Below are positions 1-64,000 of a stretch of 64,000 nucleotides of DNA, one piece after another (position 1 is the stretch's first letter; the number at the start of each line of letters is the position of its first letter). The stretch comes from an uncultured Gammaproteobacteria bacterium (GTDB lineage Bacteria > Patescibacteriota > Microgenomatia > UBA8517 > UBA10165), in NCBI GenBank assembly GCA_964472675.1, contig CAYYLO010000004.1:1602-65601 (forward strand), read 5' to 3'. The notes under the pieces are model-generated. The model worked only from the letters and a program-made list of their open reading frames with translations. It had not been told where the DNA came from and made no database searches. Both the position numbers and the translations under genes were made by a program.

Positions 1-240
1 GAACTGCGAGGCAAAGGTATAAAAGACGATGTAATAGAGCGGATTTTGCAGGAGGCAGAGGCCCCATCAGAAGTTGAACTTGCGCGCAAAGTTTTAAAAA
101 AGAGATTCGGCAAAATTCCGCAAAACACACGCGATCTTAAAGAGAAAAAAAGAGTATATGATTTTTTACTAAGACGCGGCTTTTCGTATGCCGTTGTCAA
201 AGAAGCATTGACTGATAATAGTGCTGAAGAGTACAATTAG
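1..240 (+). CDS. recX: Regulatory protein RecX, C-terminal part (the 5' end lies outside the window)
   Basis: The frame is open from base 1. The translation ELRGKGIKDDVIERILQEAE...VLKKRFGKIPQ...RVYDFLLRRGFSYAVVKEAL has the repeated helical architecture typical of RecX. Confidence 0.55.
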   Translation, partial: ELRGKGIKDDVIERILQEAEAPSEVELARKVLKKRFGKIPQNTRDLKEKKRVYDFLLRRGFSYAVVKEALTDNSAEEYN

Positions 241-327
241 TAAAAGGCAAAAGGGTATGATGACCGTGTTTACAGAATTTAACTTCACGATCGTCCTCGC
301 ATCCCGTTAACCAGCGGGTTCTTCTTT

Positions 328-1509
328 TTGCTTCAAAAACCTATGTCAGACACCAGAGAAGAATATATTAAGAAATTAGAGCGCGCTTCCAATTTGACCC
401 GCGAAGAAGCAAAAAAGCAACTTTTATCAGAAATTGAAAAAGATATTGTTGCCGAAAAAGCCAGAAGAATTCGGCAAATGGAGGAGTCAATAAAACTTGA
501 GGCTCAGGAAAAATCGCGGGAAATTTTGGCAGATGCTATGCGGCATGGGGCAACAGGATATGTTGCTGAATATACAGTCTCAAGCGTCCGCCTTCCCAAT
601 GATGAAGTTAAAGGAAGGATTATTGGGCGGGAGGGAAGAAACATTCGCGCTTTTGAACAGGCAACCGGAGTGGAGATAGAACTTGACGAAACCAACGAAC
701 TTCGACTTTCTTCCTTTGACGCCATCAGGCGAGAAATTGCCAAAAGGTCTTTGGAGCAATTGGTTAAAGATGGCCGCATTCAGCCTACAAGAATTGATGA
801 GGTTGTGGCGCAAGTTCAGGCGCAAATGGAGGATGTACTACTTGAGGAAGGGAAAATTATTTGCCATACCTGTGGAGTGTATGACCTTCCTTTAGAGTTG
901 GTCAGACTTATTGGCAGGTATAAATTCAGAACTTCTTACGGACAAAATTTGGCGCTTCATACAATTGAAGAAACAAAAATTGGAGTGCAAATTGCTCATG
1001 AAATTGGGGCAAACGTAGAAATAGTCAAAAAGGGATGTCTTCTGCACGACATCGGTAAAGTTGTAACAGATGAAGAAGGAACACATGTCCAATTGGGGGT
1101 AAGTGTTTTGAAAAAATACGGACTTCTCCAGGAAGTTATCGATACTGTTGCAGAACACCATGAGGATAAACCTTTTTCTTCTGTTGAATCAGTAATTGTT
1201 TACACAGCCGATGCCATTTCTGGTTCTCGCCCGGGCGCACGGTATGAACCGATTGAGGCCTACACGTCTCGCATGGAAGGGATTGAAAAAATTGCCAGTG
1301 AATTTGGAGGCGTTGACCGTGTCTTTGCGTTCCAGGCTGGACGGGAAGTTCAGGTTATTGTTAACCCTAAAGATGTTTTAGACGACGAGCTGACAACTAT
1401 GGCATATGATATTGCGAGAAAATTAGAGAAAGAAGTTGAATACGCAGGGCAAATAAAAGTAAACGTTCTTCGCCAAACTCAGGCTTCAGAAACTACAAAG
1501 GCGAAGTAA
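328..1509 (+). CDS. rny: Ribonuclease Y. This is a short form with KH and HD domains but no N-terminal transmembrane anchor. The ORF track uses a TTG start at 328; an ATG at 343 is the alternative.
   Basis: The KH motif GRIIGREGRNIRAFEQATGVEIELDE and the HD motif LLHDIGK are both present. Length and order match the C-terminal 400 aa of RNase Y. Confidence 0.85.
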   Translation: MLQKPMSDTREEYIKKLERASNLTREEAKKQLLSEIEKDIVAEKARRIRQMEESIKLEAQEKSREILADAMRHGATGYVAEYTVSSVRLPNDEVKGRIIGREGRNIRAFEQATGVEIELDETNELRLSSFDAIRREIAKRSLEQLVKDGRIQPTRIDEVVAQVQAQMEDVLLEEGKIICHTCGVYDLPLELVRLIGRYKFRTSYGQNLALHTIEETKIGVQIAHEIGANVEIVKKGCLLHDIGKVVTDEEGTHVQLGVSVLKKYGLLQEVIDTVAEHHEDKPFSSVESVIVYTADAISGSRPGARYEPIEAYTSRMEGIEKIASEFGGVDRVFAFQAGREVQVIVNPKDVLDDELTTMAYDIARKLEKEVEYAGQIKVNVLRQTQASETTKAK

Positions 1510-1536
1510 ATTGTTGAATTGCTAAACTGCTGAAGT

Positions 1537-1565
1537 TTGACATGTGTTGAGAGTTTACCTACAAT
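1537..1565 (+). promoter_or_regulatory. Sigma70-like promoter in front of hup: TTGACA, 17-nt spacer, TACAAT
   Basis: ttgaca at 1537-1542 and tacaat at 1560-1565 are separated by an exact 17-nt spacer, ~50 nt upstream of the hup ATG. Confidence 0.45.
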
Positions 1566-1613
1566 TAGGCACAAACAATATTCACAGCACAAGCTGTTCA
1601 GAGATTTGCAATC

Positions 1614-1883
1614 ATGACTAAAAACGATTTAATCGAAGCGGTTGCCAGAAAAGCTCACCTTACCAAAAAGGCGGCTGCAGAGTCCGTGGAGACTTTTATC
1701 TCAGAAATCCAAAGGGCTTTAGTTAAAGGCGAAAAGATCGTTATTTCCGGCTTTGGAACTTTTTACGTTGACCAAAGAGCCAAAAAGAAAATGTTTTTGC
1801 GCGGCCGCGAAGAAGAAGTTCCACCCCATCGTGTTCCCCGCTTCAAGCCCGGCAAGTCTCTAAAAAGGGTTATTAAGAAATAG
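1614..1883 (+). CDS. hup: HU/IHF-family nucleoid DNA-binding protein
   Basis: The 89-aa product MTKNDLIEAVARKAHLTKK...GFGTF...RKGRNP-like arm...PRFKPGK is a classic HU fold sequence. Confidence 0.9.
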   Translation: MTKNDLIEAVARKAHLTKKAAAESVETFISEIQRALVKGEKIVISGFGTFYVDQRAKKKMFLRGREEEVPPHRVPRFKPGKSLKRVIKK

Positions 1884-2334
1884 AAGGGTATTTGACTTCG
1901 ATATATTTGATGCTCTCTGGCGAGAGTTTTAACGTGTCAACTACGTAACCTTTTACTTTTTCCACATCAAAAGGCTTGCAGGAGAAAATATCTACACATA
2001 TTTCCCGGTCTTTAGTAAACGTGTGCATTGAAATGTGGGAAAAATCGATAATGGCAAAACCAGTAACTCCGGGATTCTCCTCAACCCCTTCAATAACGAT
2101 CGGCCCGTAAAGAAGTTTCATCCCACAAAGTTGGGCAATATCGCGGATTGCTTGCTCGATTTTGTTTTTGTCCGAAATGAGGGTATTATCGCAATTGAAG
2201 GCGTCAATTATGATGTGGTAGCGGCGTTTGTTTTCTTGGATGGCAGACATTTTGAATTTTTCGAAAGCTTGCTGTAAATCAGCATATATACAACTTACAT
2301 TAATAATATTTAGGTAAAATAACACACATGTCAA
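1873..2334 (-). CDS. speH: Pyruvoyl-dependent S-adenosylmethionine decarboxylase proenzyme (SpeH/class 1 AdoMetDC-like)
   Basis: The FSHISMHTF segment aligns with the ESHIS(I)HTWPE self-cleavage site of small archaeal and Gram-positive AdoMetDC. The ~150 aa size fits. Confidence 0.65.
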   Translation of the reverse strand: MTCVLFYLNIINVSCIYADLQQAFEKFKMSAIQENKRRYHIIIDAFNCDNTLISDKNKIEQAIRDIAQLCGMKLLYGPIVIEGVEENPGVTGFAIIDFSHISMHTFTKDREICVDIFSCKPFDVEKVKGYVVDTLKLSPESIKYIEVKYPSIS

Positions 2335-3245
2335 TAGAGAACAAGAAATTACTTATAATTTGTGGCCCGACGGGGGTTGGAAAGACTTCTCTGGCGGTCA
2401 AATTAGCCAAAAAATTTGGCGGAGAAATTATCTCAGCCGATTCGCGGCAGGCGTATAGAAAGTTCAACATTGCCACTGGTAAAGATTTGTCTGAACTTAA
2501 GGGAGTGCAACTTCACTTGGTTGATGTCGCCGATCCCGACCAAATTTTTACAGTTGCCCATTATTGCCGGCTTGCTAATGCGGCAATAGCCCAGGTTTAC
2601 CAAAAAAATAAATTACCGGTTATAGTTGGAGGCACAGGGTTTTACATAAAGGCAATCGTTGATGGAATTGACACCCTGGAAATTCCACCAAACAAAGATT
2701 TAAGGGAACAATATCAACACAAGAGCGCCGAAGAACTTTTAATGATTTTAGCAAGGGTTGATCCTGAATTGGCAAATTCTTTAAATAAATCTGAGCAGTA
2801 CAATAAACAACGTTTAGTTAGAAGAATTGAGATTGCGCAAACAGGAAATACAACAAACACGCAACACAGCAGCAGGAATTACGATACCTTGTTTGTTGGA
2901 CTGACTGCGCCAAACTTTGTGTTAAGGAAAAGAATTGGTACAAGAATTGAAAACTGGATTCGTAAGGGAGCTGAAGAAGAAGTGAAGTCTTTGCTTGATC
3001 AGGGAGTTTCTTGGGAGAGTCAAGCAATGAGTGCTTTGGGCTACAAGCAATGGGAGCCATTCTTTGAAAATAAGAAAAGCCGAGAAGAGGTTGTGATTCA
3101 GTGGAAAACAGAAGAGTTCCAGTACGCAAAACGACAATTAACCTGGTTTAAAAAAGATAAAAGAGTGAATTGGTACGACACGTCGGTTCCTAGCTGGCTG
3201 AAAAAAGTGGAGAAAGATGTAGATAATTGGTATCATTGTGGGTAG
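2328..3245 (+). CDS. miaA: tRNA dimethylallyltransferase
   Basis: It carries the P-loop GPTGVGKTSLAVKLAKKFGGEIISADSRQ(A)Y, and length and motif order match MiaA. Confidence 0.9.
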   Translation: MSIENKKLLIICGPTGVGKTSLAVKLAKKFGGEIISADSRQAYRKFNIATGKDLSELKGVQLHLVDVADPDQIFTVAHYCRLANAAIAQVYQKNKLPVIVGGTGFYIKAIVDGIDTLEIPPNKDLREQYQHKSAEELLMILARVDPELANSLNKSEQYNKQRLVRRIEIAQTGNTTNTQHSSRNYDTLFVGLTAPNFVLRKRIGTRIENWIRKGAEEEVKSLLDQGVSWESQAMSALGYKQWEPFFENKKSREEVVIQWKTEEFQYAKRQLTWFKKDKRVNWYDTSVPSWLKKVEKDVDNWYHCG

Positions 3246-4256
3246 ATGCCGCGAAAGATTGAGGTTTCCCACAGGACAATTATATTCACTGTCCTATTCT
3301 TAGGGCTGATTTGGGTTGTTGTACAAGTAATACCAATCATAATAACTCTTTTTATTGCAGTGCTTTTGGCTACAGCTTTAAAACCTGTTGTAGACACGCT
3401 CAGACGTTATAAAATTCCCACAGGCATTTCAATCCTGTTGGCCTACGTTGCCCTAATTTCTCTTGTTGTTTTGAGCCTTTCGAGTGTCATTTCACCGTTG
3501 ATTGGACAAACCACTGAGCTTGCTGAACGCTTGCCTGATATTTTTAATCAATTTGGGGCATGGCTTGAAAATTTGGGGATACCTGGAGTAAACGGTAGTC
3601 TACTTGCATCACAAGCTTCTCAACTGGGAGCACTCCCCGGCAATCTTGTGCATTTTGTAATTTTTCTTTTTTCCAACCTGATTGGAGTGGTTACGGTATT
3701 AGTGGTCACATTCTATATACTTCTTGAAAGACAGAACTTAGAACAATATGTGGTAGTAGCGTTTGGAACTGATAGAGAAAGACAAGTTAAAAATTTTATA
3801 GAAAGACTTGAGACGCGATTGGGGGGTTGGGTGCGGGGAGAATTGGTTTTAATGGTAGCAGTAGGTTTACTAAGCTATATAGGATTAAGTTTGCTTGGTA
3901 TTGATTACGCTCTGCCTTTGGCTATTATTGCTGGCTTTTTAGAAATTGTGCCAAATATTGGGCCTATTATTGCGGCTATTCCGGCGATGCTTGTAGCTTT
4001 GACAATTTCACCAGTAATGAGTGTTGCAGTTGCAGCTTTATACTTTTTAATAAATCAGCTTGAAAATACTCTTCTTGTCCCCAATGTTATGAAGCGAGCA
4101 ACAGGAGTTAACCCATTGGTTACTATAATTGCTTTGGCTGTTGGCTTAAAGTTGGGGGGGACTTCTGGCGCGATATTAGCCGTGCCAATTCTTATTACAT
4201 TACAAAGTACTTTGATGGATTTAGTAGGTTTCAGTACTATCCGCAAAGAACTTTAG
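3246..4256 (+). CDS. AI-2E family transporter (PerM/UPF0118 membrane protein)
   Basis: Eight predicted TM helices and the conserved C-terminal block GFLEIVPNIGPIIAAIP typical of AI-2E transporters. Confidence 0.8.
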   Translation: MPRKIEVSHRTIIFTVLFLGLIWVVVQVIPIIITLFIAVLLATALKPVVDTLRRYKIPTGISILLAYVALISLVVLSLSSVISPLIGQTTELAERLPDIFNQFGAWLENLGIPGVNGSLLASQASQLGALPGNLVHFVIFLFSNLIGVVTVLVVTFYILLERQNLEQYVVVAFGTDRERQVKNFIERLETRLGGWVRGELVLMVAVGLLSYIGLSLLGIDYALPLAIIAGFLEIVPNIGPIIAAIPAMLVALTISPVMSVAVAALYFLINQLENTLLVPNVMKRATGVNPLVTIIALAVGLKLGGTSGAILAVPILITLQSTLMDLVGFSTIRKEL

Positions 4257-4261
4257 ATCGG

Positions 4262-4290
4262 TTGAAAATATCCTGTAATTTTGGTACAAT
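4262..4290 (+). promoter_or_regulatory. Promoter for the RNase P RNA: TTGAAA, 17-nt spacer, extended -10 TGgTACAAT
   Basis: ttgaaa at 4262-4267, a 17-nt spacer, then tggtacaat at 4282-4290. The predicted TSS falls a few nt before the start of the RNA P1 stem. Confidence 0.5.
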
Positions 4291-4302
4291 ATGCTTGTTC
4301 TT

Positions 4303-4642
4303 TAGGAATCAGGATGGCTACTCTGCCGTCGCTAAAGCTATGGCGGGGAGGAAAGTCCAGGCAGCAGGAAGCATAAGACGGAGTGCAAGCTCCGACGGGT
4401 AACCGCTAGTGGTTGACTTGCGAAAGCAGGTAAACACCGGTTCTTGAATTGACAGAACTGGAGAGTCACAGAGACGAGCAATTGCCTCACACCCCGACGG
4501 GTATGGCAAATGAGTGAAACGTGACAATCCTCTTTGCTGCAACCTCCGATAGGCACGTTATACTCGCTTTCCGGAAGTGCCGAAGATTGAGGGCGTTAGA
4601 TAGATTGCCATCGAAAAACAGAACCTGGCTTACTCATTCCTA
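4303..4642 (+). ncRNA. rnpB: RNase P RNA, bacterial type A
   Basis: Universal motifs are present: GAGGAAAGUCCaGGC in the 5' P4 strand and ACAGAACCuGGCUUA in the 3' P4 strand. The A/U changes are compensatory and keep the P4 pairing. Terminal P1 pairing is ggaat...attcc. Length is ~340 nt. Confidence 0.8.
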
Positions 4643-4653
4643 AAGAACATAAA

Positions 4654-4682
4654 GTACCGCATTTGAAAAGATGCGGTTTTTT
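4654..4682 (+). terminator. Rho-independent terminator after rnpB
   Basis: The hairpin accgcat-ttgaaaag-atgcggt is followed by a T7 run. Confidence 0.65.
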
Positions 4683-4792
4683 AGTGGTGTGATCTAGTGT
4701 GATTTTGAAAGTATTGACAACGCTTGCGAAACTTTTCACAATGACAATAGCTTGGTAAGTGAATTCAAACTAAAAAAGGAGGTGAGTATGAG

Positions 4793-5476
4793 ATGACACA
4801 ACTTCAAATATGGCAAGCCGCACTCCTGGCTTCCTGGTCGCAGGTTTCGGCAACCATCCTGTCCTTTATCCCATCCTTACTTGGCGCAATAATTGTTTTT
4901 GTTTTAGGCATGTTAGCTTCTGTTTGGGGAAAGAGATTGGTAGAAGAATTATTGCGCGCGGTTCGCCTTGAGGAAATAGCAGCACGTTCTGGTTTTACAG
5001 GTTATTTGCGACGTGCCGATATTAGGTTAACCACAACTGAGCTAGTTGGCGAGATTGTGCGTTGGATACTGCTTTTAATCTTTTTTGTGGCAGCTGTCGA
5101 TATTTTGGGTTTAAAAGTGGTTTCAGGAGTTTTAGGGCAAGTGTTAGGGTATATACCTAATGTTCTGGCGGCAGCATTAATTTTGGGAGCAGGATTTTTG
5201 ATTGCAAACCTGGTTGATGGGCTAGTTCGAGGTGCATTTGTAACTATAGACCACGAAGCAGCGAGGCTTGTGGGGAAGCTGGCCAGATGGGTGGTTTTAG
5301 TGGTTGCTTTTTTTGCAGCAGTCGGACAACTTAATTTGGCTCCTCGCCTGGTTGATACATTTTTTCAGGGGTTAACCTGGACTTTTGTTTTGGCAATCGG
5401 GCTATCTGTCGGTTTGGGGGCAAAGGACTTAGTCGCGCAAGTCTTAGGCGACTGGTACAAGAGAATCCATAAATAG
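4793..5476 (+). CDS. Conserved TM-helix-repeat membrane protein (MscS-related small membrane protein family)
   Basis: A strong SD (aaaggaggtg) lies 8 nt upstream. The product has 5-6 TM helices and repeated LxxxxGxxxVxxA(A)xG segments. Confidence 0.55.
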   Translation: MTQLQIWQAALLASWSQVSATILSFIPSLLGAIIVFVLGMLASVWGKRLVEELLRAVRLEEIAARSGFTGYLRRADIRLTTTELVGEIVRWILLLIFFVAAVDILGLKVVSGVLGQVLGYIPNVLAAALILGAGFLIANLVDGLVRGAFVTIDHEAARLVGKLARWVVLVVAFFAAVGQLNLAPRLVDTFFQGLTWTFVLAIGLSVGLGAKDLVAQVLGDWYKRIHK

Positions 5477-5535
5477 CGCTTGCCAGCGGAGTAGGAAGAA
5501 GGGATTTAAACAAGTCGTATGGTAAGCAAGTTGAG

Positions 5536-5567
5536 AATACTACACTCCTATGTAGGAGTGTAGTATA
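5536..5567. repeat. Perfect inverted repeat (14-nt arms atactacactccta / taggagtgtagtat) flanked by 9-nt direct repeats gcttgccag
   Basis: Read directly from the sequence. It sits at the left edge of the GC-elevated islet. Confidence 0.6.
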
Positions 5568-5695
5568 GCTTGCCAGTTTAGGCAGAAAATCACGCATTTA
5601 TTTGCAATATTTTCATTTTAGAAAGTTGGGCAGGCGACTACCAATGTAATAAATTCACCGATAGCGCCCGCCCGAGAGCTGTTCAGGCGAAATGC

Positions 5696-6268
5696 CTATA
5701 CTTGGCGAAAGTATGTCGCTGTTTTGTCATCAAGTGGTTGTGCCGACAGCTGCCTCTCTGGCTTGAACCCTGGAAAGGCAGTGTGTGTCAGAAACGCTCG
5801 ACAGGATTCGGAAAGGACAGGTGTTTGGATTACTTCTCCAAACAAACTTTCCTCGTCTGCATACCTGACAACCAATCTAGCCAATAGGACTCGATAGTGG
5901 CCGATTGATCGCAGAAAGTCTGCGCCTATCACTCCTCCGAAAGGAAGGGGCGTTGAGCCGTAGGCTCTCGGTAATCTATTAAAACGAAACGGCTCACCTG
6001 TAGGCCACGCAGAAACTGTCTTGGCGGATTCGGGCAAGAGATTGATTGTGCCGATTCGCTTGCCTGCCTTGTGCGCATCTAAAATATTGAACGTATCAAC
6101 CCCGAGTTCTATTTCTACCGCAACTGGCAGGAAGTTGATAAGAACTATCTTGTATTCGTCTCCAATAGGTCCTACGATGCACGTGTCCCCGTTCGGAGCG
6201 ATGTGCTCTGGCAACTCCTTTCCGTGATGTAAGACGTTTAATTCCAGTGATCGATCTGTTGATTCCAC
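5696..6268 (-). CDS. Hypothetical protein, 190 aa, encoded in a GC-elevated segment
   Basis: The ORF is long and codon usage is GC-rich compared with the neighbouring genes. I do not recognise a confident family; there is only a weak Uma2/PD-(D/E)xK-like impression. Confidence 0.45.
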   Translation of the reverse strand: MESTDRSLELNVLHHGKELPEHIAPNGDTCIVGPIGDEYKIVLINFLPVAVEIELGVDTFNILDAHKAGKRIGTINLLPESAKTVSAWPTGEPFRFNRLPRAYGSTPLPFGGVIGADFLRSIGHYRVLLARLVVRYADEESLFGEVIQTPVLSESCRAFLTHTAFPGFKPERQLSAQPLDDKTATYFRQV

Positions 6269-6596
6269 GGCTTCCTCCTGTTAAGGTTCTTTGGGATTTT
6301 TTACAATAAAAAATCCCGTCTTTGAAAACAACCTTTTTACAGTTGCCTCCAAGGACGGGACTTCTCTCCCGCGGTACCACCTTGATTGTACGTTCATATA
6401 AACTGAACGTACCTCTTGTTCCGGCTCCGTATATTTTCGACACCGGCTTTTGTATTTTACGGTTCAAATTCCGTAAAGCATTTTTGCTTTCAGCTCCCAG
6501 ATCGCGACTCTGGTAAAAACGCCTTTGCTAACTTGTTACCCATAGTATAGCAGGGATTTTTATTTTGTCAACTACTAGTATTCATAGGTAAAAATT

Positions 6597-6634
6597 GAGG
6601 CTGGGTGCGTGGGGTAAAACACCCAGCCTCGGGA
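6597..6634 (-). terminator. Rho-independent terminator downstream of the MFS gene
   Basis: On the minus strand the hairpin gaggctgggtg...cacccagcctc is followed by aattttt. Confidence 0.6.
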
Positions 6635-6648
6635 AGCTTTGAGCGAAA

Positions 6649-7965
6649 CTACTCCTCTTGGAGTGAAAAGCAGCTTAGCAAAGCATAGAACGACACTCCG
6701 ATCAGGAGAGCTCCGGACAGTCCCCACACCGCCAGTGGTGAGATATAGGTGGATAGGATTCCGGAAAGGAGCAGCCCAAGTGCTGCGCCCAGAGTTTGGA
6801 CAGAACTGCGGATTGAGTTGCACTCTGAGCGCTTTTCGGCTGTTAGGAAGCGATTGCTGTAAGTGAACAATACTGGTCCCAAGGCTCCTCGGCCAACTTC
6901 ATGAGCCAGGAAGAATCCTAGTAGAAGCCAGCTGTAGCTGAAAAGCGAGGTAAGCAGCATGGGTAGGCCGATAGTTAGCATGATAAACGCAACACTTGCC
7001 CGATCTGGAAGGAGATGATGGGAGTGGGCCAGGTCTGATCCCCACGCGGCAGCCAAAGCGATTCCAGCCCACACTACTCCCAGAAGAAACTGAGGTATCT
7101 GAGCTTCCTTCAAGACTGGCGGCCAGAACATATTAAATGGCTGGAAAGCCAGGTTTGCGAAGAAGGCAACCACGATGACGAAGCGCAAGTTCCGGCTTCT
7201 GATCATCTCTCCTGAGCTGGCTTTGAGGTTGGCAAACACAGAGGGTAGGCTCACCTTCTGGCCTGCACACGCCACATCGTCGGGGAGTTGTCGTGTTAGC
7301 CAGAAAACCAACCCTGCTGCTGCCAGAGACGAAACTCCGGCCAAAAGCCATGGCCACTGTAGTCCCCAGGTTGTGCCTACTATGCCTCCCAAGATAGCTG
7401 TGGGGATACTGGCCCAGTTGGCCCATTTCCCCGCCTTGGCCAGGGTTTTGTGAGTAACCTCCTCGTTGGTGTTGTTTAATAGCCACGAGTCCAGGGCCCC
7501 CGACTGCAGCGAATGACCCAGGGCTCCGACGAGCTCAGCCAAGGCAAAGTAGGCCATGTGTCCTCCGAAGCCATAGATGAACATGCCTGCGCCCCAACAG
7601 ACCAGACCCCAGATGTACAACTTTTTTTGTCCCCAGCGATCAGCCAGATGCCCTGTCGGAGGGTCAAGAATGAAGTTACTGGCCATGAAGACGATGTTGA
7701 GCATATTGGCATCCAGAAGCGTATATCCGAAGCTGAGGATAAACAGTACATAGGTGCTGAAAAACCAGCTTGAGGACGCTCGCTGTAAGACGGAAGCCAC
7801 GAGGAAGGCTCGGACAATTTTTTGTTCCACGATCACACTCTCCTGTTTTGTTAAGGTGCCGGCCAAAGCCAAGCCTATTTTTTTAGGCTGGTATTTAGCC
7901 GGAAAAACCTCCGAAAAAGTGGATTTGTAAAAAAAGCCTCCTTTACCGGAGGCTTGCGCGGACAA
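6649..7965 (-). CDS. MFS family transporter
   Basis: About 12 TM helices and the MFS signature D-R-x-G-x-K region (LADRWGQKK). GC content is ~52%, well above the genome background. Confidence 0.8.
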   Translation of the reverse strand: MSAQASGKGGFFYKSTFSEVFPAKYQPKKIGLALAGTLTKQESVIVEQKIVRAFLVASVLQRASSSWFFSTYVLFILSFGYTLLDANMLNIVFMASNFILDPPTGHLADRWGQKKLYIWGLVCWGAGMFIYGFGGHMAYFALAELVGALGHSLQSGALDSWLLNNTNEEVTHKTLAKAGKWANWASIPTAILGGIVGTTWGLQWPWLLAGVSSLAAAGLVFWLTRQLPDDVACAGQKVSLPSVFANLKASSGEMIRSRNLRFVIVVAFFANLAFQPFNMFWPPVLKEAQIPQFLLGVVWAGIALAAAWGSDLAHSHHLLPDRASVAFIMLTIGLPMLLTSLFSYSWLLLGFFLAHEVGRGALGPVLFTYSNRFLTAEKRSECNSIRSSVQTLGAALGLLLSGILSTYISPLAVWGLSGALLIGVSFYALLSCFSLQEE

Positions 7966-8160
7966 ATATTTAGGGGATTAAAGCACGCGAAATGCCTCCA
8001 TTTGAGGTTGGATAGGGGCGTCGACGCCCATTCCAAATTTGGAGGTAATAAGCTCTTTGTGTTTTCGACAATATTCCATACAACTGAAGCTTATCATACT
8101 ACAGGTTAATGTGTCAAGAGTGGTTTGACATGATCTTACAATATGAGCCATAGTGAGTAG

Positions 8161-9699
8161 ATGCTTGCTAAGATTTTTAGCGGGACGACGGTTGGTTTAA
8201 ATGGTGTTTTGGTCGATGTGGAAGTAGATAGCCCCTCCCAAGGCTTACCTGCCTTTACCATTGTGGGCTTGGGTGATAAAGCAGTTGACGAAGCCAAAGA
8301 ACGGGTACGGGCGGCGATTAAAAATTCGGGGGCTGACCTTCCCCCAAAAAGAATTACAGTAAATTTAGCTCCCGCAGATTTGCACAAAGAAGGCCCCGCT
8401 TTTGATTTGCCTATGGCTGTGGGGATTTTGCTTGCTTCCGAACAGTTGCCCAAGGTTGATATTTCCGAAAGTTTGTTTATTGGTGAACTTTCTCTAGACG
8501 GCTCTTTAAGACATACATCCGGGGTTTTGCCAACCGCGCTTTTGGCCAGAGAAAAGAAATTAATAAACGTCTTTTTGCCTAGAAGTAATGCCCAGGAAGC
8601 TGCCATTATTCGAGGCATAAAAGTTTATCCGGTTGAGAATTTATTAGAGCTTTTCCGCCATTTTTCAGGAGCAGAAACGATTGACGCGATTCCTGCCACA
8701 AAGTTCTCTTCTTTGGTGGGAACCGGAACAGCAGAATTTGATTTTTCAGAAGTGCAAGGACAAGAATCAGCCAAGCGCGCTTTAGAAATTGCGGCGGCTG
8801 GAGGGCACAACATTTTGATGAAAGGGATACCCGGATCAGGCAAAACAATGCTGGCACGGGCCTTTCCTGGAATATTGCCTGAACTCACAGAAGATGAGGC
8901 TCTGGAAGCAACGAAAATTTATTCTATTACCGGGAATTTGTCAGAAGGACAGTTTGTTGTCCGCACAAGACCTTTTAGAAGTCCACATCATACAATTTCC
9001 AGAAATGGTCTTATTGGAGGCGGAACCAAACCTATGCCTGGTGAGATTTCTTTAGCCCACAGAGGCGCGTTGTTTTTGGATGAATTTGCCGAATTCCCCC
9101 GCCACGTTTTGGAAGCTTTGAGACAGCCTTTGGAGGATGGCGTGGTGACGATTTCGCGTGCTGCCGGTTCTGTTTCGTACCCTGCAGAATTTGCGTTGAT
9201 TGCTGCTGTTAACCCCTGCCCTTGCGGGTACTATGGATCGGACGTTAAGCAGTGCAAATGTTTGCCCGGAGCAATTTCCCGGTATCAAAAACGCATTTCC
9301 GGCCCGATTTTGGACAGAATTGACCTGCATATTGATGTCCCTCAGGTAAAAGCCGAAAAACTACTAGCAGCCGGCGGGGTGAACGCCGAAAATTCCAAAA
9401 CTATTCAAAAAAGGGTGCAAAACGCGCGCAATATTCAGCTGAAAAGGTTTGAGGGCCAGAAAGTGAAAAATAATGCGGAAATGAGTACGAAATTAGCACG
9501 GGAGTGTTGCAAACTAACACTGGAGGAAGAGAAACTGATGCGCCAGGCTGTTGCTTCTTTGGGACTGTCGGCACGTTCCTATTATAAAGTTCTAAAAATT
9601 GCCAGGACGGTTGCTGATTTAGCAAGCAAGAAAGATATTGAATCAAACCATCTTACCGAAGCGCTTCAGTTTCGTCCCCGCGAGGAGCACTTACTATAG
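8161..9699 (+). CDS. comM: YifB/ComM family Mg-chelatase-like AAA+ ATPase
   Basis: N-terminal Lon-like substrate-binding domain, Walker A GIPGSGKTMLA, Walker B LFLDEF, and a C-terminal Mg_chelatase_C helix. Confidence 0.9.
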   Translation: MLAKIFSGTTVGLNGVLVDVEVDSPSQGLPAFTIVGLGDKAVDEAKERVRAAIKNSGADLPPKRITVNLAPADLHKEGPAFDLPMAVGILLASEQLPKVDISESLFIGELSLDGSLRHTSGVLPTALLAREKKLINVFLPRSNAQEAAIIRGIKVYPVENLLELFRHFSGAETIDAIPATKFSSLVGTGTAEFDFSEVQGQESAKRALEIAAAGGHNILMKGIPGSGKTMLARAFPGILPELTEDEALEATKIYSITGNLSEGQFVVRTRPFRSPHHTISRNGLIGGGTKPMPGEISLAHRGALFLDEFAEFPRHVLEALRQPLEDGVVTISRAAGSVSYPAEFALIAAVNPCPCGYYGSDVKQCKCLPGAISRYQKRISGPILDRIDLHIDVPQVKAEKLLAAGGVNAENSKTIQKRVQNARNIQLKRFEGQKVKNNAEMSTKLARECCKLTLEEEKLMRQAVASLGLSARSYYKVLKIARTVADLASKKDIESNHLTEALQFRPREEHLL

Positions 9700-9722
9700 T
9701 TTGGTATACTGCAAGAAATAGT

Positions 9723-10199
9723 ATGCAGTGGTTTAGGAGAAGTGCAACGATCGCTTTTTGGCCCTTTATCGACAGTATAATGACAGTATTTTCGAATACT
9801 ATTCTTCTTCGTTATGGCGTAAAAATGGCTGTTATCACAACAATAATTTTAATGCTCGCATTAAATTTCATGCTCTTTTATTTGCTCTCGCTTGAAAATG
9901 AGCTGCAAAATTGGATTGGAAAACAAACTAAAAAGATAACCTCCTGGCGGCAAAAAATCCAGAAATTTAGCATTGGAGAAAGTGCCTTAATATTGATTGT
10001 TTATACTCTTTCCGGCCCAGCTATGGCAGGAGTCCCATTGCTTTGGGTTTTGGGTATTAAGGGGAAAAAGGCTTATTTTTACATTACAATTGGTGTAGTT
10101 ATAAACTCTATACTTTGGGTGGGAGGAGTTTACCACCTTTTTTGGATATTGGCTTATGATGCCATTGGCAGTTGGACGGCTTTGAAGAAATTCTTCTAA
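9723..10199 (+). CDS. Hypothetical small integral membrane protein
   Basis: 158 aa with 4 predicted TM helices; the RBS overlaps a small hairpin at the comM stop. Confidence 0.45.
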   Translation: MQWFRRSATIAFWPFIDSIMTVFSNTILLRYGVKMAVITTIILMLALNFMLFYLLSLENELQNWIGKQTKKITSWRQKIQKFSIGESALILIVYTLSGPAMAGVPLLWVLGIKGKKAYFYITIGVVINSILWVGGVYHLFWILAYDAIGSWTALKKFF

Positions 10200-10203
10200 A
10201 GAT

Positions 10204-10686
10204 ATGCGTTTAGTTATTCAAAGAGTAAATTCGGCAAAAGTTTTTACAGGAGGAGAAGTTGTGGGTCAAATTGGAAAAGGGCTTTTTATCCTGGTAGGCG
10301 TAGGGCACGAAGACCGGGCTGAGTATGTGAGTACTGTTGCGAATAAAATTGCCAACATGCGTTTAATGAGCGACGATAATGACAAGATGAATTTATCAGT
10401 AAAGGATGCTAAGGGCGAAATGTTGGTAGTTTCGCAGTTTACGTTATATGCAGACACCTCAGGTGGTCGACGCCCATCTTTCGTTCAGGCTGCCACCCCC
10501 GAGGTGGCAGAGGAGATTTATCAAAAATTTGTGGAGTCGCTAAAAAGTGAGGGTATAAAAGTTGAAACTGGAAGGTTTGGAAGTTATATGAACATTGAAG
10601 CAGAATTGGATGGCCCTGTAACCATCATTTTAGATTTTTCACAAAAAGCGTCGGGAGAGCAGGAGCCCTGCGCCAACAAATATTAA
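10204..10686 (+). CDS. dtd: D-aminoacyl-tRNA deacylase
   Basis: Carries the conserved SQFTLYAD motif and the terminal GPVTIILD. Confidence 0.9.
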   Translation: MRLVIQRVNSAKVFTGGEVVGQIGKGLFILVGVGHEDRAEYVSTVANKIANMRLMSDDNDKMNLSVKDAKGEMLVVSQFTLYADTSGGRRPSFVQAATPEVAEEIYQKFVESLKSEGIKVETGRFGSYMNIEAELDGPVTIILDFSQKASGEQEPCANKY

Positions 10687-11058
10687 AAAGGCAGATTGGT
10701 TTTTGTCATATTGTTTTTGCTTTGCGCGATCTTCGTTAAATCCATTGATACAGCGCAGGGTTTGCTGTTGTTGGACATCTAACTCTTCTTGTGTGGCAGG
10801 GCGGGAGGTTTGTTTACCGTCTGGGCTGTAATCATAGTAAACCTGTGGATAGGGGTCACACTCCGATTCTCTTAAGGTTACAGTTGAGTTTTGAGGCAAA
10901 AGTATAGTATCGGGGAATATGCCTCTGCTCGGGTAGGGAACTCCGCGTGTAGAAATATGCAGCATCCTGCCTGCTCCGTAAAGTCCTATCAGAGTAAGAA
11001 GTGCTCCAAAAAAGGCCATCCACTGTGAAGCTTGCGAAACTCTCTGTTCTGTCGTCAT
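10639..11058 (-). CDS. Hypothetical membrane/secreted protein
   Basis: 139-aa ORF with an N-terminal TM helix. Its 48-nt convergent overlap with dtd lowers confidence. Confidence 0.35.
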   Translation of the reverse strand: MTTEQRVSQASQWMAFFGALLTLIGLYGAGRMLHISTRGVPYPSRGIFPDTILLPQNSTVTLRESECDPYPQVYYDYSPDGKQTSRPATQEELDVQQQQTLRCINGFNEDRAKQKQYDKNQSAFLIFVGAGLLLSRRFL

Positions 11059-11072
11059 TGGTATATTAAAGG

Positions 11073-11711
11073 CTACTCCAACAACCCATTCTTTGTCAAG
11101 AATTCTGCCAAAAGCTTATTGTTCCTGTACTGCTGCCCAATTGAGACCAGATACAAGTTTAAATCTACCCAGTATTTTTTGGGCAAGACTTTTGCCAATT
11201 CCCGTTCTGTTTCTTCGGGGGTTTTGGTATTTACCCAACCTAAAAAGTTGGCAATCCTGTGAACATGGGTATCTACTCCAATTGCGGGGATATTAAACTC
11301 GCGAGCCAAAATTATGTTTGCAGTTTTCCGCCCTACCCCCGGCAGGGATGTTAAATCTTCAAGTGTGCACGGCACAACACCGCCAAACTTTTCATCTATT
11401 AGTGCAGCAAGTTTTTTAAGGTTGATGGCTTTAGCTTTATAGAAACTGACAGGTTTTATTAACTGCTCGATTTGTTCAACGGAGAGTGTGGCTATTTCGC
11501 CTGGAGTGGACGCGACCTTAAATAGTTCTTTGCATCTTGTGGCTGTAGTTTCGTCGCGAGTTCTGGCGGAGAGCATTACTGCAACTAGCGAGTGAAACGG
11601 GGTATCTGAAACAGGAATTAGAGGGATTTCCTTGTGGTTTTTCTTGAAGACTTCGAAAAATTTCTGAAATCTGTCTGGCATATTTTGGTACCCTTCCGTC
11701 ACCACAAGCAC
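11073..11711 (-). CDS. HhH-GPD base-excision DNA glycosylase, endonuclease III-like without the C-terminal 4Fe-4S cysteine cluster
   Basis: HhH-GPD motif LPGVGRKTANIIL...GVDTHVHRI with catalytic Lys and Asp present. There are no Cys residues in the C-terminal 40 aa. Confidence 0.75.
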   Translation of the reverse strand: MLVVTEGYQNMPDRFQKFFEVFKKNHKEIPLIPVSDTPFHSLVAVMLSARTRDETTATRCKELFKVASTPGEIATLSVEQIEQLIKPVSFYKAKAINLKKLAALIDEKFGGVVPCTLEDLTSLPGVGRKTANIILAREFNIPAIGVDTHVHRIANFLGWVNTKTPEETERELAKVLPKKYWVDLNLYLVSIGQQYRNNKLLAEFLTKNGLLE

Positions 11712-11760
11712 CCCACAATAGGTGGAGTACTTAAGTGGTGTTCAACAATCAGGCGAAATA

Positions 11761-11901
11761 TTATCTCTTGCCGATCTTGAACATTGTGGTGCCACAAACT
11801 TCGCAAACTGCTTTGGTTGCCGGTTTGCCGTTCTTCATTGTGACTTCTTGATGATTTTTGCCTTCGCGTGATGCGCGGCATTTTACACAATACATTGCCA
11901 T
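11761..11901 (-). CDS. Small zinc-ribbon protein, 46 aa, with two CxxC pairs; not in the supplied ORF track
   Basis: Translation: MAMYCVKCRASREGKNHQEVTMKNGKPATKAVCEVCGTTMFKIGKR. A strong SD (aaggaggtg) lies ~20 nt upstream. Confidence 0.55.
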   Translation of the reverse strand: MAMYCVKCRASREGKNHQEVTMKNGKPATKAVCEVCGTTMFKIGKR

Positions 11902-11955
11902 ATTAAATTGCTTGTTAAGCTTCACCTCCTTTCCCTCTGTTAGAGGGCAGATTTC

Positions 11956-12240
11956 TTACCGTGCCCAGTATATCACCAGCTCAAGGCTAAGGATTAAGAC
12001 AGCCAGAACAAGACTTTTGATCAAATCTTTTGTCAAGAAAGGTGGTTTTGCAAAACTGCGCGAAATATCGTTATTTTTAGCGTTTTTAGCTTCATTTTCA
12101 GGGTTTTGCAAGTTTTGCAGGCGGAAACTAAATTCCCCCTTGACAACTTCCTTAGATTTTGACGATATGGTATCGTGGGGGAAGATCAGTTCCTTGTGGC
12201 GTGCAGCACGCATTTTTTGTTTTTTGGTTTTGCGAGGCAT
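11956..12240 (-). CDS. Hypothetical small basic protein with a C-terminal TM helix
   Basis: Preferred over the overlapping plus-strand ORF because it is co-oriented and nearly contiguous with the zinc-ribbon gene. Confidence 0.3.
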   Translation of the reverse strand: MPRKTKKQKMRAARHKELIFPHDTISSKSKEVVKGEFSFRLQNLQNPENEAKNAKNNDISRSFAKPPFLTKDLIKSLVLAVLILSLELVIYWAR

Positions 12241-12272
12241 TTGATTTAACTACAATACTATACTAAATTAGC

Positions 12273-13592
12273 ATGTCAAAAAAGACTACTTACCTTGACC
12301 CACAACTTGATTTGCCTGAAACTTTGCATACTGATCAGGAAACACTTTCCAAAATTGAGGTCCCGATAATTACCACTTCTGCAAGCTTTAAAAGTGATAT
12401 TTCGAAAATATCCGGGGAAAAGGTAAAGGATAAGGGCTCAGACATTGTTTTTTCCAGGGGGCACTTTTCAATGAGTGTTGCGCTTTTTAGGCAGGCGCAC
12501 GAGATGAAGCTTTCAAGTTGGCTTATTGACCCTGTTAACTATGTGACTGAAAAAGATTGGGGTAAGTTAAAGGGAATAGTTTTTGTGGGGCAAATTGCTG
12601 CCCGCTTCCCCATCGTTAAAAAAGTCAAAGATGCTGCAGATACTTTAATACGTGGCAAATTACCTCTTGCTGAAGCCATAAAAGCCCCTTTGCTTTACGC
12701 TACAAGCAACATCATGCAACCGATAATTTCAGTTCATTATGAAATCGGGAATATTTTAGCCAGAGAAGGGCGCAGGGTTTTGCAGGTTGTTACTGATCCT
12801 CATGTCAGACCTCAGTATCTGTTGGAAGCAGGCCGAAAGAATATCAGCTTTGCAGTTTTCAACAAAGACACGAAAGAGGAATTTTTGGCGAAAGCAAAAG
12901 AAGAGGGTGTCAGTATAGATGAGGATAGGATAGTTGTAACAGGTTCTCCTGTCGACCCGCGAATTGTTCGAGCCCGCAAAGGTAAAAACTTAAACTGGAT
13001 AGGTAAGCGCCCTTTAAGGTTGGCTATAACCACAGGTGGTTTAGGGCAAAACCAGGATGAAATACGCCATTTGCTGGAAAATATTTGTCCCTTAATTAAA
13101 ACCAGGCAGGTACAAGTAATTTTATATGCCAGCACTTTACCTGATTTTCGCCAGATGTACGAGAATATTTTGTCAAAACATACAATAACCTGGAGTAGCA
13201 GAATTGAGGATAAAACTGCTTCTGCGCGAATTATTTATAACCCAAGTATAGTGGACGCCAATCAGAACCTGATTGACTACGCCTTTCTCTGGGCTGACGG
13301 GTTTATCACAAAGCCTTCCGGAGACATGGCTTACGATGCAGCAGCAGCAGGTTGTTTCATATTGTCTTTGGATCCGTGGGGGGATTGGGAAGTAAACGTG
13401 CAGGAGATTTTTGCCCGGTTGGCTATTTTGAAACGAGCGGAGCCAGAAGATTTTACTGGCCAGTTAAGAGAGCTGCTTGCAAGCGGTTGGATTAAGCAAG
13501 CAATTAACAACGCGTTAAAAATAGATAAGATTTATCTTACTGGAGCTAAAAATATTATAAAACTACAGCAAAAACTGACACACGGGGCTTGA
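12273..13592 (+). CDS. GT-B fold glycosyltransferase, MGDG-synthase/UgtP-like
   Basis: It has the two-Rossmann-domain layout and a C-terminal block (YNPSIVDANQNLIDYAFLWADGFITKPSGDMAYDAAAAGCFIL) resembling the UDP-sugar-binding half of GT28 enzymes. Confidence 0.45.
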   Translation: MSKKTTYLDPQLDLPETLHTDQETLSKIEVPIITTSASFKSDISKISGEKVKDKGSDIVFSRGHFSMSVALFRQAHEMKLSSWLIDPVNYVTEKDWGKLKGIVFVGQIAARFPIVKKVKDAADTLIRGKLPLAEAIKAPLLYATSNIMQPIISVHYEIGNILAREGRRVLQVVTDPHVRPQYLLEAGRKNISFAVFNKDTKEEFLAKAKEEGVSIDEDRIVVTGSPVDPRIVRARKGKNLNWIGKRPLRLAITTGGLGQNQDEIRHLLENICPLIKTRQVQVILYASTLPDFRQMYENILSKHTITWSSRIEDKTASARIIYNPSIVDANQNLIDYAFLWADGFITKPSGDMAYDAAAAGCFILSLDPWGDWEVNVQEIFARLAILKRAEPEDFTGQLRELLASGWIKQAINNALKIDKIYLTGAKNIIKLQQKLTHGA

Positions 13593-13630
13593 CGGTATCG
13601 GCTAAATTCAGATAAAATGAATGAGTTCAA

Positions 13631-14089
13631 ATGTTACTCGCTCCTTCTGTGCTAGCGCTCGTTGGAGTAGGTGTAATTGTTTGGGTTGTTGTAATTACCG
13701 TTTGGCTATGTAGGGTACATTTTCATTACAAAAGGTTAATAGGTGCGACTAACAAAACAGACTTAAAGCTTATATTGGAAGATTTAATAAATAAGGTTGA
13801 CCTTGCAACAAGTGAGGCTCAAAGGATACAGAAAGAATTATCCCAAATGTCAGCAAAAATGGGTAGCTGTTTGCAAAAGGTAGGGGTAATCAGGTTTAAT
13901 CCATACTCAGATACTGGAGGCAACCAATCTTTTGCGCTAGCCTGCTTGAACGAGGCAGATTCGGGGTTGGTTATTTTAAGTCTTCATGGAAGAGAAGGTA
14001 CGCGCGTATACATAAAGGGTGTAAATCGCGGAAAATCAACATCCGGTTTGTCCCGGGAGGAAAAACAAGCAATTGAGGAAGCGCGGTAA
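13631..14089 (+). CDS. DUF4446 family protein
   Basis: An N-terminal TM helix plus the conserved GVIRFNPYSDTGGNQSFALA...LHGREGTRVY block. Confidence 0.55.
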   Translation: MLLAPSVLALVGVGVIVWVVVITVWLCRVHFHYKRLIGATNKTDLKLILEDLINKVDLATSEAQRIQKELSQMSAKMGSCLQKVGVIRFNPYSDTGGNQSFALACLNEADSGLVILSLHGREGTRVYIKGVNRGKSTSGLSREEKQAIEEAR

Positions 14090-15244
14090 ATGAAAAACAC
14101 GAAAATTAAATTAATCGCAGGACTTTTGGGGTTGTATTTTGTTGCTGTTGGTATATCTTATGCTGTCTTTTCATATATCATCAAACCCGCAAAAGAAAGT
14201 GTTGTCCCCCAAAACGTATCAGAAACTCGCGCCAAAATAGATTCTTCGGCTCCCAAAGACCAGGAATGTCCGCTAAATGGTAAAAAGTTTACCAAAGCAG
14301 AGCGCGATATATGGGAGAAGAGAAGACCTCTTTTGGCAATGATCGAAAACCATCAAGAATCGCGGCCACAGTCGGGTTTAAGCTCTGCAGACATAATATA
14401 TGAAGCTATAGCCGAAGGGGGCATTTCTCGCTTCATGGCTGTTTTTTATTGCGGCGTGGCATCTGAGGAAGTGCAAGTTGGGCCGGTCCGCTCTGCCAGG
14501 ACTTACTTCTTGGATTGGGCATCTGAATATGGGGATCATCCACTTTATGCCCACGTAGGCGGAGCAAACAAGCCGGGACCTGCCGATGCCTTGGGGCAGA
14601 TTAACACCTACGGGTGGTTTTTGTATAACGATCTTAATCAGTTTTCGATTGGGTTTCCTACTTTTTGGCGGGACTATGAAAGACTAGGGCATACTGTTGC
14701 GACAGAGCATACGATGTATTCGACAACGGATAAGCTTCTGGCGGTTGCGGCAGGCCGCGGATTGACAAATCAGGACAAGAATGGAGTTGCCTGGAACAAA
14801 GTCTATACAAGCTGGAAATTTACTGACGGTCAAGCATCTCCATCTCCCGCTGCCTCGAAAATCTCCTTTCCGTTTGCCGGGGGCTATCAGGATTATATTG
14901 TTAATTGGGTTTACGATTCTGCTGCAAATTCTTACAAGCGTGAAAATGGATCTGCCTCTCACGTTGATTTGAACAACAACCAGCAGTTGTCTGCTTCAAG
15001 CATTGTAGTGCAATTTGCACCGTTAAAAGGGCCGATTGACGAGCTAAAGCACATGCTCTACAAAACTACTGGAGCCGGACGCGCACTTGTTTTCCAGAAT
15101 GGTGATGTGATCCAGGCTTCGTGGAGCAAAAAGACACGCACTGACAGAACTCTTTTCCTAGATAAAGCTGGCAAGCAAATAAACTTTGTGCGTGGACCAA
15201 TTTGGGTAGAAGTTGTAGATCCGGCGACTACAGTTACCTATTAA
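14090..15244 (+). CDS. DUF3048 domain secreted/lipoprotein
   Basis: Signal/TM helix, then the DUF3048 core RPLLAMIENHQESRPQSGLSSADIIYEAIAEGGISRFMAVFY. Confidence 0.55.
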   Translation: MKNTKIKLIAGLLGLYFVAVGISYAVFSYIIKPAKESVVPQNVSETRAKIDSSAPKDQECPLNGKKFTKAERDIWEKRRPLLAMIENHQESRPQSGLSSADIIYEAIAEGGISRFMAVFYCGVASEEVQVGPVRSARTYFLDWASEYGDHPLYAHVGGANKPGPADALGQINTYGWFLYNDLNQFSIGFPTFWRDYERLGHTVATEHTMYSTTDKLLAVAAGRGLTNQDKNGVAWNKVYTSWKFTDGQASPSPAASKISFPFAGGYQDYIVNWVYDSAANSYKRENGSASHVDLNNNQQLSASSIVVQFAPLKGPIDELKHMLYKTTGAGRALVFQNGDVIQASWSKKTRTDRTLFLDKAGKQINFVRGPIWVEVVDPATTVTY

Positions 15245-15274
15245 TTTGCTTCCTGCCAGCTCAAAAAACCTACA

Positions 15275-15859
15275 ATGGCTGCATTGCGCGATTTTATAGT
15301 TTCAAAAGTTAGAGTCAAAATAATAAAAATTCTTCTGGAGAATCCGACAGAGATGTATTATGTTCGCGATCTGGTTAGAAGGACTGGAGAAGAGATCAAT
15401 GCTGTTAGGCGTGAACTTTCCCGCATGGATGAGGCAAGTATGGTTAAGAAAGAGGCAAGGGGCAACAGGCTCTACTATTGGTTCAGGACAGACTACCCTT
15501 TCTACTCGGAGCTGTTAAGTTTGGTTGCCAAAACCACTGGTTTGGGGGCGCGCATTCGCAAAAACAAAGGCAAAATTGGCAGGCTTACTTTTGTCGTTTT
15601 TTCTGGTGAGTTTGTGCGCAGGCGACCAAAGATAAACGCCGACCAGGTTGACATCCTTGTCGTAGGGGATGTGGTTTTGCCTGAACTTGCAGGGTTAATA
15701 CGTCAGGAAGAATCTGTTCGCAATCATGAGATTAACTATACGCCGATGACCAGAGATGAGTTTGAGTTTCGCAAAAAGCGCCGTGACCCATTCGTGTTGG
15801 GGATTTTAACCTCTGCCCGCTTTATGATTCTTGGAGATGAACAGGAGTTTGTATCGTGA
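15275..15859 (+). CDS. Winged-helix transcriptional regulator family protein
   Basis: An ArsR/MarR-like wHTH at the N-terminus (IIKILLENPTEMYYVRDLVRRTGEEINAVRRELSRM). Its final 10 codons are duplicated 242 nt downstream. Confidence 0.5.
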   Translation: MAALRDFIVSKVRVKIIKILLENPTEMYYVRDLVRRTGEEINAVRRELSRMDEASMVKKEARGNRLYYWFRTDYPFYSELLSLVAKTTGLGARIRKNKGKIGRLTFVVFSGEFVRRRPKINADQVDILVVGDVVLPELAGLIRQEESVRNHEINYTPMTRDEFEFRKKRRDPFVLGILTSARFMILGDEQEFVS

Positions 15860-16094
15860 GAGTTATGGATATCTGCTCAGCAACAGTTTCTAAAAGGCGA
15901 CGTCGGCTGTTTTGTGGTGAAAATACGTTTTACTTGGCCGCGTCTACAGGTCTCGACGAGCGCCAAAATATTTCTTATATGAAATTTTTACGTGCTCGTC
16001 TGCGACAGTCTTTTAAAAATATTGCTTCACAGATATCTGCACACGCGACTTGTATTAAAACTTCTATGATTCTTGGAGATGAACAGGAGTTTGT
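15824..16094. repeat. Two 30-nt direct repeats (t/c-tatgattcttggagatgaacaggagtttgt) at 15823-15852 and 16065-16094, flanking a 212-nt insert with internal palindromes
   Basis: Read directly from the sequence. It duplicates the 3' end of the upstream CDS and creates a spurious 81-aa ORF. Confidence 0.7.
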
Positions 16095-16103
16095 GAGTTA
16101 GAC

Positions 16104-17462
16104 ATGAGACAGTGGAAAAAACTGCTAATCATTTTGGCGATTGTATTAGGTAGCGTGTATGTAGCTCTCCCCCCAACGCTACCTATTAAATTTTCCTATA
16201 AGAAATTTAAGGTAGATCAAACGCTAAACCGTTCTCCGCTTAGTATCATGCTGGGCGAATATTTTTCTTTCCAGCGTGATTTAAATATTAAGCTGGGTTT
16301 GGATTTGGCAGGAGGTAGCCATTTGGTTTTTGAAGCCGATATGTCAAAAATAGGGGAAAGTGATAAAAAGTTCGCAGTGGAGGGAGCGCGGGATGCAATT
16401 GAACGGAGAATCAACCTTTTTGGGGTTGCAGAAAGCACGGTTCAAACTTCGCAAGCAGGAAACTCGCACAGGATAAATATAGACTTACCAGGAGTGAAGG
16501 ACACTCAAGGGGCAATAGCCTTGATTGGCCAAACAGCACAGTTAGATTTCAGAGAGCTCCTGCCCATTCCCAAAGAAGCAACTGATACTCCGCGGTTTGT
16601 AACTTACCAAAACACGCGCTCTACCGGTTTTACAGGAAACGACTTTAAAAGAGCCAGGAGCGATTTTGATTCATCAACAGGTAAGCCGGTAGTTTCTTTT
16701 GAGACAAAGCCTGAATCAGCTAAAAAATTTGCCGACATCACAACTCGTCTTCAAGGACAACCCCTGGCAATTTTTTTAGACCAGGTACCGATTTCAAATC
16801 CAACTGTTTCCAACCCGATAACTGACGGCAGAGGAATTATCACTGGGCAATTTACTTTAGCGCAAACCAAAAGTTTGGCTAATCTTTTGAATAGCGGTGC
16901 TCTTCCTGTGCCAATCCATTTGATTGAACAGCGAACTATTGAAGCAAGCTTGGGAGCTGAGTCAATTCAGGCGAGTATTTTTGCAGGTCTGGTTGGCTTG
17001 GCGATGGTTATTTTATTTATGGTTTTGTATTACGGAAGATTGGGTATTGTCGCCAGCATTGCTTTGTTAATATATGGGTTGATTAGCTTGAGTATTTACA
17101 AATTGATTCCTATCGTTTTAACCCTGCCGGGCGTTGCAGGATTTATTTTATCTGTGGGAATGGCGGTAGATTCTAACATTTTAATTTTTGAGAGAATGAA
17201 GGAGGAACTGGCCTTGGGGAAACCCTGGAGAGACAGCATGGAAACAGCTTTCGGTAGAGCCTGGGATTCTATACGAGACGCTAACATTGCAACCCTTTTA
17301 ACTTCCTTTATATTATTTAATCCTTTAAACTTGTCTTTTCTGCACACTTCCGGCCCTGTGAGAGGTTTTGCTGCGACTCTATTTTTAGGAGTGGCAATAG
17401 GTTTGTTTACAGGTATATTTGTGACAAGGACACTGCTTCGCGTGTTTGTGCGGAAGCAGTGA
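16104..17462 (+). CDS. secD: Protein translocase subunit SecD
   Basis: LDLAGGSHLVFEAD and MAVDSNILIFERMKEE motifs; 6 TM helices. Confidence 0.9.
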   Translation: MRQWKKLLIILAIVLGSVYVALPPTLPIKFSYKKFKVDQTLNRSPLSIMLGEYFSFQRDLNIKLGLDLAGGSHLVFEADMSKIGESDKKFAVEGARDAIERRINLFGVAESTVQTSQAGNSHRINIDLPGVKDTQGAIALIGQTAQLDFRELLPIPKEATDTPRFVTYQNTRSTGFTGNDFKRARSDFDSSTGKPVVSFETKPESAKKFADITTRLQGQPLAIFLDQVPISNPTVSNPITDGRGIITGQFTLAQTKSLANLLNSGALPVPIHLIEQRTIEASLGAESIQASIFAGLVGLAMVILFMVLYYGRLGIVASIALLIYGLISLSIYKLIPIVLTLPGVAGFILSVGMAVDSNILIFERMKEELALGKPWRDSMETAFGRAWDSIRDANIATLLTSFILFNPLNLSFLHTSGPVRGFAATLFLGVAIGLFTGIFVTRTLLRVFVRKQ

Positions 17463-17471
17463 AAACAACAT

Positions 17472-18335
17472 ATGTGGATGCGGTATAGGCCAATTTATTT
17501 TTTAATTTCAGGTATCGCTATTGCTTTTTCTGTTTTTGCACTTTCGAATTGGGGCTTAAGGCAGTCAATTGATTTTACCGGTGGGAGTGTTGTTGAGTAT
17601 TCTTCGGAGGTTGATGGGGCTGGCGAGCGTCTAAAAGAAATTGCTGTATCAAGACAGTATCCTTTAAAGGGAGTTAGAATAATCTCCTCCAGGGAAGTGG
17701 AATTGCGATTTTCTGCAGAGTTTGACCAGACTAAAGCACAAGAACTTGCCCGTGACCTGGGGGAAAATACAAAGCTGGTAAGATTCGAGAGTGTAGGTCC
17801 GATACTTTCAGCTGAGATTCTTAAAAAAACATATGTGGCTTTGGGAATAGCTTCCATAGGTATTCTTTTATGGGTTGCTTGGCAATTTAAAAGTTTTCAA
17901 TTTGGATTGTGTGCGATTTTGGCAACACTTCACGACACAGTAATTTTGTTAGGAGTATTTGCGGTTTTGGGCCGTTTTCAGAATGTAGAGATAGATATTT
18001 TGTTCGTTACGGCAATTTTAACTGTTCTTTCCTTTTCAGTACATGACACGATTGTCGTCTATGATCGAGTCCGCGAGATTTCCAGGAAACATAGTAGTAT
18101 TTCCGTATATGACAGGGCAAACAAGGCTTTATCAGAAACAATGGTTCGCTCTCTTAATAACTCTTTAACAATTACTTTTATGTTAACAGCCCTTTTTTTG
18201 ATGGGCGGAGAAACAATCAGGTGGTTTGTCTTTGCTCTTCTTGTAGGAACTATTTCAGGCACCTATTCTTCACCTTTTGTAGCCGTTCCGCTTCTTGTTA
18301 CCTGGGATGAGTTAAAAAGAAAAATCAAGCGCTAG
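17472..18335 (+). CDS. secF: Protein translocase subunit SecF
   Basis: IDFTGGSVVEY motif and TM topology; adjacent to secD. Confidence 0.9.
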   Translation: MWMRYRPIYFLISGIAIAFSVFALSNWGLRQSIDFTGGSVVEYSSEVDGAGERLKEIAVSRQYPLKGVRIISSREVELRFSAEFDQTKAQELARDLGENTKLVRFESVGPILSAEILKKTYVALGIASIGILLWVAWQFKSFQFGLCAILATLHDTVILLGVFAVLGRFQNVEIDILFVTAILTVLSFSVHDTIVVYDRVREISRKHSSISVYDRANKALSETMVRSLNNSLTITFMLTALFLMGGETIRWFVFALLVGTISGTYSSPFVAVPLLVTWDELKRKIKR

Positions 18336-18888
18336 GATTTTCTTTCCTCCACTGTTTTGGTGTATAAATCTTTTCCGATATTGCCTCAAACCCCATCTTA
18401 TTTAATGTTTTTGCTAAAAAGCTTTTGCCTGTTTGGTCAATATGGATAGCTTCTTCTTCCTGATAAAACAAATCTTCTGGTAAGTTATTGTCCTTCCATA
18501 TTTGTTGTAATTGTTTGAACTCTTTTTCGGTTAGATTAAGAATCCAACAGCAAGTGTCATCATGGTGATCAAACTTAGCAGGCTTCTGTTTTTGCTTTCC
18601 AACATTGTTTAGCGGTTTGTCGTTCAAGAGAAGAGTAAAAAGTTCATCACAGTCTGAAAGCTTAAATATCCAATCGGTTACTTGCGAAACCAGCTTTATT
18701 TTTTCACCTTTCCTCTTAGGTAATTCTCCAACTCTTAATTTCTTCCCTAACACCTTTTTGGTGTTAATTAGCTCGGCGCGGTAATAATCGCACCACAGGC
18801 TTACCGCCCCGGAAGTTACCTTAACTGCTTTCCTCAAAGGAAAGTTCTTTGTGTCAAAGAAATAATATAACTCTGGTAAGTAAATCAT
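18325..18888 (-). CDS. Hypothetical protein
   Basis: 187-aa ORF; no family recognised. Confidence 0.45.
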   Translation of the reverse strand: MIYLPELYYFFDTKNFPLRKAVKVTSGAVSLWCDYYRAELINTKKVLGKKLRVGELPKRKGEKIKLVSQVTDWIFKLSDCDELFTLLLNDKPLNNVGKQKQKPAKFDHHDDTCCWILNLTEKEFKQLQQIWKDNNLPEDLFYQEEEAIHIDQTGKSFLAKTLNKMGFEAISEKIYTPKQWRKENPSA

Positions 18889-19015
18889 ATCCTGCTATTA
18901 TCTATAATTGTCTAGTTATTTCAACTAAGACTGGTAATAAAAAAGTATGGAAAATATAATGTAGATTCCCGCCTCCGCGGGAATGACATGCCAATTAAGT
19001 ATGAAGCGAATTATC

Positions 19016-19198
19016 TTAAGTGGTGTGTTTTGGCCAAATGATAACTGCCTTGGCAAACTCCTCACGAGTTTCTCTGTTTACCAGACTCAACTGATCGCCT
19101 TGGGCGAGATCTTTGTCATCAAACAGTCTCCATGTGGAAGTTTTTGATCCATCCAAAACCAGCGATGCCAACTCCGGTGCAAATTTTAAAGTTTTCAT
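19016..19198 (-). CDS. Small ASCH-domain-like protein
   Basis: MKTLKFAPELASLVLDGSKTSTWRLFDDKDLAQGD matches the N-terminal ASCH beta-barrel signature. A terminator-like hairpin (attcccgc-ctcc-gcgggaat) follows at 18964-18985. Confidence 0.4.
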   Translation of the reverse strand: MKTLKFAPELASLVLDGSKTSTWRLFDDKDLAQGDQLSLVNRETREEFAKAVIIWPKHTT

Positions 19199-20532
19199 TT
19201 AAATTCTTGAATGCGGGCAAGAAGATGCTCTCTTTCATTTTTTGTTTGGTCTTCTTCAACTTCTTCAAAAAGTTTTTGCAGGATTTCACCCACCTTTGGT
19301 CCGGAGGGGATTTTTAAGATTTCCATTACATCCCTCCCGTCAACTTTTAAATCTTTAACAGAAAATGGTTGGTGTTGAACTTCTTCTAAACGCTTTTTGA
19401 ACTTTTCAAGCCGCCAGGAAGTTTCCTGCACCCCTCCTCCCAGGCGATCTCCAACCCGTAGATCTAACATATCTTGTAAATTTTCTACGCCTACATTTTT
19501 TATGAATCGCCTTAAAGCTGAATCGGTTTGTTGGTCATCAACGCTAAATTGATGCCAGCGAACTAAAATCCAAAGCTTGTCTTTTTGTTTTTTGGAGAGC
19601 CGTAGCCGATCGGCAATTTCTTTAACTTGCCGGGAACCAATTATTTCGTGATTATAAAAAGTTACTATTCCCTTTGGAGTAAGCTTGCGCGTTTGAACTT
19701 TGCCAATGTCATGAAGCAATGTTGCCAGACGCACCAGCGGGTTTTTGGAAGGGCAATTTTTCAAAGCGTTTAAACAATGGGTGTAAACATCGAAAACGTG
19801 ATGTCTCTGGGGACTTTTTTGCTCGACTCCAATTCCTGCTACCAATTCCGGAAGAATGTAAGTTAATAAGCCCGATGCGTAGAGCATTGTAATCCCCTCG
19901 TCGGGAAAATCGGACTTCAAAATTTTAAATAATTCGTCTCTTATCCTTTCCCATGAGACATGCTTTATGTTTTCAGAGTGCATTTTTATTGCCTGAAAAG
20001 TATTTTCTTCAATAGCAAATCCCAACTCAGCGGCAATTCTTATAGCGCGCATCATGCGAAGTGCGTCCTCGCTGAATCTGTCGATTGGGTTTCCAACTGC
20101 GCGAATTAATTTTTTCTTAATATCCTCATGTCCGCCAAAGGGGTCAATAATTTTTTTATTGGCAGGAATGGCCATGGCGTTGATGGTAAAATCACGCCTG
20201 CTTAAATCTTCTTCTAGGTCCTTGCCCCAAGTGACGGTGTCCGGTCTTCTTTTGTCAGAATAACCGTGTTCTGTTCTAAAAGTTGTAATTTCATAAGGCT
20301 TTTCTTCTCCTTCTTTTGTTATTCCCACGGTCCCGAATTGATTATTGTAAAATCCGTCAGGGAAGAGATTTAATATTTGTTCAGGTGTAGCATCCGTGGT
20401 AAAATCCCAGTCATTAGTTTTTCTATTTAGCATTAAATCCCTCACGACGCCTCCGACAATATAGATTTGGTAACCCGACCGCTCAAAGGTGTGCAAGATT
20501 TTTTTGACAAACGGGGGGAAATCGATTTGCAT
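19195..20532 (-). CDS. cca: CCA-adding tRNA nucleotidyltransferase with a C-terminal HD domain. ATG at 20532 is preferred over the TTG at 20571.
   Basis: Pol-beta NTase motif GGVVRDLMLNRKTNDWDFTT and HD motif ATLLHDIGK. Confidence 0.85.
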   Translation of the reverse strand: MQIDFPPFVKKILHTFERSGYQIYIVGGVVRDLMLNRKTNDWDFTTDATPEQILNLFPDGFYNNQFGTVGITKEGEEKPYEITTFRTEHGYSDKRRPDTVTWGKDLEEDLSRRDFTINAMAIPANKKIIDPFGGHEDIKKKLIRAVGNPIDRFSEDALRMMRAIRIAAELGFAIEENTFQAIKMHSENIKHVSWERIRDELFKILKSDFPDEGITMLYASGLLTYILPELVAGIGVEQKSPQRHHVFDVYTHCLNALKNCPSKNPLVRLATLLHDIGKVQTRKLTPKGIVTFYNHEIIGSRQVKEIADRLRLSKKQKDKLWILVRWHQFSVDDQQTDSALRRFIKNVGVENLQDMLDLRVGDRLGGGVQETSWRLEKFKKRLEEVQHQPFSVKDLKVDGRDVMEILKIPSGPKVGEILQKLFEEVEEDQTKNEREHLLARIQEFK

Positions 20533-20549
20533 GGTATTATTGTAGCAAA

Positions 20550-22286
20550 ATGACAACAAATAAAACGACAAGCATAGATGGAGTGGTAGAAATCCTTTTG
20601 AAAAATCGGGGATTAACCACAGAAAAAGAGAAGGAAGAATTTTTCAATCCTCCGGATCCTCAAAATCTTAACCCTAAGGATTTAGGGATAGACGTAAAAC
20701 AGTTAGATAAAGCAATAAAAAGAATTTTTGTGGCAATTGAGAAAAAGGAAAAAATAATTGTTTATGGAGACTATGATGTTGATGGAATTTGCGCATCTGC
20801 AATTTTGTGGGAAACTTTGCGCTTTTTAGGGGCAAATGCAATGCCTTACGTACCTGGCCGTTTTGCGGAAGGGTACGGCTTAAATATTGAGAGTATCCGA
20901 AAACTGAAAGAGGAAGATTCTGATGTTGGTTTAATTATTACAGTCGACAACGGAATTGTTGCCCATGAGAAAGTTGATTTTGCAAAAAGCTTGGGCGTTG
21001 ACGTGGTTATCACCGATCACCACATTCCAGGTGAAACTTTGCCCAATGCTTACACCATAGTCCATACAACCCAAATGTCAGGGGCAGCAGTTTCGTGGTT
21101 TTTGGCAAAGGCTTTAATGGAGGTGACGGGTCCTACCACGGGCTCGTCCCGTCCGACCTCCTCGTCCGCCTTTGGCGAGACTGCGGGGGCTCGACGGGAC
21201 TCCCTCCGCCCGTGCCACCCATCACAATCATTCTTACATGATCATCTTGGTTTAGCGGCTTTAGGTACGGTGGCCGATGTGTTGCCGTTAGTTGGGCACA
21301 ATAGGTCTATTGTTGTTTATGGCTTGCGAGCTTTGCGAAATACTTCCCGTGTTGGGATTAAATCTTTATGTAAAGAAGCAGGAATAGAGCAAAACGATAT
21401 CGACACTTTCCATATTGGGTTTGTTATCGCTCCCCGGATGAACGCAATGGGTCGTTTAGAGCATGCCATGGAGTCTTTACGGCTTTTGTGTACGAATGAT
21501 AAGGAAAAAGCAGCGACCCTGGCTTTTGATTTAGGCAAAACCAACAAAATTCGCCAGGAAAAGACGGAAAATATTTTTAAACATATCCAGGAAAACTTTG
21601 AAAGTGTTTGGAACCAAAAACTCCCCGGGGTTTTACTGGCGGCGCATGAAACTTATGAGGAAGGGGTTGTGGGAATTGTTGCCGGGCGTTTGGTGGAAAA
21701 ATATTATCGTCCTTCGATTGTTGTCTCCCGCGGCAAAGAAGTATCTAAGGCCTCGGCTAGGTCAATCACGGGCATAGATATTATTCAGCTTATTCGTGAG
21801 GTAGGCGACGGACTTTTAATAAACGCTGGAGGGCACCCAATGGCGGCGGGCTTTAGTCTTTCTACTGCAAAACTGGAAGACTTTGGCAAAAAGCTTGTCA
21901 AGTATTCTTCAAAATTTAGTGAACGCGATTTTGTCAGAGAGGCAAAAGTTGACTGTGAGATTGATTTTTCTTTGCTAACCAATTCTCTTTATAAAAAACT
22001 TTTAGAATTTGCTCCTTTTGGTTTTGGCAATCCGACACCTGTTTTTATGACCCGCAATGTACAAATTGGCGATGTGAGGTTAATGGGCAAAGACAAAAAC
22101 CATTTAAAACTTTTGCTAACTCAGGAAGGGTTCGGTACTATGGAAGCTGTAGGTTTTAGAATGGGTGAATTGTATTCTTCTTTATCTCCCGGCTCGTCAG
22201 TGGACGTAGTCTACTCTTTAGAAGAAAACGTTTGGAACAACCACAAATCTCTCCAGCTAAAACTTAAAAACATATATATAGTTTGA
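20550..22286 (+). CDS. recJ: Single-stranded-DNA-specific exonuclease RecJ
   Basis: DHH motifs (DYDVDGICASAIL, DHH), the DHHA1 domain and a C-terminal OB fold. It carries a ~38-aa GC-rich in-frame insert (GPTTGSSRPTSSSAFGETAGARRDSLRPCHPSQSF). Confidence 0.9.
   Translation: MTTNKTTSIDGVVEILLKNRGLTTEKEKEEFFNPPDPQNLNPKDLGIDVKQLDKAIKRIFVAIEKKEKIIVYGDYDVDGICASAILWETLRFLGANAMPYVPGRFAEGYGLNIESIRKLKEEDSDVGLIITVDNGIVAHEKVDFAKSLGVDVVITDHHIPGETLPNAYTIVHTTQMSGAAVSWFLAKALMEVTGPTTGSSRPTSSSAFGETAGARRDSLRPCHPSQSFLHDHLGLAALGTVADVLPLVGHNRSIVVYGLRALRNTSRVGIKSLCKEAGIEQNDIDTFHIGFVIAPRMNAMGRLEHAMESLRLLCTNDKEKAATLAFDLGKTNKIRQEKTENIFKHIQENFESVWNQKLPGVLLAAHETYEEGVVGIVAGRLVEKYYRPSIVVSRGKEVSKASARSITGIDIIQLIREVGDGLLINAGGHPMAAGFSLSTAKLEDFGKKLVKYSSKFSERDFVREAKVDCEIDFSLLTNSLYKKLLEFAPFGFGNPTPVFMTRNVQIGDVRLMGKDKNHLKLLLTQEGFGTMEAVGFRMGELYSSLSPGSSVDVVYSLEENVWNNHKSLQLKLKNIYIV
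21124..21237. repeat. GC-rich ~110-nt repeat-family copy inserted in frame in recJ
   Basis: ~70% GC in a 40% GC gene. It aligns at ~70% identity with the intergenic element at 25690-25795: both share ggtcctRcc...cgtSCgacSTcctc...gctcSacggg.gacYccc.cgcYc.tgcSYcaccc. Confidence 0.5.
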
Positions 22287-22340
22287 ATTTACAACAAGTT
22301 ATTGTGTTCCAGCTTTAATTTAAAGTAAAATGGTCATATT

Positions 22341-23654
22341 ATGAAGCGAATACTTTCTTCTGATTTGCCAAAGCACATAAACGAAGAAGTTGTGGTTTCA
22401 GGCTGGCTTCATAAAAGGAGAGAGCTTGGAGGGATGACTTTCCTGGTTTTGCGGGATAGAGATGGCTTAGTTCAAATTTTGGCTGAAAAATCCCAAGGAA
22501 TCGAAAAATTAGAAGGTTTGCAAAATGGAACGATCCTTACAGTAAAAGGTACAGTTGTAGAAGATGAGCGGGCGCCTCAGGGGGTAGAAATCCACAACCC
22601 TGAAATTTCAGTAGATGTCCCCGTTGAGTATGTTGTGCCAATTGAGGTTGATAAACCCATAGATCATTCACCAGAAAATTTAGAGACGCTTTTTGAAAAC
22701 AAGGTGGTAAACATGCGCAACACAGTCGAAAGAGGAATTTGGAAAATCCAGGCTACTGTGGGAGATGCGGCTCGGGAATATCTAAAATCTCAGGATTTTA
22801 CAGAGTTTCATAGTCCTAAGTTATTAGCCGAGGCAACCGAGGGCGGGGCAGAAGTTTTCAAACTGGATTATTTCGGGAAAACTGCAACATTGGCCCAATC
22901 TGCACAATTTTATAAACAAATAATGGTGGGTTCTTTGGAGCGCGTTTTTGAAATTGGCGCAACATACCGGGCAGAACCAAGTATGACTACCCGCCATATG
23001 ACTGAGTTTGTCACTATTGACGTTGAGATGGGGTTTATCGAAGGATTTCAGGATTTGCTACGCCTTTTAAGTGGGTTAGTAAACCACGTTGCAGGGTACG
23101 TTTGGGAGCACAATGGAGAAGAACTAGAGACACTTGGCGCCCAAAAGCCGATTTTGAAAGAAGAGTTCCCCCAAGTGACGTTAAAAGAGCTGCATGAACT
23201 TTTTCTCAATGAAACTGGAACTGATGCAACAAAAGAACCAGATCCAACGCCCGCAGAGGAGAGATTTATAAGCGAATATTCGGCTCAGAATTGGGGTTCC
23301 GAGGCGGTTTTTGTGACCGAGTTTCCTTCTTCCCATATGAAGTTTTACCATTATAAGAGTGACAGAGACCCTGAGGTTGCCGAACGGGCAGACTTGATTT
23401 TTAGAGGTGTTGAGATTGTGACAGCATCCCAGCGCGAACATCGCTATCCAAAGCTTGTAGAACAGCTTAAAGCCATGGGTGGGAATTCAGAACATCCAGG
23501 ATATAAATATTATTTGGAAGCGTTTAAATACGGAATGCCCGCACATGGAGGCTTTGGCTTGGGACTTGAGAGGTTGACTCAAAAGATTATTGGCCTTAAT
23601 AATGTAAAAGAAGCAACACTTTTCCCTCGAGATATCAATAGGCTCGCGCCCTGA
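22341..23654 (+). CDS. aspS: Aspartyl-tRNA synthetase, archaeal/eukaryotic type (class IIb; AsnRS not fully excluded)
   Basis: N-terminal OB anticodon-binding domain, motif 2 (FRAEPSMTTRHMTEF) and motif 3 (GGFGLGLERL). The ~437 aa size fits archaeal-type AspRS. Confidence 0.75.
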   Translation: MKRILSSDLPKHINEEVVVSGWLHKRRELGGMTFLVLRDRDGLVQILAEKSQGIEKLEGLQNGTILTVKGTVVEDERAPQGVEIHNPEISVDVPVEYVVPIEVDKPIDHSPENLETLFENKVVNMRNTVERGIWKIQATVGDAAREYLKSQDFTEFHSPKLLAEATEGGAEVFKLDYFGKTATLAQSAQFYKQIMVGSLERVFEIGATYRAEPSMTTRHMTEFVTIDVEMGFIEGFQDLLRLLSGLVNHVAGYVWEHNGEELETLGAQKPILKEEFPQVTLKELHELFLNETGTDATKEPDPTPAEERFISEYSAQNWGSEAVFVTEFPSSHMKFYHYKSDRDPEVAERADLIFRGVEIVTASQREHRYPKLVEQLKAMGGNSEHPGYKYYLEAFKYGMPAHGGFGLGLERLTQKIIGLNNVKEATLFPRDINRLAP

Positions 23655-23657
23655 CAA

Positions 23658-24605
23658 ATGCCCAAGAAACCGACATCAAAAACCAGCCCTTTTGACAGCA
23701 CACAGTTTTTATTCCTGGTACTTTTCGTCCTAATCATGTTGATAAGTTGGGGGATATTTTTTGCTCCACAAAAAGAGGCCAAGGTATCAAAAAAGCTTTC
23801 TCAAGAACCAAAAGTTAAAGTAAGCACCGAGGCCAAAGTTCCCACTCCCCAACTGAAAAACCAAGTGACACCTCCCTCTAGCGCAACTGCAAGATCTTAT
23901 TATGCGATAGATGTCAAAACCGGTACTCAACTTCTAGCCAAAAGAGAAGACGAACCGCAACTGCCGGCATCTACAACCAAAATGGCGACAGCTTTGGTTG
24001 CGATGTCATATTACAAACCGGATGACGTAATTACTGTAGGAGTTACCAGAAGTGGTGGACACAAAATGGGTTTGGTGTATGGCGAGCAAATCACCACAAG
24101 AGATCTTCTTTATGGATTATTAGTTTTTTCCGGGAACGATGCTGCTGAAGTATTAGCACAAAACTATCCGGGAGGAAGAGGAGAATTCGTTGCTTCCATG
24201 AACAATTTGGCAAAGAAGTTGGAACTTACCAATACGAATTTTACAAATCCTGCGGGATTTGATGAGTACCTTCACTTTTCTTCGGCAAAAGATTTAGTGA
24301 AACTGGCACTTCATGGAATGGAAAACTCTCTATTTGCCCAAATTGTTGGAACTAAAAATATCAAAATAACAAGTGTTGATGGCAGTATAGTTCACAGTGC
24401 AGAGAACACAAACCGATTAATTGAGAAAATGCCGGGGATTTTAGGAGTAAAAACTGGGTGGACAGAAAATTCCGGGCAAGATTTGGTGACTTTATACGAA
24501 CGCGACGGACATCGGGTTATGCTTGCCGTTTTGGGGTCTACAGACCGTTTTCGTGAAACCCAAACTCTTCTCAACTGGATTTTTGATAATTATGAATGGA
24601 AATAA
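23658..24605 (+). CDS. D-alanyl-D-alanine carboxypeptidase (PBP5/6 family, S11)
   Basis: SxxK (ASTTK), SGN (FSGNDAA) and KTG (VKTGWT) motifs in the canonical order. An N-terminal TM helix and a Pro-rich linker precede them. Confidence 0.8.
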   Translation: MPKKPTSKTSPFDSTQFLFLVLFVLIMLISWGIFFAPQKEAKVSKKLSQEPKVKVSTEAKVPTPQLKNQVTPPSSATARSYYAIDVKTGTQLLAKREDEPQLPASTTKMATALVAMSYYKPDDVITVGVTRSGGHKMGLVYGEQITTRDLLYGLLVFSGNDAAEVLAQNYPGGRGEFVASMNNLAKKLELTNTNFTNPAGFDEYLHFSSAKDLVKLALHGMENSLFAQIVGTKNIKITSVDGSIVHSAENTNRLIEKMPGILGVKTGWTENSGQDLVTLYERDGHRVMLAVLGSTDRFRETQTLLNWIFDNYEWK

Positions 24606-24612
24606 TTAAGGT

Positions 24613-25668
24613 TTACTGGGCGCCGTACCACTCGTTTGTTACAGCAGGGATGATAGCGCGGAAGCCGTTGTCGCCGTCAAAAACTACAACTGGCTCTAAA
24701 AACTGTTGCACTTTTCCGGAATCATAATAACCAAGATAAACGCGGCGGATTACTACCTGGTTTGTTGAACTTGGCGTAGAAATAATCATTCCTTTGCCGG
24801 CTTGCAACTCGTCCCACGCAATTTTAGAGGTTTTGATTGGATAAGTAGACCTTTGGTTTTCGCTAATTGCAAAGTAGTGGTACTCTCCAGCTATTATTTG
24901 TTTATAGGTTGAGCTTGATCCGCTGACCAAAAACCAAACATTACTTCTGTCAACTCTTGGGGTAATAATCGGCAGATCGTCGTACTCTTTTCTCCAAAGA
25001 TTTACCCTGATAAAGTTGGCGTCTGATAATGAGCCAACAGTCTGCAAAGCCTCAGGTGCAGTTCTTAGATAATCAAAAGTTTGTTTGCCCTGGTCAAGGT
25101 CGGGAGTAAGCAGTGATGCGCGATTTAGAAAAGATCTTGTTGCAGCCAGCGCGTCTTCATCTGACTTGGGATGTAGGTTAAGCAGGCTTGCATCTTGAGC
25201 AAGGTTGTAGCTTAAAGAAAGTGTTTTGTTAACTATGTTAATATCTAAAGTTGCGGGAACTTCCGTGTGTGTGTACCTGTATATTACTTCCGAAAGGGAT
25301 ACTCCTGAATTTGAGAAGTTTAAGCTTTTGGCAATTTTATTGGCATCGTCAAGACTCAAGAAGGAAGATTGAGGAGTTGGCATGAAAAAAACATTTACCT
25401 GTGTTGGAAATTTGGGAAGTTCTCCCGTTGGGGTTTGCAATGTGTAGGTGAGTGCGGGAATAGCTAGCTTTGGGTCAAATATTAAAGCTGGCAACTTGTT
25501 AAATCTATCTTGTGGCGGGGGGGGGGGAGCTGGAAAAATTTTTCTGTAAGCTGAGTAGCCTACGGTCCACATGATGTTTATGGAAATTAAGGCAACAATA
25601 AAAATTGTGCCGAATTTTATGGCGCGCCTGGTTTGGAATGCTGTTTCAGTTAAAGACATTGTTGTCAT
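24613..25668 (-). CDS. Hypothetical secreted/membrane-anchored protein containing a C11 (plus strand G11) homopolymer in its 5' region
   Basis: An N-terminal TM helix, then APPPPPQ encoded by the homopolymer. No family recognised. Confidence 0.5.
   Translation of the reverse strand: MTTMSLTETAFQTRRAIKFGTIFIVALISINIMWTVGYSAYRKIFPAPPPPPQDRFNKLPALIFDPKLAIPALTYTLQTPTGELPKFPTQVNVFFMPTPQSSFLSLDDANKIAKSLNFSNSGVSLSEVIYRYTHTEVPATLDINIVNKTLSLSYNLAQDASLLNLHPKSDEDALAATRSFLNRASLLTPDLDQGKQTFDYLRTAPEALQTVGSLSDANFIRVNLWRKEYDDLPIITPRVDRSNVWFLVSGSSSTYKQIIAGEYHYFAISENQRSTYPIKTSKIAWDELQAGKGMIISTPSSTNQVVIRRVYLGYYDSGKVQQFLEPVVVFDGDNGFRAIIPAVTNEWYGAQ
25517..25527. repeat. G11 homopolymeric tract inside the 24613-25668 CDS
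   Basis: tgtggc + 11 G + agctgg, read directly. It codes PPPP on the minus strand. Confidence 0.9.
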
Positions 25669-25689
25669 GACATTGGGGGTTATACAGGG

Positions 25690-25795
25690 TGTTCGGGGTC
25701 CTGCCGCGCCGCACCCCCGTGCGACGTCCTCACCTCATCGGTTGCGGGCGCTCCACGGGGGACCCCCGCTCTGCGTCACCCCTCACTAGGCAGTG
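25690..25795. repeat. GC-rich repeat-family copy, intergenic, upstream of gltX
   Basis: About 70% GC and ~100 nt; it aligns with the recJ in-frame element and creates spurious ORFs 25571-25789 and 25689-25883. Confidence 0.45.
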
Positions 25796-25866
25796 CCGCC
25801 CACTACTATTCTTAGCTTATCAAGTTGCTTTCAGTATACGCACAAAAAGTGTTAGAATCAATCTTA

Positions 25867-27159
25867 ATGGCCAAACAAGTTAGGGTTAGAATTGCCCCGT
25901 CGCCAACAGGCTTTGCGCATATTGGTACAGGTTATATGGCGTTGTTTAATTATGCTTTTGCTAAAAAAAACAACGGCACCTTCATTGTTAGACTTGAGGA
26001 TTCAGACTTAAAACGCCATGTTCCCGGAGCCGAAGAGGCAATTTATGCTGGGTTAAACTGGTTAGGGCTGAAATGGGACGAAGGGCCAGATGTGGGCGGC
26101 CCTTTTGCCCCTTATCGGGTTTCTGAGAAATTAGACTTATATAAAAAAATTGCTGAGAAACTTATTAGTGAAGGAAAAGCATATCAAGATGAAGGGGCCG
26201 TTAGTTTCAAAAATACAGGTGATGATATGGGGTGGACTGATTTAGTCAGGGGTGATATTGTCTTTCCTGGAAGCGAAGTAACAGATTTCGTAATAATGAA
26301 ATCAGATGGGTACCCTACATATAACTTCTATGTGGTCGTCGATGATGTGCAGATGGAGATAACCCACATTATCCGTGGGGAAGAACACATTTCTAACACT
26401 CCGCGCCAGCTTGCTTTATACAAGGCGCTAAACTATGAAGTTCCACAGTTTGCACACTTGCCAACCTTGAGAAACTCAGAGCATAAGAAGCTCTCTAAAA
26501 GAAGGGACCCTGTCGATTTGCGTCTTTATAGGGGACAAGGGTATTTGCCAGAAGCGTTAATTAACTTTTTATGTCTTTTAGGCTGGTCCCATCCGGAAGG
26601 TAAAGAGCTTTTCAATTTAGATGAGTTTATTGAAAAATTCACTCTTGAAAGAGTGCGCAAAGCCGGGCCGGTTTTTGATACCAAAAAACTGGATTGGTTA
26701 AACGGCATGTATATTCGCCAAATGGATAATGTAGCTTTAGCATCAACCCTCAATAGATTCATTTCTGCCGACACTTCAACCCAATTCTTGCTGAAAATAG
26801 TTCCTTTAATTAAGGAACGGATTAGTAAGCTGGGGGATGCCGAAAACCTTTTAAAGTTTTTCTGGAAAAAACCGCAAGTTGGGCGTGAGATGTTTAAGAA
26901 CGATAAATCTTTAGAGTTTATAACTTCTGCTCTGGAAGTGTTAAGAGAAACAGCGGATTGGACTTTAGAATCCGTGAACGAAGCCCTTGCGCAAAGGGTT
27001 AAAGACAAGGGCTATAAAACAGGCGAGTTTTTTATGTGTTTAAGGTTGGCAATTACAGGACAGGAAGTTACGCCTCCTTTAAACGAATCAATGGTAATAT
27101 TAGGTAAAGAGGAAGTTTTGGTTAGGCTTGAAACAGCTCAAAAGGTACTTCTTGACTAG
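25867..27159 (+). CDS. gltX: Glutamyl-tRNA synthetase. ATG at 25867 is preferred over the upstream in-frame ATG at 25825.
   Basis: Class I HIGH motif (PSPTGFAHIGT) and KMSKS (KLSKR). Confidence 0.9.
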   Translation: MAKQVRVRIAPSPTGFAHIGTGYMALFNYAFAKKNNGTFIVRLEDSDLKRHVPGAEEAIYAGLNWLGLKWDEGPDVGGPFAPYRVSEKLDLYKKIAEKLISEGKAYQDEGAVSFKNTGDDMGWTDLVRGDIVFPGSEVTDFVIMKSDGYPTYNFYVVVDDVQMEITHIIRGEEHISNTPRQLALYKALNYEVPQFAHLPTLRNSEHKKLSKRRDPVDLRLYRGQGYLPEALINFLCLLGWSHPEGKELFNLDEFIEKFTLERVRKAGPVFDTKKLDWLNGMYIRQMDNVALASTLNRFISADTSTQFLLKIVPLIKERISKLGDAENLLKFFWKKPQVGREMFKNDKSLEFITSALEVLRETADWTLESVNEALAQRVKDKGYKTGEFFMCLRLAITGQEVTPPLNESMVILGKEEVLVRLETAQKVLLD

Positions 27160-27162
27160 AAA

Positions 27163-28152
27163 ATGAATGATACTGCCCGAACCAGAAAAGCTCAAATAAG
27201 AAGTAAGCTTAAGCTTCGGCATTTAGCGGCAAAATCTTCATTTGCTCAAAAACATCCTCACGCAAAGTCTTTCTTTGATAATTCCGGAATTGACCTTGGG
27301 AAAATTAGACAGCATTCTACAAAATTGTTGACGGCTGGGGCTATCTCTGGCGCTTTGCTTTTGCCAGCGGTAAGCCATCTAACTCCGCTTCCTTCAACTT
27401 CCGCCACGATACATCGTGAGCCAAAAAACACCAACAACCTCACAGTGCCTCTTTCTGTTTCGGGAGTAGTTACAAGTACAGGACCAATTTCTTCCTCCCT
27501 TCCACGGCAATTTTTGGTTGGTAGACTTGCTCAGGTCTTACCTCCAATAGTTGACCGATTTTCACCGCATATTTCATACGAAGCAGAGAAAATAGCTGCC
27601 CAAATAGTAAGTCGCGCAACGGGTGTCCCTGCAAAAGCAAGTCTTGAAGGAGAGCGGTTAAACACTACATATGGGTACATAGGTATAGAGCAGCATTTAG
27701 CCAGGTATCCTGGCGATTCAATTGCCAAACACGGTTTGCCCAAAGAAGGTATGGCGCCAGGCTTAGGGGGATTTGGGTATTTCAATACGGCATCTGTTTT
27801 AACCCAAGATGCCATAACGCGAGAAAAATATTATGTGGTTGCTCAACTAATGTATTTGCCGGATTGGGGTAAAAGGACAAGATACTTGGCAAATTGGTAT
27901 AAATGGAGAAAGATGATTGTAGTCAATCCCGATAATGGGAATGCGGTTGTCGGGGATTTGGGGGACGCCGGGCCGGCGGCCTGGACTGGAAAACAATTTG
28001 GCGGCAGCCCAGAAGTTATGGACGCGCTGGGTGGTCATAGGTATACAAAAGGTCGAGTGCTATTTTTCTTTGTTGATGATGCGGAAAACAAAATTCCTTT
28101 GGGCCCTGTAAAATATGATGAAATCTCTAGCAATATAATGCAAGCAATATGA
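27163..28152 (+). CDS. RlpA-like double-psi beta-barrel (DPBB) domain protein, a putative cell-wall lytic enzyme, with an N-terminal TM helix
   Basis: The C-terminal block MIVVNPDNGNAVVGDLGDAGPAA...GKQFGGSPEVMDALG follows the RlpA pattern (V.N..NG.SVVVRVNDRGP...IDLS.AA...LG). Confidence 0.45.
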   Translation: MNDTARTRKAQIRSKLKLRHLAAKSSFAQKHPHAKSFFDNSGIDLGKIRQHSTKLLTAGAISGALLLPAVSHLTPLPSTSATIHREPKNTNNLTVPLSVSGVVTSTGPISSSLPRQFLVGRLAQVLPPIVDRFSPHISYEAEKIAAQIVSRATGVPAKASLEGERLNTTYGYIGIEQHLARYPGDSIAKHGLPKEGMAPGLGGFGYFNTASVLTQDAITREKYYVVAQLMYLPDWGKRTRYLANWYKWRKMIVVNPDNGNAVVGDLGDAGPAAWTGKQFGGSPEVMDALGGHRYTKGRVLFFFVDDAENKIPLGPVKYDEISSNIMQAI

Positions 28153-28155
28153 ACG

Positions 28156-28518
28156 ATGAGTAAATTATTCTATGACCATCTAATTATTCTGGAGGAAGTT
28201 GAAATCGAGTTGGGAAAACTCGAACTTTCCCGTGAGGAAAAAAGAGAGCTTGAGGAGTTAATTGAGGAGATTTTGCACCATAGGGTTTTGGGGCGGGTGC
28301 TTTCCGATTTGCCAGAAGTACACCATGAGGACTTTTTGCAAAAGTTTAAAAATGCTCCTCATGATACTTTTCTCATTGAATACTTAAACGAGCGTATAGA
28401 AAGGAGCGTTGAAGAACATATTAAGGAAGAGATTGAGAAATTGAAAAAAGAAATACTGACCGATATCCGGGGTACGACAAGACACAAAGGCCAGGGCAAG
28501 AAAAAACAGGACAAGTAA
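28156..28518 (+). CDS. Hypothetical acidic coiled-coil protein
   Basis: 120 aa, rich in E/K heptads. Confidence 0.4.
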   Translation: MSKLFYDHLIILEEVEIELGKLELSREEKRELEELIEEILHHRVLGRVLSDLPEVHHEDFLQKFKNAPHDTFLIEYLNERIERSVEEHIKEEIEKLKKEILTDIRGTTRHKGQGKKKQDK

Positions 28519-28755
28519 CTATTTACTTAAGCGAGTCCAGGCAAGCCAGACGGCAGAGACTCCAACCAGGACGTATATTAAGTCTGAAAGTCCTCTCCAG
28601 GAAGCAAGCACCACTTCTACTAAGTTCCAATTTCCTGCTCCCAGGAAATTCCCCAAACCCACAAGTCCCCAGTTTATGCCCCCAATAACTAATATCCACC
28701 ACGCCAGATTATTGATTGTTTTAACCTTAATTTCTAAAGTCACCTCCTCTCTCAA
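28519..28755 (-). CDS. DUF378 family small membrane protein
   Basis: LVIGGINWGLVGLGNFLG...VGVSAVWLAW matches the DUF378 two-TM signature. Confidence 0.7.
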   Translation of the reverse strand: MREEVTLEIKVKTINNLAWWILVIGGINWGLVGLGNFLGAGNWNLVEVVLASWRGLSDLIYVLVGVSAVWLAWTRLSK

Positions 28756-28834
28756 GGCTATTCTTCCAAAGCGTATATATTTGTGTCAATGTGTAAAACT
28801 GTGTCAGCTAAATTTTGGTAAAATGGTATAGCTT

Positions 28835-29179
28835 ATGGATAGAAAGTATGGGGGGGTTATTTGGACTAACCACGCAATGCAGCGTTTGACAGAGCGTGGC
28901 ATAAGTCCAGGCGACGCTTTGGCTACCTGGAGAAATCCTGACCAGTCCCGTCCGGCAACTGCGCGAAATTCCTGGATATATTATAAAACGTATGGAAGTG
29001 AAAAAATTGAAGTCGTTGCTTCTAAGAACGACAAGGGAGAGGCTGTCATACTTTCAGTATGGTCCAGACCTGTTTATTCAAATGCAGGCTATCGATCTGG
29101 TTCCGCATTGGGAGTCTGGGATCGTGTTTTAGAGGTGATACTTAAGGCGCTTTTCGGTTGGCTTAGAAAGTCCTCCTGA
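28835..29179 (+). CDS. DUF4258 domain protein
   Basis: N-terminal TNHAMQRLTERGIS is the DUF4258 signature. Confidence 0.55.
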   Translation: MDRKYGGVIWTNHAMQRLTERGISPGDALATWRNPDQSRPATARNSWIYYKTYGSEKIEVVASKNDKGEAVILSVWSRPVYSNAGYRSGSALGVWDRVLEVILKALFGWLRKSS

Positions 29180-29193
29180 TTCAAGAGTTGTCT

Positions 29194-30324
29194 TCATGCG
29201 GTTTCAGCAACAGCTTCAGCAACAGCTTTTGCCAAGCCCTTATCAAAAGGTCCGGGGATTATTTTTTCTCTGGTTGGATTTTTGACAAGTTTGCTTAATG
29301 CTGTCGCGGCAGCCTTTTTCATGTCCTGAGATATTGTGTTTGCTCCGACTGATAATGCCCCTTTAAAAATTCCCGGAAAGGCAAGGCTATTGTTTATTTG
29401 GTTGGCAAAATCTGATCTGCCGGTAGCGACAACATATGCGCCTGCCTTCTTTGCCCGATCCGGCATTATTTCGGGGTTAGGGTTTGCCATAGCAAAGATT
29501 ACTGGCTTGTTACCCATGAGCTTAATGTCATTTTCTTTAACGATATTTGCTGTGGAGACGCCTATTAATGCATCTGCCCCCATCAATGCGTCTTGTAAGC
29601 TGCCTGATAAATTTTGTTTGTTTGTAACTTTTGCCAGTTTTTGTTTATAAGCTTCTAAGCCCTTTCTGCTTTTTGAGATAATACCTTTGCTGTCAACACA
29701 AATAATGTTCGAAACTTCATCTTTTATTAGATAAACTATGCCAGATCCGGCTGCCCCGCTTCCCAAAATGACAACTTTTAAATTTTTCAATTTTTTACCT
29801 GTGACTATTGCAGCGTTTATTAATCCTGCCAGGACTACAACAGCAGTGCCATGTTGATCATCATGCATAACCGGAATTCCCAAACTTTGGAGTTTTTCTT
29901 CAACTTCAAAACAGCGCGGAGCGGCAATGTCTTCCAAGTTTATAGCCCCGAATACTGGTGAAATGTTTTTTACTGTTGCAACAATTTCGTCAACGTTTTG
30001 CGTTGTAAGGCAAACTGGAAAAGCGTCTAAATTAGCAAAAGTCTTAAAAAGTGCAGCTTTACCTTCCATAACTGGAAGAGCTGCTTCAGGCCCAATGTTG
30101 CCTAACCCCAGGACCGCGGATCCGTCGGTTACAATGCCTACAGTATGTCCTTTTATTGTATAGTCGAAAACTTTTTTCTTGTTTTTGGCGATTTCTTTTG
30201 AGGCTTCGGCAACTCCCGGGGTATAAGCCAAAGACAAATCGGCACGGTTTTTGACAGGGGAGATGACTAGTGTTCCAATTTTGCCTTTGTGTTTTTTGTG
30301 ATATTTTAACGCGTCGTTTATCAT
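29194..30324 (-). CDS. maeA: NAD(P)-dependent malic enzyme, short bacterial/archaeal form
   Basis: LSLAYTPGVAE, VVTDGSAVLGLGNIGP and the NAD-binding GSGAAGSGI motif. ATG at 30324 is preferred. Confidence 0.85.
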   Translation of the reverse strand: MINDALKYHKKHKGKIGTLVISPVKNRADLSLAYTPGVAEASKEIAKNKKKVFDYTIKGHTVGIVTDGSAVLGLGNIGPEAALPVMEGKAALFKTFANLDAFPVCLTTQNVDEIVATVKNISPVFGAINLEDIAAPRCFEVEEKLQSLGIPVMHDDQHGTAVVVLAGLINAAIVTGKKLKNLKVVILGSGAAGSGIVYLIKDEVSNIICVDSKGIISKSRKGLEAYKQKLAKVTNKQNLSGSLQDALMGADALIGVSTANIVKENDIKLMGNKPVIFAMANPNPEIMPDRAKKAGAYVVATGRSDFANQINNSLAFPGIFKGALSVGANTISQDMKKAAATALSKLVKNPTREKIIPGPFDKGLAKAVAEAVAETA

Positions 30325-30334
30325 AAAAAGAATT

Positions 30335-31453
30335 TTAATTTTTGTTTTTAGCAAAAACAAGCGCCGAAAGAAGCGTGGTAATCGGGACTGCCATTACTAA
30401 TCCAATGCTGGCAACAAGGGTTCTGACAATTTCTGTGGCAATGAGTTCATAGTTTATAACTTCTGAAAATGGTTTCGGACTATCAATAAAAAGCAGGAGG
30501 AGAGGTAAGGCAGCTGATGCATAAACAAGGACTAAAGTGTTAACAACCGAAGCAATATGGTCGCGCCCTATTTTCATTGCCCGATTGTATAAATCTATAA
30601 ACTTTGACTTAGGAGCGGCTTCTTTTAATTGTGCGACAATTGCTGCCTGAGAGATAGTAACGTCGTCCAATATTCCCAATCCCCCAATAATAATTCCTGC
30701 CAGCAACAACCCTTTTATGTTGATTGATGTAGAGTTTATAGTTTGCAGATAACTTGCCTCTTCTGAGGCAAAACCGGTAAGATTGGTAACTTCAACAAAT
30801 ATTTCTGCTAGAAGGCCGGTTATTATTAGCGCAGCAATTGTTCCCCCAATAGCTATTGTAGTTTTTTTATTTAAACCGTGAGAAAGGTAAAATGTTGTTG
30901 GCACAATTGCCAGAGCCGCAATAGTTGCAATCATAATAGGATCTTGACCTTGCATGATTTGTGGCAATATGAATTTAAAAATGACTACAAACGATAAAGC
31001 CATTCCGACCAGGGAGGACAACCCATGCCATCTTCCAACCAAAATTGCAATAATCACAAAAATTACAAAGAGCAGCAATAAACCATCCCGTCTGACATAA
31101 TCGGCAATATAATAACTATCTGCACCCTGATAATTTTTACTGTAATTAACAATCAATTTATCATTAACTTTATATCTTTGAGGGTTAGCAACAGGAACAT
31201 TGCCGTTTTCAATTTTAACGACATTTCCTTTGCGGGGCCCGCTGGTTATTTCCATTTCCAGTTTTTGGTAGAGTTGTTCCGATCCGTTTTCTGTATTAAT
31301 ACTTTTCTCTTCTAAAACTTTGATTATTTTGGCTTCCATGGTTTGTTCGGAAGCAGTACTACTTTCTTGGGCGAAAGTAGTGATGGGCAAGAAAAAAGCA
31401 GCAACTAATAGAAACGTAAGGGTAAAAATGTTTAAGAAAAATTTGGTCTTCAT
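30335..31453 (-). CDS. YibE/F family membrane protein
   Basis: A signal peptide, then a periplasmic domain, then a 6-TM C-terminal half typical of YibE/F. Confidence 0.65.
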   Translation of the reverse strand: MKTKFFLNIFTLTFLLVAAFFLPITTFAQESSTASEQTMEAKIIKVLEEKSINTENGSEQLYQKLEMEITSGPRKGNVVKIENGNVPVANPQRYKVNDKLIVNYSKNYQGADSYYIADYVRRDGLLLLFVIFVIIAILVGRWHGLSSLVGMALSFVVIFKFILPQIMQGQDPIMIATIAALAIVPTTFYLSHGLNKKTTIAIGGTIAALIITGLLAEIFVEVTNLTGFASEEASYLQTINSTSINIKGLLLAGIIIGGLGILDDVTISQAAIVAQLKEAAPKSKFIDLYNRAMKIGRDHIASVVNTLVLVYASAALPLLLLFIDSPKPFSEVINYELIATEIVRTLVASIGLVMAVPITTLLSALVFAKNKN

Positions 31454-31842
31454 TTAACTTCGGGGTATCTGTCTGGCTGGGAACGGTAGTAATCTGCCCA
31501 TTCGGAATCGTCTGGAACCTCGACTGTTTCTATATACGTTCTGTCGTTAAAGGCTCCTGCCTTTTGAGCTTTTTGGGCCCTTAGTTTTTCAAGTTGTTCG
31601 GGAGTAATGCCGGCAAGCTCACACATAAGATTAACTAACTCCTGAATATCAGCCAGTTCTCCAGGGATCTCTTTTCCTGAAGCTGCGTTTAATTCTCTTA
31701 CCTCTTCTAAAAGTTTTGTCCGTGCGGCATCTAACATTTCTATGTCGGACAATGTTCTCGACTTAACAGTTCCACCATTGCCAACGATTTTGTCCACAAT
31801 TCCATCTCTGACCAACTTATCAAATCTAAATTTTGCCATCAT
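31450..31842 (-). CDS. MazG-like/phosphoribosyl-ATP pyrophosphohydrolase-like NTP pyrophosphatase
   Basis: All-alpha EExxE-type motif region LEEVRELNAA...ELADIQELVNLMCEL. Confidence 0.65.
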   Translation of the reverse strand: MMAKFRFDKLVRDGIVDKIVGNGGTVKSRTLSDIEMLDAARTKLLEEVRELNAASGKEIPGELADIQELVNLMCELAGITPEQLEKLRAQKAQKAGAFNDRTYIETVEVPDDSEWADYYRSQPDRYPEVK

Positions 31843-31926
31843 GTTGGGCTAATTGTACAATACGAAGAGTGCAAATGCTTTGGGCGGTTGGTTTAACGTA
31901 ACGTAAGTTCCGGCGAATATCTTCTA

Positions 31927-31935
31927 TGGTATAAT
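31927..31935 (+). promoter_or_regulatory. Extended -10 element TGgTATAAT 6 nt before the hicB ATG, implying a leaderless hicBA transcript
   Basis: tggtataat at 31927-31935; ATG at 31942. Confidence 0.4.
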
Positions 31936-31941
31936 TCTAAT

Positions 31942-32217
31942 ATGAAGCAAAGTATTGCCAATTACACTGTTGTTATAGAAAAAGAAAAAAGGCTTGGCAC
32001 GAACAAGGAATGTTATAGTGCTGTGGTGCCTGTGCTAGGTGTCGCAACCGAAGCGGATACTCTTGACCGTGTACAAAAGGACATTCAAGCTCTCGTGCAA
32101 TTCCACATAGAGTCTTTGTCGGAGGAAGGGGAAACCATTCCTGTTGAAAGCAAACAGTCTTTTGTGACAAAAATCGAAGCGTTTCTACCCAAGAAAACAC
32201 ACCTTGCTGTTTCATGA
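31942..32217 (+). CDS. hicB: HicB-family antitoxin (UPF0150)
   Basis: YTVVIEKE...YSAVVPVLGVATEADTLDRVQKDIQALVQFHIESLSEEGETIP follows the HicB RNase-H-like fold pattern. It overlaps hicA by 4 nt. Confidence 0.7.
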   Translation: MKQSIANYTVVIEKEKRLGTNKECYSAVVPVLGVATEADTLDRVQKDIQALVQFHIESLSEEGETIPVESKQSFVTKIEAFLPKKTHLAVS

Positions 32218-32444
32218 GCAAACTTCCTCAGATCAAACCTCGTATTTTGGTGAAGTTCTTTCTAAAACAAGGTTTTCAAGTAAGCAGGCAAGTGGGTTCT
32301 CATGTTAGGCTGGTGCATCCAAAAGGGAGTAAGATTACTATAGCTGTCCATAATAAGCCAATTGCTCCTGGCACATTAAGTTCTATTTTGAAGCAAGCCC
32401 AAATGGATAAAGAGACTTTTGTCAAACTCTTCAAAAAAGCTTAG
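32214..32444 (+). CDS. hicA: HicA-family mRNA interferase toxin
   Basis: GFQVSRQVGSHVRLVHP...IAPGTLSSILKQA matches the HicA dsRBD-like signature with its catalytic His. Confidence 0.75.
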   Translation: MSKLPQIKPRILVKFFLKQGFQVSRQVGSHVRLVHPKGSKITIAVHNKPIAPGTLSSILKQAQMDKETFVKLFKKA

Positions 32445-32477
32445 AAAATATTCTAAGGAAGAGAAAGTTTCAAAGGC

Positions 32478-32711
32478 TTAAGAAGTTGATTGCAGGATCT
32501 TTTTGGCTTTTTCAAGATCCTTCTTTGAGACTTTGAGTTGTGCTCCAAAAGAATAAGCTGGAAATTGATGTACGCCCCCTGCATCGTCTGCTTCTATCTC
32601 TGCAGTTGTCCCGTTTACTTCTAGAAATCCTTTGGCAATTTCAGCTTCCAATCGAGTAGGATAGCTAGTTACAGCGACAAGCTCTGCCATATGTGCAGTA
32701 TACCAAAACAC
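32478..32711 (-). CDS. DUF2007 domain protein
   Basis: 77 aa with an N-terminal beta-alpha-beta unit (VAVTSYPTRLEAEIAKGFLEVNG). Confidence 0.5.
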   Translation of the reverse strand: MFWYTAHMAELVAVTSYPTRLEAEIAKGFLEVNGTTAEIEADDAGGVHQFPAYSFGAQLKVSKKDLEKAKKILQSTS

Positions 32712-32771
32712 TGTATTCCATTTTGACCATTAACCTCCCGATCGAGAGGTTAATGTCCCAGTTAGAATCTT

Positions 32772-33698
32772 TTAGGGATTAACCCATTCGGGTTGGGCGA
32801 AGGAGGACATATAGATGGGTAGCTTTTCAATATTGGTTAGACTACCGTTTTTGTAAGTTAAGCGAATGGCTAAACCTTTCTTAGTTTCTTCACTCCAGGC
32901 TTGGTCAAAAATAAAATTACCCAAAGAATAAAAAACTGGTTTGCCGCCGATTGTATCTATATCCTGCACCCAATGAGGATGCGCGCCAACAATAACATCT
33001 GCTCCTGCGTTTACAAATTCCTTAGCAATTTGTTTTTGCTGAGCGTTCGGGTGGGCTTTATATTCAACTCCCCAGTGGACCATAACAAATAAGATATCAA
33101 CATTTCTTTTTGAATTTTTAATCAATTCGTAGTCTGAAGGTTTTGGTTGGTAGTCAACATAATCAAAACCCAAAAAGCCCAACTTTTTTCCGTTGATTTC
33201 TTTAATAGCCAGGTTGTCTGCGCCAACGTAATCAATACCTGTGTCTTTTAAGTACTTTTTTGTTTGGGCAATTCCTTCCTGTCCATAATTTGCAGCATGG
33301 TTATTGGCAATGCTGGCAACATCAACTCCAGCAAAGCTTAAACCTGCAACCATTTTTGGGTCAGCGCAAAATTTAAATCCACTATCATGTTTGGGGCAGT
33401 TGGCAACAATTGGATTTTCCAAATTTCCAAAAACAAGATCCGCACTTTTAAGTACATCTGCCACTTTTTCAAAAGGGTAGTGGGGGTTGTTTTTGGAGAG
33501 GCTTGTTGTCATAACGCTTCTCCCAAGCATGATGTCTCCTGTTAATAAAATAGTTGTGTCGTTGCTGCTAATATTTAAGCTAGTTGTTTTGAAAAGAGGA
33601 AATTTTTTAGGTATTGATGTGGCTTGGGGCTTAAAAGTAAAAACCGTGATTCCAATAAGTGAAGTTGTTATTGTAAAAACAAAGAGCCACTTCTTCAT
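32772..33698 (-). CDS. CapA/PGA_cap family metallophosphatase (poly-gamma-glutamate capsule biosynthesis-like)
   Basis: ADLVFGNLENPI, GADVIVGAHPHWVQ and MVHWGVEY calcineurin-like motifs; N-terminal TM helix. Confidence 0.8.
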   Translation of the reverse strand: MKKWLFVFTITTSLIGITVFTFKPQATSIPKKFPLFKTTSLNISSNDTTILLTGDIMLGRSVMTTSLSKNNPHYPFEKVADVLKSADLVFGNLENPIVANCPKHDSGFKFCADPKMVAGLSFAGVDVASIANNHAANYGQEGIAQTKKYLKDTGIDYVGADNLAIKEINGKKLGFLGFDYVDYQPKPSDYELIKNSKRNVDILFVMVHWGVEYKAHPNAQQKQIAKEFVNAGADVIVGAHPHWVQDIDTIGGKPVFYSLGNFIFDQAWSEETKKGLAIRLTYKNGSLTNIEKLPIYMSSFAQPEWVNP

Positions 33699-33766
33699 GT
33701 CTCAAGTATATCAATATTAGTGTCGCTGGCTCGAGTGTATGGGAATCTTGACCAGACCACGATAAT

Positions 33767-34504
33767 CTAAATAATTTTTTTCAGTAGTATCTGCCTTTGC
33801 ACTTGAACGTTTCTAGAGTTTGTAGAGAGGTCAAGGTCAATGTTAACGCCAGACACGATACCTAGTCTTAATCGTATCGTGTAAACAATATTGTCTATTG
33901 CTGTAACTCTAAAGGGCACTACGTTACTTTTATTGAAAATACGTTTTGTTATGCTTTCAATTTCTTCACAGGTCAGTTTTGTATCTATATCTACATGAAT
34001 ATGCGGCAACCAATAGGGAAGCCATTTGTCGCTTGTGTCCGTAACTGGAAGAAGTTCTATTAGTGGATCGTTCCAGTAGTCAGTATTACCAATAAAGTAC
34101 CACTTTGCTTGATCGTTTGAATTTTCCTCATACAAATGCCAGTTGCTGTCAGACACGTTATTTGTTAGCGTTTGTCTTTCTTGTGTTTGAGAATCTGTTT
34201 TGTAGCAAAAACCAATGTGATTGAGGCTTACTACTGCATCCCTTTGCGATAAGTCTTGAATAAGAGTCTCAATAGGTTCAAAGCTAACAAAGTCGTCTTT
34301 CAGAGAAGACTTGTATTCAAATATTTTCTCAATTTCCAAGTTAATGGGAAAAACTAGTTGGCTGGAAATGGTACTTAGAAGAGTTTTGTTATCTGTGGCA
34401 AGAATCGCAATCTCGTCGTCTTTTACAAATGATTCTAATTGTCTATTTAAAGAGAGTAACTTGAATATTTCCTTTAGCTTATCTACCATTTTGCCTGCTT
34501 CCAC
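33767..34504 (-). CDS. Hypothetical protein
   Basis: 245-aa ORF; no confident family. Confidence 0.45.
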   Translation of the reverse strand: MEAGKMVDKLKEIFKLLSLNRQLESFVKDDEIAILATDNKTLLSTISSQLVFPINLEIEKIFEYKSSLKDDFVSFEPIETLIQDLSQRDAVVSLNHIGFCYKTDSQTQERQTLTNNVSDSNWHLYEENSNDQAKWYFIGNTDYWNDPLIELLPVTDTSDKWLPYWLPHIHVDIDTKLTCEEIESITKRIFNKSNVVPFRVTAIDNIVYTIRLRLGIVSGVNIDLDLSTNSRNVQVQRQILLKKII

Positions 34505-34694
34505 AAAGTAAATATACCACCTTAATTGCAGATAATCCTGAGTGTAGTCGAAGGGCTGGCCGTTTACGAAAAATGTCGAACGTCATTTGATTAGCTCCAG
34601 CGCGGGGCCCCAACCCGCCGCGTCTCCGAAACTATTGGACTGTATTCCAGCCTAATTACAGTTTTTCATTAGTACTTAATCATAATCAAGGTTT

Positions 34695-35381
34695 TTAGTT
34701 TTTGGGCAATTTAGCACCTTTAACCACAAGCCAAGCTAAAAAGATTACTTCGCCAAAAGTCATGATTTGAAGTGTTGACATCAATGCTGCAAAGTTTGGC
34801 AAAAGTAATTTCATAAAAGAATCGAGTGTATAACCTATGCCCCCGATTACCACCACTATACCTATGATTTTAGGAAAATAACCGGACTTATAAATCAAAA
34901 TCCCGAGCGGAAAAAGCCAGAGGCCCCAAAATATGGAGGCAATTACAATTCCTTGTGCGTGCAAATTAAGAAAAAACATCATTTGTTGTGGGTCATTTAA
35001 GAGCTGAAAAGCAGCAAGATTATTAAGTTCATTTAGCATCGCAATTGGAACACTGATTAAAGCAAATACGATCATGATCAATGGATAGATTTTGTTAACT
35101 GTCGCAAGTAACCTGTACAAAAATATTGCAGCGAAGATAAAGATAAGTTGAGTTATCAGACCTCCAACAATACCTGCTCTGAAAAGAAATTCATTAGATA
35201 TGATATTTTTAGCTGTTGTGGCAGCATCACCTTGCACAATAAGAGTAGTGGGAATATATATGATGCTAAAAAATCCAAATACTATCCAAATTGGATATAG
35301 TATCCTCAAAAAAGTTAGCGAGCTTTGTTGCGACAGTTTTTCCATATTATTCACTTCTAGTTTTATGCCACTTCCAGGCAT
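34695..35381 (-). CDS. Integral membrane protein, DUF4386-like
   Basis: 6 TM helices. Confidence 0.45.
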   Translation of the reverse strand: MPGSGIKLEVNNMEKLSQQSSLTFLRILYPIWIVFGFFSIIYIPTTLIVQGDAATTAKNIISNEFLFRAGIVGGLITQLIFIFAAIFLYRLLATVNKIYPLIMIVFALISVPIAMLNELNNLAAFQLLNDPQQMMFFLNLHAQGIVIASIFWGLWLFPLGILIYKSGYFPKIIGIVVVIGGIGYTLDSFMKLLLPNFAALMSTLQIMTFGEVIFLAWLVVKGAKLPKN

Positions 35382-35763
35382 ACCAAACTATAAATGCAGT
35401 AGTTGTTATTTCTATAATGCTAAAAAAGATGTAGTAGATTGTTGGAGATCCCAAAAACAATGTAGCACTTTGTACAACAGTCATTATAAAGCCTGCAATT
35501 ATATTTGCCCATCGGTTTAACCTAAAAACCAAAATCCGAGATAAAAGAACCATAACCATCGGAAGTTCTACCAACATGGATGCTCCTAATAAAAATCCCT
35601 GCGACATCTCTATACCTTCAACCCTTCCGGTTAAAAATTGTTTGAGCAAATTTGCATCCATCAGCCCAACAACGTCACAGTAAAGATAATTAAGACTTGC
35701 AAATATCCACAAAGTAGAAAGAAGAGTTTTCCTGTCAATTTTTCCTATTTTTGCTTGAAGCAT
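35347..35763 (-). CDS. Integral membrane protein, 4 TM helices
   Basis: 138-aa ORF co-oriented with, and overlapping, the downstream membrane-protein gene. Confidence 0.45.
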   Translation of the reverse strand: MLQAKIGKIDRKTLLSTLWIFASLNYLYCDVVGLMDANLLKQFLTGRVEGIEMSQGFLLGASMLVELPMVMVLLSRILVFRLNRWANIIAGFIMTVVQSATLFLGSPTIYYIFFSIIEITTTAFIVWYAWKWHKTRSE

Positions 35764-35826
35764 TTCTTAGATTATAGCGTAATAAGTAATTGAGCTCATA
35801 GCAAATACGAGTCCGAATCCAAAGTG

Positions 35827-35897
35827 CTGCGGGACTAGGATTCGAACCTAGGTACCGGCTTTCAGAGAGCCGTGTCCTACCACTAGACGATCCCGCA
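35827..35897 (-). tRNA. tRNA-Gln, anticodon CUG (no encoded CCA)
   Basis: Cloverleaf folded by hand: acceptor UGCGGGA/UCCCGCA with U1-A72 and G73, which are bacterial Gln identity elements. D stem GUCU/GGAC, anticodon stem CGGCU/AGCCG, loop CUCUGAA, T stem CUAGG/CCUAG, T loop UUCGAAU. Confidence 0.85.
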
Positions 35898-35953
35898 TCG
35901 GCAGTGACATATTTTATCACTTTCAGCCTCACAAGGGTATGTTAAAATGAAAT

Positions 35954-36268
35954 ATGGCCAAATCAAAAGCAACACCCCTTACTCTGGATGCGCTTGAGAA
36001 AAGTCTTTTACCTCGAATGGAAGAAGTGATTGACGAGAGGATGGCAGTTTACAGCACACGCCTTGAAGAGCGAATAGAAGAAAAAATTGGCCAGATGGAA
36101 GACAAACTCAAAATTTACAGAAATGAAGTTCTAGAATTTAAGGATGAGGTCATAGGTGAAGTAAAGGGGCTTCGTGAGGAAGTTGCAGTTGCACTTCATC
36201 AATACGAACGCACAACAAAAAGAGTAGAGGATATTGAAAAACACCTCAACATCGATCCGATTGATTGA
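35954..36268 (+). CDS. Hypothetical coiled-coil protein
   Basis: 104 aa, rich in E/K/R heptads. Confidence 0.45.
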   Translation: MAKSKATPLTLDALEKSLLPRMEEVIDERMAVYSTRLEERIEEKIGQMEDKLKIYRNEVLEFKDEVIGEVKGLREEVAVALHQYERTTKRVEDIEKHLNIDPID

Positions 36269-36322
36269 TAACTTTGAGACTTTTCCCGTTCGACTACGCT
36301 TGGAGTCAGAATGACGCGGCTT

Positions 36323-36730
36323 TTAGGAGTTCTTTTTAAACTTGGAGAGCTTGAAGCCGCCGATTCCTATGCCCGCGAAGGCTGGGATTGCTAAAAATAG
36401 AGGGAATCCTGTTTCAGGAAGCGCTTGCCCACCTTTTGTTGTTGCAGGGCCTGTTGCAACTTCTGCAGGGGTAGGTGTGGGGGTTGGTGTTACACCCTCC
36501 GGCAAAGTAACAGTAGCACCAGGTTCAGCTGGAGTGGGTGTGCCTTGGATATTTAAAGATAGATTACTGTCATTAATACCAGTGGTAGTTTGGTCGGTTG
36601 TTCTATTGGCCAATATTCTATAACCTACAAACAATGCTAAAAGGACGAGAGTGGCACCAAGAACTGGAGGCCCATAGGTAGGCCAATAGTAAGTAATTCT
36701 TTCTCTTATTTTTTGGAATCTCTCTTCCAT
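36323..36730 (-). CDS. Small Pro/Thr-rich surface protein with a C-terminal LPXTG sortase sorting signal
   Basis: ...ALPETG-FPLFLAIPAFAGIGIGGF-KLSKFKKNS has the LPETG motif, a hydrophobic stretch and a basic tail in that order. An N-terminal TM/signal helix is also present. Confidence 0.6.
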   Translation of the reverse strand: MEERFQKIRERITYYWPTYGPPVLGATLVLLALFVGYRILANRTTDQTTTGINDSNLSLNIQGTPTPAEPGATVTLPEGVTPTPTPTPAEVATGPATTKGGQALPETGFPLFLAIPAFAGIGIGGFKLSKFKKNS

Positions 36731-36851
36731 AGGTTGTAACTGTAATGGAGCAGATCAGGAGGCAGGGCTATTCGTAAACTATTGGTATTATACGGCAAGT
36801 TTATAAGATTGCAAGAGGTGATGTCAAGTAGTAATATACTAGGGGTCCAAG

Positions 36852-37559
36852 TTGGAAAAAACTTTAAAAATTGGTTACTATGATATTGCAGTGTTTACAC
36901 GACTTCCCTGGTTTTTGCCTCCTATATTAGTTTTTGCAGCTTTATTCGTACTTTTTAATACTACAACCAATAAATCCGGTTCTATTATTTCCGGTTGTGG
37001 ATTTTCCAACGTTTCTGGCGATTTTGTCTCCAGTCAGACTGCCTACTTTGAGGGCAACAAGGTTTCTGCTCCAAAGCAAGATAACAACATCAAATTAGCC
37101 AAAGTGTTAGGGGCAGAGACAGGAGGGGAAAAATGGATTGAGGTTAATTTAACGGAGCAAAAGTTAATTGCTCATGAGGGCGATAAAGTATTTTTAGAAA
37201 CTAAAATATCTTCAGGCTTTCCCTGGACACCAACTCCGGAGGGAGAATTTACGATCTGGGGTAAGTTCCGCTATACCAAAATGGAGGGTGGATCTGGCAA
37301 ATATTACTATTATTTACCCAACGTTCCTTACGTTATGTTTTTTGAAAATTCTGATGTTGTAGCCAAAAGTGGTTATGGCTTGCATGGAACCTATTGGCAT
37401 AGCGACTTTGGTAAACCGCGTAGCCATGGCTGTGTGAACTTGCCCACATCTATTGCTCAGCAATTGTTTTACTGGACTGGACCGGTTTTACCTTCAGATA
37501 AGGGTACGGTTCGGGCAGGCCCCAATAATCCAGGAACCCGTATTGTCATCCACAAGTGA
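36852..37559 (+). CDS. L,D-transpeptidase (YkuD domain) protein
   Basis: The catalytic HGCVNLP motif (with preceding SHGC) and an N-terminal TM helix. Confidence 0.8.
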   Translation: MEKTLKIGYYDIAVFTRLPWFLPPILVFAALFVLFNTTTNKSGSIISGCGFSNVSGDFVSSQTAYFEGNKVSAPKQDNNIKLAKVLGAETGGEKWIEVNLTEQKLIAHEGDKVFLETKISSGFPWTPTPEGEFTIWGKFRYTKMEGGSGKYYYYLPNVPYVMFFENSDVVAKSGYGLHGTYWHSDFGKPRSHGCVNLPTSIAQQLFYWTGPVLPSDKGTVRAGPNNPGTRIVIHK

Positions 37560-37695
37560 GAACTTTCTTAAGCGTGATATACTATAGTATAGAGTATAGA
37601 GTAAGGTCGAAGTTGGCCTCTTTAGCAAAACAAACGTTGGTTGACAAGTAGCAGTCGCCGTGTTAGACTGCTAGCCACAATCTTTAAACTGCACT

Positions 37696-40152
37696 ATGGC
37701 TAATGAATTTGACATAAAACAAGCTAAAATCCACACCCTTCCGGTTGTAGCGTTACGTGGTTCTGTTGTTTTTCCTCGTACAGAAAGTATCCTCACCTTC
37801 GGCCGTCCCAAGACAAAAGCTGCTGTTCAGGCAGCATACTCAGGAGACAGATTGTTGGCTATTTTTACTCAAAAAGATGCCAGGATTTCAGATCCTGTAC
37901 CGGATGATTTATACGAAGTAGGAAGTTTGGTCGAAGTTCAACAGATTATGCCGGCTGACGAAGAAATTCATGTACTGGTTATTGGTAAAGCTCGCATTGG
38001 AATTTCAGAAGTCGTGGCGCAAAATCCATTCGCCGTATACAAGGTCCATGTTTTTGAAGAAAACCTGACGACAACAGCAGAAGAAGAAGCCAGAGCACGG
38101 CATTTGGTTGGCTTATTTGAGAAAGCGATTCGTTTGGGAAAGCCTGCCGACGTTCAAACTGTAATGCGACTTTTATCTTCAAAAATTGAAGTGGCAGAGC
38201 TGGTTGACCAAATTGCCTACCTTTTAGACGTCAAAACTCCGCAAAAGCAGGAAATTTTGGAAACTCTCGACCTGTCTACAAGATTGAAAAAAGTTGAAGA
38301 TTTGTTGGGTCGGGAAGTGGGTATCCTGGAACTTGAGCGTACAATTTCTTCTAAAACGCAAAAAAGATTTGAAGAGCAGATGAAGAAAGCGATGCTCAAG
38401 GAGCATCAAAAAACAATTCAACAAGAACTGCGGGGCTTGGGAGAAGATGATGGGGGAGACGAAGAAATTGACGAATTGCGTCGCAAGATAAAAGAAGTTG
38501 GAATGCCGCGCGATGTGCGCAAAAAGGCAGAAAAAGAGCTAAAACGTTTGGTTCAAATGTCTCCTAATCATCCGGAGAGCGGGTATGTCAGGAATTATTT
38601 GGACTGGTTGGTTGAAATGCCCTGGAGTATAAAGTCTTCAAATGACATTTCTTTAAAACAGGCAGGTGCAATTTTGGATAATGACCATTATGCCTTGAAA
38701 AAAACTAAAGAGCGTATTTTAGAATTTTTGGCTGTAATGAAGCTTAAAAGTGAATCGCAAAAAGCTCATGATTCAACTTTGAATACTGAAGAAGAGGCGG
38801 AAACTATGGAAGGTACGCCGACAATACTTTGCTTTATTGGGCCTCCAGGGGTAGGTAAAACTTCAATCGGTCGTTCAATTGCTCATGCTTTGGGCCGGAA
38901 ATTTGTACGTGTTTCGTTGGGAGGAGTGCGCGACGAGGCGGAAATCAGAGGTCACAGGAGAACTTATGTGGGGGCACTGCCTGGAAGAATTATCCAGGGT
39001 ATAAAAAATGCCGGGACAAAAAACCCTGTATTTATGCTGGACGAGATTGACAAACTTGGCAATGACTTTCGGGGAGACCCGTCTTCTGCTCTGTTGGAAG
39101 TCTTGGATCCTGAGCAAAACAGGGAATTCTCAGATCACTATTTGGAAGTACCCTTCGATCTTTCCGAGGTTATGTTTATTTGCACTGGGAATGTTTTGGA
39201 TACTATTCCTCCAGCCTTGAGAGACAGAATGGAGATCATCCGTTTCGTGGGATATACAGAAGACGAAAAGTACAATATTGCCAAAGATTATCTCTGGCCA
39301 AAACAACTTAAAAATCACAGTCTTCCTGAAGATATACAAATTTTTTCTACAGCTTTGCGGGAGATTATAAATAGGTACACGCGCGAAGCAGGCGTTCGGA
39401 ATTTGGAAAGGAATTTAGCGACGATAGCAAGAAAACTTGCCAGAGACATTGCGGAAGGTAAAAAAGGTGTTAAACATGTGGGGAAAGTAGATTTGCACAA
39501 GCTCTTGGGGCCAGCACAGTTTACGTCACTTTTAGCTGAGAAAAAAGATGAAGTCGGAATTTCGACCGGGTTGGCTGTTACTCCCGTAGGGGGAGAAATA
39601 ATTTTTGTGGAGACTGCTCTCATGCCGGGCAAGGGGAAGCTTACTTTAACTGGCCAGCTGGGAGATGTTATGCGCGAATCTGCAATAGCGGCTTTCTCCT
39701 ATGCAAGAAGTCATTCGTCTGATTTGGGCATAAGCGACAAAGTTTCCAAAGTGACTGATGTTCATATTCATGTTCCCGAAGGCGCAGTACCGAAAGACGG
39801 TCCGTCTGCTGGTGTGGCTATGGCAACATCTTTAATTTCAGCTTTAACTGGCACAAAGACCAGGCGAGATGTGGCCATGACTGGAGAGATAACTTTGCGC
39901 GGGAGGGTTATGGAAATTGGTGGGGTTAAAGATAAGGTAATCGCAGCTCATCGAGCCGGGATCAAGACTGTTGTTTTGCCTAAAGATAATCAAAAAGATA
40001 TGGATGACGTACCAGAGAAAGTTAAACGAGATATCAAATTTATTTTCGCTTCGCACCTTGACCAGGTGCTAGAAGTGGCAATCCCCGCTTTTAACCATAA
40101 ACCACATCGTACCCCTTCTGTCCCTATCCCCTCAAGCTACATAGCAGGCTGA
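37696..40152 (+). CDS. lon: ATP-dependent Lon protease
   Basis: LON N-domain, Walker A GPPGVGKTS, and the protease S-K dyad region KDGPSAGVAMATSLISALTG. Confidence 0.95.
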   Translation: MANEFDIKQAKIHTLPVVALRGSVVFPRTESILTFGRPKTKAAVQAAYSGDRLLAIFTQKDARISDPVPDDLYEVGSLVEVQQIMPADEEIHVLVIGKARIGISEVVAQNPFAVYKVHVFEENLTTTAEEEARARHLVGLFEKAIRLGKPADVQTVMRLLSSKIEVAELVDQIAYLLDVKTPQKQEILETLDLSTRLKKVEDLLGREVGILELERTISSKTQKRFEEQMKKAMLKEHQKTIQQELRGLGEDDGGDEEIDELRRKIKEVGMPRDVRKKAEKELKRLVQMSPNHPESGYVRNYLDWLVEMPWSIKSSNDISLKQAGAILDNDHYALKKTKERILEFLAVMKLKSESQKAHDSTLNTEEEAETMEGTPTILCFIGPPGVGKTSIGRSIAHALGRKFVRVSLGGVRDEAEIRGHRRTYVGALPGRIIQGIKNAGTKNPVFMLDEIDKLGNDFRGDPSSALLEVLDPEQNREFSDHYLEVPFDLSEVMFICTGNVLDTIPPALRDRMEIIRFVGYTEDEKYNIAKDYLWPKQLKNHSLPEDIQIFSTALREIINRYTREAGVRNLERNLATIARKLARDIAEGKKGVKHVGKVDLHKLLGPAQFTSLLAEKKDEVGISTGLAVTPVGGEIIFVETALMPGKGKLTLTGQLGDVMRESAIAAFSYARSHSSDLGISDKVSKVTDVHIHVPEGAVPKDGPSAGVAMATSLISALTGTKTRRDVAMTGEITLRGRVMEIGGVKDKVIAAHRAGIKTVVLPKDNQKDMDDVPEKVKRDIKFIFASHLDQVLEVAIPAFNHKPHRTPSVPIPSSYIAG

Positions 40153-40174
40153 TACAACTCGTTTCAAAACTCGG
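40153..40174. repeat. Left copy of a 22-nt motif TACAACtCGTTTCAAAACTCGg, immediately after the lon stop
   Basis: It matches 52457-52478 (ATACAACcCGTTTCAAAACTCG) with 1 mismatch. Weaker similarity continues for ~20 more nt (gcacatttgact vs tcaatttactt). Confidence 0.7.
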
Positions 40175-40376
40175 CAGGCACATTTGACTGTGCCGCGATA
40201 AGAAACAAGTATTCTCCTAATTGGCCAACAGTTCTTACAAAAGCCTTATTAATTGTAGTGATGTTATCTCACAAAAGAATTTTATTTTGATATACAGCAA
40301 TCTTTTAAAAAGTAATTTAAAGATTTTTGAAAAATCCTTAAAGCCTTTTAAAAGCTTGCCCTAAAACCAAAAAAAC

Positions 40377-43300
40377 ATGGACAAGCTAAAACGGATATTA
40401 TCCCTAACGACACTTTTGCTGGTGCTTAGTAACAGTATACTTCCATATTACTCTTCAGCAAATGTGGTTTTTGCACAAGAAGTAAATGCAACACCTGCCG
40501 CTACTTCGGAAGTGGACGAACCACTTCAGACTTCTTCTGCGCCCACACCAACACCAGAACCAACACCTTCTGAAATTCTTACACTAACACCAACACCAAC
40601 TCCTACTCCTGAAACTGAACTTACTCCAATGCCGGCTGAACAAGAAACAACTGACAACGCTCTACCTGCACCAACCCCTACACCTACACTTTCTGTTGAA
40701 CAGACTGTTATTTCCACACCAATCCCAGTGCCTGTGCCTGCACCTGCACCTGTGCTATTAGCTTGGAAGAATATTGATTCAGCAACAGTTGAAACTATGG
40801 ATAATGTAGAAGCTAACAAAGATTACACTGCTCCTCAAAATGATAAGGTGAAAGTTAACTTTACCAAACTTCCTGAGATTGCTGGAAAACTAACTATTAA
40901 AGAAATTAAATTGTCTTCTAGCCAGGTGGAACAGTTGAAAGCTGTTTCAGACACAGCTTATGAAATTACTTCCACTATGGCTAACGGAACATTTAACTAT
41001 GACTTAACCCTGCCTTTATCAGAGCAAGCCAAAGGCAAGAAGCTGGAAGTAAAAACAGCGGAATCGCAAGAAAAGCTGGACAAAGCACAAACTGTTAATG
41101 AGCCAAAAGAGGAAAAAGCGGATACAATTGCTATTAAAGATTTAAACCATTTTACAGTCTTTGTTATTACCACCCCAGATCCTGACACTACTCAAAAAGT
41201 CTTGATTAATGAAGTAGTTCCAAATCCTCTGAATGGGGCAGAATGGATTGAGCTTTTTAATAACAGCACTCAAGCTACAAACTTAGGAGTGGGAAGCGGT
41301 TGGACTATCAGAAATTCTACTGGCGATACCAGGTCTTTAAGCTCCTTAGGCACTGTTACTGCTTCCGGCAGAGTAGTTTTTGAGGCTCCTGCCAATTGGT
41401 TAAGCAATACTGCCCCTGAAACTATTACTCTATCAAATGAGTTAGGAACACCGGTTGATACAGTGACCATATCTTTAACCTCCCCGGGTTTTGTCATTGA
41501 TCATTACCCGCTGGCTAACGAATCAGTTGGAAGAAAAACAGACGGAGTTGCAGAATGGGTCATCTTTACTATTCCCACCAGAGGCACAGCTAATGTTTTG
41601 CCTAAAACGACAACTAGCCTCTCCGAAGCAGGTCCAATTGCCCCTGAAGGTGGTCTTATGGCAGGTTTCCCATCCTGGTACAAAGACTCTAATGGTTTGG
41701 CGCTTGATTTAATGGAAGCAGCTGATGGTTTTGGTATCTCTGATCCAGTTGATCCATCTAATCCATTTTCACAAACTATTGGCTTTAATGCTGAAGGATT
41801 TTGGTGGTCAGCTGAGGCTTCTATTGACCGCCCAGTAGGCACACGCACCATACTGGTGTTGGCAGTTGAGGCTGCCTTTGCCGGAGAAGCAGCAGTTGAT
41901 GGGGAACAATCAGTGCAAAACAGGCTCAGATACAGGATTGATGGACTGGTACCTGGTGAAACCTATACCATTACCCACCCTTTTGGCACTGTGAAAGAAG
42001 TTGCTGAAGATGATGGGACAATCAATGTCACTGATGACATTGGATGCTTTGCCGGAGGAGGAGTGACCTGCAATCAAACAGCTTCCCCTAACTTTGCCAC
42101 AGCTTTGAACGGTCAAGTAGGGCCATTCTTAACCTGGACCACCTTTAATACTAACCCAGCTTTAACTGACCCTCAACTTACTAATCCTGCCAACCCAAAC
42201 AGAAGATATGTTGGTAATCCCACTATTGAACATGAGGTAACAGGCAGCCCAACAGGCAATAACTTCTTCAGAGTCCAAGGCAAGGATGTGGGTGGCCCTG
42301 GAGTTAACCAAATCCAAACCAACTTATTTGCAGTTTCAGGAAGGCTGGCAGATACAAATGCTCCTGTGATTACCCTTTTTGGCAGTAATCCTGTAAATGT
42401 CAATCAAAATGCTTCTTATATTGATGCTGGAGCAAGTGCTTTAGATGATCTGGGCGGTAACTTAACCGGCAATATTGAAGTTAGCGGTTTGCCTGTTGAC
42501 ACTTCTACCATTGGTGTAAAAACAGTCACTTATACTGTAACTGACAGCGCAGGCCGTACATCCCAAGCAACCAGAACTGTTAATGTAGTTAATCTGGTAG
42601 CGGTAGGAGAAGCAGATACTGTTGCTCCCTTAATCACTATACTTGGGGCAAATCCTGCTTTTGTCACTGTTGGCACACCATATACTGATGTTGGAGCAAC
42701 AGCTTTAGATAATGTTGACGGAGATATTACCGGAAGTATTATCACCACGGGTTTGCCGGTTATTACATCAACAGTTGGCACATTTACTGTTACTTATAAT
42801 GTGGCGGATAGCGCAGGTAATGCAGCAATTCTAGCAAAAAGGACTGTTAATGTGGTAGCAGATACTACTGCTCCTGTAATTACTATGCTGGGGTCAAATC
42901 CTGTCAATATCTTTACAGGCGCTGCTTACTCAGATGCCGGAGCCACAGCCTTGGATGATGTTGACGGAGATATTACCGGGAGTATTGTTACTACGGGTTT
43001 GCCTGTCGATACGTCAAAAGCAGCTACTTTTACCATTACTTATGAAGTAGTTGATTCAGCTGGCAATCCTGCCATTGCAAAAAGAACAGTTAAGGTAGCA
43101 GAAACTTTGCCCGCCAGCCTCTCCGAAGCAGGTCCAATTGCCCCTGAAGGTGGTCTTATGGCAGGTTTCCCATCCTGGTACAAAGACTCTAATGGTTTGG
43201 CGCTTGATTTAATGGAAGCAGCTGATGGTTTTGGTATCTCTGATCCAGTTGATCCATCTAATCCATTTTCACAAACTATTGGCTTTAATGCTGAAGGATT

Positions 43301-45812
43301 TTGGTGGTCAGCTGAGGCTTCTATTGACCGCCCAGTAGGCACACGCACCATACTGGTGTTGGCAGTTGAGGCTGCCTTTGCCGGAGAAGCAGCAGTTGAT
43401 GGGGAACAATCAGTGCAAAACAGGCTCAGATACAGGATTGATGGACTGGTACCTGGTGAAACCTATACCATTACCCACCCTTTTGGCACTGTGAAAGAAG
43501 TTGCTGAAGATGATGGGACAATCAATGTCACTGATGACATTGGATGCTTTGCCGGAGGAGGAGTGACCTGCAATCAAACAGCTTCCCCTAACTTTGCCAC
43601 AGCTTTGAACGGTCAAGTAGGGCCATTCTTAACCTGGACCACCTTTAATACTAACCCAGCTTTAACTGACCCTCAACTTACTAATCCTGCCAACCCAAAC
43701 AGAAGATATGTTGGTAATCCCACTATTGAACATGAGGTAACAGGCAGCCCAACAGGCAATAACTTCTTCAGAGTCCAAGGCAAGGATGTGGGTGGCCCTG
43801 GAGTTAACCAAATCCAAACCAACTTATTTGCAGTTTCAGGAAGGCTGGCAGATACAAATGCTCCTGTGATTACCCTAAATGGTTCTAACCCGGTTGAAGT
43901 GACCCAAAATGAAGCTTATGCTGACAGCGGCGCAACCGCAATTGATAATTTTGATGGTAATCTGACAGCCAGTATTGTAACGACTGGTTTGCCGGTTAAT
44001 ACCTCTGTAATAGGCGTAAAAACCATTACCTATACTGTTTCTGACAGGGCCGGCAATACTGCTATTGCTCAAAGAACTATTAATGTAGTGGCAGCTACCC
44101 CTCCAACTCCAGAACCTCCAGTTCCTCCTGTCCCAGCAGACGGTGCAGGGCAAGCAGATACAACATCTTTAGATGGGTTTTCCTCAACTACTAAGGGGTC
44201 TTATAAAACAGGAGACTTGATAGATATCACTGCTAATTTTGATAAGACTTTAGATGCAGAAAGCACCATGACAGTTGAACTAAGTAATGGTGTCCAAGTT
44301 ATCTTAAGCCAAGTTTCCGGATCAAAGTTAACAGGTACATATATTGTTGGGACAAATATTTCAGAAAACTCTGATAATTTAACTGTAGCAAAAATAATCT
44401 CCAGTAGTATTCAAGCTTCAGACACATTGCCTTCAATAAACTTAAGCAGCATTGTTGTTAATGTCAAAACTTCTGCAGAAGCTGCTGATAAGTCAGGCCA
44501 GGCTGATGTAAATAGTTTGTTGGAACTGGACAGTGAGACTGTTTTAGACATGGGTAGTAATTTAAGTACAGCCACAATAGAAGGCGCAATCACTATTGCT
44601 GGTTTGTCAAAACTGCTAAGTATATTTTCTAATGGTGATCTGGTGAATCAAAATCTAACCTTACCTCAAATTATTGGTGATAAATTGGTTATGGTAAGTA
44701 AGGCAGTCAGGTTAAACTCCGGCCCTAGTGGTTCATTGATTACCTTATCCAATAAAAACCTGTCAACTGTTAAGTTGTCTATAGTAAGTGGAACAACAGT
44801 ATTAGGAGAAAGTAGCTGGAACGGCAAGGTCAATCCTCCTTCTATTGTTACAAATACTGGTATTGCGCCTAGCGGGTTCAAACTCGGTGATTTTGCAATT
44901 GAGGTAGGTTATCCGGAAGGAATCCTGCTTTTTGACCAATCAGTAACCATCCTTTTATCAGGCGTCAATGGCCCTGTCGGATATAAACCCTCAGGCTCTG
45001 ACACTTGGGTTAAGATGGCAAATTGCTTGGGCACTTTTGACAGTCCGCTTAAGCCAGTTTTCCCTGGGGAATGCGCAATTTCTAATGGGGCAGACACCAA
45101 AATCTATACATATCATTTAACTTCTTTTGCCAATTTACAGGAAATTCCCCCTGTTTCCATCCCAACCCCAACACCAGCTATTGTAGTAGCAAGCTCATCT
45201 AATACAGACACTAACACTAATACAACTTCATCCAATTCTAATCTCTCTAATTCTTCCTCAAACAATACTTCTAACAATCCTTCCACTCCTGTTTGTACTG
45301 ATTCCAAGCCAGGCAGTGCTCCTATCTTGCTTTCTGCCGTCACCAGCGGTCCTAACCAGGTGACCTTAACCTGGTCAAAAGCATCTGATCCTGTTTCCCA
45401 TTATTCCATAGTTTATGGCTTGTCGGCAGGCAATCCTATTTATGGAAATACTAATGTTGGGGGGAAGGATACTACCTCATATGCAGTTGGCGGTTTGTCT
45501 GGCGGAACAACTTATTACTTCAAAGTCAGGGCAGGCAATGGTTGTAATGGCAGTGAATATTCAAATGAACTGTCTGCCGCACCGGACGGAGGAACAATAA
45601 ATAGTCCTGCAACAGGATTTACCCGGGGGTTATTGGGTGCTCAGACTGAAGAAGAAACGAAGACTAGCGAGCCTGGAGTCTTAGGTGTCAATGTAAATGG
45701 GCTTGCTTCAAAGAGCAAAGGAACCTGGGCAATACAGCTAATGTTGGCAGCTTTAGCAGCTTTGGGTGTTGGTTATTTTAAGTTCTTTTACAGGAAAAAA
45801 TTAAATGGGTAG
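40377..45812 (+). CDS. Giant secreted multidomain surface protein (1811 aa). Domain order: signal peptide, PT-rich linker, lamin-tail domain, a duplicated unknown domain, Ig-like (DUF5011-type) repeats, an SNT-rich linker, a two-Cys FN3-like module, and a C-terminal TM anchor.
   Basis: - Signal peptide: MDKLKRILSLTTLLLVLS.
- Lamin-tail motif: VLINEVVPNPLNGAEWIELFNNS...GW.
- Ig-like repeats: APVITLxGSNPV...Y.DAGATA.D..DG(D/N)(I/L)TG.I...GLPV.TS..G...VTY.V.DSAGN.
- C-terminal TM helix AIQLMLAALAALGVGYF followed by KFFYRKK. Confidence 0.85.
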   Translation: MDKLKRILSLTTLLLVLSNSILPYYSSANVVFAQEVNATPAATSEVDEPLQTSSAPTPTPEPTPSEILTLTPTPTPTPETELTPMPAEQETTDNALPAPTPTPTLSVEQTVISTPIPVPVPAPAPVLLAWKNIDSATVETMDNVEANKDYTAPQNDKVKVNFTKLPEIAGKLTIKEIKLSSSQVEQLKAVSDTAYEITSTMANGTFNYDLTLPLSEQAKGKKLEVKTAESQEKLDKAQTVNEPKEEKADTIAIKDLNHFTVFVITTPDPDTTQKVLINEVVPNPLNGAEWIELFNNSTQATNLGVGSGWTIRNSTGDTRSLSSLGTVTASGRVVFEAPANWLSNTAPETITLSNELGTPVDTVTISLTSPGFVIDHYPLANESVGRKTDGVAEWVIFTIPTRGTANVLPKTTTSLSEAGPIAPEGGLMAGFPSWYKDSNGLALDLMEAADGFGISDPVDPSNPFSQTIGFNAEGFWWSAEASIDRPVGTRTILVLAVEAAFAGEAAVDGEQSVQNRLRYRIDGLVPGETYTITHPFGTVKEVAEDDGTINVTDDIGCFAGGGVTCNQTASPNFATALNGQVGPFLTWTTFNTNPALTDPQLTNPANPNRRYVGNPTIEHEVTGSPTGNNFFRVQGKDVGGPGVNQIQTNLFAVSGRLADTNAPVITLFGSNPVNVNQNASYIDAGASALDDLGGNLTGNIEVSGLPVDTSTIGVKTVTYTVTDSAGRTSQATRTVNVVNLVAVGEADTVAPLITILGANPAFVTVGTPYTDVGATALDNVDGDITGSIITTGLPVITSTVGTFTVTYNVADSAGNAAILAKRTVNVVADTTAPVITMLGSNPVNIFTGAAYSDAGATALDDVDGDITGSIVTTGLPVDTSKAATFTITYEVVDSAGNPAIAKRTVKVAETLPASLSEAGPIAPEGGLMAGFPSWYKDSNGLALDLMEAADGFGISDPVDPSNPFSQTIGFNAEGFWWSAEASIDRPVGTRTILVLAVEAAFAGEAAVDGEQSVQNRLRYRIDGLVPGETYTITHPFGTVKEVAEDDGTINVTDDIGCFAGGGVTCNQTASPNFATALNGQVGPFLTWTTFNTNPALTDPQLTNPANPNRRYVGNPTIEHEVTGSPTGNNFFRVQGKDVGGPGVNQIQTNLFAVSGRLADTNAPVITLNGSNPVEVTQNEAYADSGATAIDNFDGNLTASIVTTGLPVNTSVIGVKTITYTVSDRAGNTAIAQRTINVVAATPPTPEPPVPPVPADGAGQADTTSLDGFSSTTKGSYKTGDLIDITANFDKTLDAESTMTVELSNGVQVILSQVSGSKLTGTYIVGTNISENSDNLTVAKIISSSIQASDTLPSINLSSIVVNVKTSAEAADKSGQADVNSLLELDSETVLDMGSNLSTATIEGAITIAGLSKLLSIFSNGDLVNQNLTLPQIIGDKLVMVSKAVRLNSGPSGSLITLSNKNLSTVKLSIVSGTTVLGESSWNGKVNPPSIVTNTGIAPSGFKLGDFAIEVGYPEGILLFDQSVTILLSGVNGPVGYKPSGSDTWVKMANCLGTFDSPLKPVFPGECAISNGADTKIYTYHLTSFANLQEIPPVSIPTPTPAIVVASSSNTDTNTNTTSSNSNLSNSSSNNTSNNPSTPVCTDSKPGSAPILLSAVTSGPNQVTLTWSKASDPVSHYSIVYGLSAGNPIYGNTNVGGKDTTSYAVGGLSGGTTYYFKVRAGNGCNGSEYSNELSAAPDGGTINSPATGFTRGLLGAQTEEETKTSEPGVLGVNVNGLASKSKGTWAIQLMLAALAALGVGYFKFFYRKKLNG
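41616..43876. repeat. Perfect 761-nt direct repeat (41616-42376 and 43116-43876) with a 1500-nt period inside giant gene 1
   Basis: Line-by-line comparison shows 100% identity over 761 nt. It encodes a duplicated ~250-aa domain (LSEAGPIAPEGG...NAPVITL). The antisense ORF pairs 41504-41851/43040-43351 and 41910-42116/43410-43616 are artefacts of this repeat. Confidence 0.9.
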
Positions 45813-48800
45813 AAAAGTCTTATCAGCATTTTTGATTTTAGTTGTTGTTTTTTCGAATGGATTTTTAACTTTGGCACAGATTGCTTTAGCTGCTCCAACT
45901 GGTGAAAATAAAACGTTTTATTTTCGAAACCAAAGTGCGCAGTTGCCCAGTAGCCATGTTTTAAGTACCACTGCTCCAACTTCAGGAAATTCTCAAAACA
46001 CTTCCATAACCAGCACTGACTCTCCATCATTCCGGCATTTTCATCCGGGAATAACCAGTTTTCAACATATTTTTGCTACTGAACCAGCTCATACCTTGCC
46101 AGTTGACTTGGCCTCATGGATTTCTGATGTGCCTCTTGATGGTACTTTCCAGGCAGGCAGCTGGAAATTTATAGTACACAAAAACGACAATATCAAAGGG
46201 GAAGTCTCAGTCCCCCATTTTAATGTTTACAAAAGTCCCAGCAATACCAGTTTGGATCAGGCAACTTTTCTTTTTGATGTGGAAGGGCCTGACTGGTGGA
46301 CATCAAGCGATGAGCAGCTTAATTTTTCTACACCCTTACTTAGCCAATTTGAATTTAATAATGCATATTTGGTAGTGCAGCTTTTTGACCAATGCAAATC
46401 AGGTTGTAACGGTGGGAAAATTATGACAGTTTTTGAAGATGGCACGTCTGCTGCTACCCAAACCAGGATAGAAACACCATTATTTGTCCCAGCTGGCAGC
46501 AATGAACCTGTGCCCCCGCCTTCTGCCCCAGCTCCAGAACCTTCTGCACCTCAACCTCCAACCCCCCCTGCAGATATTACTGCCCCTATAATCACTATTT
46601 TGGGAGATAGTCCTGTAACAGTCTTTTTAGGCTCTACTTATATAGATGCTGGTGCTACCGCCATTGATAATATTGACGGTGCTATTTCTGTTGAGACAAC
46701 CAATGCAGTGAATACTGCTGTTTTAGGAGGATATTCTGTAATTTACAAGGCTACTGATAGCGCAGGTAATACTAGTGTTCCTGCTATCAGGACTGTGAAT
46801 GTGGTAGCACCACCAGCCCCAGTGCTTCCACCTCCAGCTCCTATTGTACCTCCTTTACCTCCCTTAGATACCATTGCTCCTGTAATAACTATGCTTGGCT
46901 CATCTCCTTTAGATGTGACAATTGGCTCTGTATACAACGATGCCGGAGCTACAGCTTTGGATAATATAGATGGTGATCTGGCTGCTAAGATTAGTGCTTC
47001 CGGATTACCTATTAATACTGCTAGTGCAGGAACATTTACCATTACTTATAATGTGGCGGATAGCGCAGGCAATACTGCCACACCTGTTACTAGAATTGTG
47101 AATGTGATAGCAGCCCCAGAAGAACCAGCTGCCCCAGCTCCAGAGCCTCCTCCACCTCCAGTCCAACCTTCTGCTCCTAAAAACTCCCCTCCAGTGGTGG
47201 AACCTATCCCTTCTCAAACCATTACGGTTGGGACTCCAGTCTCCTTTAAAGTAATAGCTACTGACACGGATGGGGACGCCTTAACTTACTCTTTAGGCCC
47301 TAATGCTCCATTGGGTGCGACAATTGATCCTAAGACAGGCGCTTTTTTTTGGCTACCGCAAGTTGTAGGCACAACAAATTTTGATATTCTGGTTTCTGAT
47401 GGAGTTAATACTCCGGTTACAACTGGCCACTTGATTGAAAACCGGAACTTAGGAGTTGATGGCATTTTAGGCACAGCAGACGATATTTTCATTGGTGGCA
47501 TGGCTACTTGGGGGATGGTCAAGGCTCAAGCGCGGGACTTTTTAGGCATATTGTTAGATGATTTAGATGTGCTCGACTTGCCACTTTTGGCAACTGACGC
47601 GTATGGCAATTTTATCAAAGGCCCGAATGGTTTTCCACAGCTGGTGATTGATGGCGGTTTACTAGAAGGTAATCCAGCCTCCCCTGTTGATGCCTCAAAA
47701 GCAGTCCGGACCCACCATCCATTTATAGTAGATATCAGCCACAATGCTAATCCTGTTAACTCGCGGGGTGTGCCTCTTAAAGCTGATTCGGATAATGTGA
47801 TTGGACTATCTGAACCAGGCACATATGACAATGAGTTGTTGGATGCGCATTTTATGGCCGGAGACGGTCGTGTTAATGAAAATATTGGCTTAACAGCAGT
47901 CCACCATATTTTTCATTCTGAGCACAACAGGTTGGTGGAGTACGCTAAAAATGTGATACTGGATACAGGTGATTTAGCTTTTTTAAGCCAATGGTTAGTA
48001 GCAGGTAGTGCACCAGATACTTTTCCTCAAACACCTCAAGAAATTACTGCTTTGTCTTGGAATGGGGAACGGTTGTTTCAGGTGGCTAAATTTGGTACGG
48101 AAATGCAATACCAACATTTGGTGTTTGAGGAATTTGCCCGCAAAGTTTCCCCGCAAGTCAATATATTTTCAGGCTATGACAATAGCATTGATCCGGCCAT
48201 TATGGCTGAATTTGCCCACACAGTCTATCGTTTTGGCCACAGTTTGTTAACTGACACCGTTGCGCGTACTAATGAGGATGGCACCACCAATGACATTGGT
48301 TTAATACAGGCCTTCTTAAACCCATTAGAGTTTGTAGCAAGCGGGGATACGCCCATTAAGGCTGCAGGCGCTATTGTTTCAGGCATGGTTAACCAGGTTG
48401 GCAATGAGATTGACGAATTTGTCACAGAATCTTTGCGAAGTAACTTGTTAGGTCTGCCTTTGGATTTGGCTACTATTAATTTAGCCCGGGGACGGGATAC
48501 TGGTGTTCCTCCGCTGAACTCAGCCAGAAAGCAATTTTTTATGGCGACTGGTGGAGATTCGTCTTTAAAGCCATATACCAGCTGGGTAGATTTTGGTTTA
48601 AATATTAAACACCCCCTCTCCCTAATAAATTTTATTGCAGCATATGGCACACATCCGACTGTTTTAAATGCAGCCAGCTTACAAGAAAAACGTGCGGCGG
48701 CTGCTTTGTTAGTTGATGGAGGAGAAGGCGCGCCAGAAGATAGAGTGGATTTCCTAAACAGCACTGGTAATTGGGTTAGTACTGGTTTAGATACTGTTGA

Positions 48801-51800
48801 CTTTTGGATCGGTGGTTTAGCGGAAAAACAAATGCCTTTTGGGGGGCTTTTAGGCCCTACCTTTAATTTTGTGTTTGAGACCCAAATGGAAAAACTGCAA
48901 GATGGAGATAGATTTTATTACCTATTCAGAAATGCCGGCTTAAACTTTTTAACTTCTCTTGAGCAAAACTCCTTTGCAGAATTGGTGATGAGAAACACTG
49001 AAGGCGTCAAGCACACGCCACATGATATTTTTTCGCATCCGGCTTTTACTATTGAAGCTGCCGATATTGATCCTTTGAACCCGGCAACGTTTCCGCCTGA
49101 CACAATTATTATGCCTGATGGCACTATCCGCTACACAGGGGTGGAGCATATTGTGATGGGAGGTACAGCGGGTAATGATAAACTGCATTCATCTGAAGGC
49201 GATGATACTCTTTGGGGAGATGAGGGTAATGATAGGCTGGAAGGTGGAGCAGGCAATGATGCAATTTTGGGCGGTGCAGGTGATGATATTTTAACTGATA
49301 TTTTTGGCGATGATAATATTAAAGGCGGCGAAGGCAATGATGTGATCAACGCAGGAGTTGGCATTGATCTGATTTTAGGAGGGGATGGCCAGGATTTTGT
49401 GGTGGCAGGCAGGGATTCAAAAGAGACTTTTGGAGGGGCTGGTAATGATTTTATTATAGCAGGAGACGGAGCTGATACAGTGTTTGGCAATGAGGGGGAT
49501 GATTGGATTGAAGGCGGTGACCAGGCGGATTTATTGCAGGGTGATAATGGCGATCCTTTCCAAAGCTCACCCACCATTGGCAATGACGTGATCATAGGCG
49601 GCGGGGGCAATGATGATTATGACTCAGAATCCGGCGATGATATTATGCTGGCCGATCCGGGCATTGAACGGAACGAAGGCATGCTTGGTTTTGACTGGGT
49701 GATATACAAAAATGATCCGCAGCCTGCCAATGCAGATATGTTTATTACAGGCTTGTTGCCGCCAACAGTAAATGATTTGCGTGACCGGTTTGATTTGGTT
49801 GAAGGCTTGTCCGGAGGCAGCCTTGACGATATTTTAAGGGGCGATAACCGCACCAGTGTTGGTTTTTTGGACCATGCTTTAAATAACCCTGCCCAAATTG
49901 CTTTGATTAACGGGTTACAAAATTTGCTGGGGGATGGGGTGAGCTCATTTTCAGGAGGAAATATCATATTGGGCGGAGCGGGTAGTGACGTAATTGAGGG
50001 TCGGGGCGGTGATGACCTGATTGATGGTGATGCCTGGCTGAATGTGCGTTTAAGTGTGGGGGATATTAGTGCAGACAGTATGACAGAACTTCAAACTGCC
50101 ATGTTTGAAGGCAAAATAAATCCCGGACAAATAAAAATTATCCGCGAGATATTAACCTCCCAAACAGAAGATGACATTGATACAGCAGTTTTTTCAGGTA
50201 ATCTGGCTGATTACACCATCAGTCAGCCAGATGCTCTAGGTAGGATTACAGTAACAGATAATAGGAGAGAAGATGGAGGAGGAGGCAGAACTAGTGATGG
50301 TACAGATACCCTTCGCAACATTGAACGCTTGCAGTTTGCTGACCAGACTATAGATTTAAATAAGTCAAACAAAGTATCAGCTCCCGCCCTAGTAGATAAG
50401 ATCTCTGAGCCAGGTGTTAGTAATTTGAGATCAGGAGTAGGTTTGACCTTGATTAGGTCTGATCTGCAGTTTATTTTGGATCAGATTAAAATTGCCGAAG
50501 CTCATGCTCAAGGTGCGTTCTTGTCCGGCCTAATCCCCAAAGACGTTTTACCTTGGGGTTTGCGGACAGTTGATGGGACTTTCAATAACATTGTGTCCAA
50601 TCAATCTGAGTTTGGGGCGGCAGACAGGGTATTCCCCCGCCTGACCACACCAGTTTTTAGAAATGCGGAAAATGCAACTTTTGATTTGGATGGGCCAGGC
50701 CCTTTAACTTTAGGCCAGCCAACCTCTTATGCTCAAAATAACGGTTTTGTGTTTGACTCGCAACCCCGCTTGATCAGCAATTTAATTGTTGATCAAACCT
50801 TGGGCAATCCTGCTGCTCAAGCCGCCAGTGCGTTTAGCTTACCTGACCCACAAACTAATAGTTTATTTATCCCAAACATAGCTCCTGATATGGGATTGTC
50901 TGCATCTTTTAATTCCTGGTTTACCTTGTTTGGACAGTTTTTTGATCATGGGTTGGATTTAGTCAACAAAGGCGGTAGCGGTACAGTATTTATCCCGCTT
51001 GCTACTGATGACCCGCTTTTTAACCCTGCCAGCCCGTCTAATTTCATGGTTTTAACAAGAGCAACAAACCAACCTGGCCCGGATGGCGTGTTAGGCACAT
51101 TGGATGATATTCATGAACACACAAACCAAACATCTCCTTTTATTGACCAAAATCAAACTTACACCTCACATCCTTCACATCAGGTATTCCTCCGTTCATT
51201 TAATTTTAGACCGGCTAACAGTTTGTCAGTTTTGGCAAATATAACAGTTGCTCCAAAGATTTTCTCTGTTTTTGGACAAGGCAAGTTTACTTCCACAAAT
51301 GGGCAAACTATTACACCTAAAGTTGTTTCCCAGGGAATCTCTGTTGTTTCAGTGGAAGACGGCGGGGGAATACATTCTGTGACTGTACCGGATGGAACAG
51401 AGATTACCAAAAGCAATGGCAAAGACATCGATATCACTGCCTTAACAGCAGCGGTGCCTGCTATAGATTCCTTAACAGGAATGAATAAAGGAGTGGTGGT
51501 TAATGGCAAGTTGCAATGGGGGATTCCCAACCAGGGGTTGTTGTTTAGTAACCCAATTTCACTGGATATATTTGTTGGTACTGATTTAAATGGTCAGACT
51601 TTGGATGTGCTGCGTTCTGAAACTGGTACTGGTAATTGGACCAATGAGGGAATTGTGGCCCCTGCAACTTGTTTAGTGGCAAATGGCATGTGTACATTTC
51701 AGGCCACAAAAGCCTCAGTTTATATAGCTGCTCAAACTGTAGCTAGTGCTGGGGGAACAATTGGCAATGCTTCCCCAACAGATAACAATAATAGTAATAA

Positions 51801-52440
51801 TACACCCACGAACACATCTAATACAGCCACTAACACTAATACAATTTCATCCAGTTCTAATTCCTTTAACTCTTCCTCAAGTAACGGTTCCTCCACCCCT
51901 TCTAACGCTTCTGCTCCTGTTTGTACTGATTCCAAGCCAGGTAGTGCTCCTAAGTTACTTTCTGCCATAGTTACCGGTCCCAACCAGGTAACTTTAAGTT
52001 GGTCTAAGGCCCAAAATCCTGCAACCTATTACTTAGTAGCTTATGGAACTTCTTCTGAGAATCTACAATTTGGTAATCCTAACGTGGGTGGAGCTGATAC
52101 TACTTCATATGTGGTTAATGGCTTGTCCGGCGGAACGGCTTATTACTTTAAGGTTAGAGCTGGGAACAACTGCATGCCGGGAGAATTTTCCAATGAGTTG
52201 CCTGCAACAGTTGACGGAAGCGTAATTAGGCAGCCCGCCTCAGGGTTTACTGAAGGTGTGTTGGGAGTTAAAAAGGAAACACTCGACAACCCAACAATCG
52301 ACAAACCTGCTCTTGCTCCTACAACTTCCGAAAGTCGAAAGAACAGGATTTTCCAACTAACTTTAGCAGCGATGGTCTTATTAGCTATATCCTATGGTCT
52401 TTTTTATCGCCTTGCTAAAAGAGTAAGCCGACGGTTGTAA
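45805..52440 (+). CDS. Giant secreted multidomain protein (2211 aa). Domain order: signal peptide, Ig-like (DUF5011-type) x2, cadherin-like/He_PIG domain, animal-heme-peroxidase (peroxidase-cyclooxygenase superfamily) domain, RTX hemolysin-type Ca-binding repeats, an N-terminal-type peroxidase segment, an SNT-rich linker, a two-Cys FN3-like module, and a TM anchor. The 8-nt overlap with giant gene 1 suggests translational coupling.
   Basis: - Signal peptide: MGRKVLSAFLILVVVFS.
- Ig-like repeats: APIITILGDSPV, APVITMLGSSPL.
- Cadherin-like: PSQTITVGTPVSFKVIATDTDGDALTYSL.
- Peroxidase motifs: GDGRVNENIGLTAVHHIFHSEHNRLV (Arg/Glu heme-link motif), RFGHSLL (proximal His), LARGRDTGVP, VDFWIGGLAE, GDRFYY.
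- RTX nonapeptides: GGAGNDAILGGAGDDIL, GGEGNDVINAG, GGAGNDFIIAGDGADTVFGNEGDDWIEGG.
- After the RTX block: TVDGTFNN and FGQFFDHGLD (distal His), SPFIDQNQTYTS (Ca loop).
- C-terminus: TM helix plus basic tail. Confidence 0.85.
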   Translation: MGRKVLSAFLILVVVFSNGFLTLAQIALAAPTGENKTFYFRNQSAQLPSSHVLSTTAPTSGNSQNTSITSTDSPSFRHFHPGITSFQHIFATEPAHTLPVDLASWISDVPLDGTFQAGSWKFIVHKNDNIKGEVSVPHFNVYKSPSNTSLDQATFLFDVEGPDWWTSSDEQLNFSTPLLSQFEFNNAYLVVQLFDQCKSGCNGGKIMTVFEDGTSAATQTRIETPLFVPAGSNEPVPPPSAPAPEPSAPQPPTPPADITAPIITILGDSPVTVFLGSTYIDAGATAIDNIDGAISVETTNAVNTAVLGGYSVIYKATDSAGNTSVPAIRTVNVVAPPAPVLPPPAPIVPPLPPLDTIAPVITMLGSSPLDVTIGSVYNDAGATALDNIDGDLAAKISASGLPINTASAGTFTITYNVADSAGNTATPVTRIVNVIAAPEEPAAPAPEPPPPPVQPSAPKNSPPVVEPIPSQTITVGTPVSFKVIATDTDGDALTYSLGPNAPLGATIDPKTGAFFWLPQVVGTTNFDILVSDGVNTPVTTGHLIENRNLGVDGILGTADDIFIGGMATWGMVKAQARDFLGILLDDLDVLDLPLLATDAYGNFIKGPNGFPQLVIDGGLLEGNPASPVDASKAVRTHHPFIVDISHNANPVNSRGVPLKADSDNVIGLSEPGTYDNELLDAHFMAGDGRVNENIGLTAVHHIFHSEHNRLVEYAKNVILDTGDLAFLSQWLVAGSAPDTFPQTPQEITALSWNGERLFQVAKFGTEMQYQHLVFEEFARKVSPQVNIFSGYDNSIDPAIMAEFAHTVYRFGHSLLTDTVARTNEDGTTNDIGLIQAFLNPLEFVASGDTPIKAAGAIVSGMVNQVGNEIDEFVTESLRSNLLGLPLDLATINLARGRDTGVPPLNSARKQFFMATGGDSSLKPYTSWVDFGLNIKHPLSLINFIAAYGTHPTVLNAASLQEKRAAAALLVDGGEGAPEDRVDFLNSTGNWVSTGLDTVDFWIGGLAEKQMPFGGLLGPTFNFVFETQMEKLQDGDRFYYLFRNAGLNFLTSLEQNSFAELVMRNTEGVKHTPHDIFSHPAFTIEAADIDPLNPATFPPDTIIMPDGTIRYTGVEHIVMGGTAGNDKLHSSEGDDTLWGDEGNDRLEGGAGNDAILGGAGDDILTDIFGDDNIKGGEGNDVINAGVGIDLILGGDGQDFVVAGRDSKETFGGAGNDFIIAGDGADTVFGNEGDDWIEGGDQADLLQGDNGDPFQSSPTIGNDVIIGGGGNDDYDSESGDDIMLADPGIERNEGMLGFDWVIYKNDPQPANADMFITGLLPPTVNDLRDRFDLVEGLSGGSLDDILRGDNRTSVGFLDHALNNPAQIALINGLQNLLGDGVSSFSGGNIILGGAGSDVIEGRGGDDLIDGDAWLNVRLSVGDISADSMTELQTAMFEGKINPGQIKIIREILTSQTEDDIDTAVFSGNLADYTISQPDALGRITVTDNRREDGGGGRTSDGTDTLRNIERLQFADQTIDLNKSNKVSAPALVDKISEPGVSNLRSGVGLTLIRSDLQFILDQIKIAEAHAQGAFLSGLIPKDVLPWGLRTVDGTFNNIVSNQSEFGAADRVFPRLTTPVFRNAENATFDLDGPGPLTLGQPTSYAQNNGFVFDSQPRLISNLIVDQTLGNPAAQAASAFSLPDPQTNSLFIPNIAPDMGLSASFNSWFTLFGQFFDHGLDLVNKGGSGTVFIPLATDDPLFNPASPSNFMVLTRATNQPGPDGVLGTLDDIHEHTNQTSPFIDQNQTYTSHPSHQVFLRSFNFRPANSLSVLANITVAPKIFSVFGQGKFTSTNGQTITPKVVSQGISVVSVEDGGGIHSVTVPDGTEITKSNGKDIDITALTAAVPAIDSLTGMNKGVVVNGKLQWGIPNQGLLFSNPISLDIFVGTDLNGQTLDVLRSETGTGNWTNEGIVAPATCLVANGMCTFQATKASVYIAAQTVASAGGTIGNASPTDNNNSNNTPTNTSNTATNTNTISSSSNSFNSSSSNGSSTPSNASAPVCTDSKPGSAPKLLSAIVTGPNQVTLSWSKAQNPATYYLVAYGTSSENLQFGNPNVGGADTTSYVVNGLSGGTAYYFKVRAGNNCMPGEFSNELPATVDGSVIRQPASGFTEGVLGVKKETLDNPTIDKPALAPTTSESRKNRIFQLTLAAMVLLAISYGLFYRLAKRVSRRL

Positions 52441-52456
52441 GCCTACTAATAAGAAT

Positions 52457-52478
52457 ATACAACCCGTTTCAAAACTCG
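52457..52478. repeat. Right copy of the 22-nt motif ATACAACcCGTTTCAAAACTCG, 17 nt after the giant gene 2 stop
   Basis: See the left copy at 40153-40174. Confidence 0.7.
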
Positions 52479-53551
52479 TGCGTCAATTTACTTTTCAAAA
52501 AGGGGTTGTTAGAATAGTTTTAATGGAAGCTCCATCAGCAGTATCGGATAGACCTATACTTTACAAACCAACTGATACGGAACTTGCCAGGGAATCGGTA
52601 GAGGAAGCAGGAATAAGATATTTTGCTGCACTGGCAAGCTTGGCTAGAACTCCAGAAGAGCTGCGCGCATTAGTTCGTCTTCATGCGCAAAAAGCAGCAG
52701 AAGCTGGCGGTCCGGTTTTGGGTGAAGTTTTAACTGGATTCTCTGAAGAATTATCAAGTGCTTCTCAACCTGTATTAGAAGAACCGGAAGGCACTCCAAC
52801 ACTAGAAAAAAGAACTGTGCAAACGCCTATGGGGGAACTTACTCTTTATCCTCAAAGAAAAGAAGCAGCCTCCCCTCTTCTTCCAAAAGAAAAGGGGGCA
52901 GTTAGGTTGCCTGATGTAGTATTTGAAATACTAGAAACTCTTGCGAAAGATCCGCGTGTCGTAGTTAACTATGAAGACTTAATTAAAAATGTCTGGAAAT
53001 ATGAAAGCTATAATAAGAAAACAGACCTGTCAATGGTAAGAACCCGAGTATATGTTCTTCGCCAATTATTAGGAGATAGCGGAGAAGGTGTGGCTTCTGC
53101 AAGAAAATTCAAATTTATTCACACCTTTGAAGAAGGTATTTCTTTAACAGATCATCTTACTGTTGACCAAATTATCCGCCTAACCCCACAGGAAAGAAAA
53201 GATTTACATATTGCAAGCGCTACTATTCCTGGAAGAAATAGACAGCCAAAACAAGTGTTTCTTGATGCCGCACGGGGAATTGCAATTGTGCCAGATTCGG
53301 CAACAAACCCATATAAATATTTGTCAACGCTGGAAGCCGATGTCCTGGAAGCATTGATGCGTCATCCACAATCTATACTTCCCAAAGATATGTTTATTAA
53401 TATTATAGAAAAACACGGATATATCTCAAAGACAGACGATAAAACATCTGCTTTAAAAGCACTTGTGTATCGTTTAAGACAAAAGCTGGAAGAGGATCTT
53501 CCAATTTATACTATTGATAATGGCCATACGCTTACAGAAAGAATGCATTAA
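52478..53551 (+). CDS. Tandem OmpR/PhoB-type winged-helix (trans_reg_C) DNA-binding protein with no receiver domain. ATG at 52523 is the likely real start; the GTG at 52478 overlaps the repeat motif.
   Basis: There are two copies of the trans_reg_C pattern: VRLPDVVFEILETLAKDPRVVVNYEDLIKNVWKYESYNKKTDLSMVRTRVYVLRQLL and ...LSTLEADVLEALMRHPQSILPKDMFINIIEKHGYISKTDDKTSALKALVYRLRQKLEE. No D-box/receiver motifs are present. Confidence 0.55.
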   Translation: MRQFTFQKGVVRIVLMEAPSAVSDRPILYKPTDTELARESVEEAGIRYFAALASLARTPEELRALVRLHAQKAAEAGGPVLGEVLTGFSEELSSASQPVLEEPEGTPTLEKRTVQTPMGELTLYPQRKEAASPLLPKEKGAVRLPDVVFEILETLAKDPRVVVNYEDLIKNVWKYESYNKKTDLSMVRTRVYVLRQLLGDSGEGVASARKFKFIHTFEEGISLTDHLTVDQIIRLTPQERKDLHIASATIPGRNRQPKQVFLDAARGIAIVPDSATNPYKYLSTLEADVLEALMRHPQSILPKDMFINIIEKHGYISKTDDKTSALKALVYRLRQKLEEDLPIYTIDNGHTLTERMH

Positions 53552-53599
53552 ACCCCAACATCTTTTTAGGTGAGCCGCCTTCCCCGTGTTTGGAGCCGT

Positions 53600-54376
53600 T
53601 TAATGTAACTTTACCCAACTATTACCGGAATTAACTTCCATAAGCTCAGGTCCCGCGCCACGGTAAGCACAAGGATTTTGGTCTCTTTCTTCTTTACTAA
53701 TTATCACTTGCTTTTTTGAAGCAACTCCTTTTTGCTGAAACTGCGCAAAAACTTCGTCACTCATATGATTGAATACAGAATCCAAATCTGCAAACGGTGA
53801 CAACCAATTATCAATTTTCTTGGGTGGCAGCCCGATCTTGCCATAGATCGCGTCAAATGAGTAATAACCGTCCAGGAATCCCGCAAAACCAACCAACTCA
53901 CCAGCTTTAACCCTATCCCCAGTTTTTAACCCGTCTTTAACCTTAATATGCTCAACACTAAAACTCCACATTCCAACTGGCGGGATATTGGCAAACATGC
54001 GCCGGGGAGAAATCCATAATTCCTGTTCATTATCATTTAATGAAAAAATCAATGTAATATAACCATCGAAAGGAGCGTAGATCTCTACCACTTTATCTGC
54101 TCCACGGTTTTCTTCCTTTTCCCACAAATAATGCTTCATATTTCTTTTGCTTTCTTTTTCGTTTTGGGGTACGACGACATGTCCGGTGCAACTTCTGAAC
54201 TTGGAGATTTTTTCAATCTTATCTAAGTTGACAAAATTTGCCGTTATCTGCGGGGGAGGTGTATTCCGGTTGGAAAAGATAGAGAAAAGCGATGCTCCTG
54301 CGAATATCAGGATCAAAACTCCGACACCGATTAGTATTTTTAAAATGAAAGACAGGCGAGCAAACCCCTTTTGCAT
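53600..54376 (-). CDS. Hypothetical membrane-anchored protein (a degenerate M23/LytM-like beta-barrel is possible)
   Basis: An N-terminal TM helix and a GDRVKAGELVGFAGF segment reminiscent of the M23 C-terminal strand, but with no HxH metal site. Confidence 0.4.
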   Translation of the reverse strand: MQKGFARLSFILKILIGVGVLILIFAGASLFSIFSNRNTPPPQITANFVNLDKIEKISKFRSCTGHVVVPQNEKESKRNMKHYLWEKEENRGADKVVEIYAPFDGYITLIFSLNDNEQELWISPRRMFANIPPVGMWSFSVEHIKVKDGLKTGDRVKAGELVGFAGFLDGYYSFDAIYGKIGLPPKKIDNWLSPFADLDSVFNHMSDEVFAQFQQKGVASKKQVIISKEERDQNPCAYRGAGPELMEVNSGNSWVKLH

Positions 54377-54624
54377 CTTGCATTTATTGTGGCAGGTTTC
54401 AGTAGTATGGTCAATTTTTTGGTGACCTTACTGACTGAGGAATGGAACACCTTATGAAGAATTTGCCAGAAGGACAAAATTGAGAGACTGAATGGCCGCT
54501 GGCTTCTAGTCAGTATCGAATGTATGAATTCTCTAATCTCAGCTTGGAGAAATGGTTGGGAACAAAATATACATAGAATTTGTTGCAGTGAAAATGCTAT
54601 GATTACCTTAATATAAGTCCTTCG

Positions 54625-56079
54625 ATGGAAATTGAGACTAACAGCGATAATCCTTCAAACCAACTCAGTAATTCACTTAATAAAAGAAACAAATTGTTAT
54701 TGGTGATTCCCATTTCAATCCTTGTAGTCTTAATCTCGATAGTAGGAGTGATATCGCTATCAAATCAAAGAAAATCCACAGACAATAAGTCATCTCAGAC
54801 TGAAAATACCAGTAATATAAATCTTCCTAGTAAGAATATCGTTGTATACACAAGATGTTATGGTGGTGAGAGACAGCCGAAACACTGTAATCTGTATGTC
54901 TCAAGCTTGAAAGAGCCAGAAGAAAAGCTTATTTACTCGTTTGATTTTCCAGATGTAGAACAAACTGATTACGAAACTGGTTTTGAGCTTACAGTAAACG
55001 GCATTATCAATAAGAAAGTGGTATACACTAAGTCATATTGGGAGAAGAAAGAAAGCGAACGAACTGAATACAACATTTTGGGAGTTATTGATTTAGCATC
55101 GGCCCAAGATAACATTATCTATAAGCAGGTACGCTACCCTTCCAAAAGTGGAGCAAGAGATGAACGAGACAATGATTACATTTCAGGAATCTATCTTGAT
55201 GGCCCAAATAACAAAGTGTATTACTCTACAGAGACTGGACCTGAAACTGGCGGGAAGATAACTCAATATGGCTTAAGTTCAAATCAGAACAAAGTTATAA
55301 CTGATAATACTAAGCTTGATTATACGTCCAAAGTTGAATATGCCAGTTCCGACAAACTATATCTTTCGTACAGTGACGACCACATTGCTGGAAATTATTA
55401 CATAAGTAAGATTTTGAATTTGAATAGTGGAACTGTAACTAGTACCCCAAAATCATGGCATAACGCTGTAATCAACAAACAAGGCACAAAAGTAGCATAT
55501 ATTGACGAAATACCAGTTGGCTCAAATAACACCTACAATCTCAGCTTGAATGTTTCCGACCTAGAGGGTAATAATGTCAAAGAAATATATTCTGCTCCTA
55601 ATACACGACTCCCAGCCGATGGATATGATGGTTCATATCCTTATACAGTTGTCAGTAATTATTATTTCAACGAATATGGTGACAGATTGAGTTATAGTAT
55701 CCGCACTCCTGAACTTGTTAATGGAGAATACGTAGGAGAAAAGACTACTAAATATATTTCCATACTTGAGGTACGCACTGCGGTAGAAGAAGGCCAAAGA
55801 GGTATTCATATTCTTCCGCCCGAGAACCCTAATATCTACAAGACAAAATACGCAGTTAAGCAACCAGATATTAACTATCAGTGGACTAAATTCAGAACTA
55901 TTTCGGGCCCTCTTGAAGGCAATATGGAAGAAGGAGTCTACTACGGAGCAGATGACGGTTGGTACCTTCGACCAATTGGATACGGTTTTGAGACTAACGA
56001 GTTTGACCTATTTGGCGGAATAGATAGTAGACAAATTATCGCTGTCAAAGCTAAGAACCTTTTCATTCTTCCAAACTAA
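54625..56079 (+). CDS. Hypothetical membrane-anchored extracytoplasmic protein, Asn/Tyr-rich
   Basis: 484 aa with a single N-terminal TM helix; no family recognised. Confidence 0.5.
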   Translation: MEIETNSDNPSNQLSNSLNKRNKLLLVIPISILVVLISIVGVISLSNQRKSTDNKSSQTENTSNINLPSKNIVVYTRCYGGERQPKHCNLYVSSLKEPEEKLIYSFDFPDVEQTDYETGFELTVNGIINKKVVYTKSYWEKKESERTEYNILGVIDLASAQDNIIYKQVRYPSKSGARDERDNDYISGIYLDGPNNKVYYSTETGPETGGKITQYGLSSNQNKVITDNTKLDYTSKVEYASSDKLYLSYSDDHIAGNYYISKILNLNSGTVTSTPKSWHNAVINKQGTKVAYIDEIPVGSNNTYNLSLNVSDLEGNNVKEIYSAPNTRLPADGYDGSYPYTVVSNYYFNEYGDRLSYSIRTPELVNGEYVGEKTTKYISILEVRTAVEEGQRGIHILPPENPNIYKTKYAVKQPDINYQWTKFRTISGPLEGNMEEGVYYGADDGWYLRPIGYGFETNEFDLFGGIDSRQIIAVKAKNLFILPN

Positions 56080-56137
56080 TCCTTACTCGTGTAAGAACTT
56101 ACATTTGGTTTAAAAAATGCATAGCAAAGTACAATAG

Positions 56138-57172
56138 CTATTTTTCTCTTAAGATATAGTATGTTGCCTTGCCTTTGCCTTTTCTACTGATTAAAGCTAA
56201 ATCTATTAATTTTTTAAAATCCAGTGCTCTGGTTGCCTTTGCCCGGTCAACTAACTTTGCATAATCTCGGTCAGCAATAAATCCTTTTTCGCGAGTAAAC
56301 TCAAGTACCTTCAGGTGATAAGATTTTAGTTGAGTCTCTGGATTTATTCCAACTTCCGGAAGCATTTTTTGCACTCTTAAAAGCTCATCAATAATTCCCT
56401 CTGTAAAATATTCCAACCACAAGGTGAAATCAATTTTATTTACTAATTCATAATAATTACCAAATTCTCCGACAGTTTGAAAGTATTTAGTAACATTTTT
56501 GTTGTAGTAATTCTCGAAACTGAAAAGGTTAAAAGTATTTAATCCCATTTCAGCAAGTAAGACTTTTGTTGCCAGACGTGTCGTTCTCCCATTCCCATCC
56601 ATAAAAGGATGGATTATTACCATCTGTTTATGGAAAATACCGGCTAAAATAAGCGGATCAATTTCGCTTCGGTTACTATTTACAAACTCAATCATATCCT
56701 TTATTAGTTTCTTTACGTCTTTTACGTCAGGAGGCAGATATACAACTTTTCGCGTCCTTGGATCATTGACAACCACCGGTTTCTCCCGAAATTTACCAGT
56801 TTCAAATTCAGGCAATAGTCCAACGGTCACTTGCTTTTGAATTTTTAATATTATCTCAAGAGATAATATTACTTGCGTTTTTTCAAGCTTTTCATTCAAA
56901 TTCTGGAGTGCTTGATTATAGTTCAAAACTTCCTTTTCACTATCTCTTACGTGAGCAGGTTTAGATTTAAGGATTTTTTTAACCTCAGTTAAGGGTAAGG
57001 GATTACCTTCAATGCTTGTTGAAGCATAGGTTGAAACCGCTCTTGCAGCTTGCTCAATCTCTACCAACACAATATTGGGAAATCGCCTATTGTTCAAATC
57101 GTTTACCAAAGTATTGATTCTTTTAATGTTTGCTAAGAGGCGATCTGTGATTGTATAGCGAGGATTAAACAT
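56138..57172 (-). CDS. fic: Fic family protein, class II (N-terminal inhibitory motif in cis), with a C-terminal wHTH
   Basis: FIC active-site motif HPFMDGNGRTTRLAT, and the inhibitory helix motif (S/T)xxxE(G/N) as STSIEGN near the N-terminus. Confidence 0.85.
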   Translation of the reverse strand: MFNPRYTITDRLLANIKRINTLVNDLNNRRFPNIVLVEIEQAARAVSTYASTSIEGNPLPLTEVKKILKSKPAHVRDSEKEVLNYNQALQNLNEKLEKTQVILSLEIILKIQKQVTVGLLPEFETGKFREKPVVVNDPRTRKVVYLPPDVKDVKKLIKDMIEFVNSNRSEIDPLILAGIFHKQMVIIHPFMDGNGRTTRLATKVLLAEMGLNTFNLFSFENYYNKNVTKYFQTVGEFGNYYELVNKIDFTLWLEYFTEGIIDELLRVQKMLPEVGINPETQLKSYHLKVLEFTREKGFIADRDYAKLVDRAKATRALDFKKLIDLALISRKGKGKATYYILREK

Positions 57173-57253
57173 ACTGTGCCCGCCGTTTCAAGCGCTCTTC
57201 GTTAGGAGGGTAGACGTATTATAGACGAATATTAGACGAATTGCAATGGTTTG

Positions 57254-57327
57254 TGACCCCGACCGGATTTGAACCGGTGATCTTCAGGATGAGAACCTGA
57301 TGTCCTAAACCGCTAGACGACGGGGCC
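57254..57327 (-). tRNA. tRNA-Glu, anticodon CUC (no encoded CCA)
   Basis: Hand-folded: acceptor GGCCCCG/CGGGGUC, D stem GUCU/GGAC, anticodon stem UCAGG/CCUGA, loop UUCUCAU, T stem ACCGG/CCGGU, T loop UUCAAAU, discriminator A. Confidence 0.85.
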
Positions 57328-57410
57328 AATTGGGTTATTATATCTCTTTCAAGTTCAAAACAAAAACTTCTCATATCAAAGTCACACATTCTCGATGTAG
57401 ACTTGCAACA

Positions 57411-58022
57411 ATGGATGTGGAAAGGTTGAGAGAAGCAAGAACTGAGTTTGTTGCCACACTTGAGCTGGTTGGGCCAGTCTTGCAGCAATTGGAACAAAAA
57501 GTGCGAGATTTTGGACCTGAGCAGATTCTCAAACCTGAAGTTGCGGAAGAGATAAGAAGTGATTATGAAAGCATTTTGGACGCAATAGCCACGTCGGTCT
57601 TGGACGCTTCTGAGCAAACTGGTCTACCTCCGGAAGAGATTTACACTGCCCAACAAATTGCTTTAAATGATTTTGTTCGGGCCATGCTAACTCCTCCTCT
57701 CCCATTGTCTGAGGAGCAATGTGAGGAAGAAGGTATGCCATATCTTCTGGATTCGTGGGTCGCAGACCATACAAATTGGTGGGAACGTTTATCTGCCGAA
57801 CAAAAATCAGCGTTCTCTAACATATTGGGGATAGACCTTTTCCAGGCTGATAAATTTGTTCCTGCTAGCATTGAAGAATATCAGGTTATTTATAAATCTG
57901 ATCAACTGATAAAAATACCTGCTGCCTTGGGTTTGCCGGCAACTTCCTTTTATCCAGTTCTGGTTTGTGATTGGTACCGTGGGCCAGCTTTAACTTGCAT
58001 TCCAGTTGTTAATAGTGATTAG
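57411..58022 (+). CDS. Hypothetical acidic protein. ATG at 57411 is used because the start in the ORF track overlaps the tRNA.
   Basis: ORF integrity only. Confidence 0.4.
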   Translation: MDVERLREARTEFVATLELVGPVLQQLEQKVRDFGPEQILKPEVAEEIRSDYESILDAIATSVLDASEQTGLPPEEIYTAQQIALNDFVRAMLTPPLPLSEEQCEEEGMPYLLDSWVADHTNWWERLSAEQKSAFSNILGIDLFQADKFVPASIEEYQVIYKSDQLIKIPAALGLPATSFYPVLVCDWYRGPALTCIPVVNSD

Positions 58023-58032
58023 ATTAATAGCG

Positions 58033-58848
58033 ATGAAATCCATCAAGCTTAATGATCAAGCTCAGATTCCAGCATTGGGATTTGGGACGTGGCAGATGAG
58101 GGGGGATGAATGTGTACGCGCGGTCTTAACGGCTTTGGAAGTAGGTTATCGGCATATTGACACGGCAGATGTATACGGCAACCATAAAGATGTTGCTAAG
58201 GCTATAAAAGAGAGTGGTTTGGCGCGGGAAGAATTATTTATTACTACCAAGATTCCTTGGGATTTGCTTCGCGCGCCAGATGTTTTAGAGAACTTTAACC
58301 GATACCTTGACGAGCTGGACATGTCTTATGTTGATCTCTTTTTGGTTCATTGGCCAAATAAGCAAATTCCAATTCTTGACACCCTTGGAGCAATGAACCA
58401 ACTCAAGCAGGAAGGAAAGGTTAAAGCAGTTGGTGTTTCAAATTTTACGTCTCACCACCTTCAGGATGCTCTGACAACTGGTCATAAAATAACTTTAAAC
58501 CAGGTTGAACTTCACCCAACTTTTAACCAGCTCGAGCTTCAGGTATTTTGCAAGGCGAGAAATATCACTATGACTGCCTATTCTCCTTTGGGTAGAGGAG
58601 AAGATTTGGCCCACCCTGCAATTTTGGAATTGGCCAAAAAATATGGCGTTTCTCCTGCTCAGGTTATTTTAAACTGGATTATCTCGCGAGGAATTGTGGC
58701 TATTCCCAAAAGTGCCAATCCCCAAAGAATCGAGGATAACTATAAATCTGTTTCTTGGGAGATGGAAAAGATCGACATAGAAAAGGTTAACAATATTTCA
58801 CAGCAACCCAGAATACTGAATCGCCCCAATTCGGAGTTTGACTACTAA
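58033..58848 (+). CDS. Aldo/keto reductase (2,5-diketo-D-gluconate reductase-like)
   Basis: GYRHIDTADVYGN, IPILDT...VSNF and the catalytic tetrad positions are conserved. Confidence 0.85.
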   Translation: MKSIKLNDQAQIPALGFGTWQMRGDECVRAVLTALEVGYRHIDTADVYGNHKDVAKAIKESGLAREELFITTKIPWDLLRAPDVLENFNRYLDELDMSYVDLFLVHWPNKQIPILDTLGAMNQLKQEGKVKAVGVSNFTSHHLQDALTTGHKITLNQVELHPTFNQLELQVFCKARNITMTAYSPLGRGEDLAHPAILELAKKYGVSPAQVILNWIISRGIVAIPKSANPQRIEDNYKSVSWEMEKIDIEKVNNISQQPRILNRPNSEFDY

Positions 58849-58964
58849 ACAAGTTTTAAGCTAGAATATCGGCAAGGACTTGACAAATTTTGTTTAAGGA
58901 CTAACATTTAATCATAAAAACAAAGGCTCGAAAGAGTCTTTTAAGGTTTTTTAAAGGTACTTCA

Positions 58965-59417
58965 ATGATACAGTTAACCGAAGCTGGTTTCCATAAATTA
59001 CAAAAAGAGTATGACAATTTGATAAACAGCAAGCGCCCGGCTGCTGTTGATCGGTTGGCGCAAGCTCGTTCTATGGGCGACTTGTCGGAAAATAGCGATT
59101 ACCATCAGGCCAAAGAAGCTTTAGAATTTATTGATGGTCGAGTTTCAGAGTTGGAGTTGGTATTAAAGCAAGCTATTGTTGTTAGTAAGAACCATTCAAG
59201 CAAGGAAGTTGAAGTGGGTGCAAGGGTAAAAGTTTCTATTCGGGGCTCTGAGCATGTCTTTAGTATTGTCGGGGAATGGGAAGCAGACCCTAAAGAGAAA
59301 AAAATCTCTCACGAATCGCCACTTGGTAAAGCTTTAATTGGGAGGAAAGTTGGAGAAACTGTTGAAGTCCAAGCTCCCGCAGGCAAGGTTGAATATACCA
59401 TAGTAGGAATTGAGTAA
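58965..59417 (+). CDS. greA: Transcription elongation factor GreA
   Basis: N-terminal coiled coil with acidic tip (D..SEN.DY) and a C-terminal FKBP-like domain. The 150 aa size fits. Confidence 0.9.
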   Translation: MIQLTEAGFHKLQKEYDNLINSKRPAAVDRLAQARSMGDLSENSDYHQAKEALEFIDGRVSELELVLKQAIVVSKNHSSKEVEVGARVKVSIRGSEHVFSIVGEWEADPKEKKISHESPLGKALIGRKVGETVEVQAPAGKVEYTIVGIE

Positions 59418-61005
59418 CCTCTTGCGTTATACTAGCCTCATGTATTGGGCAGATCGCATTTCCGAAGAAATTATTAAAAGTGGTAAGTTCTCTCCTTATT
59501 GGGTTGACGATATGAAAACCCCCTCAGGTTATGCACACATAGGCTCTCTTTTGGGTCCGGTTATTCACAGCACCCTTTACCGCGCTTTAAAAAACAAGGG
59601 CCAAAAAGCTACTTTTACGTTTGTAATAAATGATTTTGACCCAGCTGATGATCTCCTTCCTGAACTGAGGGGTAAATTTGAGCAATATTTAGGAATGCCT
59701 TTGAAACTTGCTCCTTCACCTGTCCCAGGTTTTGAAAGCATGGCGGACTTATTTGGCCAGGATTTTATAACTTCCATAAAAAATTTGGGAGTTGAAGCTG
59801 AAATTCTTTCTTCCTGGGATTTGTATCACGAAGGCAAGTTTGATGAAGTTATTCGGATGGCTTTGGACAATGCTGAAAAAATTCAGGACATTTATCAGCG
59901 TATTGCGGGAAGCAAGAAAAAAGAAGCGGGCTGGCTGCCTTTACAGGTGATTTGCGAAAACTGTAGGAAGTTGGGTACAACTCGCGTTTATGGCTGGGAT
60001 GGGGAGAAAGTCTCGTATAAGTGCGAACTGGCAATGGTGAAATGGGCCCAAGGTTGTGGACACGAAGGAAAGGTTAGCCCGTTTGGAGGAACAGGAAAAC
60101 TGCCCTGGAAGGTTGATTGGGCTGCGCATTGGAAGGTCTTGGGCATAACTATTGAAGGAGCGGGGAAAGACCACGCTTCAGCTGGCGGAAGTTATGATAT
60201 TGCCATGGAAATAGTTAAAGAAGTTTTCAATTATCCCCAGCCATATAAACTCCCTTATGAATTTATCTTAATAGGCGGACGCAAAATGTCTTCCTCAAAA
60301 GGAATTGGCCTTAAAGCACATGATTTGGTTAAAATTTTGCCTCCCCAAGTCGGAAGATTTTTATTTGTTGCCCGCGACATAAAAAGCCAAGCAAACTTTG
60401 ACCCTAACGGAACAATGGCTATCCCAGATTTGTTTGATGAGCATGATCGTGCGTGGAGGTTACATATCACAGACCCAGATCACCCGCTAGCTCGTGCTTT
60501 TGTCTATGCGCAAACCAACGGTTTTTCGTTAACAGATGATGTGTATTTGCCAAGATTTCGTGATGTGGCAAACTATCTTCAGATGCCGAACGTAAGTTTG
60601 GTTGAAAAGTTCGAGAATCTGAAAGGCGGGAAGTTAACAAAAGAAGAAACTACAATTCTCGATGAAAGGAGAAAGTATGCACAGATTTGGCTGGAGAATT
60701 ACGCGCCTGAAGATTTTCGTTTGCAAATGACCAGCAGTTTTCCTGAATTGGCAAAGGACTTTACCCCCGAGCAGAAAAAGTTTTTACACGAAGCGGCAAA
60801 GTTAGTTGAGAAAGAGATGGGTGAGGAAGAACTGCAGTTGGCGATTTATAACCTTTCTAAAGAGTTGAAAGTGCCTTCAAAAGAAGCATTTGGAGCAATT
60901 TATCGAAGCTTTTTGGGGAAAGACCATGGGCCCAAAGCTGCTTGGCTGTTAAAAAAATATCCCCAGGAGAAAGTAATTGAAAGACTTGTGGAGGCTTCTA
61001 AATGA
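59410..61005 (+). CDS. lysK: Lysyl-tRNA synthetase, class I (archaeal type)
   Basis: HIGH-type motif (GYAHIGS) and KMSKS as KMSSSKG, in a ~530-aa Rossmann-fold layout. It lacks the class II motifs. Confidence 0.8.
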   Translation: MSNLLRYTSLMYWADRISEEIIKSGKFSPYWVDDMKTPSGYAHIGSLLGPVIHSTLYRALKNKGQKATFTFVINDFDPADDLLPELRGKFEQYLGMPLKLAPSPVPGFESMADLFGQDFITSIKNLGVEAEILSSWDLYHEGKFDEVIRMALDNAEKIQDIYQRIAGSKKKEAGWLPLQVICENCRKLGTTRVYGWDGEKVSYKCELAMVKWAQGCGHEGKVSPFGGTGKLPWKVDWAAHWKVLGITIEGAGKDHASAGGSYDIAMEIVKEVFNYPQPYKLPYEFILIGGRKMSSSKGIGLKAHDLVKILPPQVGRFLFVARDIKSQANFDPNGTMAIPDLFDEHDRAWRLHITDPDHPLARAFVYAQTNGFSLTDDVYLPRFRDVANYLQMPNVSLVEKFENLKGGKLTKEETTILDERRKYAQIWLENYAPEDFRLQMTSSFPELAKDFTPEQKKFLHEAAKLVEKEMGEEELQLAIYNLSKELKVPSKEAFGAIYRSFLGKDHGPKAAWLLKKYPQEKVIERLVEASK

Positions 61006-61604
61006 CAAAAGAACAAGCTTTAAAACTTCTTCATGATAATATGGAGTCTGCCAACTTGAGAAAGCATTGCTATGCTGTTGGGGCGGTAATGCGTGCGTTG
61101 GCTCTTCGGTTAAACGCTGATAAATCCGCCGACGATACTGTCGGAGCGACTTCAGCTGTGGCGGATAAATGGGAAGTGGTTGGACTTTTACATGATTCCG
61201 ACTGGGAAAAAACAAAAGGAGAACCCAATAAGCACACAACCCTAACATATCAATGGCTTCTCGATTTGGGCGAAGCAGATCAAGAAATTCTTCACGCTAT
61301 AAAAACTCATAATTATGTCCATACGGGAGAAAATCCGCCTGAGACAAAAATGGAATGGGCCCTGTATTGTTGTGATGAGTTAACTGGCTTTATAATAGCA
61401 GTGACACTAGTTCAGCCGGAGAAAAAATTATCGTCGGTAACAAGCGAGAAGGTTTTGAAAAAATGGAATAAAAAAGAGTTTGCTGCGGCGGTTGACCGAA
61501 AGCAAATTGAAGAGTGTGAAGAGCGTCTTGGAGTTCAGTTGCAAGAGTTTATTGATATTTCGATTACAGCAATGCAAGGAATCGCTGATGAGTTGGGGTT
61601 GTAG
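61002..61604 (+). CDS. HD-domain phosphohydrolase
   Basis: H...HD...D motif spacing (KHCYAVGAVMRALA...LLHDSDWEK). Confidence 0.65.
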   Translation: MTKEQALKLLHDNMESANLRKHCYAVGAVMRALALRLNADKSADDTVGATSAVADKWEVVGLLHDSDWEKTKGEPNKHTTLTYQWLLDLGEADQEILHAIKTHNYVHTGENPPETKMEWALYCCDELTGFIIAVTLVQPEKKLSSVTSEKVLKKWNKKEFAAAVDRKQIEECEERLGVQLQEFIDISITAMQGIADELGL

Positions 61605-61704
61605 TAACGTCATCCTGAACGAAAGTGAAGGATCTCTCGCGAATGCGAGATAGCACAGACAAGCTGTGAGATTCTTCGGCTCCGCCTCAGAATGACAAAC
61701 ATTT

Positions 61705-62985
61705 ATGATTGATATAAATCTAGTTCGCGAAAATATAGATTTAGTAAAAGCCGGTGTGGCCAAAAAGAAATATGACACTTTGGTTGTCGATCGTGTTGCC
61801 AAAACCGACCGGGAGCATGTCGCACTGCTTCAGAAAGTGGAAGACCTTCGTCACGAAAGAAATGTAATCAGCAAAGAATATACTCCCGAGAATGTTGCGC
61901 GCGGCAAAGAAATAAAAAGTGAATTGGCAAAACTTGAACCGGATTTGGAAAAGTTGGAAGTAGAAGTTAACGGGCTTTTGCAAAGTATACCCAATCTTCC
62001 TCAAGAAGGCATACCGGATGGTGAAGGAGAAGAAGACAATAAAGTTTTGCGGGAATGGGGTGTTCCAAAAGAATTTAATTTTACCCCAAAAGACCATCTA
62101 GAACTTGGAAAAGAATTAGATATTTTAGACTTTGACAGTGGCGCAAAGATTGCTGGTTCTGGGTTTTATTATTTAAAGAATGACGGGGCACTTTTAGAAA
62201 TTGCACTGGTGTCTTATGGCATGAAATTTTTGGCAGAGCGCGGATTTATTCCAATGTTGACGCCGGATGTTGCCAGAGAAAGATTTTATTTGGGGACGGG
62301 ATATTTACCCAAAGGCGACGAAGCGCAAACTTATGTTTTGGAAGGAACAGATTTGGGGCTTATTGCAACGGCAGAAGTTACACTAGCAGGATATCATGCA
62401 GACGAAATTTTAAACGAAAAAGATTTGCCCAAAAAATATGCTGGATACTCTCATTGTTTCCGACGCGAAGACGGTGCTTACGGGAAATATTCAAAAGGAC
62501 TTTACCGTGTGCATCAATTCACTAAAGTGGAAATGTTTGCTTACGCAAAACCTGAAGAATCCAAAAAAGTTCATGAAGAATTTCTAAAAACCGAAGAAGA
62601 GTTTTGGCAATCATTGGGAATTCCTTACCGCGTTTTGGAAATGTGTACCGGAGATTTGGGTGCTCAAGCCGCAAGAAAGATTGATTTGGAAGCTTGGATG
62701 CCAGGTAGGGCCGCTCAAGTAGGGCGAGCCTCGCCTGAAAGGCGGGGTGACTATGGCGAAGTAACTTCAACTTCTAACACAACAGACTATCAAGCGAGAA
62801 ATCTAAATATTCGGTACAGGAGGGGTGATAGGACAGAATATGTTCATACACTGAATGGAACACTATTCGCGTCTTCCCGTTGTCCACTTGCGATTATCGA
62901 AAACTACCAACAGGAAGACGGCAGCATTCTTATCCCCGAAGTTCTCCGGCCGTTTATGGGGAAAGAAAAAATAATTTCAAAATGA
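61705..62985 (+). CDS. serS: Seryl-tRNA synthetase
   Basis: N-terminal coiled-coil arm and class II motifs 2 and 3 (HTLNGT...ENYQ). It carries a GC-rich ~11-aa in-frame insert between WMPG and YGEVTS. Confidence 0.9.
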   Translation: MIDINLVRENIDLVKAGVAKKKYDTLVVDRVAKTDREHVALLQKVEDLRHERNVISKEYTPENVARGKEIKSELAKLEPDLEKLEVEVNGLLQSIPNLPQEGIPDGEGEEDNKVLREWGVPKEFNFTPKDHLELGKELDILDFDSGAKIAGSGFYYLKNDGALLEIALVSYGMKFLAERGFIPMLTPDVARERFYLGTGYLPKGDEAQTYVLEGTDLGLIATAEVTLAGYHADEILNEKDLPKKYAGYSHCFRREDGAYGKYSKGLYRVHQFTKVEMFAYAKPEESKKVHEEFLKTEEEFWQSLGIPYRVLEMCTGDLGAQAARKIDLEAWMPGRAAQVGRASPERRGDYGEVTSTSNTTDYQARNLNIRYRRGDRTEYVHTLNGTLFASSRCPLAIIENYQQEDGSILIPEVLRPFMGKEKIISK

Positions 62986-63767
62986 ACCGGGAAGAAAAAT
63001 TTCAAGAGTTGTGGAAGTTACACGAAAAGTGGGGGAAAGGTTTTATCTTTGAGGAAACCCAAGACTTAACCGATGTGCGTTATTATTTAAATTTACAAGA
63101 CCCCAGCATTTATTACAACTATGCGCTTCCTATAGATGTTAATCAGGTAAATATAGAAGAGGTTGTGGATTTGTTTCAAAAGAAAGGTAAAGCTCCTGCC
63201 CTCTACCTGCAAGAAACTCACCAAAAAAGCGGTTTGCTGGAAAAGGCAGTCAAACATGGATTTTCCCTCGACAGCCGCGACACCTGGATGGTGTTAGACA
63301 ATGAACAATACTCAGACACAAAATTGGGTGTCGACATTGGGTTGGTGGATCTTAAAAGCTTTGAAGATTACAAGAAAATAATGTTTGAAGTGTTTGCTGA
63401 CTTTCCGGGGAATGACTATTACTTTGAAATGTGCCGACGAGCACTTGTAGGTGAGATAAGCAATTATTTTAATGACTTTAAGGCGGAGTTTTACCTTGTA
63501 TGTGACGCAGAAGTTCCAGTCTCTGGGGCTGGCCTCTTTTATTCTACAGAAGGGAACTTTGCGTATCTTCATGCGACAGGAACCTTAGAGAACTTTAGGG
63601 GGAAGGGCTATCAAACAGCTTTGATTCAACATCGTGTTAATCTTGCGTTAAATCTTGGAATATCAAATATCTATTCTTTGGTTGAACACGGCAGCCAATC
63701 TTGGAAGAATATGATTAAGAATGGCTTTATCCAAGCGCAAGTTGGATATATATTAGCTAAGAAATAG
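62982..63767 (+). CDS. GNAT-fold N-acetyltransferase-like protein. The ATG overlaps the serS stop (ATGA).
   Basis: The C-terminal region has a GNAT motif-A-like R/Q-x-x-G-x-G/A (FRGKGYQTALIQHRVNLA). Confidence 0.5.
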   Translation: MNREEKFQELWKLHEKWGKGFIFEETQDLTDVRYYLNLQDPSIYYNYALPIDVNQVNIEEVVDLFQKKGKAPALYLQETHQKSGLLEKAVKHGFSLDSRDTWMVLDNEQYSDTKLGVDIGLVDLKSFEDYKKIMFEVFADFPGNDYYFEMCRRALVGEISNYFNDFKAEFYLVCDAEVPVSGAGLFYSTEGNFAYLHATGTLENFRGKGYQTALIQHRVNLALNLGISNIYSLVEHGSQSWKNMIKNGFIQAQVGYILAKK

Positions 63768-63862
63768 ACGCTATTCGTTTGTTATCTGGAATATCCATTG
63801 TTCTTGTCTAATTCTCATAATAATAAAGTATCCTTGTTGACATGCACAAGGAGGTTGATGTT

Positions 63863-64000
63863 ATGATTAAAAAAGATATGAAAAAAGTGAAAATAACAAA
63901 AAAAAAGAAGTTAATTGATTTAAAGAAATTTGTTCCTCTTGCGAAAAAGGTACGTAAGTATCTTGAAGAAGAAGAAGAGTACTTAAAAAATCATGAGAAT
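63863..64000 (+). CDS. Hypothetical lysine-rich protein, N-terminal part (it continues past the window end)
   Basis: SD aaggagg lies 8 nt upstream of the ATG, and the frame is open to the window end. Confidence 0.4.
   Translation, partial: MIKKDMKKVKITKKKKLIDLKKFVPLAKKVRKYLEEEEEYLKNHEN

What the first reader, a model, noticed from the sequence alone, without database searches (positions are those of the whole stretch)
45805..52440. Giant 2211-aa surface protein fusing an animal-heme-peroxidase domain, RTX Ca-binding repeats and adhesin-type Ig/cadherin domains in a reduced low-GC genome
- The translation carries the hallmark motifs of the peroxidase-cyclooxygenase superfamily (PF03098): a GDxRxNE...EHNRL block with the heme-linking Arg/Glu, the proximal-His block RFGHS, and the RGRDxG, DxWxGGLAE and DRFYY blocks.
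- These are followed by at least five GGxGxDxL-type hemolysin nonapeptide repeats.
- Upstream are bacterial Ig-like (DUF5011-type) and cadherin-like domains; at the C-terminus are a signal-anchored FN3-like module and a TM helix.
- Bacterial peroxicin/peroxidockerin-type proteins with RTX repeats are known mainly from cyanobacteria and proteobacteria (established knowledge).
- Finding one embedded in a cell-surface adhesin of what looks like a minimal CPR-type genome is unusual. It suggests an extracellular oxidative, cross-linking or host-interaction function.
Basis: partly seen in the sequence, partly recalled or inferred. Interest (0 to 1): 0.85.

Follow-up and report, generated by a model that had tools for sequence, protein, structure and literature searches.

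The report
Circularly permuted haem peroxidase surface protein
A giant cell-surface protein of a tiny groundwater (CPR) bacterium carries a bacterial "animal-type" haem peroxidase whose two halves are encoded in swapped order around a 420-residue calcium-binding block, a natural circular permutation apparently not described for this enzyme family and also found in a DPANN archaeon.

Summary
ORF 45805-52440 (+) encodes 2211 aa with a strong PF03098 haem-peroxidase match (7e-62), RTX repeats, two Ig-like domains, a Big_9/He_PIG-like domain, FN3 and a C-terminal membrane anchor. NCBI names the source genome Candidatus Blackburnbacteria (CPR).

Pfam positions 208-530 (distal Arg/Glu, proximal His) lie at aa 681-1076. 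RTX follows. Pfam positions 2-174 (distal Gln/Asp/His, Ca loop) come last, at aa 1587-1800.

Canonical relatives are long peroxicins of the MopA/PepA type (59-68% identical) with the order N-C-RTX, often repeated as N-C-RTX-N-C. Eight protein clusters from independent assemblies, including a Woesearchaeota MAG, share exactly the same cut point and the order C-RTX-N.

Both halves are under strong purifying selection (dN/dS 0.04-0.12). They keep 52/52 and 142/145 of the family's near-invariant columns. The permuted forms have Sec signal peptides instead of the canonical T1SS-type layout.

Most likely this is a functional, Ca-dependent extracellular peroxidase whose haem pocket assembles from two distant segments. 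AlphaFold could not confirm the docking, and the substrate is unknown.

Verdict: new variant of a known kind, of moderately high interest.

The parts
45805..52440 (+). Whole gene: 2211-aa Sec-exported, C-terminally anchored surface protein carrying the permuted peroxidase cassette
   Evidence: ORF list and translation. Identical to an NCBI Candidatus Blackburnbacteria MAG protein. The start overlaps the stop of the upstream giant gene by 8 nt.
45805..45891 (+). Signal peptide (aa 1-29, ...LAQIALA|AP)
   Evidence: Read from the translation: a basic N-terminus, a hydrophobic core and an AxA site. No predictor was run. All permuted homologues also start with signal-peptide-like sequences.
45892..46569 (+). 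N-terminal domain of unknown family plus a Pro-rich linker (aa 30-255)
   Evidence: No Pfam or PDB sequence match. Shared with P0003 at 77% identity.
46570..47145 (+). Two Bact_surface_Ig-like (DUF5011) domains (aa 256-447)
   Evidence: PF16403 at 2.1e-32, two stretches. 46-57% identical to the Ig-like domains of the upstream 1811-aa protein.
47182..47412 (+). Big_9 / He_PIG-like Ig domain (aa 460-536), joined directly to the peroxidase C-part
   Evidence: PF17963 at 4.2e-5. The equivalent region is called PF05345 in P0004, P0007 and P0008.
47413..49089 (+). Peroxidase C-part (aa 537-1095), equivalent to canonical residues ~265-820. It starts at the cut point TTGHLIEN. It contains PERCAL motif 1 (aa 550), distal Arg689/Glu692 (nt 47869-47880), proximal His812 (nt 48238-48240), Asn892 (nt 48478-48480), WIGGLAE and DRFYY.
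   Evidence: PF03098 profile positions 208-416 and 446-530. Aligned to 8s6c, LPO and MPO heavy chain. 59% identical to P0022 residues 265-1240 together with RTX. dN/dS 0.07. 142/145 near-invariant columns kept.
49090..50358 (+). RTX beta-roll block plus its conserved non-repeat C-terminal module (aa 1096-1518). It now serves as the connector between the old C-terminus and the old N-terminus of the peroxidase domain.
   Evidence: PF00353 at 3.3e-30, 7 stretches. In the AF2 model this stretch is beta-strand with block-mean pLDDT of roughly 55-89, mostly 70-89. dN/dS 0.065. Colinear with the RTX unit of canonical proteins.
50359..50448 (+). Variable 30-aa linker created by the permutation (aa 1519-1548)
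   Evidence: Not conserved among the eight permuted proteins. dN/dS 0.29-0.59 against 0.04-0.12 in the flanking segments. Canonical proteins begin right after it (P0022 aa 6 = window aa 1551).
50449..51204 (+). Peroxidase N-part (aa 1549-1800), equivalent to canonical residues ~6-258. It contains RTVDGTFNN, distal Gln1711/Asp1714/His1715 (nt 50935-50949), PERCAL motif 2 (aa 1758) and the Ca-loop TNQTSPFIDQNQTYTS. It ends at the cut point SHQVFLRSF.
   Evidence: PF03098 profile positions 2-174. Aligned to 8s6c residues 4-16 and 67-160. 68% identical to P0022 residues 6-258. dN/dS 0.04-0.12. 52/52 near-invariant columns kept.
51205..51924 (+). Tail domain of unknown family (aa 1801-1985) and an S/N/T-rich low-complexity stalk (aa 1986-2040)
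   Evidence: No Pfam or PDB match. Shared with P0002 and P0003 only. A similar S/N/T stalk is present in the upstream paralogue.
51943..52203 (+). Fibronectin type III domain (aa 2047-2133)
   Evidence: PF00041 at 2e-10. aa 2038-2158 are 65% identical to the FN3 module of the upstream 1811-aa protein.
52348..52407 (+). C-terminal transmembrane anchor (aa 2182-2201) followed by the basic tail RLAKRVSRRL
   Evidence: Read from the translation. The upstream paralogue ends in the same kind of helix plus basic tail. No predictor was run.
40377..45812 (+). Upstream 1811-aa paralogous surface scaffold without a peroxidase (LTD, 4 Ig-like, HYR, FN3, anchor), probably co-transcribed
   Evidence: Pfam, blastp against the 2211-aa protein, 8-nt stop/start overlap.

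Best explanation
The gene encodes a Sec-exported, membrane-anchored surface protein. Its catalytic core is a circularly permuted 'long peroxicin' (MopA/PepA-type bacterial animal-haem-peroxidase) cassette.

Shown:
- The canonical order N-part / C-part / RTX has become C-part / RTX / 30-aa linker / N-part.
- The cut lies in one surface loop, between SHQVFLR(E)Y and TG(R/K)L, and about 10 loop residues are lost.
- The same cut is shared by a small clade found in CPR bacteria and a Woesearchaeota archaeon.
- Both halves and the RTX block are under strong purifying selection and keep every catalytic residue and nearly every family-invariant residue.
- The canonical layout (no signal peptide, C-terminal RTX) is replaced by an N-terminal signal peptide. 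In this organism an Ig/FN3/TM scaffold is shared with the neighbouring gene.

Inferred:
- After export the RTX block folds with Ca2+.
- The downstream N-part (distal Gln1711/Asp1714/His1715, Ca loop) docks onto the upstream C-part (Arg689/Glu692, proximal His812/Asn892) to rebuild one ordinary haem pocket.
- Haem is scavenged from outside, because CPR bacteria generally lack haem synthesis.
- The enzyme acts as a Ca-dependent extracellular peroxidase/oxidase at the cell surface. It would consume H2O2 and oxidise an external substrate, with Mn(II) or superoxide chemistry as in MopA-type enzymes the best guess.
- The permutation most likely arose by tandem duplication of an N-C-RTX unit followed by loss of the first N-part and the last C-part. 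Tandem forms are abundant in this family.
For: Permuted order:
- Pfam profile 208-530 lies at aa 681-1076 and profile 2-174 at aa 1587-1800.
- One-to-one blastp mapping to canonical P0022: window 1551-1799 to P0022 6-258, and window 537-1518 to P0022 265-1240.

Not an artefact:
- Eight protein clusters at 60-100% identity share the C-RTX-N order over the full length.
- They are complete ORFs in contigs from NCBI, ENA, Logan and JGI assemblies.
- The cut point is identical in all of them.
- P0024 and P0025 are just signal peptide + C-RTX-N + stop.

Single origin:
- The permuted clade is monophyletic in the C tree (bootstrap 0.96 and 1.0).
- It is monophyletic in the protein-based N tree (bootstrap 0.78), but not in the locus-based N tree, where one canonical N-C unit nests within it (bootstrap 0.25).

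Function retained:
- dN/dS is 0.07 for the C-part, 0.04-0.12 for the N-part, 0.065 for RTX and 0.29-0.59 for the linker.
- 52/52 and 142/145 of the columns that are >=97% conserved in non-permuted units are kept.
- Catalytic residues are conserved in all eight proteins and align to solved peroxidases.
- The re-ordered sequence aligns colinearly at 59-68% identity to 86 canonical proteins.

Fold family and RTX:
- Foldseek hits of the model are exclusively from the peroxidase-cyclooxygenase superfamily.
- RTX beta-roll modelled with block-mean pLDDT of roughly 55-89, mostly 70-89.

Characterised relatives:
- MopA needs haem and Ca2+ and oxidises Mn(II) (PMC6247904).
- The PepA domain has peroxidase activity after haem reconstitution and binds Ca through PERCAL motifs (PMC3396595). 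Two PERCAL motifs are present here.

Tandem intermediates are viable: about 115 of 158 related genome and metagenome loci are N-C-N-C.

Chain-break precedent: MPO and EPO are deposited as separate light and heavy chains.
Against: - No structural confirmation. AF2 on the natural permuted sequence gave mean pLDDT 55 and pTM 0.45, with both peroxidase halves below 60.
- Even the re-ordered domain reached only pLDDT 67 and pTM 0.59, with the distal-His and proximal-His helices below 55. Foldseek TM-scores were 0.24-0.40. Docking of the halves is therefore inferred, not shown.
- The specific duplicated intermediate was not found. In trees built from loci, the permuted clade sits next to single-unit N-C genes (bootstrap 0.4), not inside the sampled tandem clades.
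- No haem synthesis or uptake gene is present in the 64-kb window. The cofactor source is unexplained.
- Substrate and physiological role are extrapolated from proteobacterial relatives that are at most 68% identical.
Confidence: 0.7

Rival explanations
1. The halves complement each other in trans. The N-part of one chain docks onto the C-part of a neighbouring chain (domain swapping). This would give dimers or surface polymers whose active sites form only on oligomerisation.
For: The two halves are separated by about 450 residues of rigid beta-roll plus a short 30-aa linker. That spacing could favour intermolecular over intramolecular docking. AF2 did not produce a confident intramolecular assembly. 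Sequence conservation is equally compatible with assembly in cis or in trans.
Against: No direct evidence. The tandem N-C-RTX-N-C relatives show that the same RTX-to-N connection exists where each N pairs with the C that follows it. The geometry is therefore flexible. The poor AF2 result is most simply explained by shallow alignments.
Confidence: 0.12
2. The peroxidase-like cassette is catalytically inactive. It would be a structural or adhesive module, as in peroxinectin-like or DUOX-type peroxidase-homology domains, kept for binding rather than chemistry. A variant of this reading is that only the C-part matters and the N-part is a remnant.
For: The protein is embedded in an adhesin-like scaffold beside other giant surface proteins. 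CPR bacteria are not expected to make haem (established knowledge, not tested here). No haem genes are in the window.
Against: Every catalytic and haem-linking residue (Gln, Asp, His, Arg, Glu, His, Asn) is conserved in all eight permuted proteins. The N-part has dN/dS 0.04-0.12 and keeps 52/52 invariant columns. According to the review read here, inactive DUOX domains have lost the proximal His (PMC4420034). The minimal forms carry no adhesion domains.
Confidence: 0.1
3. The swapped order is an assembly or binning artefact, or a degraded fragment of a tandem N-C-RTX-N-C gene cut by contig ends or frameshifts.
For: Tandem genes are common, and fragments of them can look like C-RTX-N-C (P0012, P0045, P0048). 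In L007 the gene call of the closest relative is split into 290-aa and 1804-aa ORFs.
Against: The window ORF is uninterrupted. A signal peptide and Ig domains are fused in frame to the cut point, and a different domain, FN3 and a TM anchor follow the N-part. The same junctions occur in complete ORFs of independent assemblies diverged to 60% identity. One of these is a 243-kb archaeal contig. The junction-flanking sequences evolve under selection.
Confidence: 0.02

Closest known systems
Long peroxicins / MopA-type Mn(II)-oxidising animal haem peroxidases (Erythrobacter SD-21, Aurantimonas SI85-9A1, Roseobacter AzwK-3b). Family 5 of the peroxidase-cyclooxygenase superfamily.
   Same: The catalytic domain has the same bacterial insertions. 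Identity is 59-68% over both halves, with the same RTX unit after the C-part, the same invariant residues and PERCAL motifs (PMC4420034, PMC6247904).
   Different: The order of the domain halves is swapped (C-RTX-N instead of N-C-RTX). RTX is internal rather than C-terminal. There is a Sec signal peptide instead of a start directly at M..DLEFIL and a T1SS-like C-terminus. The cassette is fused to Ig/FN3/TM scaffolds. The hosts are a CPR bacterium and a DPANN archaeon instead of Proteobacteria or Actinomycetota.
PepA (PP_2561) of Pseudomonas putida KT2440 and other two-domain N-C-RTX-N-C peroxidases
   Same: PERCAL Ca-binding inserts (G-x-D-G-x-x-[GN]-[TN]-x-D-D) lie inside the peroxidase domain. 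Hemolysin-type repeats are present. The inner segment C1-RTX-N2 of tandem relatives such as P0005, P0036 and P0012 is colinear with the window cassette (PMC3396595).
   Different: PepA-type proteins keep complete domains on both sides. The window protein keeps only the inner segment. In trees the permuted clade is not nested in the sampled tandem clades.
Cyanobacterium TDX16 peroxidase (PDB 8s6c), DdPoxA (6erc), lactoperoxidase and myeloperoxidase
   Same: Best solved-structure matches by sequence and by Foldseek. The distal GQFxDH, xRxxE, proximal RxGH and N...RGRD blocks all align. MPO and EPO show that the fold tolerates a chain break between an N-terminal segment carrying the distal His and the rest, because they are deposited as light and heavy chains.
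   Different: These enzymes are colinear. They lack the ~145-aa bacterial insertion after the cut site and have no RTX. The MPO break lies just after the distal-His helix, whereas here the break lies after the Ca loop (mapped between 8s6c residues ~160 and ~190). The MPO break position is from established knowledge.

Membership tests
Peroxidase-cyclooxygenase superfamily (Pfam PF03098 An_peroxidase) | Significant match to the family profile | tested here: met
   E 7.3e-62, 210 bits against a gathering cut-off of 25. The three stretches together cover profile positions 2-174, 208-416 and 446-530.
Peroxidase-cyclooxygenase superfamily (Pfam PF03098 An_peroxidase) | Distal Gln-x-x-Asp-His, with Asp as the haem ester link | tested here: met
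   Gln1711, Asp1714 and His1715 in FGQFFDH. Aligned to GQFLDHD of 8s6c. Invariant in 8 permuted and 86 canonical sequences.
Peroxidase-cyclooxygenase superfamily (Pfam PF03098 An_peroxidase) | Distal Arg and haem-linking Glu (-X-R-X-X-E-) | tested here: met
   Arg689 and Glu692 in GDGRVNE. Aligned to GDVRSNE of 8s6c. The motif definition is from PMC4420034.
Peroxidase-cyclooxygenase superfamily (Pfam PF03098 An_peroxidase) | Proximal His hydrogen-bonded to Asn | tested here: met
   His812 (YRFGHS) and Asn892 (INLARGRD) align to the YRVGHT and LNIQRGRD blocks of 8s6c. Geometry was not assessable.
Peroxidase-cyclooxygenase superfamily (Pfam PF03098 An_peroxidase) | Domain encoded as one colinear segment in N-to-C order | tested here: not met
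   The C-terminal two thirds of the profile precede the N-terminal third by about 500 residues. It is homologous to the family but has a permuted topology.
Peroxidase-cyclooxygenase superfamily (Pfam PF03098 An_peroxidase) | Binds haem and turns over H2O2 | not testable with these tools
   Requires biochemistry. The AF2 models are too poor in the haem-pocket helices.
Long peroxicin / MopA-PepA type (Family 5) | Peroxidase domain combined with hemolysin-type Ca-binding repeats and PERCAL inserts | tested here: met
   PF00353 at 3.3e-30. PERCAL motifs at aa 550 and 1758. 59-68% identity to canonical members.
Long peroxicin / MopA-PepA type (Family 5) | Architecture: N-terminal peroxidase domain(s), C-terminal RTX, no signal peptide (T1SS-type substrate layout) | tested here: not met
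   The window protein has a signal peptide, an internal RTX block and a C-terminal TM anchor. Canonical P0022, P0016 and P0031 start at M..DLEFIL and end in RTX-type C-termini.
Long peroxicin / MopA-PepA type (Family 5) | Mn(II) oxidation or superoxide production | not testable with these tools
   Known only for a few proteobacterial members (PMC6247904, PMC9224936 introduction).
Natural circular permutant | Same sequence elements as the parent family in cyclically shifted order, with one cut point and one new junction | tested here: met
   Window 1551-1799 maps to P0022 6-258 and window 537-1518 to P0022 265-1240. The cut point is identical in 8 proteins. The re-ordered sequence is colinear with 86 homologues.
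Natural circular permutant | Both segments maintained by selection after the rearrangement | tested here: met
   dN/dS 0.07 (C-part) and 0.04-0.12 (N-part), against 0.29-0.59 for the new linker. 52/52 and 142/145 invariant columns kept.
Natural circular permutant | The permuted chain refolds into the parental fold | tested here: inconclusive
   AF2 on aa 601-1800 gave pLDDT 55 and pTM 0.45. The re-ordered chimera gave pLDDT 67 and pTM 0.59, with Foldseek family hits at TM 0.24-0.40.

The most novel reading that the evidence does not exclude
The permutation is adaptive rather than neutral. Placing the distal-His segment after the RTX block would make assembly of the haem pocket depend on Ca2+-driven RTX folding outside the cell. 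The result would be a built-in 'assemble only after export' switch. That switch would have let a T1SS-type proteobacterial enzyme be re-routed through Sec in organisms without an outer membrane. The cassette then spread between CPR bacteria and DPANN archaea as a portable extracellular redox module running on scavenged haem.
Probability: 0.2. Interest if true: 0.85.

Novelty: new variant of a known kind. Interest (0 to 1): 0.62.

Why it matters
- The peroxidase-cyclooxygenase superfamily (MPO, LPO, TPO, COX, DUOX, bacterial peroxicins) has been treated as a colinear fold. Searches of the open-access library found no paper describing a permuted member.
- A permutant conserved under selection shows that the haem pocket can be built from segments about 1000 residues apart in reverse order, joined through an RTX beta-roll. 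This is useful for understanding folding and covalent haem attachment, and for engineering split or switchable peroxidases.
- It places a haem enzyme on the surface of a CPR bacterium and a DPANN archaeon, organisms thought to lack haem synthesis. That implies cofactor scavenging and an extracellular oxidative activity in episymbionts.
- It documents gene sharing between CPR and DPANN.
- Domain-order-blind annotation hides such cases. NCBI calls this protein only 'DUF5011 domain-containing'.

Tried and rejected
1. AlphaFold2 of the natural permuted region (aa 601-1800, 29-row alignment of permuted and tandem homologues). The model was poor (pLDDT 55, pTM 0.45) and only the RTX block was usable. 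It says nothing about N/C docking.

2. AlphaFold2 of the re-ordered domain (aa 1545-1800 + 537-1095, 45 rows). Mean pLDDT 67, but the distal-His and proximal-His helices were below 55. Foldseek against PDB found only superfamily members at TM 0.24-0.40. The fold family is confirmed, but pocket geometry cannot be assessed.

3. Search for the direct tandem ancestor.
- The protein-based NJ trees put the permuted clade next to a clade containing the tandem forms, without support (0.05 and 0.28).
- The locus-based trees put it next to 17 single-unit genes (bootstrap 0.4).
- Pairwise identities lean the way an 'inner segment of a tandem' origin predicts (N closer to N2 in 60/85 loci, C closer to C1 in 71/85). 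The differences are about 2% and the loci are mostly Pseudomonas.
- The question is unresolved.

4. Assembly artefact: rejected (see the rival explanations).

5. Recent horizontal transfer into this genome: not supported. Cassette GC3 (0.38) equals that of host genes such as Lon.

6. Family assignment of the N-terminal domain (aa 30-255) and the tail domain (aa 1801-1985): no Pfam, NCBIfam or PDB sequence match.

7. Literature. 'Circular permutation' with 'heme peroxidase', and 'peroxidase-cyclooxygenase superfamily' with 'permut', returned nothing relevant. The CPR with haem peroxidase search returned no relevant paper among those listed.

8. GTDB and JGI scans for more permuted members. Only the Woesearchaeota locus (L010) and one JGI contig (L090) were found among the 158 best loci.

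Full report
**1. Observation**

The ORF at 45805-52440 (+) exists and encodes 2211 aa. Pfam gives the following matches:
- PF03098 An_peroxidase at 7.3e-62 (210 bits, cut-off 25).
- PF00353 RTX repeats at 4.7e-26.
- Two PF16403 Bact_surface_Ig-like (DUF5011) domains.
- A Big_9 domain at aa 460-536, called He_PIG (PF05345) in homologues.
- An FN3 domain at aa 2047-2133.

The translation starts with a signal-peptide-like sequence and ends with a hydrophobic helix and a basic tail. The identical protein is in NCBI as 'MAG: DUF5011 domain-containing protein [Candidatus Blackburnbacteria bacterium]'.

The rest of the window holds housekeeping genes. These include RNase Y, MiaA, SecDF, RecJ, Lon and several aminoacyl-tRNA synthetases. 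No haem synthesis or uptake genes are present.

**2.

Scanning fragments separately places the Pfam profile as follows:
- Positions 208-416 at aa 681-911.
- Positions 446-530 at aa ~995-1076.
- The RTX block next.
- Positions 2-174 only afterwards, at aa 1587-1800.

The motif map agrees. GDGRVNE (686), EHNRL (706), RFGHS (809), RGRD (895), WIGGLAE (1001) and DRFYY (1035) come first. RTVDGTFNN (1587) and the distal-His block FGQFFDH (1709), which open every normal member of the family, come last.

Against a canonical homologue (P0022, Nitrosomonas sp. Nm33) the mapping is one-to-one:
- Window 1551-1799 corresponds to P0022 6-258 (68% identity).
- Window 537-1518 corresponds to P0022 265-1240 (59% identity).

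The parent sequence is therefore cut once, between residues ~258 and ~265, and the pieces are joined in the opposite order through the RTX unit.

**3. Is it real?**

A search of 5.8 billion proteins, followed by motif and domain mapping, shows three architectures among the 120 best hits:
- About 95 are canonical N-C-RTX.
- About 17 are tandem N-C-RTX-N-C or fragments of it.
- Eight are C-RTX-N: the window protein plus P0002, P0003, P0004, P0007, P0008, P0024 and P0025, at 60-87% identity to the window over 96-100% of the query.

The permuted genes are complete ORFs in contigs from independent projects:
- A 243-kb contig of a Candidatus Woesearchaeota MAG (GCA_016184345.1), with archaeal neighbours NMD3, an archaeal CCA-adding enzyme and SMC.
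- One ENA assembly.
- Logan assemblies of nine sequencing runs, representing six distinct loci (L002-L006, L008, L009).

A JGI contig adds another (L090).

All eight share the same cut. The C-part begins (T/D)TG(H/R)LIEN and the N-part ends SHQVFLR-x-(F/Y/W). Canonical proteins read ...SHQVFLREY-xLNAxGxPVA-TG(R/K)L..., so about ten loop residues were lost.

P0024 and P0025 are nothing but signal peptide + C-RTX-N + stop.

The permuted group is monophyletic in C-part trees (bootstrap 0.96 and 1.0). It is monophyletic in the protein-based N-part tree (0.78) but not in the locus-based N-part tree, where one single-unit gene nests within it (0.25).

An assembly artefact is excluded, and a single origin is likely.

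**4. Is it functional?**

Several lines of evidence say yes.
- Selection (Nei-Gojobori dN/dS, window against its two closest relatives): C-part 0.07/0.07, RTX 0.064/0.066, N-part 0.12/0.04. The new 30-aa linker (aa 1519-1548) is much less constrained (0.29/0.59) and is not conserved in the alignment.
- Conserved columns: of the columns that are >=97% conserved in 112-122 non-permuted units, the window keeps 52/52 in the N-part and 142/145 in the C-part. The three changes are conservative.
- Catalytic residues (motif definitions from PMC4420034): Gln1711, Asp1714 and His1715 (distal side, Asp being the ester link), Arg689 and Glu692, proximal His812 and Asn892 are invariant in all permuted proteins and align to the corresponding blocks of solved peroxidases.
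- Re-ordering: placed back in canonical order, the two window halves align colinearly with 86 canonical proteins at 59-68% identity.
- PERCAL motifs (PMC3396595): two Ca-binding motifs are present, at aa 550 and 1758.

**5. Structure**

This part was inconclusive.
- AF2 on the natural order (aa 601-1800) modelled the RTX region as beta-roll, with block-mean pLDDT of roughly 55-89, mostly 70-89. Both peroxidase halves stayed below 60 (mean 55, pTM 0.45).
- AF2 on the re-ordered domain reached mean pLDDT 67 and pTM 0.59, with low confidence in the distal-His and proximal-His helices.
- Foldseek against PDB returned only peroxidase-cyclooxygenase superfamily members (8s6c, 6erc, MPO, LPO, DUOX, COX) at probability 1.0 but TM 0.24-0.40.

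The fold family is confirmed. Re-docking of the two halves is not demonstrated.

The fold is known to tolerate a chain break. MPO and EPO are deposited as light and heavy chains, and the light chain carries the distal His (established knowledge).

**6. Origin**

Tandem N-C-RTX-N-C genes are the majority among related genome and metagenome loci (about 64 of 80 and about 59 of 78). They are documented in the literature (PMC4420034, PMC6247904, PMC3396595). The window cassette is colinear with their inner segment C1-RTX-N2.

The intermediate required by the classical duplication-and-truncation route to permutation is therefore demonstrably viable in this family. The actual ancestor was not identified:
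- The permuted clade groups with single-unit genes of Alphaproteobacteria-like MAGs at low support.
- The identity bias towards C1 and N2 is small.

Cassette GC3 matches host genes, so the acquisition is not recent.

**7. Context and mechanism**

Canonical proteobacterial members start directly at M..DLEFIL without a signal peptide and end with RTX-type C-termini, the layout of a T1SS substrate. All permuted members have Sec-type signal peptides.

In the window protein the cassette sits inside a scaffold shared with the upstream 1811-aa gene. The Ig-like domains are 46-57% identical and the FN3-anchor module is 65% identical. The two genes overlap by 8 nt.

In other members the cassette is fused to different scaffolds or to none. 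It usually lies next to other giant HYR/Ig-like surface proteins. The conserved functional unit is therefore the enzyme cassette.

Best mechanism (inferred):
- Sec export.
- Ca-driven folding of RTX.
- Docking of the downstream N-part onto the upstream C-part.
- Uptake of exogenous haem.
- Ca-dependent extracellular peroxidase/oxidase chemistry at the cell surface.

By analogy with MopA and Roseobacter enzymes this could be Mn(II) oxidation or superoxide chemistry, or H2O2 removal as proposed for PepA (PMC6247904, PMC3396595, PMC9224936). The substrate is a guess.

**8. Comparison and novelty**

The protein works like, and is homologous to, long peroxicins of the MopA/PepA type. It fails two architectural criteria of that family: colinear domain order, and N-terminal peroxidase with C-terminal RTX and no signal peptide.

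Open-access literature searches found no description of a permuted member of this superfamily, nor of such an enzyme in CPR or DPANN.

Verdict: new variant of a known kind. Interest is moderately high (0.62). The surprise lies in the topology and the hosts, not in the family assignment.

Noticed in passing
L001/L010 (JACPCV010000003.1, Candidatus Woesearchaeota MAG), gene at L001:8001-12443: A DPANN archaeon carries the same permuted peroxidase cassette at 68-71% identity to the CPR protein. It is flanked by archaeal genes (NMD3, an archaeal CCA-adding enzyme, SMC) and by giant Ig-like/HYR surface proteins. This implies inter-domain transfer between CPR bacteria and DPANN archaea in groundwater.
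   Followed up: partly
window 40377-45812 (+): An 1811-aa surface protein with a lamin-tail domain, four Bact_surface_Ig-like domains, HYR and FN3. Its stop overlaps the peroxidase gene start by 8 nt. It shares its FN3 module (65% identity over aa 2038-2158) and a similar S/N/T-rich stalk and C-terminal anchor with the peroxidase protein. The two genes look like an operon of paralogous scaffolds.
   Followed up: partly
L007:2711-8978 (ENA ERZ28563641, closest relative, syntenic with the window): The orthologous gene is called as two overlapping ORFs (290 aa and 1804 aa). The 1804-aa product starts inside the Ig-like region. This could be a frameshift, a sequencing error or a genuinely truncated N-terminus.
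   Followed up: no
window 52478-53551 (+) and L007:9033-10079: A 357-aa protein with two Trans_reg_C (OmpR/PhoB-type winged-helix) stretches and no detected receiver domain lies directly downstream of the peroxidase gene. It is conserved in the syntenic relative and could be a dedicated regulator.
   Followed up: no
P0008 (L003:3223-7986), alignment position equal to window aa 546-559: One permuted homologue has a 14-residue deletion that removes the first PERCAL Ca-binding motif right after the cut point. That motif is therefore dispensable in the permuted clade.
   Followed up: no
Loci L011-L167 (GTDB and JGI scans): Two-domain N-C-RTX-N-C peroxidase genes outnumber single-domain ones among the closest relatives (about 123 of 158 loci, mostly Pseudomonas). 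Several Pseudomonas genomes carry two such loci, for example P. monachiensis (L036 and L050). A few loci show three units (L039, L084).
   Followed up: partly
window 59410-61005 (+): The lysyl-tRNA synthetase is of the class I type (PF01921), the archaeal-type enzyme, in a bacterial genome. Next to it are GreA, an HD-domain protein and SerRS.
   Followed up: no
window 56138-57172 (-): A Fic/DOC family protein (PF02661, 2.3e-17) lies next to tRNA-Glu(CTC) at 57253-57327.
   Followed up: no
window 45892-46569 and 51205-51759: Two domains of the giant protein (aa 30-255 and aa 1801-1985) have no Pfam, NCBIfam or PDB sequence match. They are shared only with the closest Blackburnbacteria-like relatives.
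   Followed up: partly

Follow-up and report, generated by a model that had tools for sequence, protein, structure and literature searches.

The Gram-positive cell-wall sorting signal, an LPXTG motif followed by a hydrophobic segment and a basic tail, is processed by sortase and lies downstream of a Pro/Thr/Ser-rich region that spans the wall. The PGF-CTERM/archaeosortase A and PEP-CTERM/exosortase systems likewise combine a Ser/Thr-rich linker, a short motif, a transmembrane (TM) helix and a basic tail. An attached life on other cells is assumed for CPR bacteria, which puts their giant surface proteins first among the candidates for host contact; to our knowledge, the retention of surface proteins on single-membrane CPR cells is almost unstudied. 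In Saccharibacteria, the Pam pilus proteins PamR, PamC and PamD combine folds of the Ig/FnIII type with a C-terminal TM helix, which has been proposed to tether extracellular structures to the only membrane (bioRxiv 10.64898/2026.03.03.709456).

The window considered here, the whole 64-kb stretch of DNA that was analysed, encodes two proteins, ORF A and ORF B, that end in the same C-terminal cassette: a Ser/Asn/Thr linker, a two-Cys fn3 domain (FN3), a disordered spacer, a hydrophobic helix and a basic tail. The cassette is undescribed; no account of it was found in the CPR/Microgenomates literature searched for FN3, sortases and C-terminal TM helices. Like the LPXTG/sortase signal, it sits at the C-terminus of diverse surface enzymes and adhesins, with low-complexity sequence upstream and a helix followed by Lys/Arg. 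Unlike that system, A and B lack the pentapeptide, a folded and conserved FN3 belongs to the cassette, and other members replace the helix by an amphipathic peptide or a three-TM tail. The Pam proteins share with A and B the location in a CPR envelope, folds of the Ig/FnIII type and the C-terminal TM helix, but they belong to another CPR lineage, consist of tandem RbmA-like FnIII domains and have no reported modular use on many passengers, and no sequence relationship is evident. A signal peptide, a large ectodomain and an FN3 beside a single TM helix are also found in DCC, neogenin, BOC/CDO and the receptor tyrosine phosphatases; these eukaryotic proteins show 15–28% identity and have neither the two-Cys staple nor the low-complexity linker nor the GPAxGFxxGVLG end. 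The likeness is an analogy of layout, with no family membership beyond the fn3 superfamily.

Two adjacent giant proteins with a shared C-terminus

A and B are neighbouring giant proteins, predicted to be secreted, of an ultra-small groundwater bacterium, and all of the features described below are on the forward strand. ORF A (40377–45812, 1811 aa) has a signal-peptide-like hydrophobic N-terminus (aa 1–35, 40377–40481; sequence and hydropathy), an LTD and four Bact_surface_Ig-like/HYR domains as passenger, and the C-terminal cassette. The latter begins with a Ser/Asn/Thr low-complexity linker (aa 1606–1637, 45192–45287) and continues with the two-Cys FN3 and its C-terminal motif SPATGFTRGLLG (aa 1638–1754, 45288–45638; Pfam fn3 and family alignments), in which the codons of Cys1 and Cys2 lie at 45294 and 45543. 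An acidic, Thr-rich spacer (aa 1755–1783, 45639–45725), containing a second VLG motif (EPGVLGVNV), leads to the TM helix predicted from hydropathy, WAIQLMLAALAALGVGYFKFFY (aa 1784–1805, 45726–45791), directly followed by the basic tail RKKLNG and the stop codon (45792–45812).

The final 8 nt of ORF A are the start of ORF B (ATGGGTAG). ORF B (45805–52440, 2211 aa), whose exact protein is also contained in GCA_016187265.1, comprises a signal-peptide-like N-terminus (aa 1–33, 45805–45903; sequence and hydropathy), Ig-like domains, an animal haem peroxidase, RTX repeats and the cassette. Its Ser/Asn/Thr linker (aa 1988–2037, 51766–51915) is disordered in the AF2 model (pLDDT 43–56). The two-Cys FN3 with the motif QPASGFTEGVLG (aa 2038–2154, 51916–52266; Cys codons at 51922 and 52171) was recognised by Pfam fn3, AF2 and Foldseek, and is followed by a disordered spacer (aa 2155–2181, 52267–52347; pLDDT 50–63), the TM helix IFQLTLAAMVLLAISYGLFY (aa 2182–2201, 52348–52407; hydropathy and AF2) and, directly after it, the basic tail RLAKRVSRRL with the stop codon (52408–52440). 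Judged by eye and hydropathy, both N-termini have a basic n-region, a hydrophobic stretch and an end of the AQ/A type. Each protein has one C-terminal hydrophobic segment of 20–22 aa by hydropathy, then 3–5 Lys/Arg; in the AF2 model of B's C-terminal 240 aa it falls within a helix at residues 208–239 (pLDDT 87–95).

The C-termini of A and B align over 171 positions with 93 identities (BLASTP, 54%, E 2e-60), and the 121-aa domain core is 65% identical (tblastn). When the 511-aa tails are compared, significant similarity begins abruptly at S(T/A)PVC and ends at the hydrophobic helix, and nothing upstream aligns. The cysteines (C1640/C1723 in A, C2040/C2123 in B) are 83 residues apart in both. 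At the DNA level the linkers are homologous, with 81% identity over 88 nt, as compared to 72% for the FN3 DNA. There are exactly two copies of the cassette in the window (tblastn). The original prediction of a common C-terminal architecture, with about 65% identity, two conserved cysteines and a hydrophobic helix plus basic tail in both proteins, is therefore upheld in each of these respects.

The FN3 domain and its family in Microgenomates

Pfam fn3 (PF00041) matches residues 1647–1733 of A with 52.5 bits and 2047–2133 of B with 41.2 bits, the gathering cut-off being 25. AF2 models the 122-aa module of B as a seven-strand beta-sandwich (strands A–G) with a pLDDT of 93.3, rising to 96–98 inside the 240-aa tail, and the fold is confident through the terminal motif to about GV, between disordered linker and spacer. 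Foldseek matched 208 chains of the PDB (E ≤ 0.001); the best 50 listed are all FN3, led by the juxtamembrane-type domains of BOC, CDO, DCC and neogenin (E 1e-5, TM about 0.65). The domain is closed by the conserved motif GPAxGFxxGVLGxxT, of which GVLGxxT is kept in 112 of 134 members. Both A and B conform to the cassette definition (linker, C-x(80-83)-C FN3, GPAxGFxxGVLG end, anchor), which also includes GNPNVGG, RAGNxCxPG and an anchor within about 60–165 aa of Cys2; A departs from the family consensus at GNTNVGG and GCNGS.

Within the FN3 the most conserved parts are the F strand (0.92) with the F-G turn (0.91) and the C' strand (0.91) with the C'-E loop (0.76), and the C-C' loop has the minimum (0.43). 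Orthologous FN3 domains share 91–95% of their residues, as against 72–82% for the passengers; for B and its L001 orthologue, spacer, helix and tail together reach only 46%, versus 91% for the FN3. A disulfide probably staples the domain, joining its N-terminal strand to the F-G turn. The N-terminal segment, the C'-E loop GNPNVGG and the F-G turn RAGNGCxPG form an unusually conserved pole, by which the FN3 may bind either a conserved component of the envelope or a second FN3 copy. The domain is compact (about 115 aa) and confidently modelled, and its conserved face suggests an envelope partner. Cassette-only proteins exist (for example P0002 and P0014, each a signal peptide, linker, FN3 and anchor), which indicates that the FN3 acts beyond the carriage of passengers.

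A genome scan confirmed the cassette at 128 loci, and all named carriers are Microgenomates-type CPR (Blackburn-, Levy-, Davies-, Shapiro-, Collier-, Curtiss-, Ames-, Roizman- and Gottesmanbacteria). In all 82 proteins compared (157–3439 aa) the module is single and C-terminal, with 63–165 aa from Cys2 to the C-terminus and, in 79 of them, a Cys–Cys spacing of 80–83. Family-wide, the linker upstream of Cys1 is rich in S (20%), T (17%), G (13%) and P (8%). The passengers are unrelated, and include subtilases, cadherin/Big_9 arrays, LTD plus beta-helix, LTD/Ig-like, CHB_HEX_C, MBG and haem peroxidase/RTX. A profile search of 1.84 billion representatives with the module alignment gave 67,710 matches at E ≤ 0.001, but these are dominated by generic FN3 proteins (up to 58 repeats, and 8 or more among the 150 listed), so that the search is uninformative on the two-Cys subfamily. 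A homologue search with the B module returned only proteins of ≤323 aa, although the genome scan gives many carriers above 1000 aa; because of this length bias it is not taken to mean that small proteins predominate.

The part following the FN3 is variable. In 51 of the 82 proteins it is one TM helix followed by a basic tail; elsewhere it is a Cys-rich three-TM tail or an amphipathic peptide rich in Phe, and a divergent branch ends in an LPXTG-like signal. About a quarter of the members have no TM helix and end in the amphipathic peptide only, which follows the pattern F..K(V/I)..FF..(L/I)FK(R/K), has a hydrophobic moment of 1.5–2.0 and occurs in several FN3 clades. E. coli PBP5 and PBP6 are anchored by C-terminal amphipathic helices, and offer a plausible model for these members, which would bind the cytoplasmic membrane peripherally from outside; the likeness is one of amphipathicity, not homology, and such an anchor is absent from A and B. 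In the divergent branch (P0055 and the 350-aa protein of L020), VLGA..LGATG or MAATG stands right before the TM helix and basic tail, and in four contigs a sortase gene overlaps the 3' end of the FN3 gene. That the post-FN3 part is interchangeable speaks against a single common enzyme at the membrane.

Sorting motifs and neighbouring genes

Neither A nor B, searched as whole proteins, matched an NCBIfam sorting domain. Six isolated tails gave no CTERM match at E ≤ 10, a setting in which HMMER filters may miss very weak ones; GlyGly-CTERM/rhombosortase and the other NCBIfam CTERM models were thus unmatched. No LPXTG-like pentapeptide lies beside the helix in either tail; in B, LAPTT occurs 13 aa ahead of the helix, but its L001 orthologue has LAPVS there. 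A PEP motif directly before the helix is absent from both, as is Pro-Gly-Phe in that position: whereas the PGF-CTERM motif abuts the helix, P-A-x-G-F in the cassette sits inside the ordered end of the folded domain, about 35 aa upstream (40 in A, 38 in B). The earlier view that the module is not LPXTG, PEP-CTERM or PGF-CTERM therefore holds.

The VLG motif recurs near the membrane. The first copy, at the end of the FN3, lies 27–29 aa from the helix in A and B (family median 33). A second copy occurs in the disordered spacer, mostly 1–11 aa before the helix, in 20 of 76 cases, as compared to 1.1 expected and a maximum of 6 in 1000 shuffles. This recurrence means that dedicated processing of the cassette may occur, and the conservation of GVLGxxT, which exceeds the needs of a mere domain end, hints at a linear recognition site, for which a simple tether does not account. 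The motif also precedes the C-terminal anchors of non-FN3 proteins adjoining sortase genes (L081, 847 aa; L061, 249 aa, with LPETG). Of the non-cassette proteins with C-terminal anchors in the loci, a sample of ten and too small to weigh, two have it. The VLG motif as the sortase motif itself was ruled out, since wherever a sortase is adjacent it sits upstream of the real signal (LPETG, LGATG or MAATG). Short and conserved, it is a direct target for processing tests.

No sortase was found in the window by tblastn or the TLxTC signature, nor were CAP, DUF5656-like, S26, SipW-like, Wzy_C, VanZ, NAGPA or TasA-like genes. Clustering of the neighbours of 80 loci (1120 ORFs, 20 kb per locus) produced no universal enzyme family, and no archaeosortase- or exosortase-like genes among the recurrent families. 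The commonest neighbours are a CAP-domain protein (15/80), an S26 peptidase (8/80) and Wzy_C (7/80), and sortase occurs within 10 kb at two loci. All seven Wzy_C loci carry small cassette proteins with amphipathic tails. The proposal of a dedicated anchoring or sorting module thus stands with regard to anchoring, given the 128 loci and the invariably C-terminal position, while a sorting enzyme did not emerge; tabulating carriers and neighbours extended the cassette well beyond the two paralogs but yielded no consistent neighbour gene, and the specific processing or anchoring machinery once suggested is so far unsupported by the 64 kb of the window and the 20 kb of each locus, though it may be encoded elsewhere in the genome.

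Probable membrane tethering and its alternatives

The explanation we favour, and regard as fairly probable, is that the cassette is a modular display device for type I surface proteins, exported by Sec and anchored by stop transfer. From their sequences, we infer an export route and topology in which A and B would sit on the surface of a monoderm Microgenomates (CPR) bacterium as type I (bitopic) proteins. The N-terminal signal peptide would route the chain through Sec, and the C-terminal helix and basic tail would stop transfer and stay embedded in the cytoplasmic membrane, the positive-inside rule placing the tail on the inner side. Outward from the membrane there would be a disordered spacer of about 30 aa, then the compact FN3, and beyond it the long disordered Ser/Thr/Asn/Gly/Pro linker bearing the displayed passenger, adhesin-type LTD/Ig-like in A and haem peroxidase/RTX in B. 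The FN3 may have a conserved partner of its own at its pole, in which case it would be the functional constant of the cassette, and membrane attachment the exchangeable part. A dedicated enzyme is not needed for such anchoring, since a signal peptide and a stop-transfer helix with a basic tail suffice. In another CPR bacterium without an outer membrane, C-terminal TM helices have been proposed as tethers of FnIII-type and chaperone-type envelope proteins (bioRxiv 10.64898/2026.03.03.709456). Even without processing, the cassette would provide an annotation rule, marking tethered type I proteins rather than secreted toxins or sortase substrates, and it enables the displayed proteome of Microgenomates to be listed from genomes alone.

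It is rather unlikely that the cassette is instead a true sorting signal, in which a dedicated sortase-like enzyme, or a shedding or maturation protease, cleaves GVLG(A/E)xT and then either attaches the protein to the wall or sets it free, with the helix and tail serving only to retain the precursor, as they do in LPXTG, PEP-CTERM or PGF-CTERM systems. Signals of this kind classically hold the precursor by a hydrophobic helix and basic tail, and the wide conservation of the motif, the enrichment of its second copy by the helix, its place before the anchors of L081 and L061, and the divergent branch with its own sortase gene all agree with cleavage. However, A and B have no LPXTG-like pentapeptide beside the helix, the first motif is separated from it by a fast-evolving spacer of variable length and is placed by AF2 in the ordered part of the domain, and VLG lies upstream of genuine sortase motifs, hence is not a sortase site. 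The scarcity of sortase genes near the loci and their absence from the window, the members without a TM helix, and the unmatched CTERM models also count against it. A role as a glycan-bearing or wall-spanning stalk, with a glycosylated Ser/Thr/Asn linker and an FN3 that docks a Wzy_C-type (O-antigen ligase/O-oligosaccharyltransferase-like) glycosyltransferase or ligase, appears improbable. It would account for the S/T/G/P/N low complexity before Cys1 in all members examined, for the Wzy_C gene (PF04932, 54.5 bits) directly 3' of the cassette gene at seven loci and for the glycosyltransferase and dTDP-sugar genes recurrent in the neighbourhoods, but no protein at those few loci is TM-anchored like A and B, and the window has neither Wzy_C nor a glycosyltransferase near them.

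Least of all do we expect that local history is sufficient, i.e. that the shared tail stems from duplication or gene conversion of adjacent genes and means no more functionally than any FN3 spacer with an ordinary TM helix. The genes do adjoin and overlap, and the higher identity of the linker DNA than of the FN3 DNA suggests some local exchange. Yet the cassette is present in 128 loci of other genomes, and the A and B modules, 66% identical, are no closer to each other than to those of other lineages (62–71%); among 126, B and A rank fifth and seventh in each other's similarity lists, and the FN3 tree places them in separate clades. Nor would a generic FN3 keep about 65% identity, two invariant cysteines and a 15-residue terminal motif across lineages. 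Recent tandem duplication as the full explanation is ruled out by the loci, the ranks and the tree.

Tethering could also be part of something more elaborate. A Microgenomates-specific address tag is conceivable, though we think it doubtful, in which the FN3 pole docks on the underside of the S-layer, peptidoglycan or a membrane complex, and a hypothetical enzyme matures, cross-links or sheds the protein at the juxtamembrane VLG(A/E)xT; if true, a major uncultured lineage would prove to have a new system of protein sorting. In terms of an address tag, the TM helix, amphipathic peptide, three-TM tail and sortase signal would be alternative presentations of one tag.

The shared C-terminal module of ORFs A and B

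Positions 40377-52440 of the window are occupied by two ORFs running in the same direction, ORF A (40377-45812, + strand, 1811 aa) and ORF B (45805-52440, + strand, 2211 aa). A ends 8 nt inside B (45805-45812; ATGGGTAG), an overlap of stop and start that points to co-transcription and perhaps to translational coupling. By sequence and hydropathy, both N-termini are hydrophobic and signal-peptide-like. The passenger regions recognized by Pfam consist of an LTD domain and four Bact_surface_Ig-like/HYR domains in A, and of Ig-like domains, an animal haem peroxidase domain and RTX repeats in B. A single fn3 match lies towards the C-terminus of each protein (A, 1647-1733, 52.5 bits; B, 2047-2133, 41.2 bits; gathering cut-off 25 bits).

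According to the original prediction, both proteins end in a common arrangement of Ser/Asn/Thr linker, two-Cys FN3-like domain (about 65% identical) and transmembrane (TM) anchor, and this is borne out. The tails align at 54% identity over 171 aa (BLASTP, E 2e-60) and the module core at 65% over 121 aa; within the last 511 aa of the two proteins, significant similarity begins at S(T/A)PVC and stops in the hydrophobic helix. The two cysteines (Cys1 and Cys2) are 83 residues apart in A and B alike, and both termini consist of a hydrophobic segment of 20-22 aa followed by a Lys/Arg tail. These are the only two copies of the module in the window. An AF2 model of the 122-aa module, built on a 37-sequence alignment, is a seven-strand sandwich (pLDDT 93.3) with pLDDT of at least 90 up to about residue 118, the post-domain motif QPASGFTEGV included. 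Among 208 Foldseek matches in the PDB the best 50 are all FN3, headed by BOC, CDO, DCC and neogenin (E 1e-5), so that both the Pfam score, above its cut-off, and the fold place the module in the fn3 superfamily. In the AF2 model of the last 240 aa of B, the linker is disordered (pLDDT 43-56), FN3 and motif are ordered (96-98), the spacer is again disordered (50-63), and a terminal helix spans residues 208-239 (87-95). These four predicted zones give the layout of the cassette: a compact domain set between a flexible linker and a short flexible spacer, then the membrane helix and the basic tail.

Distribution and conservation of the cassette

The module is not confined to these two paralogs. 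A search with the B module returned 58 protein clusters which, where named, come from Microgenomates, Gottesmanbacteria or Patescibacteria. When one genome per species was scanned, 128 cassette loci were confirmed, and 80 of these were kept for analysis; named carriers are Blackburn-, Levy-, Davies-, Shapiro-, Collier-, Curtiss-, Ames-, Roizman- and Gottesmanbacteria. Orthologues of both A and B, in a setting syntenic with the window, lie at a Blackburnbacteria locus (L001, MHBW01000009.1); GCA_016187265.1 encodes the exact protein B. Many cassette contigs from binchicken co-assemblies bear the title 'uncultured Gammaproteobacteria bacterium' (L003, L011, L013, L018, L021, L024 and others), and their gene content suggests that these names are placeholders or wrong.

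The 82 cassette proteins sampled range from 157 to 3439 aa (67 complete, median 815 aa); among the complete ones, 32 have at least 1000 aa and 27 have at most 450. Every one of the 82 has a single module, with 63-165 aa between Cys2 and the C-terminus, and the Cys1-Cys2 spacing is 80-83 in 79 of them. The 37 aa upstream of Cys1 are composed of S (20%), T (17%), G (13%), P (8%), A (7.5%), N (7%) and other residues. The passengers are mutually unrelated: subtilases with a fervidolysin prodomain, cadherin/Big_9 arrays, LTD with beta-helix, LTD with Ig-like/HYR, CHB_HEX_C/Fn3_assoc and MBG. Some family members are cassette-only, with no passenger (e.g. P0002, P0014).

Recent local duplication is rejected as the full origin of the shared tail. 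Identity between the A and B modules is 66%, compared with 62-71% to modules of other lineages; they rank only 5th-7th of 126 in each other's identity lists, and their FN3 domains fall in separate clades of the FN3 tree. The linker DNA is more alike (A 45196-45283 vs B 51815-51902, 81% over 88 nt) than the FN3 DNA (72%), suggesting some local exchange between the two linkers, which may reflect gene conversion. Such exchange does not account for the cassette family.

Between orthologues, identity is 91-95% in FN3, 72-82% in the passengers and 46% in the spacer, TM helix and tail of B. Invariant or nearly invariant FN3 positions are C7, D9, P12, P16, W33, Y43, G57-N-P-N-x-G62, L74, Y80, F82, V84-R-A-G-N88, C90, P92-G93 and S96. 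Conservation peaks at the F strand and F-G turn (0.92/0.91) and at the C' strand and C'-E loop (0.91/0.76), with a minimum in the C-C' loop (0.43). The N-terminal segment, C'-E loop and F-G turn share one pole in the standard FN3 topology, which makes it plausible that Cys1 and Cys2 form a disulfide there and that the same pole exposes a conserved patch on its surface. The domain end, G-P-A-x-G-F-x-x-G-V-L-G-x-x-T, occurs in 112 of 134 members, and the sequence beyond it diverges fast. The anchor is one TM helix with a basic tail in 51 of 82 proteins, a Cys-rich multi-TM tail in 10, and a Phe-rich amphipathic peptide of about 16 aa or some other end in about 19; amphipathic tails are spread over several FN3 clades. 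In some TM-less members this Phe-rich amphipathic end is a conserved 16-aa peptide, e.g. SFLTKVVKFFTNIFKK (L014 9782-10504, L011, L019, L057, L067, L078; P0005, P0009-P0018).

Probable anchoring, neighbouring genes and the VLG motif

The cassette probably acts in the manner of a type I membrane tether. Its layout is similar to that of the juxtamembrane FN3 domains of eukaryotic receptors, and resembles the C-terminal TM tethers recently proposed for a Saccharibacteria pilus (bioRxiv 10.64898/2026.03.03.709456). Neither Pfam nor NCBIfam has a cassette-specific model, and no description was found in the literature searched on CPR/Microgenomates. The module belongs to none of the LPXTG, PEP-CTERM, PGF-CTERM and other NCBIfam CTERM classes, in keeping with the prediction for the first three: no LPXTG, PEP or PGF motif abuts the helix in A or B, and no NCBIfam sorting-domain model matches the whole proteins or isolated tails at E ≤10. 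In the simplest mechanism that fits everything, an N-terminal signal peptide would direct Sec export, the C-terminal helix would arrest it with the basic tail inside, and the passenger would be displayed on a flexible stalk, the conserved FN3 lying about 30 residues above the membrane. From the exchangeable anchor, FN3 identity of about 65% across lineages and the cassette-only proteins, we infer that FN3 probably has its own conserved envelope partner or self-associates.

Genes consistently neighbouring the carriers were also sought, and clustering of neighbours at the 80 loci gave no family universally next to the cassette. The recurrent ones are a CAP-domain membrane protein (15/80), usually with a small DUF5656-like membrane protein (13/80), S26 signal peptidase (8/80), Wzy_C (7/80, all beside small amphipathic-tail members), VanZ (7/80), TasA-like plus SipW-like genes (5-6/80) and sortase (2/80); none of these is in the 64-kb window. 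At 6-7 loci the Wzy_C (O-antigen-ligase-like) gene directly follows the amphipathic-tail cassette gene. One operon (L029, 7169-11790) encodes, in order, a TasA-like protein, a SipW-like S26 peptidase, an Ig-like protein, a small cassette protein with a 3-TM Cys-rich tail, a CAP-domain membrane protein and a His-rich membrane protein of ~85 aa; similar operons occur at L073, L018, L009 and L063, and they look like fibre or envelope assembly loci. The proposal of a dedicated anchoring or sorting module is supported in part: it holds for anchoring, and specific processing machinery, with neither a matching sorting model nor a universal neighbour at the 80 loci, stays conjectural.

What keeps dedicated machinery alive, as a rather unlikely option, is the VLG motif. 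Conservation of VLG(A/E)xT exceeds what the domain end needs, and a second copy is found in the disordered spacer, mostly 1-11 aa upstream of the TM helix: [VI]LG is present in 20 of 76 spacers (expected 1.1; maximum 6 in 1000 shuffles). A has both copies (the second GVLG at 45675-45686), B the first only. (G/E/Q)-V-L-G-(A/E)-x-T also lies just upstream of C-terminal TM anchors in non-FN3 proteins beside sortase genes (L081 2471-5014, L061 1225-1974). In a non-FN3 sortase-adjacent protein it sits upstream of the true sortase motif, a canonical LPETG, and is therefore not a sortase site; the motif could instead be where some other factor binds or cuts. In a divergent branch of the two-Cys FN3 family (P0055/57/58; 350-aa protein of L020), VLGA..LGATG or MAATG abuts the TM helix and basic tail, and a sortase gene overlaps the 3' end of the cassette gene (L081 5001-6304, L082, L083, L020 16466-18056). 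P0057 is a fusion, or a mis-call, of the divergent cassette gene and the sortase gene.

Surroundings and internal features of the two ORFs

Genes around A and B encode Lon, a YkuD transpeptidase, a double winged-helix protein, Fic and housekeeping functions. The YkuD-type L,D-transpeptidase and Lon protease are directly upstream of A (36852-37559 and 37696-40152); YkuD is not recurrent beside the cassette in the clustering of 80 loci. Within A, a stretch of 761 nt recurs perfectly as a direct repeat in frame (41616-42376 and 43116-43876, offset 1500 nt), duplicating ~250 aa. The NCBI contig with the exact protein B (JACPKD010000021.1) begins within A, so this repeat may cause breaks in assemblies or may have arisen as an artefact of assembly. 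As a CPR surface protein, B brings together an animal-type haem peroxidase domain (three stretches, 210 bits), Ig-like domains and calcium-binding RTX repeats; this passenger is 82% conserved in the Blackburnbacteria orthologue. Directly downstream of B (52478-53551) is a protein with two OmpR/PhoB-type winged-helix (Trans_reg_C) domains and without a receiver domain, its synteny being kept in L001 and L085.

Follow-up and report, generated by a model that had tools for sequence, protein, structure and literature searches.

The window, a stretch of DNA of 64,000 nucleotides, contains a gene of an uncultured groundwater bacterium that encodes a cell-surface protein with a permuted heme peroxidase domain (Table 1). 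The product is a 100% match to an NCBI protein from a Candidatus Blackburnbacteria MAG (P0001). For the DUF5011 pair the best PF16403 stretch comprised aa 361-434, and the other span was read off the translation. The C-terminal part of the peroxidase (C-part), with its new N-terminus, follows immediately on the Big_9/He_PIG Ig-like domain, and the N-terminal part (N-part) is found further downstream in the chain. A Pfam search and an alignment of the N-part ends revealed that peroxidase sequence is absent from the spacer and linker behind the N-part. A neighbour resembling the DUF5011/HYR/LTD/FN3 protein of the adjacent gene is also present at two other permuted-peroxidase loci (L082, L084). 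The adjacent gene contains a 100% identical internal repeat and lies in a repeat-rich region.

Table 1. Coordinates of the genes, domains and motifs at the permuted peroxidase locus.
Feature	Nucleotides	Strand	Amino acids	Basis or remark
Adjacent gene, 1811-aa DUF5011/HYR/LTD/FN3 surface protein	40377..45812	+		8-nt overlap with the peroxidase gene
Whole gene, 2211-aa cell-surface protein with permuted peroxidase	45805..52440	+		Single uninterrupted ORF
Signal-peptide-like hydrophobic N-terminus	45805..45894	+	1-30	Translation, by inspection only
Two Bact_surface_Ig-like (DUF5011) domains	46576..47106	+	~258-334, 357-434	PF16403, E=2.1e-32, 2 stretches
Ig-like domain, Big_9/He_PIG type	47182..47418	+		PF17963 aa 460-536; PF24908 aa 468-541
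Peroxidase C-part	47419..49059	+	539-1085	Pfam model positions ~175-530; HMM and PDB coordinates
PERCAL calcium-binding motif GVDGILGTADD	47452..47484	+	550-560	Regex; just past the new N-terminus of the C-part
PFIVDISHN			639-647	
GDGRVNE	47860..47880	+	686-692	Distal Arg689 and Glu692
RFGHS	48229..48243	+	809-813	His812, proximal heme ligand
RGRD			895-898	
DRFYY			1035-1039	
RTX nonapeptide block, predicted beta-roll	49060..49809	+	1086-1335	PF00353 (HemolysinCabind), 6-7 stretches
Post-RTX beta-rich module	49810..50484	+	1336-1560	AlphaFold2 pLDDT ~90; conserved in homologues
Peroxidase N-part	50485..51201	+	1561-1799	Pfam model positions 2-174; HMM and PDB coordinates
TVDGTFNN			1588-1595	
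FGQFFDHGLD	50929..50958	+	1709-1718	Distal His motif
SPFIDQNQTYTS, true Ca-binding loop	51133..51168	+	1777-1788	
Beta-rich spacer and Ser/Asn/Thr-rich linker, after the N-part	51202..51942	+		No Pfam match; N-part end alignment
Fibronectin type III domain	51943..52203	+		Pfam PF00041, E=2e-10
Hydrophobic C-terminal membrane anchor, then basic tail	52348..52407	+		Sequence inspection

The RTX block and, as its second half, the post-RTX module form a connector of about 475 aa between the two peroxidase parts. The AlphaFold2 model of the RTX block exhibited regular short strands with pLDDT values above 90, and a Foldseek search matched it to the RTX domain of CyaA (7rah_E). The post-RTX module follows the RTX block in all family members, i.e., in collinear, tandem and permuted proteins; no Pfam family was found for it, and its similarity to NCBIfam models was weak and far below the cut-off. 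As in the long peroxicins, the RTX block comes after the C-part, yet it lies about 875 aa from the C-terminus and, owing to the permutation, separates the C-part from the N-part. The profile of a type I secretion substrate, with RTX repeats near an uncleaved C-terminal secretion signal and a chain devoid of an N-terminal signal peptide, was not found, as the RTX block is internal, the C-terminus consists of the anchor and the basic tail, and the N-terminus is signal-peptide-like (by inspection only). This combination indicates that the protein is probably exported by a Sec-type pathway rather than by type I secretion.

Two complementary parts of one peroxidase domain

The whole protein matched the PF03098 (An_peroxidase) model with 210 bits (E=7.3e-62; Pfam gathering cut-off 25). 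A collinear N-to-C match to this model was not found, because model positions 208-530 precede positions 2-174 in the chain: aa 681-913 correspond to positions 208-418, aa 995-1076 to positions 446-530, and aa 1587-1800 to positions 2-174. The two parts are complementary on the model and do not overlap, and each of them exceeds the gathering threshold on its own (179.8 bits, E=1.1e-52 for a 600-aa segment with the C-part; 41.1 bits, E=1.2e-10 for the N-part). The original prediction had expected aa ~640-1080 at model positions ~150-530 and aa ~1585-1800 at positions ~1-170, which is very close to what was found. The closest solved structure by sequence is PDB 8s6c_A, a single-domain protein of 528 aa deposited as "Lactoperoxidase". 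Its residues 192-505 align with the C-part and its residues 4-162 with the N-part, and together the two parts account for almost the whole structure. Unlike the protein described here, 8s6c_A is collinear and devoid of an RTX block, and it lacks the insertion of about 100 aa that in the family separates the Ca loop from the distal Arg helix. In the window no peroxidase copies beyond the C-part and the N-part were found.

The C-part starts with TTGHLIENRNLG... and contains the first PERCAL motif, the distal Arg689 and Glu692, the proximal His812, Asn892, RGRD and DRFYY. Glu692 corresponds to the residue that is ester-linked to the heme in animal peroxidases. The N-part contains TVDGTFNN, the distal Gln1711-Asp1714-His1715, a second PERCAL motif (GPDGVLGTLDD, aa 1758-1768) and the Ca loop, and it ends with …SHQVFLRSF. 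Both PERCAL motifs were detected with the regular expression G-x-D-G-x-x-[GN]-[TN]-x-D-D, following the published definition (PMC3396595). Hence, all residues of the Gln-x-x-Asp-His and Arg-x-x-Glu motifs and the proximal His with its Asn partner, as defined for heme peroxidases (PMC4420034), are present (Q1711, D1714, H1715, R689, E692, H812, N892). A re-reading of the 2211-aa translation recovered every motif of the original prediction at its place, while the borders of the parts had to be moved: the C-part begins earlier, at aa 539 (nt 47419), and the N-part ends at about aa 1799 (nt 51201). In addition, PFIVDISHN had been taken for a Ca-loop-like sequence. Instead, it represents the family motif (A/P)F(L/I)xDI(A/S)HxAxP, which in collinear relatives is located downstream of the true Ca loop, inside the family-specific insertion.

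Permuted relatives, selection and origin

The order C-part, RTX block, post-RTX module, N-part was found in eight proteins at 60-100% identity, which stem from four separate sources or assemblies. The seven further permuted proteins (60-87% identical) were retrieved from assemblies of different samples in NCBI, ENA and Logan, and their hosts are a few related bacteria and one archaeon. One of them is encoded on a 243-kb Woesearchaeota contig, and the same protein is present on 12 further contigs of 10-20 kb. The permuted order was re-confirmed on the DNA of the relatives' loci, and flanks of up to 10 kb contained no extra peroxidase halves. In a metagenome-assembled genome, and all the more so next to a gene with a perfect internal repeat in a repeat-rich region, one might suspect a contig that is misassembled or chimeric, or a tandem gene that was truncated or frameshifted and then annotated as a single ORF. 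However, the same order and the same junctions recur in the seven further proteins, including that of the archaeal contig, the ORF is uninterrupted and has proper N- and C-terminal targeting sequences, and neither the window nor the flanks of the other loci contain extra peroxidase pieces. On these grounds such an artefact can be regarded as effectively refuted.

The cut site is the same in all eight permuted proteins when they are compared with collinear homologues. At this site the collinear relatives have the sequence …HQVFLR(E/A)Y-(~6-10 variable residues)-(A/S)TG(R/K/H)L…, and only these ~6-10 variable linker residues are missing from the permuted proteins. The new ends are situated about 12 residues past the Ca loop, in a variable loop at the surface. 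Two minimal members of the group (P0024, P0025) consist only of a signal sequence, the C-part, the RTX block, the post-RTX module and the N-part, and they stop 5-9 residues past …HQVFLR.

As an alternative, the original prediction had considered two complementary degenerate copies. This possibility was rejected: the C-part is preceded by an Ig-like domain, and the N-part is followed either by a few residues and a stop (P0024, P0025) or by unrelated beta-rich or FN3 domains, so that the flanks have no space for diverged missing halves.

The residues Q1711, D1714, H1715, R689, E692, H812, N892, R895 and R897 are invariant in all eight permuted proteins, and they are also kept in essentially all of the ~111 other copies. 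The dN/dS ratios against the two nearest orthologues were 0.065 and 0.072 for the C-part, 0.130 and 0.047 for the N-part, 0.095 and 0.062 for the RTX block, and 0.118 and 0.096 for the post-RTX module. Both peroxidase parts are under purifying selection (dN/dS 0.05-0.13). The parts might also be imagined to be structural or binding modules that no longer form a peroxidase, each of them the leftover of a different ancestral domain. The low AlphaFold confidence of the N-part (see below) would fit this view, and CPR bacteria generally lack heme synthesis, which counts against a heme-dependent protein. Nevertheless, this explanation is very unlikely. The heme-pocket residues of both parts are invariant although overall the proteins diverge by up to 40%, the N-part has dN/dS values as low as those of the C-part, and either part, as a fragment of one all-helical fold, would probably not be stable alone.

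The permuted proteins formed a monophyletic clade with both parts, with bootstrap values in a first and a second data set of 190/200 and 199/200 for the C-part, and of 153/200 and 194/200 for the N-part. Permuted forms are rare and made up 2 of the 150 best cluster representatives in a search among 1.84 billion. The nearest full-length matches (53-64% identical) come from Pseudomonas, Nitrosomonas, Methylococcaceae and others, where they bear the annotation of RTX or peroxidase family proteins. Collinear single-domain forms accounted for 90 of 120 homologues and for 19 of the 80 top-ranking loci in species-representative genomes, and 47 of these 80 loci, almost all in Pseudomonas and close relatives, had tandem two-domain genes (N-C-RTX-post-N-C-RTX-post). 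The tandem proteins already contain the C-RTX-N order internally, which fits an origin of the permutation by duplication and trimming. A tandem ancestor would have lost its first N-part and everything past the second N-part, leaving C-RTX-post-N. An extra Ig-like domain of about 120-150 aa between the post-RTX module and the second N-part is present in tandem proteins and was lost in the permuted clade. In the phylogenies the C-part could not be assigned to a first domain, nor the N-part to a second one: the differences between the mean distances were small (0.467 vs. 0.488; 0.435 vs. 0.455), and the sister group was often a single-domain protein. Duplication followed by trimming is proposed as the likely origin, based on the comparison of sequences.

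Textbook examples of natural circular permutations that are attributed to duplication and trimming include DNA methyltransferases and swaposins. As in these cases, complementary parts are swapped, the new ends are in a surface loop, and tandem-duplicate relatives contain the permuted order. In contrast to them, the old termini are joined not by a short linker but by two whole folded Ca-binding modules, which would derive from the region between the two domains of the tandem form.

Proposed reassembly of the heme pocket and comparison with known peroxidases

AlphaFold2 predicted the N-part with low confidence in two runs (pLDDT 25-66, pTM 0.62 and pLDDT 30-71, pTM 0.41); its block-mean pLDDT was mostly below 60 and never above 71. 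Several C-part segments that are expected to face the N-part also had low pLDDT values. The model of the C-part resembled the heavy chains of myeloperoxidase and eosinophil peroxidase (1mhl_C, 7qzr_B, 8ogi_B) with a TM score of about 0.52 (Foldseek). Mature myeloperoxidase is a two-chain version of the peroxidase fold, in agreement with the PDB chain names, and thus the fold tolerates an interruption of the chain behind the distal-His segment. The permuted protein shares with these enzymes the predicted fold and the discontinuity between a small N-terminal piece with the distal His and a large piece with the distal Arg/Glu and the proximal His. In myeloperoxidase, proteolytic cleavage of the folded protein introduces the break upstream of the Ca loop, whereas here the break is genetic, lies about 12 residues past the Ca loop, and the pieces are in reverse order and covalently joined via the ~475-aa connector.

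The permutation could also be real and the parts could assemble in trans, the C-part pairing with the N-part of a neighbour in domain-swapped dimers or surface arrays, because a long and stiff RTX connector would hold the parts of one chain apart. The connector is indeed predicted to be a rigid beta-roll plus beta module (pLDDT >90), the same connector joins parts of different domains in the tandem relatives, and AlphaFold left the C-part and the N-part undocked in cis. However, the latter can be explained by shallow paired alignments, and the permuted clade is devoid of the extra Ig-like domain and has only a short linker, which suggests an adaptation for folding back. Assembly in trans is thus regarded as unlikely.

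The best explanation as a whole, with a probability of roughly three in four, is a surface-anchored long peroxicin with a single, circularly permuted catalytic domain, the parts of which would share one heme pocket. The chain runs from the signal-like sequence and the Ig-like domains via the C-part, the RTX beta-roll and the post-RTX module to the N-part, followed by the spacer, the FN3 domain and the anchor. Outside of the cell the C-part and the N-part would pack into one heme pocket, and the Ca2+-binding RTX/post-RTX connector would link the original C- and N-termini. It counts against this explanation that both AlphaFold runs gave low confidence for the N-part and that the ancestral connector was under no need to bring the C-part of the first domain and the N-part of the second domain together.

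[quoted passage not shown] The PehA domains are heme-dependent peroxidases and bind Ca2+ (PMC3396595, PMC9518985), and MopA requires heme and Ca2+ (PMC6247904). The collinear relatives of the permuted protein are of this type, with 55-61% identity over the C-part, the RTX block and the post-RTX module and a similar value over the N-part. They share the catalytic residues, the in-domain PERCAL motifs, the family insertion with the DIAHxAxP motif, and an RTX block with post-RTX module, which in the relatives comes after the catalytic domain and here after its C-part. In contrast, their catalytic domain is not permuted, their RTX block is near the C-terminus, and known members begin with the peroxidase domain at about residue 16, instead of having an N-terminal signal-like sequence, a C-terminal anchor and a fusion to DUF5011, Big_9 and FN3 surface domains. 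Furthermore, their hosts are Proteobacteria or Actinobacteria, and not CPR bacteria and a DPANN archaeon.

On the surface of its host, an episymbiotic CPR bacterium or DPANN archaeon, the permuted long peroxicin may catalyse oxidations that depend on heme and Ca2+, and candidate reactions would be the removal of H2O2 or the oxidation of Mn(II) or halides as in relatives. The proposal that one peroxidase domain is circularly permuted and split by the RTX block was borne out by the complementary HMM coordinates, one precise loop cut, eight proteins from independent assemblies, purifying selection and invariant catalytic residues. Taken together, the permuted layout has been kept under selection in a few related bacteria and one archaeon, and thus it represents a genuine rearrangement, apparently undescribed so far, of a well-known enzyme fold.

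Domain layout and order of the two peroxidase segments

The peroxidase gene (window 45805..52440, plus strand) consists of one open reading frame without interruption, and the encoded protein of 2211 aa was a 100% match to an NCBI protein of a MAG assigned to Candidatus Blackburnbacteria (Patescibacteria/CPR, Microgenomates group). Two exact PERCAL motifs are present in the protein, at aa 550-560 and aa 1758-1768. The domain layout is listed in the table, in which the C-part denotes the later two thirds of the peroxidase fold and the N-part its first third.

Domain layout of the protein encoded by the permuted peroxidase gene
Feature	Position (aa)	Basis
Hydrophobic signal-like sequence	1-30	Inspection
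Region without family match	about 31-255	Pfam search
Two DUF5011 Ig-like domains	about 258-434	Pfam match
Big_9/He_PIG-type Ig domain	460 to about 537	Pfam match
C-part (first peroxidase segment)	539-1085	PF03098 match
RTX block	1086-1335	Pfam match
Post-RTX module, beta-rich, conserved	1336-1560	Conserved among homologues
N-part (second peroxidase segment)	1561 to about 1799	PF03098 and structure alignment
Beta-rich spacer and Ser/Asn/Thr-rich linker	1800-2046	No Pfam match
FN3 domain	2047-2133	Pfam match
Hydrophobic C-terminal anchor and basic tail	2182-2211	Inspection

The original prediction had been that the peroxidase motifs occur in a permuted order and are split by the RTX block. All eight motifs that it quoted were found at their positions, and a comparison with the Pfam profile An_peroxidase (PF03098, 530 model positions) revealed the predicted swap. 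The first segment (aa 681-1076) covered model positions 208-530, with aa 681-913 aligned to positions 208-418 and aa 995-1076 to positions 446-530, and aa 1587-1800 of the second segment aligned to positions 2-174. Each segment was significant alone (E=1.1e-52 and E=1.2e-10, respectively). The closest solved structure by sequence, the collinear single-domain peroxidase chain 8s6c_A, was matched by the first segment at residues 192-505 and by the second at residues 4-162. The coordinates in the profile and in the structure therefore showed that the two segments are complementary, do not overlap, and are reversed in order. One motif had been misread, namely PFIVDISHN, which had been regarded as Ca-loop-like. 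In collinear relatives the true Ca loop reads TxPFVDQNQTYTSH, and a separate motif, AFLDDIAHxAxP, follows about 100 residues further on within a family-specific insertion. The view that PFIVDISHN is a second Ca loop or a relic of one was rejected, because its counterpart coexists with the true Ca loop in these proteins.

Among collinear proteins, the closest relatives share 53-64% identity and are annotated as "peroxidase family proteins"; they are large, contain RTX repeats and come from Proteobacteria, Actinobacteria and Myxococcota, and in the literature they correspond to the long peroxicins. [quoted passage not shown] PepA/PehA of P. putida is extracellular, heme-dependent and contains two domains (PMC3396595, PMC9518985), and MopA oxidises Mn(II) and needs heme and Ca2+ (PMC6247904). 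The window protein is a circularly permuted long peroxicin, i.e., a heme peroxidase of the PehA-MopA type.

Conservation of the permuted form

A homologue search that covered 5.8 billion proteins recovered the same order in seven additional proteins (P0002, P0003, P0004, P0007, P0008, P0024 and P0025). Their identity is 60-87% and they stem from assemblies of different samples in NCBI, ENA and Logan, and together with the complementary coordinates they support the predicted circular permutation. The order was re-confirmed on the DNA of their loci, each of which contained exactly one set of C-part, RTX block, post-RTX module and N-part. No other peroxidase pieces were found within up to 10 kb around the permuted loci, and none were found elsewhere in the 64-kb window.

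Two of the proteins, P0024 and P0025, represent a minimal form, which comprises a signal-like sequence, the C-part, which starts with …TG(R/S)LIENRNLG, the RTX block, the post-RTX module and the N-part, with a stop codon 5-9 residues past …SHPSHQVFLR. At the cut site the collinear relatives read …SHPSHQVFLR(E/A)Y, followed by about 6-10 variable residues and (A/S)TG(R/K/H)L…. This alignment indicated that the chain had been opened in one variable loop and that only that loop had been lost.

The heme-pocket residues Q1711, D1714 and H1715 of the N-part and R689, E692, H812, N892, R895 and R897 of the C-part did not vary among the eight permuted proteins, and essentially all of about 111 further copies of the domain share them. 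The dN/dS ratios were determined with the Nei-Gojobori method for the window gene and its two nearest orthologues; synonymous sites were saturated in comparisons with more distant ones. The C-part gave values of 0.065 and 0.072, the N-part 0.130 and 0.047, and the RTX and post-RTX modules 0.06-0.12. Both segments are flanked by recognisable unrelated domains or by a stop codon, and the flanks of neither segment contained a candidate sequence for a diverged missing half. The invariant residues, the low dN/dS values and the unrelated flanks ruled out that the two segments are a decaying remnant or pseudogene, the product of a misassembly, or two complementary degenerate copies, the last of which had been the alternative offered by the original prediction. 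The protein contains every part of one long-peroxicin catalytic domain, with intact catalytic residues that are subject to purifying selection.

Distribution, origin and genomic neighbourhood

The permuted form is rare. Among the 120 best homologues, 90 were collinear (N-part, C-part, post-RTX module) and eight were permuted, and most of the other 22 were tandem proteins or fragments thereof. The 80 best loci from 185,579 species-representative genomes included 19 collinear genes, 47 complete tandem genes with two successive sets of N-part, C-part and post-RTX module, and a single permuted gene (Woesearchaeota); the other 13 were mostly longer or cut-off arrays. A HMMER search of 1.84 billion cluster representatives with a 1200-aa query retrieved 8005 relatives at E<=1e-30, and among the best 150 of these only the clusters of P0003 and P0008 gave one full-length collinear match to the query. 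P0271, which resembled the order C-part, post-RTX module, N-part, was considered as a further member and rejected; it begins inside the C-part, 232 residues follow, and it most likely represents a piece of a tandem gene. A second search, with the post-RTX module and the N-part as query, yielded only short fragments of <800 aa, which were used for alignment depth.

In neighbour-joining trees of the C-part and of the N-part the eight permuted proteins formed one clade, with bootstrap values of 190/200 and 153/200 for a first data set and 199/200 and 194/200 for a second one, indicating a single origin of the permutation. Duplication followed by trimming is the classical route to circular permutation, and tandem proteins internally hold the order C-part, RTX block, post-RTX module, N-part. 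A tandem gene that had lost its first N-part and everything past its second N-part would thus have given rise to the permuted protein. In the tree of the first data set the permuted clade adjoined a group in which two-domain proteins are frequent. The sister group was unstable, and the distances leaned only marginally to a C-part from the first and an N-part from the second domain. Because the trees do not separate these two ancestries, we only infer this route. In tandem proteins (P0009, P0019 and others; loci L008-L080) an Ig-like domain of about 120-150 aa separates the post-RTX module from the second peroxidase domain, whereas it is absent from the permuted clade, so that the N-part joins the post-RTX module via a short linker only. 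In the collinear P0021 of a Pseudomonadota MAG, a low-complexity, Ala-rich stretch of about 500 aa is inserted in the N-part, before the distal-His motif (aa ~150-700), and hence this region of the fold accepts very large insertions in other lineages too.

The permuted orthologue P0004, which is 70% identical, is encoded by gene 10001-14443 of locus L082 (JACPCV010000003.1, 169794-194236), which is part of a 243-kb contig from the MAG of a groundwater Woesearchaeota member (DPANN archaeon). The neighbouring genes are archaeal and encode a TFIIS-type zinc ribbon, NMD3, an archaeal CCA-adding enzyme, an RPB9-type ribbon and SMC. This setting points to a transfer of the gene between CPR bacteria and DPANN archaea that share groundwater habitats.

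In the window, the upstream gene (40377-45812, plus strand) encodes a surface protein of 1811 aa with four DUF5011 Ig-like domains, LTD, HYR and FN3 domains and a membrane anchor. It overlaps the start codon of the peroxidase gene by 8 nt, and thus co-transcription of the two is probable. In the window, in the Woesearchaeota locus and in a further locus, L084, the gene next to the permuted peroxidase encodes a giant DUF5011/Big_2 surface protein. The upstream gene contains a direct repeat of at least 300 nt with 100% identity (window 41616-41915 and 43116-43415), and a block of about 250 aa (SEAGPIAPEGGLMAGFPSWYKDSNGL…) is present twice in the protein; the repeat stems either from a very recent duplication within this repeat-rich gene or from an error in its assembly. 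The ends of the two giant genes (window 45196-45538 and 51815-52166) share 72-81% nucleotide identity. Their common end module, composed of a Ser/Asn/Thr-rich linker, a conserved Cys, FN3 and a membrane anchor, looks like an exchangeable cell-surface anchoring cassette. Directly downstream of the peroxidase gene a Trans_reg_C protein (OmpR-type DNA-binding) of 357 aa is encoded (window 52478-53551, plus strand). A gene of this type is similarly placed at the closest orthologous locus (L085, 9033-10079), and its product may be a conserved regulator. The genes for a YkuD-type L,D-transpeptidase (36852-37559, plus strand) and Lon protease (37696-40152, plus strand), upstream of the surface-protein pair, are ordinary housekeeping genes without an evident link to the permuted peroxidase.

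Assembly, export and possible function

The sequence evidence argues strongly against the view that the two parts do not assemble. Outside the cell, the C-part and the N-part would pack to one heme pocket, and the RTX/post-RTX module would act as a connector of about 475 residues between the ancestral C- and N-termini. Assembly would take place in cis or, less probably, in trans through domain swapping. In the permuted protein two complete folded Ca-binding modules, instead of a short linker, join the ancestral termini. A first AlphaFold2 run (aa 598-1797, alignment of 60 rows) resulted in confident RTX and post-RTX modules, a patchy C-part and an unfolded N-part. A second run with a hand-built alignment (depth about 60 for the N-part, about 19 for the C-part and about 10 for the RTX block) was worse (pLDDT 57.8, pTM 0.41, N-part of low confidence). 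The C-part model best matched the heavy chains of myeloperoxidase and eosinophil peroxidase, with a TM of about 0.52. The mature forms of both are light-chain/heavy-chain enzymes, and the peroxidase fold is known to accept an interruption of the chain between its distal-His piece and the remainder. In contrast to these two-chain enzymes, the permuted protein keeps the pieces on one chain in reversed order.

In collinear relatives the peroxidase domain starts at about residue 16 and RTX-rich tails form the end, a layout that fits type I secretion. The permuted proteins differ in having an N-terminal signal-like sequence and an internal RTX block, and the window protein also has a C-terminal anchor. 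This combination suggests Sec-type export and surface display. By analogy with characterized relatives, the enzyme could catalyze H2O2-dependent detoxification or the oxidation of Mn(II) or halides.

At the low Ca2+ concentration of the cytoplasm, RTX blocks are disordered, and they fold only at extracellular levels. As the RTX/post-RTX module is the sole covalent link between the C-part and the N-part, its Ca2+-driven folding would unite both halves of the heme pocket, either in cis or across neighbouring molecules, and heme binding and oxidant production would be switched on only once the protein had been exported. That the protein is such a natural calcium-gated split peroxidase, active only after export and shared by CPR and DPANN as a module of a surface-protein cassette, is a speculation that we regard as rather improbable.

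The peroxidase-cyclooxygenase fold, which includes myeloperoxidase, lactoperoxidase and cyclooxygenase, is among the best-studied enzyme folds, and no description of a circularly permuted member or heme peroxidase was found in the full-text searchable literature. As permuted, collinear and two-domain tandem forms are all extant, the family offers a clean natural case for permutation by duplication and a model for how a large helical heme fold withstands re-threading. The cut-site loop marks a place at which the fold tolerates opening, and such a site is of use in the design of split or switchable peroxidases. Heme synthesis is generally absent from CPR and DPANN episymbionts. The permuted peroxidase places a putative oxidative enzyme, which is probably extracellular, on the surface of these ultra-small cells, and the 70% identity of the bacterial and archaeal versions raises questions of heme scavenging, oxidative interaction with the host and gene transfer between domains.
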